Assembly: GCA_958009085.1 (NCBI GenBank)
Contig: OY253687.1
Coordinates: 186,001 to 250,000, forward strand
Reading direction: 5' to 3'
DNA length: 64,000 bases
Source of the DNA: Protoeuglena noctilucae
Taxonomy: Eukaryota
Under the pieces are notes generated by a model. The model worked only from the letters and a program-made list of their open reading frames with translations. It searched no databases and was not told the origin of the DNA. This document shows positions 1 to 64,000 of the stretch, piece after piece (positions within the stretch are counted from its first letter, which is position 1; each line of letters starts with the position of its first letter). Position numbers and translations under genes: made by a program.

Positions 1-1266
1 GGGGCGGGAGGGTCCGGGGTGGCGGATCAGCTTGCGCAGCAGGTGCGCGACATGGCCCGGCAGAATGCGCGGCTCAAGTACGACGTGGCGGACCTAAAGG
101 ACAAGCTCAGCCGCACCATCGTCGAGGCGGGGGAGCGTCACGCCAACCCCCGCACGCGTGCCGTGGCGTTCCAGGGCCTCGCGTCGGATGCGGAGCTCAC
201 GGGCTCGCCTGCGAGGGGCGCGTCGGGCGGGTGAGGCTTCGGGCGTGCTTGGATCGCACCACGGTTGCCGAGGGCTTTGCCGGCGCTGGGAGGCACATGC
301 ACGCCGCCCTGAACGCTGTCCCAGCTTGCTCTGTCGACGCAGTCTGGGCCGAGAGCGCGTGGTGCGAGAGCTCGAGCGCATCACCAAAGACCTTGCCAAG
401 TCTCCGGCACTGCACCGACCGGGGGCGGCACTGCTGGGGGGCGCAGCCACAGGGGCCGTCAGCGAGCCCGCATCGCCGAACCGCGCGCCTCGTGGCTACT
501 TTGAGTTTGGAGAGAATGTGCTCGGCGGGCCGGGGGTCGACCTGCCCCGGGACAGGGAGGGGCTGGACCGGAGCCAGGTGTGTTGCATCTGGCCCTAGCA
601 TGAGAGGAGTTGTGCAGCCGAGTGTTCGGCTCCAGGTCATGATGTTCCAGCGCGATAGTTAAGCCTAGGTGCGCCGCTGTCTGCAGGTGGACCTGGGCCC
701 GACCCTCTCCGAGCCAGCCCCCGACCCTGACATGCGCGTCGGCCTGTGGTCGGTGGGACACAAGACGCAGCGGAGGGCCTTGAAAACCGAGCCGCGCTAC
801 CCGCGCCTCAGCATGGACCTCTCGGGCACCGTGATGAGGCACCACGGGGACCAGGGGGCAGCGGCGGCGGTGCTGGACCGAGCGGAGGACCGCGTCAGGA
901 AGGTGAGGCCTTGTTGTTGGAGTCAGATTGAGGCAAATAGTGGGGGAAAGCTGATGAGATCATCGGACAATTCATGTGCTGCATCGGTACCCCCGCAGGC
1001 CAAGCAGGCGATCCTCGATGCGGCACGGTACGAGCCGCCTGCGTCGACGATCAACGCCAACAGGGCCGCTGTGCGCCCGGGGACGGCTGTCTACGGGACC
1101 GAGGTCAAGAGCAGCAAGCTGCAGAGTTTCAGGTAAGGCCTGGCACAGTGGGTGTGGCACACCGGACCCAGACGTAGGGTGTCACTGCCGTGGTTCAAGT
1201 GGCACTTTGGGCAATCCCCCGGTCGACACCGCAGGAAAGTACTATCGGACACGAGGAGCGCCTTGA
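1..1266 (+). CDS. Uncharacterised protein, 5'-partial, multi-exon (coiled-coil N-terminal part)
   Basis: Five exon-like segments joined by GT..AG introns (QLAQQVRDMARQNARLKYDVADLKDKLS...; LGRERVVRELERITKDL...; VDLGPTLSEP...; AKQAILDAARYE...; KYYRTRGAP*). No family recognised. Confidence 0.55.
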
Positions 1267-1323
1267 AGGGGCTGTGAAGAGGCTCTGGTGCAACGCATGG
1301 TCGGGCAGCAAGGAGACGTGACG

Positions 1324-2745
1324 TCAGAAATGGTTGGGAGGTCGGGGCCCGGGGAACCCGCCCTGGAAGTTGGGGTTTCTCTGCGGTAGAGGACGAAACA
1401 ATGGACTTGGCATGGGGCGCAACCGCGTGCCAACAGGCAAACGTGGTAGTCGCATCGCAGGACGCCTCACTTTAGGGCACTCGTTGGGGCGGTGGCCGGG
1501 CATGCCGCAGTTGAAGCACACGGGCATTTGGCCCATGTGGCCCCCCATCATCCCTGGTCCCATGCCCATGCCCATCGGACCCATCGGCCCCACCGGGCCA
1601 GGCCCCATCGGCCCCATGCCCATGTGGCCCATCATCTGCGCGCTCCCCATCGGCATCGCGCCCATGGGGCCTCCCAGCGGCCCGCTGACCATGCCCGGCA
1701 CCATACCCATGCCCATGGGCGGGGCCCCGCCCCGGCTGCCGGCCACGCCCGCACCGCCCCTCCCGCCTGGCCCTGGCAGCACGCCCGGTGGCCGCATCAT
1801 GCCCATCCCCGGCATCGGCGGCGGGACCCTCCCCGGGGGCAGCGCCCGCTTATCCTCCATCGGCCCAAAGCCATAGTCCGCCGCGGGCAGCTCCCCCGCA
1901 GCGACCATCTGCCCGATACGCGGCGCTTCGGCCAGCGCCAGCTTGATCTCGGAGTCCCCGACGCGCTTCCCGTGGAGGCCCAGCACGGCACCCTCCGCCG
2001 AGACCTTGTCCTCAAACACAACCACGCAGCGGCCCTTCGACCGGCCCGTCGCGCGGTCCTCCGCGAACTGACGAAAGGAACCGTGAGCAGGATGTCGGTA
2101 CGTTGCTGACAGATGTGAGGCACGCTGCGGACGCCCGCGCAGGGCGCGCCCAGGCTCGCCTGGACGAGAAGCACGCGCCCGTACGTCGTGCAGGCCGCCT
2201 CCACCTCCGCGTCCGTGGTATGCCACTTCAGGTTGCCGACCAGCACTGGCGTGGCACCCTCCGGCATGGACTCGAACAGCATCCGCGACCCAGGGGCGCC
2301 GTCCGGAGCCTTGGCCCCCGTGTCGCCCGTCGTCCCCGCTGGGCCCGCATCGCCCCACTGCTGGCGCGGTTGCGAGTTTGAGCTAACGATGAGGCAATGC
2401 CATGCAAACGTGTTCTATCACCGAGCCCGCGTCTCCATCGGACCACCCGGCGCTGCGTGAGGAGCATTTGCTGCGTGTGGGCTGCTGCATCTCACCCCGT
2501 CGCGATCATCGCCTCCCCCCTGCTGTTCGTCATGCTGCGCTCCTCCAGCATCTCCATAGATATCGTCGTAGATGTCCTCCTCTCGGTCTCCCTCCTGGTC
2601 GCCACCTGGGGAGCGATCGAAACCCTTGTGCTGTTCATAAGCAGAAACGCGCCGCTTTCAGCGTCTTCCCGCGGCCGCCGTTGCACTCATCACCTCCAAA
2701 GCCGTGTGCACCGCCGATGTCAGCATAGATGTCGTCGTCTGCCAT
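1324..2745 (-). CDS. CPSF6: Cleavage factor Im large subunit-like (CPSF6/7, CFIm68/59): RRM, Pro/Gly/Met-rich region, CCHC knuckle
   Basis: N-terminal MADDDIYADIGG. RRM VLVGNLKWHTTDAEVE...QFAEDRATGRSKGRCVVVF resembles the CFIm68 GNLxWxTTD / FxExRxxGxSKG pattern. C-terminal CFNCGMPGHRPNEC. Confidence 0.75.
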
Positions 2746-3033
2746 GTTCCCGCGCCACGGCTGCCCCTCCACGTCACAAGGGTTCCGCAGCAGATCGTGG
2801 TGGTCGGCGCCGTGACACTGTCTTAGCACGTTCGTTTGAAACTCGCCCTTTACTAGCCAAAAGCGCATCCGCTGTTCTTGGAAAGCTGGGCATGTGTCTC
2901 AGACGTGCCGCGTCTGGCATGCGACTAAACTGGCGTCGCCTGCGAGCCCATCCGCATTCCCAAGCATATCATCTATCGAATGCAGCTAGCCTCACGGCGA
3001 CGCTGCCCCTTTGCACCGCGCACATGTCGCTCA

Positions 3034-7063
<4,030 letters not shown>

Positions 7064-7621
7064 GGCGCGAACCCGTTTCCCTCCGCACCGCTTTGAACAG
7101 ACTGGCGAGCTCCACCACGCTCGCACGGCCGGTGTATAGCGACTGAGGCGTCCTTTTAGTCAGGAGAAACGTGGGGCCAGCTAACCGTGCGGGGCCTTCA
7201 GGAAAAAGCTCGCTACAGAGGCTTGCGACGCACCGTCCGCCCTCAATGCTAGAGGAGCGCGCGGATTCCTGCAAGAGTACGCAAGCGGTAATTGTGCTTC
7301 TGCATGCGTGTTCTTGCTGGCGAGCAGCCCCAGCGCGATGCTGAGGTGGGGCCCAATCTGGCGTAGGAAGGGCACTGGCGCGGATGCCGCGAGGAGACAA
7401 GCCAGCCCCCTCTCGAGCTGCCGACACATTCCATCACTGTAGCTCTACGCCTGACGTGACACGCCGTCCTGCACCGTATTCAGAGTCGCGGGTTTTTGTG
7501 CCTGCAAATCCGAAGCGTGTGGTGGAGCTCCTGGCTGGTCGCTGCGGCGCGGCTCGCATCGCTTGCTGCCCTCGCTTTCAGTTCACTCGCCCAGGTCGTG
7601 ATACCAGTGCCGGGGAAGAAG

Positions 7622-9649
7622 ATGGGGATGGGGAGGCTCGGGACGGGGGCTCTCGCGGCCCTGCTTGCCGCCGGGGTCCTGCTCGCGCTCGGGGGCGAAT
7701 ATGCGGCTTTCGCGCAGGCCACGACAGCGACTACGTCTTCCGCTCCAAGTCCTGACCTGGGATGCGCCAACAACCTCATCCTGACGACTTCCACAGGTAT
7801 GGCATGTTGCCTCTGCGCTTCGCCCAGCGGCCCTCGCTGCCGGGAGATCACGGCGTGTGCTTTCGGTCTGTGTGCAGCGTGCATGGAGGCGATTGCGATG
7901 GACCAGGTCCAGATGCTGGCGGCCCACCGTGGGTACCACACTCCACCGGGCGGCCGGGACCAGCTTCAGGCCGAGATGCGCTTCCTCGTGCTCGGGAACA
8001 TCGTGAATCAGGGCGAAGAGAGGAATGCGCAGCAGGTGGCCCGGCAGTTCAGCCTGTCCTACGCCAACATCACCGCCCTGGTGGACAACTACAGCATCTC
8101 GGCCGTGCAGCTCGACCTGTGGAAGGACAGCGCCGGTGGCCGGTTCCGGTACGCGGCCGTCCTCAAGGTGACCAGGAGCTGGATACCGTCGGGTGGGGGT
8201 TCATGGGACCGCATCGGCTGGTGAACGCTCGCGGACTGGCGGGGTCGCAGGTCGCGGGGAACTACGAGAACCCTCAGCTCAGCGGAGACCTGGGACCGGA
8301 CATGTCGACACCGGGGTACAAGGTGCTGACCACGCCCGACGCGGACTGGGGCACCAATTGCCAGCTCCTGACGCAATGCCTGGACCAGCTGGTGGCTGGT
8401 GCATCTTCGTCCCTTTTCCCCATCTTCGTGTACCTCAACTACAGGGACGACAACATTGCCGACGTCTTCGACGAGGTAAGTTAGCCTGGCAGTGGGAGGG
8501 CGCCATGATGTGGGGCAGGCCGCCTCATGTGTCGGCACACTCGCGCCCCCGCCCTGGTTGCAGCTCGGGGGTCCCGGCACCCTGGACACGCTCGACGCCG
8601 TGCTGAAGAGCATCTCCGGCCCGCCAACGTCGATCTCCACGGCTGAGGCGGTGGGGTCCACCGACTGGGCAGACATCCAGACCGAGGTGTCGTCCAAGGT
8701 GGCGCGGACGTCCATCATCGCCCCGGGAGATCTCTCCGTGGTAAACGATCAAGTGCAGTGGCCGAGCCTGGCCTCTGCCAAGGGCAAGTTCGTCTTCATC
8801 GCCCAGGGCACTGCAACGGACCAGGTCGTCAACCTGGGCTCGTCCCGAATCCTCCACACGTGCGTCGGGGGTGTGAGCACAGCCCCTTGACCATGAGCAA
8901 TGCGGCCGGCCTGCGAGCAGGACCACTGCGCCCTCCCCTTGATTGCAGCCTGTGGGATGTGGGCAACGTGACGAGCACGAGCGGCAGCCTTAGTCCCGTC
9001 ACCGTCGACACTGCTTTCGTAAATGTCACCGTCGGGGACGCTTACATCTCGAAGGCAATTGCCCAAGTGCGCCGCGGGTCGTTGTGGTACAGCGGCAGGC
9101 CCCCAGCCAGGGCAGCAGGGACATCGGCACTATCTGCACCCGCAATCTGCCTGCAGCGTCGCATCACGACCGCGCTCGGAGCCATTATGGAGGTGCCTTC
9201 CACGATCCCCGCGGACCAGCGCGAGTCATCCTCCGCGCGCACCAGCCTCTCCACCACCGACATCGCCACCTTCTCCGCCGCCGGCGGCCACATCCTCCAG
9301 ACGGACTTCCTGGTCGACCAGGAGGTCGACATCTCGGTGGGAAGCCTCTTCGTCAGGGAATCCTTCCCCAAGGCGAGGCAGGAAGCCATGGAAACATGCT
9401 CCCGCGCCGCGCACGCTGCTGTGCCCCACTAAAAACACTGCCTGCCGTCGGCTGCAGACCGCCTTCAGCAAGGGCGCTGTCGTGCAGTGCAACAACTCGA
9501 CCGTGAGCTCGATGGCCCAGAGCATGGGCTGCTGCGTGCCGGCGGTCACGTTCAAGTGCCCCTCGTCTGGCTTCGCGTCCGCCTCCCTGGGCTTGCCCCT
9601 CGTCCTCCTGGCCCTTCTTGCCGGGATGGGCATGTTCGTAGCCTTTTGA
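7622..9649 (+). CDS. Secreted/GPI-anchored PI-PLC-like phosphodiesterase (bacterial Ca2+-dependent PI-PLC-like family)
   Basis: Signal peptide GALAALLAAGVLLALGG. Motifs DQVQMLAAHRGYH, QLDLWKDSAGGRF, PGYKVL, WPSLASAKGKFVFI. Hydrophobic C-terminal tail SASLGLPLVLLALLAGMGMFVAF*. Confidence 0.65.
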
Positions 9650-9958
9650 TGCCGTTTCGTGCATCCGCGGCCTCGCCAGCCTCCCTCTGGCGTGTCGCAG
9701 GAGCGCCAACGTCCTGGTCTCAGCTTCGCCCCCGGTCAGCGCGCGCGGGTGAGAACCTCGCTTGACCTTGCGTGTGCTGGATGAGACGACCGGGCTGAGA
9801 TCCCTTTTAGTTCGACCGGGGCCAGCGATAGTTGTTTAAGGCCCTCTCTTAACCTCCCTGCGCGACGCCGATCGGACCTGCAGCAGAAACTGATTGACGC
9901 CAGCTGCTGAGCCCGCGGGCTTCGTCGCTGTCGCGACGGCGCAGGGTTTGCATGCCGG

Positions 9959-12372
9959 ATGGTCTTTCTGTCGCGGTCCCAGGCCCTGAGCTCGGCCTAC
10001 GGCACGCTGGTAGCCTTCTTCGTGATCGCCATTGTGGTGGCGAGCCTGCCCTCGCACCGGAAATATCTCAAAAGCCTCGACTCATACCTGGTGCGTTGTT
10101 GCGTCCGCTCTCGCCCTATCGGCGTTCTCGCGGCTCCAGCGGAGGCTGCAGCCCGCGCGACTGTCGCTGATATCGAGTGCTGCCGCTGGCCGTTTCGATG
10201 CAGCCCGCACGACTGTCGCTGTCGCTGCTATCAAGTGCTTCCGCTGGCCGTTTCGATGCAGTCCGCGCGGCGGTCCGTGGGGGCGATTCGCCTGGGCTTC
10301 TCGTTCTTCTCATCCGCCATGGGCTCCTGGATCGTCTTCGGCGTCCCCCAAGCCGGCGCCCTCATGGGACCGTGGGGTGTCATAGGGTACACGCTCGCGC
10401 TGGTGGTCCCCTTCTTCATCGGTGAGGCTGGCGGCCCGCGGTCTGCCGCTGCGTGACTGCTTGCCGCTGCCTGTCCCCGAGCTATCACCCTGACCGCGTC
10501 TCTCCTCGACCTGCAGTCGCTAGACTCGCGATGACGGTGATGCGCTGCGCGCCCGAGGGCATCACCTCTCTTGAGTTCATTAGAAAGCGATTTGGGTCTT
10601 TTTTCTACTACATCTGCCTCCTGGTATCGATATACTTCATGTTTATCTTCATGGTGGCTGAGGCAAGTGCTCTCCAGCTTTCAGTGACGCTGCGCGCTGT
10701 CGACCCATGCCGTGTATGCCTAGTAAGCCACGTGCTTGTTGCATCCCGCGCAGTACACGGCATCCAGCAATGCCATCCTGTCGTTGACGAGCTTCACCAC
10801 GCGGGAGACGTGGCAAATCACCCTCGGCGTGGCGCTCATCACGGCGGCCTACACCGCCTACGGTGGCCTCATCACGTCCATCTCCACTGACTTCGTGCAA
10901 GGGATCATCGTCATCGTTTTGGGTGAGAACGACGCTGCGGCCTTGGCAGCCCCGTCCCACGTGACCCCGCCTGGGCTCTGCACCTGACCCAGCCCTCGCG
11001 CGCCGCCACAGTGATTGTGGGATGCGCGGCGGCCTTCAGCCAGAGCACCGCTCCCGCGAGCGCCATCAACGCGGCCGCGAAGTGGACCAGCCAGGGCTTC
11101 GGGACCCTGACCTCCCTGATGATCGGCCTGTCTGGGGCGACGCTGTTCAACCAGTCGGTGTGGCTCCGGTGCTACGCCGCCAAGGACAACTGGGCCATGT
11201 GGAAGGGCATCATTCTCGGGGCGCTCCTCATCGCTCCCACCATGATCCTCTTCGGCCTGTCGGGGATCCTCTCTCTCGCCGAGTTCCCCATCGACACCCG
11301 GTCGGCGAGTGACGCTTTGCCTGCTCTGCCAGCACCCGAGCAACACACCCACGTCGCAGCTGCCCTCTCGGCATGCCGTGATTCCTTGCACGGCGCGTCC
11401 GACGCCACGCAAGCCGTCCTGTCCTTCCCCGCAGCTCCCGGAGCTGTCCTTCTTCTACCTCATCTCCTCCCTCAGCTACTCGTGGCAGTACGTGCTGGTC
11501 ATCATGATCGTGTCGCTCGTGTGCTCGTCGGCCGACTCGGCGCAGAACGCACTCACGGCCATCCTGACGGTGGAGGTGGAGAAGATCCCCTGGGAGCCCA
11601 TCCGCAAGAAGCCCCTCATCGTGGCACGGGTCGTCGCCTTGCTCCTCCAGGTGCGCGTCACGACGTGTAAGCGCCCTCCTGAAGCCGGCTGGCATGCGTG
11701 GCACGACCTGCCACACCATGCTCCCCCTCGCGGCCTCGCAAGCACCCGTAGACCCGCCACTCGCGGCGCCTTCTCGCAGGGCCCTGCCATCGGCCTGGCT
11801 TCCGGGAGCGCTGACATCCTGCGTCTCTTCCTCATCGCCGACATCGTCGCGGCCTCCGTCATGCTGCCCGCCTACCTCGGCCTCTTCCCCTTCTTCACCA
11901 TGGTGAGCCCTCTGGCTGGATGTGCGCCAGTGCATATCTCCGCTCAGTTCAGATGCAGGCTTGCTCACAGCTGTTCCTGGCTCCCTCGCCCACGCAGAAG
12001 GGCGCCATCTGCGGTGCGGCTGCGGGCTTCCTCTCCGTGTTTGTCCAGGGCTGGGTGGATGGCCCCACCCTGGCGGCCGGGTTCAAGCAGCTGAGCATGC
12101 CGGGCGGCATTTACGCCAACGCCACGACCGTGTCGTTCGTCCTCTCCTTCTGCGTGTCTGGCGTCGCGGCGGCCGTGGTCTCGTACATCGACCGCATGTA
12201 TGCGCACATCGTGCGGACCCGGGCGTACCTCAAGGCGATCGCCGCGAAGGAGCACTGGGAGATGGAGGAGGAGGAGGACGAGTCGCTGCTGCGGCGACCC
12301 AGCTCGGGGCAAGTGGTCCCGTCAGGGACGGTGCTCAGGGAGACGCCCTCGACTGGCAGGCAGGCATGGTAG
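9959..12372 (+). CDS. Sodium:solute symporter (SSS/DUR3-like) family membrane transporter
   Basis: Many TM segments across exons. FSFFSSAMGSWIVFGVPQ, YTAYGGLITSISTDFVQG, FNQSVWLRCYAAKD, SSADSAQNA are typical SSS-family motifs. Confidence 0.8.
10148..10270 (+). repeat. Imperfect tandem duplication (~52-58 bp, about 2.2 copies) spanning an intron 3' end
   Basis: The unit GCAGCCCGCxCGACTGTCGCTG...CCGCTGGCCGTTTCGAT occurs at 10148 and 10200, followed by GCAGTCCGCGCG at 10258. Confidence 0.9.
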
Positions 12373-12612
12373 ACTTTTAGCCTTCTTTCGATCGCATCCG
12401 TTACCCTAGCATGCGTGTGATCGACCTAAACTAGCAAGCGCCGCGCAGAGGCCGTTAAACTAGCAAAGATAGCCGAGGCGCACACAGCTGCCGTTGCCAA
12501 CGCCCGCGCGGCATCGCAGCTGCCCCCAGCATTGCTTGCCCAACGCTTGAGAAGGGTTGCGCCTGGAGAGACTCGAAAGCGGGTCGTTTCCCGCGGGACG
12601 GGGTGTGACAGG

Positions 12613-14040
12613 ATGCCAAAGGGCGACGACCCCGAGAGCCTCCTCAAGAAGGGGATCAAGCTCGTCTCGCCGAACCCTCTGCTGCTTCGCTTCAAACCGG
12701 ACTGGACGGCGGCCGTTCCGGTGTTTGAGGAGGCAGCCAATGGCTTCCGCATCGCAAAGAACTGGTGAATGTTTCAAGGGATCCGTGCGTCGCCCTTTCG
12801 ACGAGGAACGCCACGAATGCCGCGCTTGCGTGCGGAGAATATATGACGCGTCATGTCGCTGCCGGATTTCGCAGGGCCAAGGCCAAGGAGGCGTTCGAAC
12901 GGGCTGCGCACGCGCAAAACAACGCGGGGTCGCCCTGGCACGCGGGGAAGGACTACGAGGCCGCAGCTCAGATGGCGTACGAGATGAGGGACGTCACTGG
13001 CGTGAGCGACATGACGCGGGAGGCCATGACGCACTACGGTGACCGGGCGAGATGAAGGTGCTGGGCGATGCTGGTCTCCCAGCTTTTTTTCGCACTATGA
13101 GGTGATGCCCGCGTCCTGCACTCGCAGCGCTGGCATCGCGCGCCAACGCGGCAGCGCAGGCCCTGTCGAAGGGGGCGCAGATGCTGAAGCAGCACGACCC
13201 CGACCTCGCTGCGCGCCTCTACCGCGAGGCCATCCAGACGGCGGAGGGGGACATGCAGGAGCACCTCACCATCGACGTGTACAGGTGAGACGCTGTCACG
13301 GATCCAACGCGACGCTGCAACGGCCCGCTCCAGCGGCTCTGCACCTCAGCTCGTGACGTGAGCGTCGACTCGCAGGGAGGCCATCCAGGCGCTGGTGCAG
13401 ATGGGCAAGTGGCCGGACGCCGCCGTCGTGTTGATGAAGTTCGCGGTGGCGTGCGACGTCACCAACCAGACGAACGCGCAGTCCAAGGCCTACCTCAGCT
13501 GCGTGGTCGTCCACCTCACGAACCGCGGTGGGCCGCCAGAGCTGCTTGCAGCGCACTGCGTGGAACCAGCTGCATACGGTATGCACGAACTGCTGCTCGT
13601 TTTGTTCAACGCGCAGATGCACCACAGGCGTGGAAGTGCTACCAGGACGCGATGACGGTGCCCACGTTCGCCAGCTCCGACGAGGCACTGGCGGCCGATG
13701 CGCTCTTCGTGGCCTACGCCTCTGGAGACCCCGCTAAAGGTAGTTACAGCCCGCGACGCCGCGCAAGCACTGGGCAAGGCTTGCACACGTGGGGCAGGCG
13801 AGACAACAGGAGTGACTCGCACTCGCCCCCGCAGTCCGCGAGTGCGTCCAATCGCATGCGACGTTCCGCTACATCGAGAACAGCGTTGCGCTGCTCGCCA
13901 AAGCGCTCCCCGCCGGCGACATGCTCCCACAGGCCCAGTTCATCGCACAGGCCCTTGGGGCAAACCAGACGGCAGGCGTCGACCTGGCGTCCGATCCCCA
14001 GGGCACCGCGGGCGCCCTAAACGAGGACGATCTCGCGTAG
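12613..14040 (+). CDS. NAPG: Gamma-soluble NSF attachment protein
   Basis: LLRFKPDWTAAVPVFEEAANGFR, SPWHAGKDYEAA, SKAYLSCVVVHL, acidic C-terminus NEDDLA*. Confidence 0.85.
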
Positions 14041-14063
14041 CGCGGTCCCCGCGTCGGCAGCTG

Positions 14064-14668
14064 TCAGCTTGCGGGCTTGGCCCTCCCCGCGTTGGCGTCC
14101 ACGAGGGGCAGACGCTGGAGCCCCTCCCCACTGCAACCAGGGCCCGCATTGCGCGCTTTATGGCGCCCGACTCGCTGCTCGTCGCGCAAGTGTGAAGCAG
14201 CGGGCCATGCCGCACCTGGACCTCAGGATGGCAGCCTCGGCATAGACCACGTCCCACGTGCCCGGTCCCAGGGCTTGGTAGATGGCGGGGTGGCCCCAGC
14301 CCGACTGCCGTCGGAGGCTGACGCGGATGTCGCACTTCGCCACGGGGCCCTCCATCGTGTAGACCACCAGCGCAGCTTCCCCGCCGGCACGGAAGACCAC
14401 AGAGTCATGGTACCACGGCCCCGGGGCCAAGTCCGCCCCCCCTAGCTTCTTGACCAGCTCATCGTTCCCTCTTGCGGCCGCCAGCGACTTCCTGGGCGCA
14501 GATGGGCTCTGAATTTGGCAACTGTACTTGCCACACCGTTCCGTGTCGCGCTCAGTCGCCGTGCGCTCACTCGATCGCCTCGCGCCGCACTGATGTCTCG
14601 GTGGCGAAAGCCGCAACGCTGTAAATGGATGCCCCGAGAAGCACGCCGCCGGCCGCACTGCGCAACAT
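14064..14668 (-). CDS. Small single-TM protein, possibly Coa1/Tim21-like mitochondrial inner-membrane assembly factor
   Basis: Three exons reconstruct MLRSAAGGVLLGASIYSVAAF-ATETSVRREAIEKSLAAARGNDELVKKLGG...GPWY...MEGPVAKCDIRV...GTWDVV...*. This pattern (TM, helix, LG, beta strands with GP and W) resembles the Coa1 domain. Family call tentative. Confidence 0.45.
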
Positions 14669-14987
14669 CCACGAGGCTCCTGTGTCCGCTGCACCCACCG
14701 TACAACTCGCGCCAAGGTCTTCCGGCTAGCAGGAAATGTGCGATGTTTGGCACACACGTCGCGGGCGGTGACACGTCGAAGCGGCGAAAGGTGCTGACAA
14801 AATCTGGCGCCGACGCGCCACTCTCTCATCACGTCTCTCCCCGGCAGAGCGGGCGGAGATTGCGATCTGCCGCATTGCTAGTCGACGGTGGCGTGAGCGG
14901 GCAGACCCTTTTTTCACGGACGGCAGTCGCGGAGATTCGAACTCTTTGGGTGGCCAGGCGCTGGGCCCCGCGCCCTTTTTAACCGGG

Positions 14988-15978
14988 ATGGCCACGGTCC
15001 CAGTCCCCGCCGACCACACGCTGCGGCGAACTGAGATCCGTGCGTCTCCCAGCCACGTAGACTTCAATGCCAAGGCGAAGCGCCGGCCTGCTTTTAACGC
15101 GTTCCCGGGGGCTGCTGCCGTTGCGGCCCACCCGTCGATTCCCGTGCGTTCCCCCCCCTGCCCGCAGGATACTTTGATCACGATTATTCCGAACTTTACG
15201 ATGGGAATGTTGAATCTGAGCGGAGGCGACGTGGGGCCGTTCCACCCCAACTTCCCCGTCGAGGTTCCCCTCTGGTTGGCTCTGGTGCTGAGGTGCGCCC
15301 CGCGCTCGGGCTGCCAAGTATCCGCTCCGCAGCGAGGCAGCGCTGACGTCCCTGTTGGACCTGGGCTGCAGGAAGAAGCTGCGCTGCACCATCCAGCCCC
15401 CCAAGTGGATGAGCGTCGACAACTTGACCGCGGCGATCGACAAGGAGCGGGCGTCGCGGTCCGCGTGGTCGGAAATGCCGCTCTACTACGTGGAGGTGGT
15501 GCGGGCGCTCATCGCGCACGCGCGGGAGGACTTCGGCGCAGCGGCAGACGTTGTGGAGGAGAAGCTGGGCGAGCTGCTGGGCATCCGGTGGAGCAAGGTG
15601 GAGACGGGTGCGGCCCCGCGCAAGCTGCCTGCCGCAGGCGTCGTGCGCACGACTCCCCTTGCATGGAGATGCTAGCGTACACCAGCGTCCAAGCCCAGGC
15701 ATCCCTGGGCATGCCTCGCAGGGCTGGCGCAAATATCGGGAGCCATGGAGCCGCAGCTCAACAACATATCGGCATACGAGTGCAACATGCTCCGGCCTTT
15801 CCTGGTTAATGCGCTGGACGCGTTTCGGAAGCAGCAGAGCCACGTGGCGCCTGGGCGGGGGGAGTTCTATGCACCAAGAGAGGAGCGGGCAGCGCCGGCC
15901 GCCCCAGCCGCGCCCGAGCCCGAGCCCGCACCAGCGCAGGCCCGCGAGCGGCGCGAGCCGAGGAGACTGCGCCGGTAG
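14988..15978 (+). CDS. GINS2: GINS complex subunit PSF2
   Basis: DTLITIIPNF, GPFHPNFPVEVPLWLALVL, KLRCTIQPPKWMSV, MPLYYVEV, IRWSKV, LNNISAYECNMLRPFL. Confidence 0.93.
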
Positions 15979-16262
15979 CGCCAGGTCCTGCCGCCGCGCC
16001 CCACGCACAGCGCAACGTATGCCGTTCAGTCCCATGTTGGAACCAGACTCCCCTCAGCTTTGGATATCATGCTCCGGGCGATATCCTATCATCAGGTTTG
16101 AGCAGCGAAACCGTCATGATGTCTGCATTCTTGAAACGTGCTCATGAGGTGCTTGTTCCGTCCACCCTCTTCAAAGGATGGCAGGGAGTCTAGGCACGGC
16201 TAGGCAGCCCAGGTGGCTTCCACCTTGTCTTGGCATACGCATCCACGACCACACGCGTGGCG

Positions 16263-16965
16263 CTATCGACGGGGCAGGTAGGACCGCAACGTCACCGTGG
16301 CCCTGGCGATGAGCTGGCACACGGGCCCCCTCCGGATCCTGGCAAGGACCGCTTTATCCAGTCCGGGCATGTATCTGCTCGTCAAGTTCTGCAGCGTGCA
16401 CACGGCGACCAGCACCGCACCGACGAGGGCAACGCCCGTCACTGCGGTCGTGAGCCTGCAGGCGAAGTCAGGAAGGGGGACGTGGGTGCAGGGAGCCGCG
16501 ACAATGCAGGACCCGCGGAGCTGAGTTCTGGCGCTTCTCACCAGGACCCCTGCTCTTTCTTCTGCGGCAGAGGGGGCAGCCACTTGATGGGGTGCTTAGC
16601 GTAGATGGGCCACGGAGGAAGCGCCACCTGCAGGGAGGGTGGGGAGCATGGCATGCGTCTTCCAAGCAAAGATGTTGCTTGCGCAAATCGCCTCGGGCGC
16701 GCACTCCGAGCGGCTGCTCACCGCGGACGCTAGCCCCATGCCCCCGAGGAAGGCCCACATCGTGATGGCCCAGCTCCCTTGCACGTACCCCGCGACCCAC
16801 CCGATCGCCCCTGCCACCGGTATGATGACCATTCTGCAGTGCATGGCAGGACCCCTGCGATTTGCACGGATCCGCGGCGCAGAAGACACGAGGGCGACGA
16901 GCCCTTCCCCTCGTCCTTCCAGCTCACATCAACCTCTCCGCGAGGACTTGCCCCACGAAGTCCAT
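16263..16965 (-). CDS. SPCS1: Signal peptidase complex subunit 1 (SPC12), possibly with a C-terminal extension
   Basis: MDFVGQVLAER, two TMs (AGAIGWVAGYVQGSW...), VALPPWPIYAKHPIKWLPP. Stops either at 16538 (unspliced) or 16263 (spliced). Confidence 0.85.
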
Positions 16966-17266
16966 CGCAACTCCTTCCTCTCGCTCGGCCTGCGCCTGCT
17001 CCGGGGCCGCCGGGGTGGGATCCACACGCTGCGTTCGCGGGGAACGATGTGCGAGGCAGGCCTGTGTCTTGAGAGCTAGCGCGATATTCCCAGTCATCCC
17101 AAAGGCAGTGCGGTTGTGCCCAGCGCTGCGGACCCAGCGAGATTTGCAGGACTCGCGGCGCCAGTGATGTCCCGCCAGTTCGCCGGTCGCAGCTCAAAGT
17201 CGCGATGCCGCGACCCTTGCCAGGCCATTGCCGGGGAGCGTCTCGACCGTGGGCTCAGTGCCAGGG

Positions 17267-20200
17267 ATGGCATCGCTCCGTGAACGCGTGGCGGCCTTCA
17301 AGGTGCGCAGCGCAGCGCGCACGCTGCGCTGTGTTGCAGAGCCTGGCGCGACAGCTGGACGGCCCAGCGATGCACGCAGCACCGCTTAGTACGGAAGGGT
17401 GAATCGCCGTTGGCCAGCGGAACGCCGCGTCACGCGTCGCAAGGCTCCGAAGATGCGACGACGGAAACCAGCTCAGCTCACAGCCGGACGCCGTCGAAGC
17501 GCATAAACTTCCTCCTGCGGTTCGGGAAGTCGACACGCAGCATGATACCGGACCCATCGGGTCAAGAGGAGCCGCTGCGGTGAGGTTCCTGCCGTAACAG
17601 TCGGCACGCCGCGGGCGTAGCGACCTGCAAGCGTCTGCGCGTTCCCCGCCGTCGCAGGGACCTCTACGGCTTTCAGGTCAGCCACGAGCATCAGGAGGCG
17701 TACAAAACCCAGCGCCTGATCAGTCAGGTGAGCGTGCATGGTGCTCACGCTGGCCCCGCCACCCCTGCGGCAGCACGAGCCTGTCGTCGCCTCCTCCCGT
17801 GCAGCAAGAGGAAGGTCTCCGGTACCAAAAGTGGGCGGACTTCCTCGAGGGCCTGCGCGCCCGGCGGCAGCTCTTCGGTACCGGCAGCGCGGGCAGCGGG
17901 GGCGATGGCTTTGCCGCGGAGGAGCTGCAGGCGGTGCTGGCAGAGGGCGGCGACGTGGAATCGGACGACCGGCGAGAGCTCGAGGCGCTCATCCGGCTCG
18001 GCGTGCCCATGGCGCTCCGGGGCCAAGTGTGGCAGGTCCTGCTTCGATCGCACGAGTCCAAGGCGACGGGCGATTACCGGGACTACCTGGAGGTGACTTG
18101 AGGGGCGATGAAGCTGTGGAGTGAAGTACGGTTGCGCAGCGATGAGCTGACACGTAGGAAAGGGATATGGACGCGAGTGGGTGCTTGCTGCGGCGCAGAG
18201 GAGCACGCGTTTGGCGGCGCAGGCGGAGGCGGGGCAGGGAAGGGCAGGGACGCCGGCGGGCCCGGGTGCTGACTTGGGCAGGCGCATCTTGGAGTGGCAG
18301 CGGCAAGTGGACAAGGACTTGGAGCGGACGTTTCCCACCCACCCGGCGATGGACGCCCACGGGCAGGCGGCCCTGCGGTGAGGGAACGCTCATGCGCATC
18401 CCAGCTGTGCCAAAAATGAGTCACATAGCCTTTATCGCCAATGGCACCCCGCTCGCTGGTCGGCAACCGTGCCCCTCGCGCTGCCCGGCCGAAATGACGC
18501 CCCGTGCTGCCGCCCCCACGCAGGCGCGTGCTGAATGCCTATATGGTCCGCAACCCCTCGGTGGGGTACTGCCAGGGCATGAATTTTATCGCGGGCTGCA
18601 TGCTCATGCACATGGGGGAGGAGCCGGCCTTCTGGAGCCTGTGCCGGGTGGTGGAGAATTTGCTGCCGGGCTACTACACGGAGGCCATGACCGGGCTGCA
18701 CCTCGACCTCCGTTGCTTCCGGAAAATCTTTGAGGATGTCCACCGTAGCTTGTCAGGCGAGGCACCGGGATGTGTGGTTATGCGCTCTTGTGCTTGTAAA
18801 CGGTGCTTGGTCAGTGCTACGGGAGCGTCGTCGGTGGGGTGAAGGACAGCCACTGCCATTGACCCCGCAGCTCATCTGGACAGCCTCGGCGTGGACGTGT
18901 CCACCGTCGCCATCTCCTGGCTTCTCTGTCTCTTCATGAACTCCCTCCCCCTCGAGACCTGCCTCGACGTCTGGGACCTCGTCTTCTTCACCGGCAACGT
19001 CGTGCCGCTGTTCCAGGCAACACACGCGGCGAACCATGAGCTGTTCTATGCCAGAGAGATATGTCGGTGTCGTCCCGATGCCCGCCATGCTCGTCAGGCA
19101 CCTCCTCCGGCCACCTGTGCGTTGACGGCTGCTTCGGCCGCCGCTTCCCCAGGTGGCTCTCGCTCTGTTGGACCTGGCCGTGCCCCAGCTGATGAAGTGC
19201 GGGGACCCCATGGACGCCTTCGACCTCCTCAAGTCCCTGGCGCCCAGCGCCTTCGATGCCCTCACGCTCGTGCAAGTGGCCGTGGGCACCAACGTGCTCA
19301 CCAAGGACGACCTCGAGGCGCTGAGGGACGCGTGCGCACGCGACAGCCAGGTGAGCGCGGGCCGAGCGCCGGTGCTACATGCGGATGTAAGCAGTTGCTC
19401 CCTTTGCCAACAATCACTGGCAATGACGCGTGTGGTTGAGGCATGGGCACTTGGTGTCGCGCTCACAGGGTGGCGAGGAGTCGGGAGCTGCGAGTCACGG
19501 GGAAGAGGACAACGCCCGGCCCCCAGGCGCCACACAGCAAGGTTCGGCGACAGCTGCGCCGCCCCCTTTATCTGCAAGCTGCTGCAGGCTGTTGTCTGAC
19601 GCCCTGTGCGTGCAAATGCAGAGTTGCCGCGGCGACCTTCCAGTGCTGGGTCCGACCACACCGTCGTGGAGTGTCCCGGTGGGGAGGGGCCGTCCGACAT
19701 GGCCGATGTCCTGGTGGGTTTGGAACCCCGTGCGCCAGCTCTGCCTCCCATACTACTGCGCCATTCCATGTTACCATGCTGATGACTCGACGCCCCTGTG
19801 TGCGTCTTGCAGGCCAGCCAGCTGAGCTCGGATGTCTTGTGCGTCCCAGCCGAGGAGAGCCTGGCTGGCAGCTCCCCTCCTTTCAGAGAGCCCAGGATGG
19901 CGACGACACCTGGGCAGGGCAGCGGTTCGTTGCCCGACAGTCGCTCGCCAGGCACTGATGTTGGAGAGGCCGGGGCATTGCCCGCGCGTGTCGTCGCGCT
20001 GCAGCGTGGGTGAGGCACCGTCACGTGTCCCACCTGTCGTCGCCCATGTCATCCCACATCCATCCCATCGGCTTTCTCGTCTCCGATGTCGCCCGCTTTG
20101 CGCAACTAACACCCGCCCTTCCCTCCCCTCTGCGAGCAGGTACCCCGCGAGGGCGTCGGCCACAAGCCAGGCATCCTCGCAGTTAGGGGCCTGGCACCAT

Positions 20201-21526
20201 GTGCTGGACAAGGAGGACTCGTTTGGCATGGGCCGGGTCGGCTTCAAGGACCCCTACAGCATGGGCGACCGCAGCTCCAACTCGTCGGCGGAGGACCTCT
20301 CCGTGGCGTCGGCGTTTCTGCGTAACGAGAGCGGGGCGGAGATCTTGCCCGCGGCGCGCCTCGGGTCCTTCAGCCCGCACGACTTCGGGGAGCGGCCGGG
20401 CTCCAATGACGCGGGCCGGGAGGCGTCCGAGGGGGCGTGGCGAGCGAGCGGCCGGCGGAGCGTGCGTGGGGAGAAGAGCGGCGTGCTCGCGGGGGTGGCG
20501 GAGGACGACCGGGAGGGTGGGTCGGCACGGGGGCGGGGCGGGGAGGTGGGGGTGTCCCTGGGTGACTGGGCTGCGGTGCGGGGGCAGAGGGAGAGGGAGG
20601 GCGAGGGACCCGAAGGCCAGGGTGGGTCGTCCGCGGCAGCCAAGGGGCAAGTGGGCTTGGCCGGGGGGACTGCCGGGGCGACTACAGTAGGACGTCAGGA
20701 CGGGCAGCAGGGGCAGGAGGCGGCACCGGTGCGGCCTCGGCCATTGCATGTGGGGGATGACGGAGACCCTGGCTCGTCGGGTGCCGGGACCCCGCCGCAA
20801 CAGCCACCGAGGACGGGGCGCCGCTTTGGTTCGGGGACACCAGGCACCGCCCGCAACGGCAGGGGCAGCCGGGGTGAGCAGTGGCTGCCAGTCGCTGTCC
20901 GCTTGCCGCCTGTAGCTATACCAGCCGCCAGCTGCCCCGGCTCTGGCATGACCAGGAGCACGACTTGGTTTCGCGCAGTGGACTTCCCGGGGTTAGACCC
21001 GCGGCCGGACTCGGCGGCGGACGCGCGCATGCTTCAGGAGGAGCTGGACGGAATCCGTGCGGAGCTTCAGCGGCGCGGCAAGGGCATCTGCGTGGGGCAT
21101 GCCCGAGGCGCCACGCTGGCGGGCGTCATCAACTTGGCGGAGTTGGCGGAGGAGCGGATGGAGGAGATACGGCGGCTGCGGGAGCAGCTGGGGAGCGCGC
21201 AGGCGTCGCCGGGTGAGTTAGTGTGGGGGGCAGCACAAGGGGTGAGCTTGCGCACGGGTGCGTCGTCTGTATCAGCACCTGCGCCCCCGCCACAATGCGA
21301 CGCAGAGCGCGACAAGGAAGACGCGGCTGTCACGAGCCCAGGGCGCCTGGGTCCCGGGCCACTCGAGGATGTGCCGTCGCTTCAAGCGCGTGTGGCAGAG
21401 CTGGCGCAGAGGAACGCAGAGCTGGAGCGGGAGCTGTCAGCGTCAAGGGAAGTGGAAGCGGGGAAGGACGAGGTGATCCGAATGCTGCACGCCAAGATCA
21501 GCTCGCTCCTCAATGACCGGCAGTGA
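17267..21526 (+). CDS. TBC-domain Rab GTPase-activating protein with C-terminal coiled coil
   Basis: DLYGF, LIRLGVPMALRGQVW, QVDKDLERTFP (IxxDxxR-like), RNPSVGYCQGMNF (YxQ), LDVWDLVF, LFQVALALL. Start position uncertain. Confidence 0.9.
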
Positions 21527-21537
21527 GGGGGCGGCGC

Positions 21538-21989
21538 CTAGTGTTGCGGGGCCGTGGGGGCAGGGTCCGCCTTGGTGTCCGGAGCGAGGCCGAGCTCGCG
21601 AAGGTCCTGCCTGCATGTGAAGAGAAGAGTTGCCTTTTTGGTTGCCCTAGTGGGGCGGGCGACGGGCACGAGGCCGTGCCGTCCCTTGCAATCGCACCTG
21701 GCCATCAGGTCGCGGTCCATGCGGCACTGCAGATAAGCGACGGCGATGTCCCGGCAGTGCGACGAGTCCTGGTGGGCTTTGACGCACGCCTGCGGCCACA
21801 CAGCGACGAGTTCTGTGCGAAGCCGCGGCGGGTGGATCATGAGACGGCGCCCGTCCCCGACGGACTCACCTTGTAGGAATCGGCCACGTCCTTGCACTCG
21901 CCGAAGTGGTCGAGGGGAAACACGCCCTTTTCCGGGGGCTTGGGCGGGGCGCTGCGGCCCCCGCCAAACGCGCCCCCCGCGGTGGCCAT
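21538..21989 (-). CDS. COX19: Cytochrome c oxidase assembly protein COX19 (twin CX9C)
   Basis: PPEKGVFPLDHFGECK...YKAC...CRDIAVAYLQCRMDRDLMA...LGL. Confidence 0.93.
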
Positions 21990-22951
21990 ACGAGCTACGC
22001 CATGGCCGGGAGAAGCACGCCCTCGCCCTCGACGGCCGCACTGGCCCCCGCGCGCCAGGTGGGGCACGTGCTAGCCCCGCCCAGCACAATGTGTCGCTGG
22101 CACCGGATCGCCTGCGCTAGCGGTTCGCCGCCGGGCGACAACCCGCGCTCCCCCGGCAACGATGCGCCCATCTCTTGAGCAGGCAGTGCTGACCGAGGCG
22201 TTCTCTCCCGGCTTGGCCCTGCGTACATCGCGGGACGCGCTCCTTGGCCACGCTGGCCGAGTCTCGGGGCCCAGAGCGGACACCGTCGGCATAGAAGTAG
22301 TGGTTCTTTTCGGCTCTCTGCATCGTCCCCCCTGGCGGTCGCTCCATCCGCGCAGCCATGAGGACCGAGACGTGAGTGGCCTCCCCCGGCAGCGATCTCG
22401 CCGACAATCGATTGCCGCGATCCTGATCGGGCAGCGCGCGGGCAGGGGTTCGGGGAACGCCGGGCCCCGGCGCTTTTCCCGGGCCCCCCCCGAGTCCGAG
22501 TCCCTCGGACGGGCGCCCCACCGGCTTCCCGGGGCTGTATATGAGATTGCTCGCGGCCAGTCGTCGCCCTCGCCTTCGCGCTGCCCGCCTGGCCGGGCGC
22601 CCTCCCACATCGCCGCGTTTGGCCCGGCCGGGGGATGGCGCGCGGGACAGTGGCAACCACCGAGCTTGCTTTTGTCGTAGCTCTCGCGCGACGACGTTTC
22701 TTCGGTGCTCGTTGCCCGGTACCGCTCGGCGTGGCCAGTCCCCCGCGCGTCCCCCGGGTCCCCTCGCTGCGTCCCCTCCGTAGCACCTGTGACCTTTCCG
22801 TCTGCACGACCGCCTCTGCTGCCCCGCGAGGGCCGTCCTGCCTCGGGCCGGAGATGGCATGGGCGGGGCCCCGGGGACGCGATTTGCCGTTCGCGCTGGA
22901 CCCTTGGTCCATCATACTCTCCCGGTTTCGCGCGGGAGACCCGCTGGGGCG

Positions 22952-25898
22952 ATGACCGGCGCTCCGGCCGGGTCCCGCCTCGAGTCTGCCCTCCCCGTCG
23001 CGACCAGGCCGCCCCCTCTCCTCACGCGCAGGGAAAATGGCGGCGGGAAGCGCCTGCAGTACTCGACGGCGTTCCTCCTCGGGCTGCGGAGCCTGCCCGA
23101 GTGCTCCGAGATGCCCGAAGTGCTGCACCGCTTCCCGACGCTGACGGGGACCTCCAGCACCAAGGGGGTGTGGGCGGACACACGGATCTCGCGCGCGGAC
23201 GCCCGGGGCCGCGGAGCTCGGGGCGAGGAGGAGTACCCTGCCCGCCGCCCCGTGGTCCCTGGCCGGCGCGCTCCCCCGGGCATGAACGGCAAGCACTACG
23301 GCGCGTTGGACGGGCACGAGGGGGACGCGAGCGGCAAGCGCACCCCGGCCGGCCGCTGGGACCAGGAGTGGGGCCCGCGCAATAACGTGACGGGGGCGCA
23401 GTGGGCGGGCCCGGACCGCTGGGACAGCAACCCGGGGCGGGGCCGCGGGCGCCCCAACGATCGCTTCGACCACCGGGAGGACGGCGGGAACGCCGACTGG
23501 CTCGAGGAGGAGGCGGCCCGGCAGGACGCCCGCGGCGACGGCGGGGCGGGCTTCTTCGGGCTCGGCCGGTCGGACGTGATGGACGAGATTGAGCGCGAGA
23601 GGCAGCAGCACCACCGCTCGTGGATGGCGGCAAAGGAGGTGCGGGCCGCCGTCAGAGGGCCCATGCCGGGCGCCACTTGCGTGCGACGAGAGCGCTGGCC
23701 GCAACGTCGGCCCCCCTCTGCGACCATCCATGCAGGGCGACGGCACGCAGGGCAACGACCTTATTGAGCAGAGCGAGGAGGCTCGCAAGCGCGCGGAGGA
23801 GGACGATGTCTTCAACGAGATCTGGGCGCAGTTCAAGGAGGTGAGGCGAAGGGAGGAGGCGTTTGTTGCATGGTCCCACTGTAAGCTTGAACGAGGGGTC
23901 GGAGGTGGTCCTCAACGTTGCTGAGACGCGCGACCTCCGATGGCCGCCGCATCGCCGCAGGAGGGGCAGGACGGCGGGCGCACCGAGGACGTGGGCGAGG
24001 ACGGCCACCGCACGTCCAAGGCCGGGTCCGAGGCCCGCAGCGTGCCCGAGCCGGCCGTCGACTACCAACCCCTCGGGGGCGGCGGCTTCGGCCTCTGGGA
24101 CTCCCTCTCGGCCTTTGACTTCCGCCAGGGCGGCGACCTGGGCGCCCCGGTGGGCAAGGACGCGGCCAAGCAGCTGGGCGCGGCGGACGACCGCAAGCAG
24201 GGGCTTCTCGACGGGCACGCCGAGGCGGCGCAGGTGTGGGCTTCATGCGTGCGTGCGGCGCCCCAGTCGTGGGTGGGGGTCCGTGCGGTGGCCTGTGTCG
24301 GAGCTCGGCCAGCTCATGTCCTCTTGCCTCCTTCGCCTCCGCAGAGCATCCTGTCGCTGTTCCAGCGATCGATGCAGGAAGCGAGGGGCGCGGAGAACGG
24401 GTCGCAGGGCGCCGTCCATGGCCTGCCCTCCCTGACCCAGCAGCAGCTCCAGCAGCAGCAGCTGTCGCGGATGCTGGCGGGGAGGGCCGGCCAGGCCCCG
24501 CCGGCCTCGTCGGCGGCGAGCGACGCGCGGTCGTCCTCGATGCAGGAGGCGACCCTCGAGCTGATGCGCCTCATGCTGGCGCAGCAGAGCAACGGCCGCA
24601 ACCCCGCCGTCGGCGACCGCCCGGACGCCTCGACGCTCCTCGACCTCATCCGCAACGCCGCCACGCAGTCCGTGGTGTCGGGCCAGCAGACCCCCGCAAC
24701 CGCCCAGCCCCCCCGGTCCATGCCCGGCGACGTGGCGGCCCTCCAGCAGCTGGGCCTCCGCCCGCCGTCCCAGCCCAAGGGCTCCCCGACGCGCGCCATG
24801 CCGGGCGGCATGCCCGTGCCATCGCAGGGCCTGCCCCAGGGCCCGGGGGCCCTCAACATTGGCCTGCCCCCGGGGGGCGGCGCCCCTCTGGCCCCGTTCC
24901 CTGGCAGCGCCGGGATGGGCGTGGGCATGCCCGGCCCCATGCCTGGCGCCGCGAAGCCGACCGTGCCCCAGCACGTGAGTGCCGCGCTGCATGACGGGGT
25001 CGGTGTGTGTTGCTCCCCAGTGTGCTCCTGCCTGACACGCCTCACGCCCACGTCCCCTTCCTCCCGCAGTCCGTCCAGCACCACCTGGAGGCCTTCCACC
25101 AGTCGCAGCAGCAAGTGTCCCCGAGCCACGACGCCCTGTCGCTGGCGGCCGTGCTCGCGAAGCTGCAGGTGGCCAACAAGACCATGCTGCAGGGAGGGGC
25201 GCCCCCGAACGCCCACGCGCACGCCCACGCCCACGCGCAAGCCCAGGCGCAGGCCCAGGCTCAGGCGCAGGCGGACGCGCAGCGGCAGCAGCTCCTGGCG
25301 CGCCTGCAGCAGCTCCAGCCCCAGCAGGCGCCCCCGCACCCTCACGCGGCCCTGCAGGCACTGGCGCAGCAGCACCACCACCAGCAGCAGAAGCTCATGC
25401 ACGCCCAGATGCTGCGCCAGGCCCAGGCCCAGGGCCAGGCCCAGGGGCACGTCCGGGGCCCCGTCGCGACGGCTCCCATGACGGCGCAGCTCCTGGCGCA
25501 GATGCACGCGGCCTCGGGGGGCAGCCAGGGCTTCAACCCGCAGGGCCCCAACGCCTTCATGCGCGCCTTCCAGCGCCTCCCCGCGGTCCAGATGCACATG
25601 GGCGGCGCAGGGGCGCCCCACCCGGGCTTCCCAGGTGAGGCTCCGTCGCGCGCCCGCCGGCAATCGCCCGCGCCCCCAGCCTCGCCCATGCGTCCGGCGC
25701 TCACACATGCGCATGTGCGGCAGGCCCGCTTCGCCCCGGACCGCCCCCTCCGCTGCTGCGCCCGCAGGCGGCCCTCCGCCCATGTCCCAATCCCTGGCGG
25801 CCCAGATGCACGGCCAGCCCCAGCAGCCCGCGTTCAACGGCGCCGGGGTGTCGCACGCGGCCCTGCTCCAGCAGCTCCGCTCGCAGATGGGGCCGTGA
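22952..25898 (+). CDS. Low-complexity protein with N-terminal eIF4E-binding motif (CBE1/4E-T-like)
   Basis: KRLQYSTAFLLGLR matches YXXXXLphi. It is followed by R/G/W/D-rich repeats, MDEIERERQ, and long Q/A/P-rich disordered exons. Confidence 0.55.
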
Positions 25899-26477
25899 GG
25901 GGCCAGGCGCTGGACGCTCACGCTCGGGCGGGGCCGGGCCACCCACCAACACCACCTGTATGCCCACCGCCGAGCCTCTCCTCCCCCGGTTCGCACAGCT
26001 GCCTCTGCCTGTGCAATCGCACAGGCACGGGACCGGGGGCGACGGAGCCGCCGAGCGCATCTTAGGTTCGGCGGACGCCGCCAACGCGCGTGCCCGATGC
26101 GTGTGTTGGCACGGCTGCTGCACCACCCCGACTGTCACTTTTGGGCCGCCTCCCCTCGGACGTCATGCAGACGCCGGGGCCACGCGGCGCCCCCTTCGCT
26201 AGGTCAAGCCCAGGAGGGCGTGGGCCGACCCTCGCCTCCGGGCACTTCGTACTCCAATCACCCCCCCTCCTTAGACGTTCGCCTTTTCTATAGGCAGTGT
26301 GGCCTATTCTAGCCCGACGCTGCCCGTTTCGCAGTTTGCGCCGCATCCCCATGCGGACAAATCTGATCGCTCCCGTTTCGCCCCCAGCATCCCATGACGT
26401 CAGCACGTCGCCCTCTCTGTCCCCCCTCCCCTTGCCCGCCCTCCCGCCCCGCCCCCCGCATGCCTGCTGCAGCTAAA

Positions 26478-26757
26478 TCTTATGGGGGAGCGGGGTGGCT
26501 CGATAGCCCCCGTTTACCTGGCGCCGGTCGCATGGGTCCCGCCCGACCGCCTGCCCCATGTAGCCCGCACGGGGTCGGGGCTCCGCTTTCGTCGGGGCCC
26601 GTCCGCTCTCTCCGATAGGTGGCGCTTCGCTCCAATTCTCTGCCCGGCCCGGGCCTGGATTTCGGCCCGGCCCCCCGCGCACGATGCATGGGGTCCGGGC
26701 TCGCCCCGCGCGCCCGCACGGCACCCCATGCTTCGGCCAGCGCATTTCTTTCCCTTT
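26478..26757 (+). ncRNA. Candidate structured non-coding RNA (unassigned)
   Basis: Several helices whose non-Watson-Crick pairs are G-U only on the + strand. It ends in a T-rich tract. No known family motif matched convincingly. Confidence 0.25.
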
Positions 26758-27137
26758 CGTGTGACGTTGTCGCCCGTTGCTCCTGCAGTCCAGGTGACGG
26801 TCACTCCGTACCCGCCCCGGTGCGCAGCTTTATCAGCCTTTCCCTTAGATGTGTGTTGCGCTGCTCCTCCCCCACCCCGTTTCGAGCAGACAAGGTTAGC
26901 GCGATAAGCCATGGTTTTGCCGTCGCCAAACGATGCCGATCCTGTCCACAGCACGGCCTCGGCAAGCACCAGCACGGTGTATCATGTTCAGCACCACCCA
27001 ACACGTGCCTGCACTGCCCCCTGCATTGCGCCTGCATCGTTTTGTGGCAGCAGTTTATCCCACGATCTCATTGCCGGATAGTGGTTTGAAAGCGAGGAAG
27101 ACGAGCGCAACAATGCAGCCATTGCGCTCTGCTCTGG

Positions 27138-28725
27138 TCACAAGCTGACGTCGAGGGAGAGCTCTGTCGTCTGCTGCCCCTCGTTCGTGCGGGTCACGCG
27201 GACTTTGACCTTGCTCCCGCGGCTCAGCCCATCCAGCGCCTTGTCGAGCGCAATCTCGGTGGGTGTTGCGAAGACGCCCTCGCTCGTCTCGATGGCTGTG
27301 AGGACGTCGCCCGCCAGAATGCCCGAAAGAGACCGCCTGTGATGTGTCGGGAAGAGATGCATGGGTCACGTCATGTTTGGCGACGCGGGGCTGGACCTAA
27401 GGTAGGTAGGGTGGTAGACACGAGTGGTAGACGCGAGCCTCGCTGGCATACGCGCCATGCCAAGGCGGTGCAGGCTTCGTAGCACCGCACCTGGTGGGCA
27501 GGAGGCCCGCGGTCGCAGCGGGGCTCCCCGGCTGCACGGCCTGGATGAGGACGCCGCTCTGGACGCCCAGCTGCCGTGCGATGTTGGGGCGCGCCGCCTG
27601 GATTCCCAAGGAAGGCCGCACCACCTCCCCCCTCTCGATCAGCTGCTCCACCGGTTTGGCGATGGCCGTCACGGGGAGCGCAAAGCCCACGCCGCTGAAG
27701 GTGCCGCTGGTCGTGAAGATGGCCGTGTTGATGCCTGGGAGAGCGGTGAGAGAGACGACGTTTTCTCGCTCAGGCACGGGCGGGTGAGCGTCCATGACGG
27801 CCACTGATGCACAGAACAGGCGCTGAGGGGTCTCCAGGCACGGCACACACCGATGAGCTGGCCGGCTGTGTCCAGCAGGGCCCCGCCGCTGTTCCCCGGG
27901 TTGATCGCCGCGTCGGTCTGAATGCCGCCCACGATGCGCTGGCCCGTGGGCGAGGCGATGTCGCGGTCGACGGCGCTGACCACTCCCACGGTCAGCGTGC
28001 GCTCGAACCCGAAAGGATTGCCGATCGCCAGCACCTGCTGCCCCACGCGCGCCGGGCGAGGGCTCAACTGCACGGACCGCAGCGACCCAGGGGGCGCGGG
28101 GATGAGCAGCACGGCAAGGTCCCGGCTCCTGTCGAAGCCCAGCAGTGTCCCCCGGTACGTCTCACTTCGCCCCGCTGTCGTCAACACAGACACCTGCGCC
28201 ACCACCGGCCGGCGCCGGGCCGCGTCCGGACCTGCACCTTGCAGGCTCGGCAGCACGTGGAAGTTCGTCACGACGACATACCCACCGTCCCGCTCGGCCC
28301 ACACGACACCCGACCCGTTGCCCTCCGACACCCCGGCCTCCGCCTGCATCGGCCTGGCACCAGCGCGGGCAGCATCGACGATGTTGACCACCGACGGAGA
28401 CGCCTGGTCGTAAGCACTAATTACCGCAGCTTCCCGGGTGCTCAGCACAGCCGCGCCTTCCACCTGCGACGAAGCACCAAGACAGGAGTCGCGTCAGTCC
28501 TACCGGACGCCACTTGCGGCGTACGTCCTGCCTCTCCACGCATCAGCGCACCTCGGGACGGGTCGCGACCTCGGCGGACGCTCGCGTGGTCGGCCACACT
28601 CCCAGGGCGACGGCAACTGACGCCAGGAATGCTCTTCGCGGGGCCACAGGGGCATCGGGCGCTGCTCGAGAGCGGCAGGGCCTCACTGCTCGCGTTGGCG
28701 TGAAGATGGGTGTGGAGACCGTCAT
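27138..28725 (-). CDS. DEG8: Deg/HtrA serine protease with PDZ domain, DEG8-like, thylakoid lumen
   Basis: Transit peptide with twin-Arg RRAFL and a hydrophobic stretch. EGNGSGVVW, VTNFHV, DLAVL, QTDAAINPGNSGG, GINTAIFTTSGTFSGVGFALP, PDZ GVLIQAVQPGSPAA. Confidence 0.88.
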
Positions 28726-28990
28726 GGGGGCCGGATTCGTATGCTCACCCCCACGATTGGTTAAGCTCAGCGTACTCCTTCGCACACTGAGGGAATGGGC
28801 AACGGGGGAGGGGGCTTTGGGAGGGGTGTTCTGAAACCGTAGGGTCTTGCACGCGAGTCACGCGTTTCTCAGTCACTCGTGCCACGCGCTCGCCACCGCG
28901 TCACTCTTGCAAATGCGCGTGGTCCGACGGTGCGCTTGAAACTTGTCGGCGAGCAATGCAGGCCCACGGGCGGTGACCAAGTGTGCCAAG

Positions 28991-31900
28991 ATGGATCGTA
29001 GGGGGCGGGGAGCGCCGGGCCATGCACCCGTGATATTGTTAATATGGAGGGTCGCCGCGCTGGCTCTGGGCTGCCTCGTATCGCTGGCCTGGGCCGGAGG
29101 TGAGAGCTACCCGCATTTGCGCGTCCCCTTGCTGCCCCTCCGCCGCGCCTCGTGCTCCCCGCCGCCGTCGACCAGCCCCACCGGCGCCAGTTTGACGGCA
29201 CGTGGTGTGCGCGACGCGGAGCCACGAATTCTCGACGCGCTCGCAGGGGCGAGCATGGCGAGCGTGGAGGGCCCGAGCATTCGCGCCGTGATGCCTTCTA
29301 TCGGCGGGAGCGCTGGCCTGACAGTCGGGAGAGATCGTATGCATGGCGCCGACGACGCTGCGGATCTCCACGCCTTCTTCCGGTGCGGCGGAATCCAGCA
29401 CGGTCGCTCTCGGGGCGTGCGAGGCGCGGGGCCGCGGCTGCCGATCTGCGAGGAGAATCATGCCCGCAGGCTCATTGACACCGACAAGAACGGGGAGATT
29501 ACGTCCGAGGAGGCCGCCAAGTTCATTTTCAAGGAGATTCGCGGCTCGTACAAGACGGACGCAGCTGTGAATGACGCCCTGGTGCGCGGCTGCCCGCCCC
29601 CGCGACGCCGACCAAGCGCGCGAGAGCTCCTCTCATGCTCATTGTGGCTAGTTCGACCGCAGCCGTGCGCTCCGGACGACCGCGTCGCAGGCTCTAGAAG
29701 CAGACATCTCTTGTGTGCTCCACAACGCAGAATTCGATGGTCAACCGCCTGGATTCCACGGACGTTGGCAGCAACATCTCAGAGGTACGCATCCCGCGCG
29801 CACCGCGCAGCTCCGCCCTCTAAGTCGCGACGCGCCGCGAGCCGTTCCCGCACCTGGCCCGCAGGCGGAGATCAAGGCCTTCCTGGCGGGCCTGATGGCC
29901 AGCCCCGTCACGGTGGCGCAGTGGATTGCGTACGGCGTCGGGTTCCCGAAGTACTCCCAGGCCTTCCTCGACAACAGCATCTCGTCCTTGGACTTTCCCC
30001 TCCTCGTCCGCAACGACGGCCAATTCCTCAGGCGGGCGGACCGCGCCGGTCGCGTTTCTTGCCCTCGTTCGCGTGTCGTTGCGGTGGAGTGCGTCAGATG
30101 GCCGCGAACGTAGCTTGGGCTGGCAGGGACAAGCTCCCATTCCTCGGCTGGGTCGCAGGGACGAGCTGGGCATCGAATCGGAGCTGCACCGCACCAAGAT
30201 CCTCCGGGTGCTGAGGATGCAGATCCTCGGGCTGGGCCTCCCGCCCGACCGCGTGCGCTCCTTGGTGTGCGCCCCGCTGCCCGCCGACCCCGGCGCCCTG
30301 CTTCTCTCGTGGGAGCCCCCGGCGTTCCCGGGCGAGCCTGTCTACAGCCGCATCACCGTGGAGGAATTCTTCCCTGGCGGCTCGGCCGCGTCGTGGGAGG
30401 CGGCGCTGACCCTGGGCCCTGGGGAGACGTCGGTGGTGGTCCCGCCGCGGCCGCGAGCGACGTTCGGGAGCGGGCGCGCGTTCCGAGTGACACTGTGGAG
30501 CGAGGGGGGACCTTCCGCGTGGGTGAAGGTGGACGGGTGCCGGCCTATTGAGGCAGGCGGGGAGGAGGGCGGTGCGGGGAAGCGAAGGGGCGGAGGGGCG
30601 GCGGGTGGCGCGGGGGTCGGTGGAGGCGCGGGGGCCGAGGGCGGGGTCGTCCCTGACTCTGCGGTCCAAGAGGCAGCGGCGTGGTGGACCGTGGGAGAGG
30701 GCCTGGCTGGCACGCTGGCTGCCCTGAGTGGTGAGCGCCGCAGCCACTCTCTCACATCTCGTGCTCTCTTTCTGTACTGCGGCTGTTGCACTGCTCTGTG
30801 CGTGACGGTCTCGCCTGGCTCGTGGGCAGCGGAGGCAATAGTCAGACCAGACCAAACGCGACCTCCCCTGGCCTTGCGCAGTGGTGGCGGTGCTGCTGAG
30901 CATGACCATCCGCGGACTCTTCTCCTTCACGGACCTCCTCAAGACGTTTGTCCTCGACGAGGCTGCCGGGCGATATGGGCGCCAGAGCGACCTCAAGACG
31001 GACTTGTTACGAAGCGGGGACGACTTGCACAAGCCCCGCCCCCTGCCGAGGTGAGGGGCCAGCGATGCGACCTGCCGCAGGCTATGTATCGGTCGTCGTG
31101 TGCCTCTCGCGCCCATCCATGGGCCTTGGTGCGGCGTGTCGTGCGTGGGTATCGCAAAGAGCTGTGCGGCCAATGCGTGGCCTTACCAGCACCATTGACG
31201 CCCGCTTTTCAGTGGCATGAAGGGCCGCCTGTCCTGTCGACCCTCTCAGGGGCCGGTCGGAGCTGGCATGGGCCGAGTCGCCGTCAACGTCAATGGGGCG
31301 GCGGGGCAGCGGGGGCGGAAGCGACAAGAGCAGCTCGAGCGGCCAAGGTGAGAACCCTTCTCAGCACCGCCCACCGCTGCGCCATGAACTGGACGCCCTT
31401 GATGCTGCCGACTGCTCCATCTAGCTGACCTGACACGTCGTCAACCACCCAGCCAGTCGCTAAGCACACTTGGGCTCGTCAACTGCCGCGCAGGCCACCG
31501 GCGGGTTGAGTCATGGGGCGTCGGTGTCGGGACTCCCTTGGTGGAGCGGCTGCGGTCGCACAACGACGGCAGCCCGGGTCCGTCCCGGCCGTCGACGCCG
31601 GCCCTGGTGGACCGAACGCCGGGCGCCACTCCCGGGTCGCACTCGCGCACCCCCGCGCCCAGCCTCCCGCGGGAGTCGAGCGGCGGCGTGGTGGGGCCCT
31701 CCACCTCGGGCAACGCGTGGGGCGGCAGCGAGTCGGGGGCGCGCCTGTGCCCCCACGCGGGGTGCACGTGCGAGGACCGGGGCATCAAGATCTGGCCAGC
31801 CGGCAAGTGGCACGTGTGCGGTCGATGCCAGGAAGTGTTCTGCCCCGACCACACGGCCATCAAGGCCCACGGGGCACTGGGCGGCTGCGGCATCGACAGC

Positions 31901-32379
31901 AAGTGCGTCTGCGCAGGGTGCTACGAGCTCCTCCCGGCGGCAGAGCGGTGCGTGGCGGATGCGCGGCTGTGGTTGGCAATGCGCGCCGCATATAGGTCTG
32001 TTTGCCTGCATGGGCACATGTTCTTTGCAGACTGACACAGTGCCTTCAGTCGCCTGGCACCTCACGCTGCCGCAGGGACGCGCTGTGGGCCAAGTACGCA
32101 AAGTTCAGCGTCGCGGGCGGAGCTGGCGCGAGGAGGTGGGAGTCTATGGCCGGGTGCATGCTGGTCGACTGCAATGGACACCCACCTGCCTGTTTTGCTG
32201 CGAGAGGCTTGTAACTCCAAAGCCCTCGTGTGCGCAGGCGGTGGCGCGTCGCCAACCAGACGGTTATGGCTGCGAACCGGTTCGCGCATGCGGGCGAGGA
32301 GCACCGGCGGCAGCAGGGCGAAGCGCCCCTGGGCCCAGAGGCACAGAGCCGCCTACGCAAGGCGTCTGTGGCGAAGTAG
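28991..32379 (+). CDS. STIM-like type I membrane protein: signal peptide, EF-hands, SAM, FN3-like, TM, FYVE-like zinc finger
   Basis: About 11 exons joined in phase. EF loop DTDKNGEITSEE. SAM VAQWIAYGVGFPKYSQAF...FPLL...LGIESELHRTKI. FN3-like LLLSWEPP...FRVTLWSEGGPSAW. TM LAGTLAALSVVAVLLSMTI. Cys/His finger WHVCGRCQEVFCPDH...CVCAGC. Confidence 0.7.
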
Positions 32380-33746
32380 GCCGCACTTGTCAGGGTGCAT
32401 GGCCGCTTGTTGCGACTTGCGCAAGGGCCATGATTCACGATCGTTGTTCCCCATGCCAACGTTCCTTTTGCCGGACCCCCTGCCCCGTCTTTGTTGAGCG
32501 AACGACCGACCACATGTGACGCGATGGTGCGATTCAATTGCTGATTGAATGCCAAATAAGGAATCGGGCGCGTCTACGCCTGGAATGTGCAGTCTGTTCT
32601 ACATGGTCACTGTCCGCGTCACATGTTCGCCGTTGGAACAGAAGGAGCACGAGGAACACAAAAACTAGCAAAGAAAGAGCTGTCGCGTCTACCGGGCAGA
32701 AGCCTCCGTTGCGTACCCTGGGCTCCCTGGGGAAGCCAGGCGCCCCTTCTGCGAATGGGGAAGCGTGCTGATAGGTATAGGTAAGCGCAGCCGCAGGCGC
32801 ACTTTCCCAGGCACACACCAGCAAGCGCAGTGGACCATCGCAAAGGGGCCCTTTGCGTTCCAGCTGCCGCGCTCACCAAGGCGAGTCGGCTCTGTCGCGT
32901 CGCGGCCAGGCTGACGTTCAGGTGCGATGCGGATCCGCTGCCCCCGCTCAGGGCGTGCGTAGTTCCCGCAGGCCCCTTGTCAGGGCACGACAGGTACCCC
33001 TGTGCCGCCGACCTCCCGGCGCCGCCCCTCTCCTCCCAGTCCGGGTCCATCCCTGCCGCCACTGCCTCCATCATCGTGTTCTCCACCGCAGCCACCGTGC
33101 TCGCCCCGCATGGCAACGAGTCCACGCTCCGGTTGGAGGGCCGGCGAGGCCCCGCTCGGTCCGAAGACGGCCGGGACGTGTCTGCGCTCACCCCTGCGAA
33201 CGGCATCGACAGAGTCGTTGCGTGTGGCGGAGTGCAGTTGTCGTGGGGAGACGCAGGGGTGCTCAGAGGCCAAGTCGACGCCTCCCACCTGGCGTCGTGC
33301 GCACGGGAAGTCCAAAGTGATCCGCCTGCCCCGTGTCCGTCTCCCCCGCATCGCCGTCGCCTTCGCCGTCCGCGCCGCTCCGCGCCGGTGTGACGGGCAG
33401 CGACGCCGCCTGCCCATCGCGCTGAGATAACGAAGAACGCCAAAGATTGTTCGTTGTCGCTCAAACAGCACGGTTCAAACGTCAGCCCGCTGTGTCTCTA
33501 GTCGTAGGCGACTCACGTGTGCGTCGGCGTTCGCGTCGACGTGTCCCTCGTCCACGTGCGCACCCAGGGCGGGGGCCACCTGGTTGCCTCGCGCCGCACC
33601 GCTCGTCTCCCTGCGGCCAGGATCGACACAGCTTTGCAGCGACTGCCTCAGCGAACCCGTCTTATACCCCGACCCTGCGAGCCAAGCCCCCTGCAGGCAC
33701 CAGCTGCCCAGCACCTGGGCAGCTGTGCAGTCGCGCTTCCCCCCGA

Positions 33747-34978
33747 CTACGCGTCCTCTTCCAATCGGCGCTGTCGACGTTCCTCTCTCCTCCTCCGCTC
33801 CGCCTCCAGCTGCTCCTCCGCCTCCCTCTCCACCCGCTCTCGCAGCCGCGCGTCCCGCCTCACCATCCCCAACAGCCACCTGCGTGCCGCGAGTGCCCCG
33901 GGCCCGTCCGCATGCGATGGCCAGGCGTACAACCCCGCAGCGCAGCACTTTTTTGAAAGCCCCTCACCGGATCCCGGCCGCAATGCGAGGGTCGGCCTTC
34001 CCCTTGACGCCCGTGGCCACAGCCCCCACCACATGCACCCCGCTGTCCCTGCCTGAACCTCCCAGGTTGAGCCGCGCGGCAACTTCCGTCGGCGAGGCGG
34101 CGCCCTCCTGGTCCTGCTTGTTCGCCAGCAGTAACACGGGCTTGCCGGCCGCTGCCTTGTCGGACAGACTCTGGGCAAGGACGTCGCGGGCCTCCTCCAA
34201 CCGCGCGGGGTCAGCAGAGTCCACTACGACCACGATGCCGTGGACCTGAAGGCGGGGACGATAACGGCGGGCGATTACGGGCGCAGCTGCGGCCCAGGCA
34301 TCCCGCATTCCCAAGCAGGCAAGGCTCCCTTGCCTCTGCAAGGTAGTGGCTCCAAATGCCCCGGATACGCGCCCCACCGCCCACGTCGTAAAACTTCACC
34401 GGAATCTGCATTCGCGGGGAGGGGTCGGCGGTCGAACGCGGCCCGCGCGACCCTAAGCAGGCATCCCCCCACCGACGCACACCTTCCCGAGGGCCAGCTC
34501 GTCCTGGTTGAGACCCCACGTCGGGCTGATCTCGCAGGTTATTGTGCCCTTAATGGCGCTGGCGACCGTGGTCTTTCCGGCGTTGTCAAGGCCGAGAATG
34601 ATCTGCACGAATGCACGCCATGACGGTCAACGGAAGCGGCGCGGCGTCCTCGCCGCGCGTGAGCAGCTGAGCCGCATCGTGCTCGTGACGGCGCGGGGCC
34701 CACGTATCGGCCCGCGCTCGGCCGGGCCGCGGCCAACAGAGTGCTCAAATTGGATCTGGGTGTCGGCCCGGCCGAGCTCCGCGACGGACGGGACACGCCG
34801 AATGCGACAGGGCTCAAACCGGCTCATTCATCCAACGAGGCTAGCGATGGCGGGGATTCCAGCGGACGCCTGGGTCGGCAGCACGCACCAATGTTAGCGG
34901 ACCCTGAGTCCCCTGCCCCCGCCCGCAGGAGAAGCAGCCGAGCAGCCCAGCGTGGCTGCTCCGTCCATGGGCTTTCAT
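33747..34978 (-). CDS. ARL13: ARL13-like ciliary small GTPase (3' end uncertain; may extend via further exons towards ~32800)
   Basis: LGLDNAGKTT, DVGGGARIRGIWSHYLAE (G3 lacking Gln, as in ARL13), VVDSADPARL, LLANKQD, C-terminal charged coiled coil, N-terminal GCFSC. Confidence 0.85.
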
Positions 34979-35393
34979 TCAGCACCCAGGCGCGGACAGA
35001 TAGCTCGCTGGAGCCAGCGTTGTCCCTGGGAGGGCGTGCAATCGCGCAGACAGGCAAACCACGGCCGTTCGCAGTCGCTCCGGAGGGGTTCGAGAGCATG
35101 CAATGTCGACAGGCGACGGCACAGCGATGAGGACTTGAACTGAGAGTCTCTCATGGTTTCAGGCTTCATTTGACCCAACTGACGCTCGCGTCGCTAGAAA
35201 GGGCAGCTGCGTCGTTCGCTGCGTCGATCAATCATCCGGCTGGTCATCTGGGCACTCCTGCGTCGCACTGCTCCGATCGGTCATCCGGCTGGTTGTATCC
35301 GGGTACGAGGCTGTTGAATCGAATGCACTGAACTTGCCCGTGGCACGCAGGCAGCGCGAAGCGCGGTAGAGAACGATGCCGCATGCTGATTTG

Positions 35394-36432
35394 ATGGCTC
35401 AGGCTGTCCCGAGCCCAAGGGACGTCCACACACGGGTGAGTCGGGGCCAAACTTGCGTGCGTGCTTGCGTGCGTGCGTGCACTGCCCCCATGTGTTGCGA
35501 ACACAAGCCTCGTGTTCCACAGACTGGAGGTGGACTGCTGGCGCTGGCCGTCCACTGCGTCATGGTGTCAGCGGATTTCGGACTCGTGGATGGGAAGGGG
35601 CAGGTTCGGTGGGGACGCTTTGGTGAGGCACCCTCTGTGCTGCTGAGAGACTCGGCATCCTCTGATGTGCTCGGCACCCTCCGAGGTTCTGATGTTTTGC
35701 TTGCCCTGGCCCGCAGAGCCCCCTGCTGGGTGGGACACCGACCCAGTACTTGAGGACAAGGAGTGGTTCTTCCGATACCGCCACCGCCTGCACAAGAACG
35801 ACTTCGTGGTCCACCTGTCCCTCGTGAGGGCCATTGCACGCGTAGGCTAGCCTCGTGTAGGCTAGGCTTTTGCTTGGTGACGCCGGCCACAATTTTTGCT
35901 TAGACCGTGACCCGCCCCCTTGCTCAACCCTTGCGCTCACCCTTGCGCAGGACGAGGGGACGGGGAGGATGCTGGTGCACGCGCACGAGCTGACGCGCGC
36001 GCAGCTGGCGTGGCTGGAGGAGGTCAAGGCGAACGGGGGCAAGGAGAAGCGCCCGCAGCCCAAGATGGAGAACATGGCGGTGGTGGGGCTGCTTCTGTCC
36101 AAGTACGTGGCTGACACGGAGGCCAGCGATTGGAGCGACACGATCATCCACGAGGACCAGGCGAGGGGTCAGGCGGTGTCGCGTGAAGCCAGCGCAGCAG
36201 AGGGACAGGGTGCAGCTTTGAGGCGTGTCGCCCCTGGTCTACGCCGCAGCTCCTCGACAACCTGCTGTCCTACATCGTCTTGCCCTTGGAGAGCAAGGCG
36301 GAGCCGCGCACTTCTTCGATGCTCGTGTGGGAGGAGGGCGGATGGGTGACGGCGACTGCGGCGGTGCTGGTCGGCATGGGCGCGCTGGGTTTTGGGTTCT
36401 GGGCGTGGCGGAGGTATGCCGGTGGCGCTTAA
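35394..36432 (+). CDS. PI31/Fbxo7 FP-domain-like protein with C-terminal transmembrane anchor
   Basis: LLALAVHCVMVSADFGLV...PAGWD...WFFRYRH resembles the PI31 N-terminal FP domain. Ends in WVTATAAVLVGMGALGFGFWAWRRYAGGA*. Start uncertain. Confidence 0.55.
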
Positions 36433-36436
36433 AGCT

Positions 36437-36872
36437 TCAGCGAGGCTGAATGGTTCTAAGGGACGTGATGGACGGCTGCTGCAGCATATCAAGGTGGCGT
36501 TGGCTCTGCAACGAGGACCGGGTGGCGTGTGTGAAGCACCGTGTGAAGCATGTGAAGCAGCATTCCAATCGGGAAGAAAATGGGTTGCACCTCGGCGCAT
36601 GCTTGCAACGCACCTGCCGGAGGGTGTGCTCGATTGTGAGGATCTCCTTGCGAGGGATGCCGCGCCCCCGCTCCATCATAACTCTGGCCGCAGCCCTCAT
36701 CTCCGGCTGGGCATCGTGGGGCTTCTTCGCGATGACTCGCAGCGCCCGCAGATAGAGCAGCAAGGCCTGGGCGCACGGGCGGAGATCGGAGGCGTTTTTA
36801 CATCCGTGGACGGTAAATCACGTGTTTCAGTCCCAGAGCACACACCTGCCGCTGAAGCGCTCCCCTTGCCAT
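36437..36872 (-). CDS. SDHAF1: LYR-motif protein, SDH assembly factor 1-like
   Basis: MARGALQRQALLLYLRALR...RKEILTIEHTLRQSQRHLDML fits the SDHAF1 pattern LQxQxLxLYR...IExLLR. Confidence 0.75.
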
Positions 36873-37115
36873 GCAGTGGTGCCTCTTGACGCCTTCGAGG
36901 TCGTCAAATGCCATCCGGCGCTCCTGGAGCCCTGCGGTCGAAGTTGCGAGCACGTCTTGCAGCGTCACGTGTCCCTGGCGAGTCAGTCCCAATCCCAACG
37001 CCCCTCCTTTCATCACATTCGCCGCGTTGGACTCAAACTCGCTCACCGGCCGTTTGACTGACCGACGGTAGCCGCGAGGCAAGCTGTGCGGGGGCGTGGA
37101 GGAAATGGAGCGGCG

Positions 37116-40100
37116 ATGACCACGACCCGCGTTGCCCGGCGTGGCCTGGGTTTCCTCCGCAATCGTATAGATATAAATAGCGTCTCTCACGTCGTGGGTC
37201 AACAGGCCGGCAAGGGGGCGTGCTGCCCCTGCCCTGGCCCGTACCATCGCAATGGGACAGCCGCTACGCCCTGCGATCCCTCGTGGCTTGCTCGAGGGAC
37301 GGCGTCTGTAGCGGACACGGCGTTTTCCGCAAGGCGGAGTGGCAAGCCGGGGCTGTTTGGCGTGGATGGGCTCGCGTCCCCCGCCCACTGGGCGCCCCTC
37401 GCAGCGTCGGCCGCAGCCAAGGTGTGGAGGTCCTGGGGCCGCAGGGAGAGAACCTGATGTGCTCGTGACTGTCGTTGTGAAGACCCTGTGCTGCCCATCG
37501 CGCCAGAAATGCGAGGAAGCGTTCTGAAACACGCGCCACCCGCAGGTCGCGGACAAGCGTCGTGAGATCCGCCAGACGGGGCCCTCGCCGGCCATCGTGC
37601 GCCTGTTGGACGACCTTTCGGACGAGCTCTGCAGGGTGCTGGACACCGCCAAGTGCTGCACCATCAACCACTCTCAAAAGTGACCCTCGCGAGCGGGGCT
37701 GCACGGACCACACCTGCGCCCGTGTCGAGAAAGAGCCATGACAGTGGTTACGCCGTGCCGCTGCCGTTGCAGGGAGTGGAGGGATGCGGCGCTGGCGGTG
37801 CTGGGGCAGTTGGAGCAGGTGCTGGCGGAGGTCAACCTGGACCACGACATGTACCGCAAGCTGAGGGACACGATGGCGTTACCTCGGGGGCCGGGGGCGG
37901 CGGGCCCCAGCGCGCGCTTCTCGGAAGAAACGGACCGCGTCGGTGCGGGCTGCCTCGACGCTTGAGCGGTCACGGCAGCCCACAGCACGAGCGGCCTTGG
38001 GGCGGAGAGCACAGGCCGCGTCTCCGCTTTCGATTCGTGAAACCCAGCACTTCCCGCATGCAGGTTCGTCTCTGCTGGACGACTCCCGCGTTTTTGGGGT
38101 TCACCTGGACTCCCCGAGGCAGGCGGTCATCCAGGCCCTGGCTCTCGAGCGTGCTCACCTGCGCCAGGCCTTCCTGTCGAATGCCACGGACCCCCATGCG
38201 CTCCCTGTCGTGGTGCTGCCGGGCACACCGGACGCCGAGGGGGCTCTCCGCGCCTGCGGCGTCAGGTACGCAAGAGACCGCCACACCCTCAGCGCGGCTG
38301 TGGACGAGGACGTGGCACTGCGGGTCATGGGATGCTCCAGCGATCCCGAGCTGTGCCAGGTGCGCTGGATAGGTCCAAGTGACGCTACGGTGGAGTGCCT
38401 GATAGTTTATTTAGTTCAATCTGGCACTCTGACGCTGACCGTGGCACACTCCCTGCCGCCCCCTGCAGAGGGTGTACCAGTCAGTGTACTCGGTGAATCA
38501 CGCGAACACCCAAGTGCTCACTCGGATGATCTCCACGGGGCGGCAGCTGGCCCAGGAGCTGGGCCATCGGTCCTTTGCGCATGTGGCAGCCGTGCCACCG
38601 CGGCTGGCCGGGGCGCCTGAAGCCGTCAACCGGTTCTTACAGGAGGTTAGGTGCGTTATGGGTGCTGGTGGAACGCGAGCATTACATGGTAAGATACAGA
38701 AGGTGAACCCGCCTTTACAAGCACGGGGACTGCAGTCGGGCCAAATACGCGCTCAGGTTGTGAGCCGTTCACAGGGTGGCACTCTGCGTGCTACAGACGC
38801 CGCATCTCCATCTCCGCAGCCACCTCAACTCGCCGTTCGCGCTACGGGAGGCCGCGGCCCTGTCTGAGGAGCTCGGCGCGCCGCTGACGGCGTACACGCT
38901 GCCGCGGGCCCGCGCGCTCTTCATCGCCCGGCGGCGCCTGACAGAGCCCCGGCAGGAGCTGGGGTGCTACCTGGATGTGGACCGCTGCGTCGACGGCTTC
39001 TTCCAGCTGGCCGGTCGTCTGCTGGGCGTGGAAGTGACTGAGGTGTCGATGCCACCCGAGGAGGGGTGGGCCCCCGCGGGCCAGCTGCGCAAGCTGCTCG
39101 TGCGGCAGCGGGGCCAGGACCGCGGAGTCATTTACCTCGACCTGTGGGCCCGGCCGCGAAAGCACCGGGTGCCCAACGTGCAAGTCCTGCATTGCAGCCG
39201 CGTGGCCTCCTGGCGCCCCGGGATGACCAGGCAAGCACTGGCACGGTGCTGAGCACAAAAAAAACCTGTATCGTGGAGATCTCACGGTGCAATGAGATAC
39301 ACGGGTGCGTGTTTGTAACCTGCAGGGACGAGGTTCGCGCGGCGGAGTCCCAGCCTGCGTCCCTCGTCATGTCCTGCAACTACGTGAGCCGGCAGCTCTC
39401 CCTCTCGGACGTCCGCACGCTCTTCCACGAGTTCGGCCACGCCATGCACTGGATGCTCTCCCGCACCGAGGTGGGTCGCCGCATGACACGTGTGAGAAGA
39501 GTGCTCAACTCGAGCCTCAGCGCTGTTGGGCAGCCACGGCATGCTGCCGGCCCCTGTCTGCAGTTCCAGCACATGAGCGGCACACGGGGTCCTTCGGATT
39601 TCATGGAGATCCCTTCTCACATCTTTGAGCTCTTTGCCATGGACCCGAGGGTCCTGCGCACCTTCGCACGACACCGCGAGACTGGCGAGGTCATACCCGA
39701 CAGCCTGGTCGAGCAGGCGCTGCGGGCCTGCACCGCGCTCCCGGCCATGTCCCTGCAGGTGCGGGGCTCGCCGCCTGACACGAGCACTTCTGTTTGCTGT
39801 CTTGCTTGTCGTGCGCCTTGGCTGGGGTGCACATGACATCGCCGTGGTTCCGTGCGCAGGAGGATCTGGTGCATACGATCGTGGACCAGCAGCTGTTCGG
39901 CCCAGATTCTGGCACCCATTTGCACCGGACGGTGGCTGGGATCATTGACGCCCACGCGGTGTGCCCCCACGTGCCCTCCACGAACCCCTACCTCCGCTTC
40001 GTCCACTTCTGCGACTACCCGAGCACATACTACGGATACCTCTACTCCCAGGCCATCGCAGCGGCCGTGTGGAGCCGCCACTTTGAACAAGACCCCTTCG

Positions 40101-40437
40101 ACCAACAGTCGGGTGAGGGGCGGTGCTTCTTAGCAAACGTGGCTTGCGTGCATCTGCTTGTTACTCAGCGCAGTACGCGACCTGCCTGTGCCGCTGGTTG
40201 CGGCGGAGAGGGAGGCGAGCACGGTCGCGCACCCACCTCACCATGCGTGCAGGGGCAGCTCTGGCCGACTTCCTCAGCTACGGCTGCAGCGGGGACTTTC
40301 AAAGCCAGGTGCGAAATCTGGCTGGGGAGGGCGCCCTGTGCCCCGTGGAGCATGGGTGGTGCCCTGACCCAGAGCAATTCGTGGCGCTGGCGATGCGGCG
40401 GGGGGGTGGCAACTCGGCATCCGTGTCCAAGCTCTGA
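37116..40437 (+). CDS. MIPEP: Mitochondrial intermediate peptidase (M3A metallopeptidase, OCT1)
   Basis: Arg-rich presequence, GLFGVDGL, LLDDLSDELCRVLD, GVIYLDLWARPRK, TLFHEFGHAMH (HEXXH), FQHMSGTRGPSDFMEIPS, YYGYLYS. Confidence 0.9.
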
Positions 40438-40605
40438 TCCGCGAACAGCACGCGCACAAGAGCCGCGCAATTAGCAGCGTTGTGGGCCTCAGCAGCCCTA
40501 CTAGCTACGGCGCTACCCATAGGGACACAGGTGCGACCATCGCGTGGTCGGCCATTGAAAAAGTGCACAGAAGCAGACGACAGCGGTCTAGTCTCTCGCT
40601 TTCCC

Positions 40606-42115
40606 TCAGCTCTCCTGGGGTTGAACCCCCTCCGCAGCAGCCGCATCGGTGCTGTCAGCACCCTGGCCACCGTCGCCTGGGCCATCGACGCTCTTCTTGA
40701 AAAAGTCGGCGAGTGCCTGGAACACAGCCTTGGAGTCCTCGATCATCGACCCGTGCGCGAGGCCGGGCAAGACGGCGACCTGAGTGGATGGTCCTGCAGC
40801 TTCTGCCATACGTCTCAAAGCGCTGGGAGGGAACACGGGGTCCTCTGCGAGCGAGGTGCCAGGGAACGTCGCGGGGGCCGCATCCGATGCGAATAACGCT
40901 TTTGGTGGCGTGCAAGACGCAGCACTGGTGACTGGCGGGTGCCGCGCTCACTGTGCCCTCTCATCACGTGCCACCCAGGCTCAGGCTGCTTCCCAAGGTG
41001 ACACTCACGTGATCCGGTAACGAAGAGGACCGGCATGTCCAGGGACGCCCAGTCCATCTCCTTGGCCACCAGCCCCAGGCCCCACCGTGTCATGATGCTC
41101 GCATACAGGGGCAGCGCACCCAGCCGCGCCCGCCACTCAATCACGGTGCGGACCTTGCGGGGATCGCCGTCCTTGAGGTACGCCTGGCTGAACATCATCT
41201 GCGCGGCGGGCAGAGAAGGGCGCTGCCTTAGACCCACGCAAGCGTCGCGGCGGCACAGGCTGTGCAGCTAATGGCCCCATGTCACCTCATGCATGTCGTC
41301 CTTGCGGCGGAAGAACTTCACGGACGTCTGAAACGCATGCACAGCCATCGTCAGGCGCACCATCGGGGGATAGGACCGCACGGCAGCGTGCATGACCACC
41401 AGGGAAGCGAACAGGTTTGGCCGCATCTCTGCAGCCCGCGCAGCGATGAGGCCGCCCATGGATGCCCCGACCAGGTGCACGAGTTCGTCGTCCAGCTCTG
41501 CGAGATGTCGGGTCAGGTAACATCGCATCTCTGGCCGGACAGCTTGTGGGTGCGCCCACATCAACTGGCCACGCCAGCGCTGCACACCCAGCTTCTCGAC
41601 GATGGCAATCAGGTCCCCCGCTTGCTCCTCCGTGCTGTATCCGAACCACGGTTGCCCGCTGTCCCCGTGGCCGCGCAGGTCGTACGCGATGCACCTGGAT
41701 TCAGCAAGGGACAGGAAGGTGCAAAGCAGATAGCGCCCGGAGACGAGACGCCGCGGAACCGCAGCCACATGCCCGTAATGCACGGCCAACGGACAAGGTA
41801 TGGCACCTGTACCCATCCGCCCAAAGGCGAATCATCACTTCGAACCACATCGTGCAGTCCATATGCAGGCCGTGCACGAAGCACACCACGCCCTTGACAT
41901 CCTGCGGTTGTGCGATGGATTGTATTCATGATCGCGAGCGCCCGGGGATCCCCGCGTGGCCCGCAATCAAGGATCGCGATTGTGCGGCCCCGTAACGATG
42001 CGTCGCGCACCTGGCCCTTGGGGGAGCGCGTATCCACGACCCACAGCTTCGCTTTGTTCACCAGCACGAACCCCTCATCAAATGATAGCTTCTTATCATC
42101 CTCGGCACCCTCCAT
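40606..42115 (-). CDS. Alpha/beta hydrolase fold protein
   Basis: CFVHGL, AYDLRGHGDS, nucleophile elbow LVGASMGG, MPVLFVTG, LAHGSMIE. Confidence 0.88.
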
Positions 42116-42351
42116 CGTCACTGGACGGCCCGCTGGGCGAGGGAAACGCTGTGCAACTTGATCAAGAAACCAGAAGAGGCAAGTTTCACTACCCAACGGT
42201 CTTCAACAACAGCACAGGCCAGCGGTACGGATTTCTGGTGGCGGCTGCGCTTTGCTGGCGGACGAGCTCTCTCCAGAGACCGACGCCTGAAACTACAGCT
42301 GCAGCCGGGCAGTCCCCGCTCGCTGCGAGCGCTCCGCACAGCTCGACGCGC

Positions 42352-43758
42352 CTACACCGCCGGGCCGCTAGGGGGCTTGGGGATCCCTCCCTTGATGATC
42401 TTGTTGAGGCCATCTGTTGCGAAGGCGATGAGTGGCGAGAGCTGCGTTCCCACGACGCCCAGCGCCTTGCTCACGCCCTCGTAGTCATCCAACCGCCGCC
42501 GCAGGCAATCCCACGTCTCCCGCTTCCCCTCCGACCGATCCGTAAGCATAAACAGCTCTGCAAGGAGCAGGTTCAGACACGCATCATTTACAGGCCTGGC
42601 TAGCAGCCACACCCTCTCCAAGCCTCGACCATGTCACGCGGGCATCCCAGCTCACCCGTAGCGTTGTAGGCGACGGCGAGCAGCCCCCGCTTCGTGTACC
42701 AGTTGTGGTCCGTGCTGGTGTCCCCCGCGTACTGCAGGACGTCATCCACCATCATCGCCATCAGCTTGACTGCCGCCGGGACGTTCTGGGGCTGGGCCAT
42801 GACCCCCATCGCCTGCAACAGCGAGGTCGTCACGTCAGTCCGCCGCCGGAAGAAAATAAAAGGTCCCAAAACACATAGCGCCACGCCGCGCACCTGGTGC
42901 CATGACGCGTCGTAAGGCAGCAGCATCTCGAGACGCAGCTGCAGCGCCACCTCGAGCCTCTCCCGCTCGCTCATCTCCTGCCAGGAGCTCCCCATCCCAT
43001 GGAGCTCGTCCACGAGCCTCGCGTTGCACTTGGCGATGAAGAACTCCACGAGCTCGCCCTCCGCGCGGGGCAGGATGCCTGCGGAGGACCACAGCAGTGC
43101 CCCGGGGGTCGCGACACCTCCCAAACGTTACATTGTGTGTACCGCTATCTGCCGCGCTCACCTGCGACCGCGGGCGACATGCCCACGTCCCGCGCACCCG
43201 CCACGAGCGCCGCGTGACTCCATCCGTGCCTCGGCACGTGCTCCAACGCGGCGCGCAGCAGCTTGTGGCGAAGGCGCTCTGCAAGCACAAGGACCACGGG
43301 GCTTCGCATGACCCTCCGCGGGCGCCAAGCGACGAGAGGGGCACGCAGGAGCCGCACCGAGGTCCCCCGAGGCATCGTCGTCCGTCTGCTGGCTCGTCGA
43401 CGCCGCGTAGCCATCGTCCGTCCCCGTACGTTCCGGATTATCGTATCTCTGAAAGCATCGGCGCCACATCCGTTGTTTCCGAGCAGATTGATGACGACTC
43501 CGTTGCATTGGCGACCGCGTCGCATGCTCGCGTCCGCACCTCCTTGGCCATGGTGGACGTCGTTCTCGTTCCCATATCCATTCGCCTGCAGCCGCCCGCG
43601 CCGGGCCAAACCCCCGTCAGCGCCCACACGGGGCCCGCTGCGTGGTCCAGGGCCCTTTCCATAGGAACGCCGCTTAGGCTCGCGGTCACTACCCCGATTC
43701 CATGCCATGACGATAACAACACGTTCGTCCGCCGCAGCAATCCATCAAAGCGGCGCAT
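42352..43758 (-). CDS. COQ9: Ubiquinone biosynthesis protein COQ9 (5' end uncertain)
   Basis: LLRAALEHVPRHGWS, ELVEFF, AGDTSTDHNWYTKR, YNATELFMLTDRS...TWDCLRRRL. Confidence 0.92.
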
Positions 43759-44128
43759 CTCCACGCGATGCTGCCCGTCGTGAGGGGTGTACTGGGCACA
43801 CGCTGATCGGCAGGTCGAGCTTTGCGACTCTTGCGGACACAGCGGCGTGACTGACGGCCGAGGCAAACCAACGGCGCATTAGAGTCCTAAGGAAGCTCCA
43901 TTGTCTGTTCCTGGCACCACCATGTCAGTTGAGGAGCGTAAAAGAAACACGGCATCATGACGCAAGTACGCAAGGCTTGTCCAAAGATCGACCTCCGACG
44001 AATCCAAGCAGGCCATCCAGCTCCCCCCGAGCTGACCTCCTGCGCCTTTTTAAGGACATCAAGTCTTTCAAACCAGGGAATCGACTCAAATGGTAGCTCT
44101 TTCAGTTCTACTAGCTTTGGTGGGTCTC

Positions 44129-47100
44129 CTAGTCCACCGTCACCACTACGCACTCCTTGCTCACACATGCAGCGTCCGCCACCATCATCTTGCCCCTCAG
44201 CTCCCTTGCCAGCGCGCTGCCCTCAGTGCTCCCGTCCACCCCCAGCTCCCGCAGCACATAACTGGGAAGCCTCACCACGACGGCAGCAGCGAAATTGACC
44301 GTGGCAGCGTAGGACCAGCACAGTATATCGTCCGCGGTGACTACCAGCCGCAAAGGAGTCATCGAAATCTTGCACAGCAGGGCGGGGGGCGTCGCATGCA
44401 TATCCCAGGCACAAAGGTCGCTGCTTCCAGTAGCACTGTTGTGGACAATTCTGCAAGCCAGGATGCCGCCGTCGCAGGTAATGGCCAACCATACAGGAAC
44501 TTTACTCAGCATTGCCGGAACGACTGCAGAGCGTGTGCCCCCGACCTCAAAGGCGCAAAGGTTGTACTTGACGGCACCCTCAGACCCATCATCCTGGTCC
44601 TGATTGGGATCCCTGACTGCCACCGCCACCACCCCCCAAGCACGATCTTGAGACATTCCAAAGTTTGCGACCTCCCATGCCCTCCCATTGTCATCAACAC
44701 ACCTTGTAGGCAGCACACGCCTGGCCTGCCCAGCGACGTCCTCCTGCACCAAATTGCCCTCTTCCCACACCCACAAGCGCTCCTCGTCAGGGCTCAAGAA
44801 GTCCACAGGCTCCCGCAATACTTTCACCGGCTCGCCTGAGGATGGGCTCCAGGCATAGATTGCGCGGCCGTTGAGCAGGTAGAGCTTGTCCTCTCCAGCA
44901 AAGCTAAGATGCCTACCGTACCATCTGTCAGCCCCAGGCAACTCAGTACTAGCCAGCACCTCCCCCGTCGCCATGTCCCACACTACTAGTGCCCAGCCGA
45001 GGTCGCGCTTTTGAAAGACAAAAGCACCTTTTTTGCCGTCCAGCGAAACTGCCACCCGCATGACCACGCCACCCACGTCCACCTTACAGATGCGCGCTCC
45101 CGTTCTCGCATCCACAACGCGAGCAGTGCTCTCGTCTTTTGATTGCACCACAAGCACGCCTCCGTCGGGCGAAAGCCAACCCTTGTATGCTTCTCTCGTA
45201 GCATCTGCGACATTCCCGCCGACTATGTATGGGGAGTCCCCTTGCTGGGCGAGAAGAGCCGACATGTCCCACAGCGAGGTCGCAGTGCTGGTTGAATACC
45301 CTAATGTTCCACCAGTGGGATCTATCTGTACACCACGAAAGTCGTAGTTGGTTTGGAATACAACCACGACGTTTCCTGTGGCCACGTCACGTAGTCTCAG
45401 CTCCATTCCACCCCGGATACGCTTAGCCGTAACAAGACACGCCCCATGAGGGCTGTAATACATGGGACTCTCATCTGCCAAGCGGGTGTTCTCCCGCTCT
45501 AGCAACGACCTTGCGTCGTAGAAAATCGCATTTTTTTGGGAGTATGTGGCGATGGTCGCCCCGTCAGGGCTGACCAGCAATAATTTGCCTTCCAGGAGCC
45601 CACACTGTTTGCCCGCCTTTGCGTCCCACACGAGCACCTTATCAACGACAGCCACGGTGAACGCACTGCCATCCGCACACGCTTCGATTCTCCCTGCGGC
45701 AGCTGTCCCCTCCAGCTCCGCCCGAAGCTGCCCCGACTGCACGTCAAACACCCTCACGTTGCGGTCACTCTGCTTCGCCGCCACCCACGTGCCGCCCCCG
45801 CCTACCAAAGCCAGCTTGATCTCATCCCCCGCTGCCACCTCAGCAAGTGGCCCCGCAGGCACTGCCAGCTCCTCCCCACTGGGCACGCCCCACTGCCGGT
45901 ACCCCTGCTCCGCGACCGCCCCCACCGTCCTCCCCTCATTTACGAACCTGGCGTCGTGCACGTTGACGCCCTCGCCAGTCAGCGGCAGCAACCTCCCCGC
46001 CACGCAGTCCACAAGATAGAGCCCCACCACCCCCCAGACTGCCAGCATGGCACCGTCAGGGCTGAACTGCATGCCCGTTACCCAAGTCCTGTCTTCTGGC
46101 AGTCCGACAGCCAGGGTCCTCGCTCCCGTCACGGTGTCCCAAAAACTGACTGCGTGCTTATCCACCACCCCCAGCACGTCGCCCTCTGGCGAGAAGGCCA
46201 TGAAATCCACAGCTCCAGCGCCCAGCACTTGCGCCTCTGGGAACCCGTCCATGGTCCCAACCACCCGCACCCGACCATCCACGAGCCCCTCGCGCGCGCA
46301 CATGTCCCCCGCAGCATGCATCCACGTGCCCTCCGGCGCCACCAGTGCCGCATCCACAGCAAGGCTGGGGTTGCTGACGAGGACAGCCGAGAAACACCTG
46401 CGAGCGAGTCCAGACATCGATAGGATGCCGTCGCCCCCATGCAGAGCAGACGTCACCGGACTCTGACCCACACGCCACCCCCCCGCTTCCCTCACCTCAG
46501 CCACGCCCTCGTCTCCTGCGCCGGTTCGGCCTTGGCGTGCGACACCGCCCTCAACGCCTGCGCCGCCCTGGCCACGTCCCTTACCGGCCGCCTAACCTCC
46601 CCCGCCTCCGCGCACGCACGCACGTACCCCAGGCTCGTGCACACCGCCGCAGCCACGCCCAGCTCCCCAGCCTCCACCGCGTGGTGCAGCGTGTACACGC
46701 TGGCATACGCCCCCAGCGTCTCCACCACCGCCCCGTTCCTGCCGCCCAGCCCCAGCGCCTCCACCCGGCGCCCCCACACCAGCGCGTGCAGCGCGTGGCC
46801 CACCCGAACGTCCACGTGCCACCCCGACGCCTTGTCCTCCGCCAGCCAGTCCATCACCGACCTGCATGGCGTGTGTGAGAGCGCACGTCAGGCTCACCGG
46901 TCCGCTCCACCCGCCACCAACCCCGCCCTGCTGCCAGCCCCAGTCCGTGCTGCTCACTTGTGGAAGGGCCGCACGCGCCCGTCCGCGCCGACAGGGAACA
47001 GGCTGCCCATGGCCCCCAGCACGCGCGCGGCTGCCCCCGCGTCCTCCTCGCCGTGCTGAACCAGCTCCTGCAGCTCCGACAGGCTCAGCGGCTCCACCGC

Positions 47101-50038
47101 CGCCACCAGCGCCGGCAGCACCCGCGTCCGCACCACCTCCACGTCCCGCTCCCCCAGCGCCCTAAACTGCCTGTCGAAGTACTCCTTGTACAGCGCCCGG
47201 TGCCCCTCCGGCAGATCCCCCACCGCCATGTTTGCCACCCCGCCCTCCACCCTCGCCCCCACCTCCCGCTGCACCATGCCCACCAGCGCCGCCACGTACG
47301 CAAACACGCCCGCGCTCTTCCCCTCCAGCGCCTCCACCACCGCGCCCCTCTCGTCATCGCTCAACCCCTCGCTCCTCAGGCTCCCCCGAACGTACGCCCG
47401 GATGTCCTCCCGGTTGCGCCCCTCACTCGGCTCCAGCGTGAAGGGCTTGAACCGCGCCACCTGCCGCACGATGTACTCCTCCGGCCGCGACGTCACCAGC
47501 ACCCGCACCCACCCCGGCAGCTCCTCCACGCACCCCGACAGCACCTGCAGCACCCCGTTGCTGCGCGCGTCCGTCCCCGCCTCGTCCACCGCGTCGATCA
47601 CCAGCACCACCGGCGCCTTGGCCCACGCCACGCCCCTCAGCGGGCCCACCACCAGGCTGCGGAGGTCGCAAGGCTGTCGAGGTCATGCCGTACGCTTGCT
47701 TCGATCACTCTCGCTCATAAATGCCACCCAACCGTGATCGTGCCTTCGGAACCAATCCATGGCCGTGCCATTGAGGTCCAGCTCTCGCAGCCCCTCCTCC
47801 ACCGCCGCCGCCGCCTCGGGCACCGCCTCTGCCACCTGGTACGCCAGCGACTGCGCCATCACCCTCGCGTCCGTCCTCGACTCGTCCCCCGCCCGGCAGA
47901 AGTGCCCCCCCAGCAGCCGCCCGGCCCTGTGCAGCTCCAGCGTCACGTGCGCGGTGAACGCCGTCTTGCCCATGCCTGCGGATGATGATGACCGGGGAGG
48001 GGTGCGCGGCAGTGAAACGGGCTTTCATCGCATCCCTCCAGTCCATGTCAATCCAGCCCTCACGCTCGCCAGTCGCTGTCACTCGCCTGGAACGGAAAGC
48101 AGCAGGAACACCTTGCTGGACCGCCCCGCCTCGCTCCCCGCCGTCGCCTTGCCGTCCACCCACGCCATGACCTCCTCGGCCAGCCACTGACGCGTCCCCA
48201 CCTGCAAGACACATCGGCATGTGCTTGACCATGTTCACCACCCCCGCCGTCTCTGCCCACACGTTCGCATCCACGCAATCTCACTCACCATGAACCCCGC
48301 CTCGCGTATGTCGGCGTCGTGCAGGAAGTCGTGGTGCTTCAGCAGCTTGGCCAGCTCCTCCAGCGACCCTCCCACTGCCTCGGCCTTCTCCTCCACATTC
48401 TGCCGAGCTTGCGTCAGAGCTGCCGCCAGGTTCCTGGCGCTCGCGCGCTTGCCCGCTCCGCCCTGCGCCCCGCTCCTCCCCTTGCCCACGCCGTTCACGT
48501 GCACGTACCACAGCACGTCCCGGAACCGCACGCTGCCCCACTCCAGCTTGCCCCTGCGCTTGGCCCCCTGCGCCAGCTGGTACAGGTTGTGCGCCTGCAC
48601 CCTGTCCGCCGGCGCCAGCAGCCGGTGCAGGTCCGTCCGCACGAACTCCGCCAGCTCCGGCGGCGCCAGCCTCTCCTCGTACCACCGCGCGGCCTCCTCC
48701 AGGATCGGCAGCTCCTCGTTCAGCAGCGCGATCTCAAACACCCCCCACTCCATCTCCGCCGCCACGTGCGCAAACCCCTCGTCCTCGTCCACCCACAGCT
48801 TCCTCAGCTCCTCCGGCAGCTTCTTCACCTCCTGCGGCTCCGCGTCCAGCACCTGTCCGATCTTGCGCTCCAACGCCCCCACCTGCTCCCCAAGCGCCGC
48901 CACCTGCTCCCCCACGTTTTGCACCAGTCCCGCCAGCACCTGCTCCCCCGGCGCCAGCAGCCCAAACACCGCGTCCACCCGCTGCTTGTCACCCAGCACC
49001 GCCCGCAGCTGAGCCGGGGACACCTCGTCCAGCCGTGCCGCCCCCGCCTCCCCCGCCAATCGCAGCGCCAGGTCCTGACTCGAGAAGAGCCTCCCCCCCG
49101 CCATTGCCACCCGTATCTCTTCAATTTCCCGCAGCGACTGAACCTGCATGGCCGCCGAGAGTGTCCCCACCTGCGCCAGAATCTTGCCCGCTAGCTCCTG
49201 CAGACCGTCCGTGTCCCCTCGCGCCTTCACAAACCGCCCCAGCCACGTGCGCCCCTCCACCTCCTCCACCACAACGCCCGCCTCACGCAGCAGGTCTGTG
49301 GGCCACCGACATCCAGCTGCGATTCCGATTCCAACACCAGCGAGGCCCCGTCGCCATCTGTCATTCGTACACATTCACCCCTGTTCACCGCCGATTTCCC
49401 AGAGTGGCTCGCCTGTCAGCTCCTCCAGGGCCCGCGTCTGGTTCATGACCACCTCGTGCGCCGCCACCACGACCTCCACCACACCCGACACCACTCGCTT
49501 AAAATCCTCCAGCGCCGCACGCACCGCCACCGCCTCCGCGATCCCCGTCATGACCCGGGACGCGACCTCTGCCAGCGGCCCCACCATCGGCGCCCTCGCC
49601 AGGACCTCCAGAGCCTGCAGCCCACCCTTGGCTAGGAGCCGCAGCACATCGCCGGTCACGTTGTACTGCTGCGGCACGACGCGGGCGTGATGGTTGGAGC
49701 TCAGCCAAAGGCCACAGATGCATGCATGTGTCCATGCCCGCCCACCTGGAGCATAGAAGCGACGGGAGCAGACAACGGTTGCGCGATATTGAGGAGCCTC
49801 TGCGTGCGCAGTGATGTCGCTCTCCGCTCCGTCACTTCGCGCGCGCAGCAGCCGCTAGCGCAGATGCAGCTCAGATGCAGCGCACCTGCAGCTCGGCACA
49901 GCGCTCCTGCGCTGCGCTACCAAGCTCAATTGCTCGGCCGGCGATTGCTTCCTGCCCCGAGGGCTTCATCTCGTCCCCGGCGGGCGCCTCCGGTGAATCA
50001 TTGTCTGCGACGGCAGGCTTGCTGGCCGCGCAGCCCAT
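44129..50038 (-). CDS. NLR-like STAND NTPase: MGCAAS lipidation motif, MLKL-like 4-helix bundle, NACHT-type NTPase, WD40 repeats
   Basis: Walker A VFLLLSVPGMGKT (spliced 48086/47975), Walker B VLVIDAVDEA, VLVTSRPE, PLSLSEL, PFHKSMMDWL. Many WD40 repeats (FSPEG..FWDTVTG, FSPDG, VFDVQSG, VWDAKAG) in a ~2.3 kb exon. Confidence 0.85.
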
Positions 50039-50269
50039 TGTTCGCACTGACAACCATTCCAGTCGCCGGCGGGGCGTCCGGATCGACTGCTCATCATCTA
50101 CTGCAGCTGCCGGGGCACGGTCAGCGCATATAGAGTGCAAGGGTGACTCGTTGCTCCGTCAGACAACAGGCACATGCCAGATTCAACGCACCGCAACTGC
50201 TGCTTCGTCCCCTTCCACAGGCCCTACCCCCTATAGCCGCCCCGACCGCGCATCGCGGGTGACGCACCG

Positions 50270-53200
50270 TCACTGAGCGTCCTCTTCGGCAGCGAGGACG
50301 ACGTCGTGCAGCTCGTCAATGAAGCGGTTCACTTCGCCCGTCGGGATGCGCACCGTGGAAGCCAGGAACGCGTCGTTGGACGCAGCGGACTCGATCTGCG
50401 ATAGCGGGACAGCAACACGTCGTGGTGTGCGCTGGGCTGCGGGCGAGCCACTTGCCACGTGCGGCGGGCGCAGAGCGGCCCCCACCTTGTCCAGGGTGTT
50501 TTGGAAGAAGACGCTTAGCGCGTTGCCCGCAGTGCCTCGCAGCAATCGGCTCGTCACCCCCACCACCCAGCACTTGCCCGTCCCGTGCTCCTCTGGGCCC
50601 ACGACCACTGCGGGTGTGTGTGAGGGGGCGACGGCATGCAGCTGCAGGGCCGGGTCACAAGCGCGCATGGCCTCGGTGGAGCAAAGCCGCGACAGTCCCT
50701 GGGCTCCCCAGCGCAGCAGGCCGGAGGCAGAGGCCACCCACAGCTGCAGAGCCCGCTCACCCATGCGGAGGAAGGCCCGGCTGCCGCCCATGGAGGCGTG
50801 GGCGTCCTGAATGAACGTGGCGAGGCGCGTGAGTGCCATGGGGAAGCACAGCAGCTCCCGGGACCGGGCAGGGAGGCCCTCGCTGAGGTTGACGCAACAG
50901 AAGCCATGGTACCGCTCCACGCGCCGGGCCTGTATGGCGCGCCCGGCGTGCTCAATCACGGCCCGCTGGATTTCTTTGCTCAGCTCGAGGCCCCGCTGGA
51001 TCTCCGCGACGTTCGCCAGGCTCTGCGGGGGCACGCCACAGCACGTCACGCATGCCACGGGAGCACGTGCGCGGCCAGAGGGCCTCGAGATGCCAGACAT
51101 CGCTCCAATGCCATGGATGCCCTTTCGATGTTTCGTGTTTCACGCCGCCGGCAGCTCACCAGAGCATCCATGGCTGTCCAGAACTGGGACGGCTGGTCGG
51201 GGCCCGCCTCCAGGAGCGCCGTCACGGCCGCCACCATGTCCACGGCACCCATGGCGTCCTGGTATCCAAAGTGGAGCTTGAAGGAATCGAACTTGATGTC
51301 CTCGATCTGGAACAGCGTCACCCACTGGTCCATCTTGGCCGGGAGCTGCCGGCGCACATCTGGGTCCATCGCACTGCACGCGAGGCAGCGAGGGCAGTGA
51401 CGGCAGCGTCAACGCTGGTGCATAGGAAGCCGACAGCTGCGTGCTTGCGCTCGATAGCAGCGATGGCAGCGGCGCTGCGGCTGCACAACTAAGCTTGTGT
51501 GGCGAGCGCTTGTCGGCTCACGATAACCGCAACACGGAAGCGGCTCTCTAGGCGGCGTCAATCAGACTCCCCGACGCGGAGCATGGGCTGCACACGCAAC
51601 ACACAGCATTCATACCACTCACCTGAACGCCTTCTTCGCCTCCTTGAGCGGCAGGCCCATCTTTGCCAGGAGCTGCTCCACGGCCGCCCGCCCTCCCTCC
51701 GACCAGGTGCGCAGCTTGGTGGCCACGAAAGGGCTGTAGATGATCGAGTCGTAGAGGCTCCAGTGCCGGTACAGGTGCAGCCGCAAGGCCTCCTCCTCCA
51801 CGATCCGACCCCGCACGAACGCCTGCAAGGGAGAGGCCAAGGATGCGTTGACGTCAGTGGCTGACGCTGTGCACCATCACCAAAACATCGCCCGCCCGTT
51901 CTCTGTCATGTTATGCTGTGCACCATAACATGCTCACATTGATCGCCAGCCAGCCAGCGACAACCATGCACAGTCCGCCGGAACCCACAAGCAGCGATGG
52001 CCGTCAGAACCCACAAGCAGCGATGGCCGTCAGCACCCACGCCGCCGCCCGCCTCGCCTTGGTGATTGTCCCGTCGTTGTGCTGCACCTCCGTCTGCTGG
52101 TCGTAGTTGTCCGCCTGCTTGACGCGTGACAGCAGCTCCTCGTAGCTCACCGCGTACCCCTCGCGCCCCACGTGCCCGTGCACCAGTTGGTCGGTCAGCC
52201 CCAGCACCGCCAGCCACAGCAGCTGCTTATCGTCCTTCCGGAGCTCCTGGCACAGGCGCAGGCACAGCTCGGACGCGCTCCGGCCGTAGTGCTGCCCACG
52301 GGCGTAGTACTCGATGCGTCTCAGCACCCGCTCCTCCTTTGCCCGCCGCTTCGCTCGCCGCAGCTGCGGTCACGAGGCAGGCGCGGGCGCATGAAAGGCG
52401 CAGGGCGGGGCTGGCGGCAAACAATCGCACGCAGGCTGCTGCGGGTGGGACCACGCCAAGGCTCCAGCCGCCCATGGAGGGCCTGCCGGGGCGCAAGGCA
52501 TAACGCGCACCCGACGTCACAGTTGGCGTCCGCCCGCCTAGCGCTGCGACTCGCCTCTTCCCGCGTCGCTCTTCGCTTCCGCCCCGCCAACGGCGCCCCC
52601 GCCCCCGCCCCCGCCCCCGCCCCCGACACCCCCACCTCCCCCGACCGCCTCGCCCGGGCCCTGAGGCTGTCGACCTCCCCCTCCTCTGCGGGCCACAGTG
52701 AGGTCAGGTAGCTTTCGTAAGCACGCGTGGCAACGACCCACGCCCGGGACACGTCACTCCTTGGCTCACGCGTAACTACCCCTCCGTCCCCGTGCCACGC
52801 ACCTGGGTCCTGGCTGCCCCCGTGCAGCCCCAGCGGATCCTCGCCGTCATCCTCCACGCGCGCCGTGTCGCCCGACGCCCCCCGCGAGCCCCCTCCCGCC
52901 GCCTCATCCCCGTCCCGGGCCATCCTGCTGCCACCCATGCCATCGCCACTCGCACCCTCGCTCTCAGACCCCTCGCTCTCCGAGTCCGACTCAGACTCTG
53001 AGTAAAGCTCGGCCAGGCCCACAGGAATGTCGTTGCTCGACGCCTCCACGGCCTCGTCCCACATCAGGTACACCTGCGGCGAGACCCAGCGCCAAGTGGA
53101 GCTCTCGCGACCGGGGCCGGAGGTCGTCCCCGCCGTGCGTCCGGGGCGTGCGGGCCGACGCGAGGCGCAGCGAGGGGGACTAACGCAGGCGTGCGCCAAG

Positions 53201-53901
53201 TCCCTCTCCCTCACCTGCTGGTTGTCTGGCGAAAGGTTGTTCAAATGCACGGGGCGGTGCGCGTCGATGACGTAGGCCCGGACCTCCTTCCCGAGGTCCA
53301 GCAGCTCGCGGATGTCCTCCGTGACACCGCAGTTGATCAGTAGGATGGAACGGTACTCGTCGTTGTCGCCCTTGAGCATGTCCTGCACCCATCAATCAAG
53401 CTGTCCATCCAGCTCGAAACGCCCGCGCGCGCCCGGGCGACGCTACCCGCGCTCGATAGGACGGGCATCCAGCCATGCGGAAGCGCACTGCGATGCGCAG
53501 CGCGGGGCACGGGAATGGCCACATTGCCGCCACAATGCCGTACCTGGCACGCTTGCTGGAGGTGGTCGTAGCCGGTGACCGGGATGATTGTGTGCATCAC
53601 GCTGTCCGTCTGGAGCATCTTGCGCACTATCCTCGTGGCGCTGACCGAGTCCGCCTCGCCCGCCGCGACGAAAATCTGCAGCGCACCCTCCCGGATCGCT
53701 CGTCGCGCTGCCCTTGAATGCGCGCGGGGCATTGCCCCGGGCTATCATCCATCCCGACTCGGACATGCGATTGCAATGAGCCGCCAGCCATCGCGAGCGC
53801 GCAGGGTGCAGGCTCACCAAGAGCTTCCTGTCATCGTGAGCGAAGACGTCCTGGACGAGGGCCTCGTACGCCGACGCGAACTGGTCAGGGGTAACCTTCA
53901 T
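50270..53901 (-). CDS. CDC45: Cell division control protein 45
   Basis: IFVAAGEADSVSA, ILLINCG, VIDAHRPVHLNNL, acidic loop, LWLAVLGLTDQ, LYRHWSLYDS, LLAKMGLPLKEAK, AVDMVAAVTALLE. Confidence 0.95.
51981..52040. repeat. 26-bp tandem repeat (two exact copies plus a partial) in a CDC45 intron
   Basis: GAACCCACAAGCAGCGATGGCCGTCA twice, then GCACCCAC. Confidence 0.95.
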
Positions 53902-54694
53902 CTGCAGAGTATGGAGATCACGGGGCGGAGGTCCGGGGATGAGCGCCACACCCCCGATGCCCGGGAATTCAAAATCCAAGACTCCCGGCAATGCTGACAA
54001 CCCGGACCGGGGAGCCCCGCGATGCCATCAGCGTCCGCAACCGTCACACCTCCGCTAGAAGGATCGCTCGCGAATGGAGGAGGGCGCAGGGTGCCGCGAG
54101 GCCATGGGCCACGCTGTGTCCCAGCGACGCAGATGCTCCCTGGACGCCAGGCTTCCCGTAAAGCCGGTGCGCGGCCCGGACTTGCTGATAGGTCTACAGA
54201 GGCAAGTGAATCAGTGGAAGTGAACGGCTGGGCGTTCTAAAAGCCGAAGCTTGAAATGCCAAACACAACCGAGCGCGCCAAGGACGGGCTCCCTACCAAC
54301 AGCGGCAACAGATTGCTACTACGTTGCCAGTGGATTGGCTGAGTGGGCCCGGAGCCACAGGAGGTGAATGCCAAGCCGACTTGCGCTGCGACGCCACGCA
54401 AAGGCTGGCGAGGGCAAGTCCTGGGGAATTGGTTTCGACCATCTACCGCCGCGCTCGACACCTGCCGACCTCTCATGACATTGCGTGGCACTGGGGCCCC
54501 TCCCGCGCTCGCCTGCGGTGCTGTCTGGGACACATCGCACCGCAGCGTTCTCGCCCACGCGGGCTGTCGGCCACGACAACGTATTGGGCGTGCTCCCATT
54601 CTTTTGCAAGCGCATCCGTCGCCTTATTTGTAGGTCGCTCGCTTAGCAGGGCCCTTCCCGCCCGTTGGGCCCACTCGCGCACGGTTCGGCCGAG

Positions 54695-57600
54695 ATGCCG
54701 AGGTACCAGAGCGTGCCTGCGAACGAGGGATCTCCTCTGTCCAACGCTCGGTCCGTCTTTTCGGTGGATGTCAGCCGCAATCGCGGGACGCCGGATGACG
54801 GCCTCCGGGCCGCAGGGGGCACGTCCGTAGGTAAGGCGACTTGGCGAGCGCCGCCACCGCGATGGCTGCGCTCGGCGTCCATGAAAAGCTCATCGGCGGT
54901 TTCATGCTTCCCTGTCTGCATGGAGGCTCTCTCGGCGGGCGATCGGGCAGCTCTGCACCGCGCACTTTTATCTCTCGCTTGTGGTTCCGGGTTGTCCGCA
55001 GGCGGCTGGCGCGCGCTGTTGTCGGCCCTCATCTCGCCGTCCCCGGGGAGTGGAGCTGACCATCCCCGAGGTGCTCGAGAGGGCTGGGTCCCGGAGGATG
55101 AGGCCTCGCGGTGGGGGCGATGGTTATTCACGTACTGCAGCTCTCTGGTCAAGCTCGGCTGGAAGTACTCGCAGGAGGGGGTCGGAATGGAGATGGAGGA
55201 TCTCTGGGACCTGGCGGAACAGTGAGTACGGCCGCTTGGCCCGCGCCGCTGCCTGGTTGCAGCCGCGATCCGGAGCACGCGAGCGACGCCTTTGATGCGA
55301 CCCACACGCAGGGACCAGGCCCGCGTGCTCTCCGAGCAGTTCAATCGGGCGATGGACAAGACGAGGGACCGGTACCCGAGCAAGCGGGGCAGCGTGGCCT
55401 GGGCGCTGTGGTCCTGTCACCGCGGCGTGATGCTCCTCACCGCCGGGCAGAAGGTCATCCACGACCTCCTGCAGTTCGCCTTCCCCGTGCTGCTTCGGTG
55501 GATGCTTCAGCACCTGCAGAACGACGGCAACCGCGGCGGCGGTGAGGCCCCGGCCAGGCAGCTTGCGTTGCGCCAACTGGGGTGTGCGCCACGCATGCGC
55601 CACCCCTCCCTCCCTCTGCCCTCGCAGCCGTGCTGATCGCGTTCCTCATGCTGGCGACCCTCGTGGTCAAAACGGTCATCATCAACCAGTACTTCAACTC
55701 TCTCTTCCGCGTCGGCATGCACATGAAGGCCCAGCTGGTCCACATGCTGTACGACAAGGCCCTCCGCATCACGGAGCCCGCCAAGGCCAAGCACGGCGTC
55801 GGCGGTATCGTCAACTTGCAGAGCAACGACGCCAGCAAGCTCTGGAACCTGCCATCCTACATCCACGTGCTGTGGTCCGGGCCCCTGCAAATCATCATCT
55901 GCATGGCGCTGCTGGTGAGCCACGGCCAGCAGATGGCCACTAGCAGATGCCAGCCCAGCGTTCCGTGTCCTGCGCGCTCACAGTGCTCTTGAGACTCTGC
56001 CGGACCACACACTGCCAGACACGACTCGCAACGAGCGCCTGTGCAGGTGTCCGTGGTGGGACTGATCCCCTCGGCTGTCGCCCTGGGCGCGACGCTCGTC
56101 CTCGTGCCTCTCAGCACGTCCGTGGGCAGGATCTTGCTGCCTATCCGCAAGAAGCTGATCGGCATCACAGATCAGCGTGTGAAGGCGTGCAGCGAGGTGG
56201 TGACGGGCATCAAGGCCATCAAGCTCTACGCGTGGGAGCAGCCCTACACGGAGCGCATCGAGAAGCTCAGGCGAGCGACGCGGCTGCTGAGACCGAGCTG
56301 GCTTTGGGATGAGCTGAAAGCGACACAGTTCTTGTATATGCAACGATGAGCCTGTGGGTGACAGCCGCGTGCCCTTAACTGCTCGCCCCCAGGGCCCAAG
56401 AGCTGGCGGCGATTCAGAAGGTCCGCCTGATCGGCGTCATCAACAGCGTCGTCTTCTCGTCCTCTCCCATCCTAACCACCCTGGCCGTCTTCATCACCTA
56501 CACCAGCATGGGCATGGCCCTCACGCCTGACGTGGCCTTCACGGCCCTGTCCCTCTTCGGCCTCCTCCGCTTCCCCGTCTCGGTGCTCCCGAGGCAGATC
56601 ATCAACGTCATCAACGCCAACGTCGCCATCAAGCGCATCCAAGACTTCATGGACCTCGAGGAGTACCAGCCTTCCATCGCAGCGCCGCCCCCGGGGCAAC
56701 GCGAGGCGGTGCGTGCGGGCGCTGCGCCAGGGCAGGATCCCGGCTGGGGCTGTGTTTGTGTGTAATCGTGTATTCGTTATCTTATCACCACCTCGCACCG
56801 TACCCACTGCCCCCCGCCAGTCACAACGGCATCCCTGTGCATCTCTCACCATCTTCCACTGCACTGTCCACCCTCCCCGCTCTGTGCTTACCTTGCCACC
56901 CCCGTTGCACCCTTCCTCGCAGGCCCTCCAGGTCTCGGACGCGTCTTTCTGCTGGAGCACGCGGGTGGCGTCAGACGTGCCGCCCGTGCTGCGCAACGTC
57001 AGCCTGCGCGTCAACAAGGGAGAACTGGTGGTGATCGTCGGCGCGGTGGGGGCGGGCAAGTCCAGCCTGCTGCAGGCCATGCTGGGGGAGCTCCGCACCC
57101 TGCAGGGATCCGTCATGATCGACCCCGCCTCGAAAATCGCCTACACCGCGCAGGTGACTGGCCGGCATGGCACAACAGCATGCCCTCACTGTCCCATGCG
57201 TTCCCCTGTGCACGTGCGGGAGCGTGGGCACTCTGGTACAACTTGGCACTTAAGTAGCCCTGAAGCTCTCACTGATGCTCTTACAACTTCTCTTTCTGTT
57301 CCCCACAGGACCCGTGGATTCAGAACGCCACCGTCCGCGACAACGTCACGATGGGCACGGAGCCGGACCCCTCCCGCTACGATGCCACGCTGGAGGCCTG
57401 CGCGCTGCTCCCCGACCTCGACGTCCTGGCCGCGGGCGACGAGACGGAGATTGGCGAGAAGGGGGTCAATCTGTCAGGGGGCCAGAAGCAGCGGGTGGCG
57501 TTGGCCCGGGCGGTGTATGCCGACGCGGACGTGTACCTGCTCGACGACCCGCTGAGCGCCGTGGACGCGCACGTGCAGGCGCACCTGATGCGCAAGTGCA

Positions 57601-59023
57601 TCTGCGGGATGCTGCGGCACAAGACGAGGGTGCTGGTGACCCACCAGGTGCAGCACGCCCGCGCGGCCGACCGGGTGGTGCTCGAGGGCGGCAGCATCAA
57701 GCACCAGGGAACACGTGAGTAACAAGGGGGCGGGTTGTGCTACGAGCAGCTCTGTCGCTCTCTGCTTTGTCGCTCTCTGCTTGCTTTGTTGCTCTGCCCC
57801 GGCACTGCCTGCTTCTCTCGTGCAGTCTATCCCCTCTCAGCCCGTTTGGGCAAAGTACAACCTCAGCGATCCTCCCCGCCCCTTTCCTCCCCGCAGCGGC
57901 CGAGCTGAAGGCCAAGGGGGTGGACCTGGCGGCCTTCTGTGTGGCCAGCCGCCCCAACAGCGAAGACAGCGGTGACCGGGCCACGCGCGACATGAGCCAG
58001 GCTGACCTGATGGGCATGGAGGCCTCCGCGTCGGGCCGGGCGTCCTCGGCGTCGCCCGCGCCCACCGACGCCGTCCGGGAGGCGCGCACCGCATCGGCAT
58101 CGGCTGCAGAGGCGCCTGCCCCCGATCGCCACGCCGCGAACGGGCGCGAGGGGTCGAGCAAAAACGTGGACGGCCTGGCGGGGATGCTGCACGGCGGAGA
58201 CCGTGCGGGCGCGGGGCGGGCGGGCGCGAGCGGCGCGGGGGAGAAGCACAAGGAGGAGGGCGGCGGTGTGGGTAGGCATGGGGGTGGCACGAAGGACGCT
58301 GTGCCTGGGTCCAAGCTCAAGGGTCGCAAGGCGCCTTCGAAGGGGCGACTGGTGGAGAAGGAGATGCGTCAGGTCGGGCAGGTCAAGGCGTCTTTCTACT
58401 ACGCCTATCTGAGCTCGTGGTCGCCTTATTACTGGATCCCCATCGCGGCGCTGCTCATGTCCGTCGGCTCCCAGGCGATCTTACAGGCGAGTGAACGGGG
58501 CACGACAACTGCTGTTGTGTCGAGTTTCGTGTGGGGGAGTGCAGCGTGATGGGGGCGATGAGGAATGAGCGTGTTAGCATTCCCAATGCAAGCAGCTGCC
58601 CTGCATCGCACATGCCTGCAAATTGCCCTCGCTCCGCCACTCTCGCCCCGCAGGTCACCAACTGGTGGCTGCAGCTGTGGTCCTCTCGCGTCCAGTCTGC
58701 CCAAGCCGCGGCGGGGCGCCACGACGGCGACCCTGTTGCGCCTGCCGGTAAGGCTTCCCCCGGCATCGACACCATGTACTATCTGGCCGTGTACAACGTC
58801 CTGTCGGTCGCGGGCATCGTCACCCAGGCGTTCCGGAGCCTGTTCATCGTCTTAGGCAGCATGGGCGCATCCCGCCGGCTGCACGACCGCCTCCTGGCCG
58901 TCGTCATGCGCCTGCCGATGAGCTTCTTCGACACGCAGCCCGCCGGGCGACTCCTCAACCGCTTCACGCGGGACATGGACCAACTGGACCTGGAGCTCGG
59001 CAGCAACTTCGAGGTGAGGAGAG

Positions 59024-59088
<65 letters not shown>

Positions 59089-61053
59089 CACGAGTTGTTA
59101 GGTGGTTGTTGACAGTAGCTTGGTTGAGCCGCCTGCACCCTCACCTGCCCCACCACCCATCCCCGCAGTCGATTGCCAACTTCGGCATGATGCTGGTGGC
59201 CAACATGGCGATGGTGGCGTACGTGTCTCCCCCCGTGGCCGCCATCTTCGCCGTCCTCAGCCTCGTCTACCTTCGCGTGCTGAGGATCTACGTGGCCACC
59301 TCGCGCGAGGTCAAGCGCATCGACTCTGTGCAGAACAGCCCCATCTTCAGCCACTTCAGCGAGAGCATCGCGGGCCTAGTGACGCTGCGGGCGTTCGCGG
59401 GCGCGGCAGAGCAGGGGGTCGAGAAGGACCTTCAGTTGGTCGACCGGTCCACACGCGCCCACTGGCCCAGCACCGTGCTCAACCGCTGGCTGTCCATCCA
59501 GCTCGAGATGCTCGGCAACGCGGTCATCTTCGCCACCGCGCTGCTCACCTGCGTCGCCGGCAACCGTGCTGCGGGCATGGCTGGGCTCGCCCTCTCGAGC
59601 GCGATCAACCTGACGGGGCTGCTCAACTGGGTCGTTCGGTGCGTCAGCGACGTCGAGGTGTCGATGAACAGCGTGGAGCGCATCTGCGAGTACCTGGACC
59701 ACCCCACCGAGGCGCCCGCCATCGTGAGTGGTTGGCGAGCATCGTACTGCTGCAGCTGACTCGCTGGCTTGCGCAGATGCACCTTGCCACCGCGGCTGAC
59801 TGCCTCGCGCACGCACATACTGCCGCTGCGATGCACCGTCCACACTGTGCCCCCATCTGCAAGCCAGCCCCTTTGCACTATCCACCGTGTCTCCTCTGCC
59901 ATTGCAGATCCCCGGGGAGCGCCCCCCGGCCGGCTGGCCCTCCTCCGGCGTCATCGACGTGCGCAACCTCGTCGTCCGCTACCGCCCCGACCTCGACCCG
60001 GTCATCCACGGCATCAGCTTCGCCACGCGGGCGAGGGAGAAGGTCGGGGTCGTGGGGCGCACGGGGTGCGGCAAGAGCACCCTCATGCTCACCCTCTTCC
60101 GCATCGTGGAGCCGACGCAGGGTGAGCGGCGACGATGTAGCGAAAGACTCTGCTGCAGCTGCGTAGAGGTGCCCTCTTTGGCCACGAGCCCTGCTTTGCA
60201 TCCTGCGCGTACCGTGTTTGTGTGCTGCTGCTACCCCATGCCCCCACACATAGCGCTATCCACCCCACTCACCATGCTCATGAGCTGCCCTTACGGCCTG
60301 CCCGGTGCTTTGGCATCACTCAGTGCTTTCTCTTTTGTCTCCCTCGCAGGCGAGATCCTCGTCGACGGCATCAACACGAGCTCCCTGGGTCTCTTCGACC
60401 TGAGGTCGCGCCTTGCATTGGTCCCCCAGGACCCCGTCATCTTCTCGGGCACTGTCCGGTCGAATCTGGACCCATTCGGTGCCGGTGAGCTGCGGAGAGG
60501 CTGTGCCAGAAACGCAGCGCCATGCAGGGCTGGGCGTCTTCTCACCTGCAATTTCACCATCTCACATCCCATGCAAACCAGTGTCGGTCGCTCCGCCCCT
60601 TTTGCTGCAGTGCCGGAGGACGCGTCCATTTGGGAGGCCCTGTCGCGCGTGCACATGGCGACGGTGGTCAAGGGCCTGGGCGGTCTGGACTCCAAGGTGG
60701 CCGAGGGAGGGGGCAACCTGTCGGTCGGGCAGCGGCAGCTGCTGTGCATGGCGCGCGCCCTCCTCCGCAACTCCCGGGTGCTGCTGCTGGACGAGGCGAC
60801 CTCCAACGTCGACAACGCCACCGACGCCGTCATCCAGCGCACCATTCGCGAGGCCTTCCGGGGATGCACGGTCCTCACGATCGCCCACCGCCTCAACACG
60901 ATCGTCGACTACGACCGCATCCTCGTCCTGGACCACGGGCGCATTGCGGAGTTCGACTCGCCCCGCGTGCTCCTGGCGCGGCCCGGGAGCGCCTTCGGGG
61001 CTCTGGTTGCCGAGACGGGCGGGGTGGGCGAGGGGCAGGGGGACGACGACTGA
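54695..61053 (+). CDS. ABCC/MRP-type full-size ABC transporter
   Basis: GIKAIKLYAWE. NBD1 GAVGAGKSS / GEKGVNLSGGQKQR / LLDDPLSAVD. FFDTQPAGRLLNRF. NBD2 GRTGCGKST / NLSVGQRQL / LLDEATSNVD / IAHRL. Confidence 0.95.
59027..59085. repeat. (TG)n microsatellite (~29 units) in an ABCC intron
   Basis: Uninterrupted TG run shortly after the donor GAG|GTGAGG. Confidence 0.98.
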
Positions 61054-61272
61054 ACCAGCTGTGTGGCGTGAAGGAAGGGTTAGGGGGACTCTGTGAGCGC
61101 TGTGGAGAACTGGCGTGGTGCTTGTGTCGTTAGGCTATCTTTGGGAGGCGGTGGTGGGGAGGTAGGCATTTGCTTGAGCCATGAACTGGCCTGCAGCACG
61201 TCCTGATGACTAGTAGTGGCGTGCCTGTTCGTTTTCAACATTACGAATTCGTGTCCGTGGACTATGCCAAGC

Positions 61273-62024
61273 TCAGGCGCTAGGAGGGTTGCGGCGAACG
61301 GGCGGGGTCGGGCCCATCTTGGTGCGCAGCGCCTGGGCCTTGGCCCTGGCAGAGGCGGTCTTGGCACGGAGGTCGTCGACCGCCTCAGAGAGCCCCACCT
61401 CCTGCGCGAGCGACGTGAAAGCGACTACATCATCGCACAACCCGCGCGCACGCAACTGTCAGGGACTGGGGCCTGACATCGAAGCAATTTTGATGCGGAC
61501 TACGCCCTCGCCTTGGGTGGCGCGGTTGTGGCCGACTTGCTGTCGCCCGGCCCCGACGAGTAGCTGGCAGCACCCGTCGCCGTTCGCTGCGCCCTCTCCG
61601 CCTCCTCCCTCGCCCGCGCCCTCACTTCCTCCTCAAAGTCCTGGAGGAACCTCTTGCGCTCTGCCTCTGCCTTTTGCACTTTCGCGAGCGACTCGGCCAC
61701 CGCGCTGCCGACGCGGTCCGCCACGGTGTCCGCAAACGCCTTCCCGAGGTACGCCAGATCAGACAAATCCGGCCCCCCTGCGATGCAACAGAGGCAACTG
61801 CGTCTCCTGCGCCCCCAAGCCAGCTCCAGCTGCCCCCACAGGCCACCATGGCATGGGCCGGAGGCATCGACAGCACATGAGCACAAGGGGGTCGCTGGGA
61901 GCACACCTGTGGACCCGGAGCTCGCGCTGCAGGGCAACGGTCCGCGAGCCATGCGGACGGGCCGAGGGCCGGGCGCCGGAGCCACGGAAGCCCCCGGCAG
62001 CAGTCGCGTCGACAACGACTGCAT
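61273..62024 (-). CDS. Plastid-targeted coiled-coil protein, At4g13200-like / cyanobacterial-type
   Basis: Transit-peptide-like N-terminus. YLGKAFADTVADRVGSAVAESLAKVQKAEAERKRFLQDFEEEVRARA and LSEAVDDLRAKTA. Confidence 0.65.
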
Positions 62025-62343
62025 CCTGAGAATGCACCGTCGGCCGCCGTGTGAGGCGAGGGGGTGACTTTTGCTCCGTGCTGTTGAGACGCGGCGTTGG
62101 GTGGCAAAGCTCGTGGCACATTCTCCGCGACAGCTTCAGCGCCATGCGCAGTACGGATGGCGTCGAGAAGAGACGCTTTTCAAGTGTTCAGGAGCGCCAG
62201 TCTTCGGTCGTGGCACTGGCAGAATTGCGTGGCGGGGCCAGAGAGCGAGTTCCAGGCCCACGAGCTGCGGCAGCGCGCCATTGCGTCTATTTGTTGGCCT
62301 GCTAGCTCCTGTTCTTGGTTGTACCGAGCTCTGTTCCCTCGTA

Positions 62344-64000
62344 ATGGCTCAGACTGCACCCCCAAAGCCTGGGGACGCTCCAGCGCCCTTTCCATGAAGG
62401 ACCCGGGTCCGGATGACGTGGTAGTAGTTGTGGATGGGAACCGGGTCACGTGGACTCTGCAGGCGTCGGGGGAGGCACTCCCGCCACTGCAGAAGCCTGG
62501 GCTGGCCGCCAAGGTGCGGGGTTGCGGACGCACGAGCGCGAGGACGTGCATGAAAGTGACACTCTGCGAAGGGGCTCGACGTTCCTTTCCCAAAGCCCCT
62601 TCGCAGGCCGTGAGGCCCACACGGAAGGCGGAGTACCGTGGAGTGCTCGTGCACGCAAACAAGTTCAGCGCCCGCACGTGCCCCTTTAACGAGAATGTTC
62701 CCATGGGAAGCTTTTCGACGGCGGAGGATGCTGCCATCGCTTTCGACCACTTCGTGATCGCTCAGGTGCCGCGGGACAGCATGCAAGGTAGCCTGGGCTC
62801 CTCCCGCTGCCCCTTCGCGCCTCTCTTGCAACCATCGGCAAACATGCCGCGATATCAAGCTGCTGCTGTAGTCACACCTCCATTCCTGCGCCCTCGTCCC
62901 CGCAGCACGGTCTCGATGCGGCCCTCCAGGCTGGGCTCAACTTCCCCGAGGTCTGGACGGCCGCAGGCGCGAGGGCGCCGCCTGCATCCTCGACATACGC
63001 ACACGAGCGCATCCTCACCGTCATTCCGGGGAGCCTTGCCTCGGAGGGCAACGCGGAGGCCTTTGCTGCAATGCAGCGGCTTTTCGACCCGCTAGACGAG
63101 GCCGCGAACCCCCGCATCGGCCCAGTCCCGGGCGATTACGACCTCAGCTTTGCCGAGAGGCGCCTGCTGGCCCAGCCCGGCCTGCGCCAGCCTTTCGAGG
63201 GAGTCCAGGCCAAGGACCCCGGGTTCATGGCGCATGTGACCAGGTGCACAGCTTGGCTGACGAGCTAGCTTGGCGCCGGATGGTTCGCTGCTACGTGGTT
63301 CATCTGCGACCATCCACACCTCCGCCGCGTACCTGTGAGGTGTCGGACGCCAAGCCAGCTCGCCGCTGCCGCAGAGAGCGGGCGGCCGGGAGCGTGCAGG
63401 TGGGCCCCTTCGCCACCGCGGAGCGCGCGGCGCTGTCGCGGGACCGCGCCCTGGTGCAGCGGGTGGGCTTCACCGCGGCACTTGAGCACGGCCTTCACTT
63501 CCCCGAGCTCGTGGTGGATGCCGGGGATGCGGCAGAGCCAGGCGGCACGCGGGGGCGGGGGGCGGGGTCTGCCCCGGGGTCTGCCCGCGTGGAGAGACGC
63601 GGCGGCGATGGCAAGCGCAGTCATCCCGCCAGGTGACGCCCTCCTGCCTGCGTTATTGTGCTTGCGTTGCGTGTGCCACAGTGTGGGCTCCGGTTGTGGC
63701 CCTGCATCACTTACAGCTCTGCATGGACAGCCGCGGTCCTCTTCAAAAATTACAAACAGCCTTCGCTCCCTCCGCCGCAGCGAGCCCGTCACCCCGCGAC
63801 CCCCACGCCCGCTCCCGTCCCACGCCGGCACAGCGTCACCCCGGCAGCCGCCATCCGCGCAAACCCAGTCGCGAGCCCCGGGGCGCTCGCGGGCCCTGGG
63901 CTTCTCCAGGGGTGTCTCTGGCTTCAAGGGCGTGCGGCCTTACGCCAGCGGCAACCGATGGAGCGCCTACGCTCACCGGGTGAGAAGTGCCTTTTTCATG
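62344..64000 (+). CDS. AP2-domain transcription factor with two AP2-like domains (3' end unresolved)
   Basis: YRGV...MGSFSTAEDAAIAFDH...GLNFP and FEGV...VGPFATAERAALSRDR...GLHFP. Confidence 0.75.

Follow-up and report, generated by a model that had tools for sequence, protein, structure and literature searches.

Fungal NLRs that join a HeLo-like (HELL) or MLKL_N domain to NACHT and WD40 domains are NWD-type STAND proteins (Dyrka et al. 2014, PMC4986451). An excerpt of one article describes fungal HeLo/HELL as homologous to the MLKL four-helix bundle (4HB) (PMC10197012), and an excerpt of a preprint describes a plant MLKL family conserved across seed plants (bioRxiv 10.1101/681015). We analyzed a 64,000-nucleotide stretch of DNA (the window) in which a related architecture, an NLR-like receptor with a lipidated MLKL-like 4HB, had been predicted from the letters alone.

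The window carries a minus-strand gene at 44129-50038 with nine exons and a 1724-aa protein product. All five elements of the original prediction were found there. From its N-terminus, the protein consists of MGCAAS, then a helical domain and a heptad stretch of 28 residues, followed by a conserved middle domain, the NPHP3_N/NACHT NTPase, and a divergent WD40 propeller portion of ~750 aa. The frame opens at 50038 with ATG GGC TGC GCG GCC AGC, this ATG being the first one in frame downstream of a stop, and closes with the stop codon at 44129-44131. Introns measure 77-111 nt, and the host genome is GC-rich. The flanking genes are COQ9 (42603-43744) and CDC45 (50273-53391), which bears out the claim that the gene sits isolated among housekeeping genes, and no partner gene is evident among these neighbors. 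Judged from sequence, the locus is best explained as encoding an NLR-type (STAND) receptor.

Marine samples contain spliced transcripts of the nine-exon gene. Introns 1, 2, 7, and 8 (four of the eight) were backed by RNA joints and loose ends in marine metatranscriptome contigs, and all are GT-AG. Exon 1 (49886..50038; aa 1-51) supplies the start codon and the MGCAAS signal together with a low-complexity acidic stretch; its donor at 49885 was seen in the RNA joint 49799->49886, and the RNA contig over it seems, as read from depth bins, to end before the ATG. Exon 2 (49746..49799; aa 52-69) is an in-frame micro-exon of 54 nt, flanked by RNA joints that both come from a single X1 contig; the joints read CT..AC on the plus strand and hence GT..AG in the direction of the gene. 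The earlier account had missed this micro-exon, which separates the MGCAAS exon from the helical one. The acceptor of exon 3 was also seen in RNA, as were loose ends at 46861 and 46956 for the exon 7 donor and support for both introns flanking exon 8. RNA contigs span 44055-45573 in the exon 9 region.

The predicted MGCAAS start is present at 50038, and MGC[AG]AS is kept in all three family N-termini known: MGCAASKP in the window, MGCGASKP in P0027, and MGCGASSP in P0010. It is a myristoylation/palmitoylation-type signal, from which a lipid anchor is predicted. The helical domain that follows begins about 85 residues from the N-terminus. Helix 3 of this domain is split between two exons. Exon 3 (49389..49668; aa 70-162) supplies its first half along with helices 1 and 2, among them the conserved AP[MLF]V[GA]P[LV]A helix; the start of exon 4 (49057..49295; aa 163-242) supplies its second half along with helix 4 and has the motif EEVEGRTWLGRFVKARGDTDG. 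The helical peptides noted earlier at ~49100-49670 are real, yet they are split over the exons at 49389-49668 and 48289-49295. In the window protein this domain is net acidic (-6), and its helix 1 is moderately hydrophobic (KD19 1.23, versus 2.12 in P0010).

Profile comparison showed that the family profile of this N-terminal helical domain specifically fits the MLKL N-terminal executioner domain. When the domain-limited profile A6 was searched against the PDB, 7 of the 14 matches were MLKL chains, all of them top-ranked: five at E 2.4-2.6e-4, 6lk5 at 1.5e-3, and mouse 4btf at 5.2e-3. The first unrelated match was at E 0.47. The MLKL chain alignment at E 2.4e-4 falls on the aa 163-242 part, and that of mouse 4btf pairs profile positions 29-126 with chain residues 10-112. 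Pfam MLKL_N was listed at E <= 1 in nine relatives, always over the same profile region (positions about 50-128): P0006 (3.8e-6), P0021 (4.3e-6), P0007 (1.6e-3), P0005 (5.7e-3), P0010 (0.015), P0001 (0.026), P0016 (0.082), P0014 (0.12), and P0008 (0.17). No family member reached the gathering score of 27 bits (the best had 26.9 and 26.7), P0002, P0015, and P0023 had no MLKL_N match, and none was listed for the translated exons of the window gene, with E values as high as 10 allowed. A check against MLKL, HeLo, and RPW8 had been proposed; MLKL was matched by profile, but HeLo, RPW8, and Rx_N were not among the Pfam matches listed at E up to 5. In a language-model atlas, residues 50-200 of P0007 lay near fungal clusters, and 6 of 30 matches belonged to the MLKL_N set (scores 0.94-0.95). 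AlphaFold2 models of P0007 were of low confidence both for the whole protein (pLDDT 69.0, pTM 0.34) and for the domain only (pLDDT 68.2, pTM 0.44). Both were long helical hairpins, and their best structural matches were generic (BAR, FAT, ABC-transporter, and colicin helices), with no MLKL chain among those listed. The predicted MLKL-like 4HB is upheld as a profile similarity specific to MLKL_N, but the compact four-helix fold was absent from both low-confidence models of this relative.

The remainder of exon 4 (48289..49295 in all) includes the expected heptad coiled coil (48841..48924; aa 287-314), which is hydrophobic at 8/8 a/d positions; the region appears in the DNA as 21-nt tandem repeats at 48796-48916. 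It then encodes a family-specific middle domain (48289..48825; aa about 320-498) with the pattern LPxxLRxLWxDE ... WY ... LAP, for which alignments A2 and A3 show invariant columns of P, L, and W. This domain has no Pfam match, and its counterpart in P0007 was modeled at pLDDT 80-94. Exon 5 (48087..48201; aa 499-536) leads into the P-loop of the NTPase, the first half of which lies in exon 6 (47744..47975; aa 537-613) with Walker A GMGKT and the second in exon 7 (46958..47656; aa 614-846) with Walker B VLVIDAVDE at 47581-47607 and a winged-helix-like part. Both Walker motifs are intact, and Pfam NPHP3_N exceeded its cut-off of 24.8 bits on both pieces (exon 6, 36.1 bits, E 9.4e-9; exon 7, 25.2 bits), confirming a STAND NTPase. 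The NACHT match on exon 7 was weaker (E 1.2e-3). P0010 matched NPHP3_N at E 4.7e-17 and is 54% identical to exon 7, while the NTPase shares <=35% identity with sequences outside the family. Beyond the family, the closest relatives found are TIR-NPHP3_N-TPR, TIR-NPHP3_N-HTH_TANC1, and NPHP3_N-WD40 proteins at 29-34% identity, each encoded on a metagenome contig by a long ORF without interruption.

A helical linker in exon 8 (46496..46861; aa 847-968) connects the NTPase to exon 9 (44129..46397; aa 969-1724 plus the stop), the divergent WD40-type beta-propeller region. The long WD40 array was confirmed here by matches to Beta-prop_THOC3, the best Pfam propeller family (E 1.4e-14), and in the PDB to the WD40 domain of PkwA (E 3.4e-13) and to WDR5 (about 1e-5). 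We call the repeats divergent because they score no more than 15.7 bits with the single-repeat Pfam WD40 model, which requires 27. Exon 9 has 11 [WFY][DE] blade ends and probably forms two propellers. It holds no tandem DNA at the repeat period, and a hypervariable, internally conserved repeat pattern was not seen.

Relatives are few. A search of 1.84 billion protein representatives yielded only 10 family clusters at E <= 1e-3, and scans of metagenome, viral, and prokaryote contigs found no relatives of the N-terminal and middle region; by sequence comparison, the family is small and lineage-restricted to a few GC-rich eukaryotic genomes. In organism A, the summed depth of DNA contigs was 359-890 over 46452-48882 and 128-289 in the flanks, and the contigs split apart at at least six loose ends. 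This pile-up and divergence suggest near-identical paralogues, although summed contig depth is no copy number and the suggestion is thus a hint. The family is apparently multi-copy and, with so few clusters, is not the conserved single-copy housekeeping orthologue against which the prediction was set.

We judge it somewhat more probable than its alternatives combined that the protein is a membrane-tethered, fungal-style MLKL_N/HeLo-like-NACHT-WD40 NLR, a function that we infer. What stands of the original reading includes the order of effector-like N-domain, NACHT-type NTPase, and WD40; the compact 4HB fold was not recovered, the bundle lies away from the extreme N-terminus, and the repeats do not show HET-E-type conservation. 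With its MLKL-like front end, the gene would be a candidate cell-death or defense switch in a marine microbial eukaryote. Myristoylation of Gly2 and palmitoylation of Cys3 would anchor the protein on a membrane, and the WD40 propellers would hold it off until they bound a ligand, e.g., a viral or stress-derived molecule. Nucleotide-dependent oligomerization of the NTPase would then gather the MLKL_N-like domains at the membrane, where, clustered, they might disturb or permeabilize it as do the MLKL 4HB, fungal HeLo/HELL, and plant CC-NLR resistosomes, so that the infected cell would die or arrest. The middle domain and short coiled coil would probably take the role of the MLKL brace in auto-inhibition and oligomerization.

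This reading depends on the nine exons forming one gene. Among marine metatranscriptome contigs, we found no spliced RNA for introns 3 to 6 and none running from the helical exons into those of the NTPase; exons 3 and 7 are not connected by any single contig, and the sole RNA-library (X2) contigs at introns 3, 4, and 6 are unspliced. These introns were placed by colinearity of exons 3 to 7 with the uninterrupted homologues P0010, P0006/P0021, and P0007. Exon 3 is alignable with P0007, P0010, P0011, and P0012, exon 5 is colinear with P0010 and P0006 (...FM.GTRAWL...SLPGMGKT), and exon 8 with the C-terminal part of P0010. The inferred donors are G|GTGAAC for exon 3 and a GC-AG type (GCGAGT) for exon 5; exon 6 has an uncertain 3' boundary, where the intron may be GC-AG or, alternatively, GT-AG with 11 aa added. 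Splicing of the MGCAAS exon is thus established by RNA as far as the helical exon, while the step from there to the NTPase exons is supplied by homology. An artefact that chains at least two separate genes, or a decaying pseudogene copy, would account for the missing bridge, the unspliced X2 contigs, and the two donors assumed to be GC instead of GT. We consider it very improbable: P0010 runs from MGCGAS through the helical and middle domains and the NTPase in one unbroken 1119-aa frame, the helical domain of P0006/P0021 is continuous with the P-loop, the nine exons join in frame without an internal stop, and RNA contigs match several exons without differences from the window.

Granting one intact gene, the protein might instead be a lipid-anchored STAND scaffold or signaling ATPase with no killing role, like animal nephrocystin-3, NWD1, or TANC, which might, for example, organize a membrane or flagellar compartment. 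This is unlikely but keeps an appreciable probability: the NTPase falls in NPHP3_N and not classical NACHT, the succession of lipid signal, coiled coil, NTPase, and repeats is nephrocystin-3-like, and the housekeeping neighborhood, the lack of a hypervariable WD40 pattern, and the unrecovered 4HB in the P0007 models all suit it. However, the N-domain profile match is specific to an executioner domain, the repeats are WD40 and not the TPR of NPHP3, there are hints of several near-identical copies, and a ciliary or scaffold protein that is conserved should be widespread, whereas this family is tiny and patchy. Alternatively, in a true NLR, the MLKL_N-like helices may only adapt, oligomerize, or auto-inhibit, signaling to a separate executioner without damaging membranes themselves. 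The internal, acidic bundle, the low transmembrane propensity of helix 1, the extra conserved middle domain after it, and the extended hairpins of the P0007 models, a coiled-coil-adaptor shape, fit such a role. We think it quite unlikely, as the helices shared with MLKL (3 and 4, or 1 to 4 for mouse MLKL) belong to the executioner module itself, the domain would be held at a membrane by the conserved dual-acylation signal, and no partner gene is evident alongside.

Set beside known systems, the membrane-tethered NLR that we favor shares its NTPase family with nephrocystin-3 and with NPHP3_N STAND proteins of prokaryotes. NPHP3 is myristoylated and is a cargo of UNC119; unlike the window protein, it has TPR repeats and no MLKL_N-like domain, and the metagenome NPHP3_N proteins differ in carrying TIR effectors. 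The window gene is orthologous to neither. Plant CC-NLR resistosomes such as ZAR1 follow a like logic, a helical bundle acting on the membrane after NOD oligomerization, and several plant CC-NLRs are acylated at the N-terminus. However, plant NLRs combine NB-ARC with LRR where the window protein has NPHP3_N/NACHT with WD40, and the Pfam matches listed for its family include no Rx_N or RPW8. The likeness to animal MLKL, which executes necroptosis (PDB 2msv, 4btf, 6zvo, and others), is at the profile level, over helices 3-4 (1-4 for mouse MLKL), with a common motif, ...eea..lVeeV.nR..l.RFl.A..D..., in the alignment. Animal MLKL is switched by its pseudokinase and RIPK3, whereas the window protein would be switched by its NTPase and WD40 region. 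The MLKL bundle binds phosphoinositides via basic residues; the window domain is acidic, with a predicted lipid anchor instead, and it is internal, whereas MLKL, HeLo, and ZAR1 use an extreme N-terminal helix. With fungal HELL/MLKL_N-NACHT-WD40 NLRs it has in common the order of an MLKL-related helical death-type N-domain, a NACHT-clade NTPase, and a WD40 sensor, and the closest language-model neighbors of the N-domain are Basidiomycota clusters, some with MLKL_N. The window gene comes from another lineage, a GC-rich marine eukaryote, and its WD40 repeats do not have the high internal conservation of HET-E-type proteins. To the fungal plan it adds the MGC acylation signal with about 85 residues before the bundle, and a family-specific middle domain of roughly 180 aa.

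The original prediction quoted peptides from a candidate immune receptor at 44129-50038, and we located them on minus-strand frames there: MGCAAS at 50038, the helical stretches, the P-loop and the long repeat region. The locus is a run of long reading frames, and the window is eukaryotic, with a GC content of 0.59-0.75 per 2 kb. Public sequencing runs were aligned to the locus, and the spliced contigs came from marine metatranscriptome libraries. We observed skips at 49800-49885, 49669-49745 and 46398-46495 in these contigs, all with GT..AG ends on the gene strand. A further intron, 46862-46957, is confirmed by the loose ends at 46861 and 46956, each of which continues into the exon of the other. 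One RNA contig contains both joints of a 54-nt micro-exon (49746-49799) that separates the MGCAAS exon from the helical exon. The depth bins suggest that this contig stops ~75 nt inside exon 1; thus, it demonstrates the splice and leaves the ATG uncovered.

RNA backs four of the eight junctions, and the remainder are backed by colinear homologues; the four introns concerned were set by frame, splice signals and colinearity with uninterrupted homologues. GC-AG boundaries are needed by two of the eight model introns, 47976-48086 and 47657-47743 (donors GCGAGT and GCACGA), and no spliced RNA over either was present among the contigs at the locus. If both are real, GC donors would be fairly frequent in this organism. 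For intron 6 an alternative GT-AG choice is possible, adding 11 residues. Contigs from the RNA library X2 are unspliced across introns 3, 4 and 6, which counts against the model. These contigs may represent DNA or pre-mRNA, because their end points are the same as those of contigs from the DNA run X5. Introns 3, 4 and 6 contain stops when read through, and the nine exons joined give 1724 aa with zero internal stops. Thus, of the splicing proposed between the MGCAAS exon and the NTPase exons, the joining of exon 1, the micro-exon and the helical exon is found in RNA, while the links from there to the NTPase exons are drawn from colinear homologues. We rejected a transposon or pseudogene on the basis of the intact frame, the RNA-spliced gene and the ordinary genes on either side. 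Both X2 and X5 also contain a 58-nt skip with noncanonical ends (TC..CT) at 46893-46952 and a 2-nt deletion at 46871, most likely derived from a paralogue whose intron 7 is shorter and not produced by splicing.

The joined polypeptide model has the layout of an NLR, with an N-terminal effector-like domain, a central NOD and C-terminal repeats. The profile NPHP3_N (PF24883) exceeds its cut-off of 24.8 bits on exon 6 (36.1) and exon 7 (25.2), which are in adjacent frames, and it scores 63.1 bits on the relative P0010. Walker A motifs have the form GxxxxGK[ST] and Walker B motifs the form hhhhD..DE. The protein has GMGKT at aa 537-541, with the first P-loop Gly replaced by Ser, and VLVIDAVDE at aa 631-639. 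Thus, the proposed NACHT-type STAND NTPase stands as a NACHT clade member, through NPHP3_N and its Walker motifs, but not on the NACHT profile itself (PF05729), which is under its cut-off (19.1 versus 26.7 bits, E 1.2e-3). A phmmer search of the PDB with exon 7 gave no match at E <= 1.

The WD40 region, in an 820-aa frame, matches Beta-prop_THOC3 (E 1.4e-14) and the Prp19 WD40 (E 1.4e-7) in Pfam, and PkwA at E 3.4e-13. These propeller and PkwA matches bear out the long WD40 array of the original prediction, although the repeats are divergent, since the single-repeat profile PF00400 reaches 15.7 against 27 bits. There are 11 recognisable blade ends, and we found no tandem DNA repeats of the blade period in 44129-46397. 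Among the Pfam results, locus translations had no HET or TIR domain, the N-terminal frames had no match, and no TPR was matched; the C terminus is WD40. N termini that carry both myristoyl and palmitoyl groups follow the pattern M-G-C-x-x-[ST]. MGCAASK fits this pattern, as a predicted acylation signal only, and an MGC[AG]AS start is present in all three N termini seen (the window protein and its relatives P0010 and P0027). The lipidation signal was therefore upheld as a prediction, by the pattern and by its retention in both relatives.

We then asked whether the helical domain is MLKL-like. The Pfam family MLKL_N (PF22215) is listed for nine relatives, with E values between 3.8e-6 and 0.17 and every match over profile positions ~29-128. 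No member reached its gathering cut-off of 27 bits (the best were P0006 at 26.9 and P0021 at 26.7), and no MLKL_N match is listed for the window's separate exon translations. Scores below 27 bits mean no formal Pfam membership, so homology was argued from a search of all PDB sequences with profile A6, a domain-limited alignment of ten rows that includes the window's two exon pieces. The seven best of 14 matches were all MLKL (E 2.4e-4 to 5.2e-3), and the next, unrelated, was at 0.47. Human MLKL scored E 2.4e-4, 6lk5 1.5e-3 and mouse 4btf 5.2e-3; in the mouse alignment, profile positions 29-126 cover chain residues 10-112, which are helices 1 to 4. The broader profile A1 also placed MLKL on top (six of seven matches), yet only at E 0.29. 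In a language-model atlas the domain adjoins Basidiomycota clusters, some with MLKL_N. Judged from these sequence comparisons, the N-terminal domain is probably homologous to the MLKL/HeLo-like superfamily. A HeLo, RPW8 or Rx_N label was rejected, because MLKL_N is the sole recurrent N-terminal family in the Pfam lists of the relatives.

Structure prediction was done with the relative P0007 in place of the intron-split window domain; as a single sequence, P0007 gave nothing relevant against the PDB. The AlphaFold2 models were weak (pLDDT 69.0 for the whole protein and 68.2 for the domain only), with helices 2 and 3, and helix 4 and the brace, fused into long hairpins. When both models were run through Foldseek and VIA, the matches listed were generic long-helix proteins, and MLKL was absent among them. 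We treat this null as a modelling failure with alignments of 10 to 12 rows and not as evidence against the fold. A complex prediction of how the split domain packs, with the exon-3 peptide and the first 79 aa of exon 4, scored 0.01 and counts neither way. Thus, the original proposal of an MLKL-like four-helix bundle keeps its MLKL-like part, through the A6 match to MLKL N-terminal domains, while the weak P0007 models are long hairpins and not a compact bundle.

The architecture recurs in a small family. An exhaustive HMMER search of 1.84 billion representatives with exon 4 (335 aa) gave 10 clusters at E <= 1e-3, most of them exon-sized ORF calls on large contigs of up to 1.27 Mb. In P0010, a single continuous frame of 1119 aa, MGCGAS and an additional N-terminal stretch precede the helical domain, the middle domain and the NTPase, the last 54% identical to that of the window. 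P0006 and P0021 join the helical domain to a P-loop, and P0027 starts with MGCGASKP and has an exon-3-like peptide at its end. From these layouts, we take both the architecture and the MGC[AG]AS start to be traits of the family. In the distant P0010, ~170 residues (1-170), with no match among the Pfam families listed, separate MGCGAS from the MLKL_N-like domain; the stretch ahead of the bundle is thus variable within the family. Word-indexed searches against longer proteins with exons 4 and 7 gave no match, and a search of this kind with exon 3 found only two ORF fragments (P0011 and P0012); as nulls, these results carry little weight. The N-terminal and middle region (profile A3) had no relative in scans of metagenome, viral or prokaryote contigs. 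The NTPase had none in viral contigs, and in metagenome contigs it found distant NPHP3_N proteins only (identity <= 35%), such as TIR-NPHP3_N-TPR and NPHP3_N-WD40 on uninterrupted ORFs.

A tblastn search found no second copy of the gene within the 64-kb window. In the labelled organism's DNA run, the depth summed over contigs rises from 128-289 in the flanks to 359-890 over 46452-48882, and contigs diverge at at least six points (six listed, plus six further loose ends), which fits several near-identical copies with a common NTPase and middle part, although summed contig depth is not copy number. As originally described, the locus is flanked by housekeeping genes, COQ9 and CDC45. The gap between the NLR and CDC45 is at most ~230 bp. 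At 50191-50397, a 1136-nt contig of RNA library X1, the deepest X1 piece near the locus (8.89), has its end a short way upstream of the NLR start and continues to the CDC45 side. By Pfam, the window contains genes for each of the three components of the replicative CMG helicase: an MCM subunit (3334-6292, minus strand), the GINS subunit PSF2 (14772-15806, plus) and CDC45 (50273-53391, minus). This grouping may be coincidence or a replication-gene neighbourhood. Elsewhere, a DUF6825 ORF (61503-62135, minus strand, Pfam E 5.4e-15) adjoins a full ABC transporter gene (56476-61050), and the window's most GC-rich part (22000-26200, 0.72-0.75) has open frames of up to 638 aa on both strands and no Pfam match.

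What might such a protein do? The most likely mechanism has four steps, all of them proposals: a dual lipid anchor would keep the protein at the membrane, the WD40 region would sense a ligand, the NTPase would oligomerise, and the clustered MLKL-like domains would damage the membrane. In one main rival, the protein is a lipid-anchored STAND scaffold that does not kill, similar in type to nephrocystin-3. The locus has the NPHP3_N NTPase in common with nephrocystin-3; however, it has WD40 in place of the NPHP3-type TPR repeats and is not an orthologue. The other main rival is an NLR whose helical domain merely signals to a separate executioner. In MLKL/HeLo executioners the killing helix is at the extreme N terminus; in the window protein, the helix-1 equivalent begins near aa 95, preceded by exon 1 with MGCAAS, the micro-exon and the first ~25 exon-3 residues. 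The bundle is acidic (net charge -6), and its helix 1 is modestly hydrophobic (KD19 1.23, versus 2.12 in P0010); the profile match to mouse MLKL spans helices 1 to 4. Beyond the bundle are a perfect heptad stretch of 28 residues and a conserved, unannotated middle domain of ~180 aa.

The broader reading is that a marine unicellular eukaryote has a membrane-anchored NLR family whose executioner is a true MLKL/HeLo homologue, an intracellular sensor-killer and possibly an antiviral suicide switch. We put this forward tentatively, as a possibility with the odds somewhat against it. If true, regulated necrosis of the MLKL type would also occur beyond animals, fungi and land plants, and cell death in phytoplankton would gain a defined molecular trigger. 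With its conserved lipid anchor and internal position, the bundle would be deployed in a new way: it would already sit at the membrane, and oligomerisation of the NTPase would release it, in place of recruitment from the cytosol. Programmed death of marine phytoplankton in viral infection and stress is ecologically important, but little is known of the sensors and executioners behind it. A survey of 67 protist species reports that the regulators of mammalian necroptosis or pyroptosis have no homologues among them (PMC7539657), and in virus-resistant Gephyrocapsa huxleyi NACHT-domain genes are reported to be among the highly transcribed (PMC12489294). In a 2026 paper, MLKL_N appears as one of the N-domains that NLR-like proteins carry in other lineages (PMC13449251). 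Full-text searches, which covered literature outside subscription journals, gave no account of an MLKL-like NLR from algae or protists. The locus, an expressed gene in which an MLKL-like domain is joined to a NACHT-type switch and a WD40 sensor, is a concrete, testable candidate, and with it the pairing of MLKL/HeLo with NLRs, known from fungi, would reach a further eukaryotic lineage.

Among known proteins, the fungal HeLo-like-NACHT-WD40 NLRs are the closest in kind, and PMC10197012 describes HeLo/HELL as homologous to the MLKL four-helix bundle. Hypervariable, internally conserved WD40 repeats characterise the fungal HET-E/NWD proteins, and the HET N-domain characterises HET-E; the WD40 region of the locus has no repeat-period DNA similarity and is thus unlike those repeats. 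In contrast to MLKL and HeLo, the bundle starts ~85 residues in, is acidic with a modestly hydrophobic helix 1, and is trailed by the heptad stretch and the middle domain. The domain combination itself is already known from fungi; the new elements are the lineage (a marine eukaryote with spliceosomal introns), the pairing of a conserved acylation signal with an internal bundle, and the middle domain.
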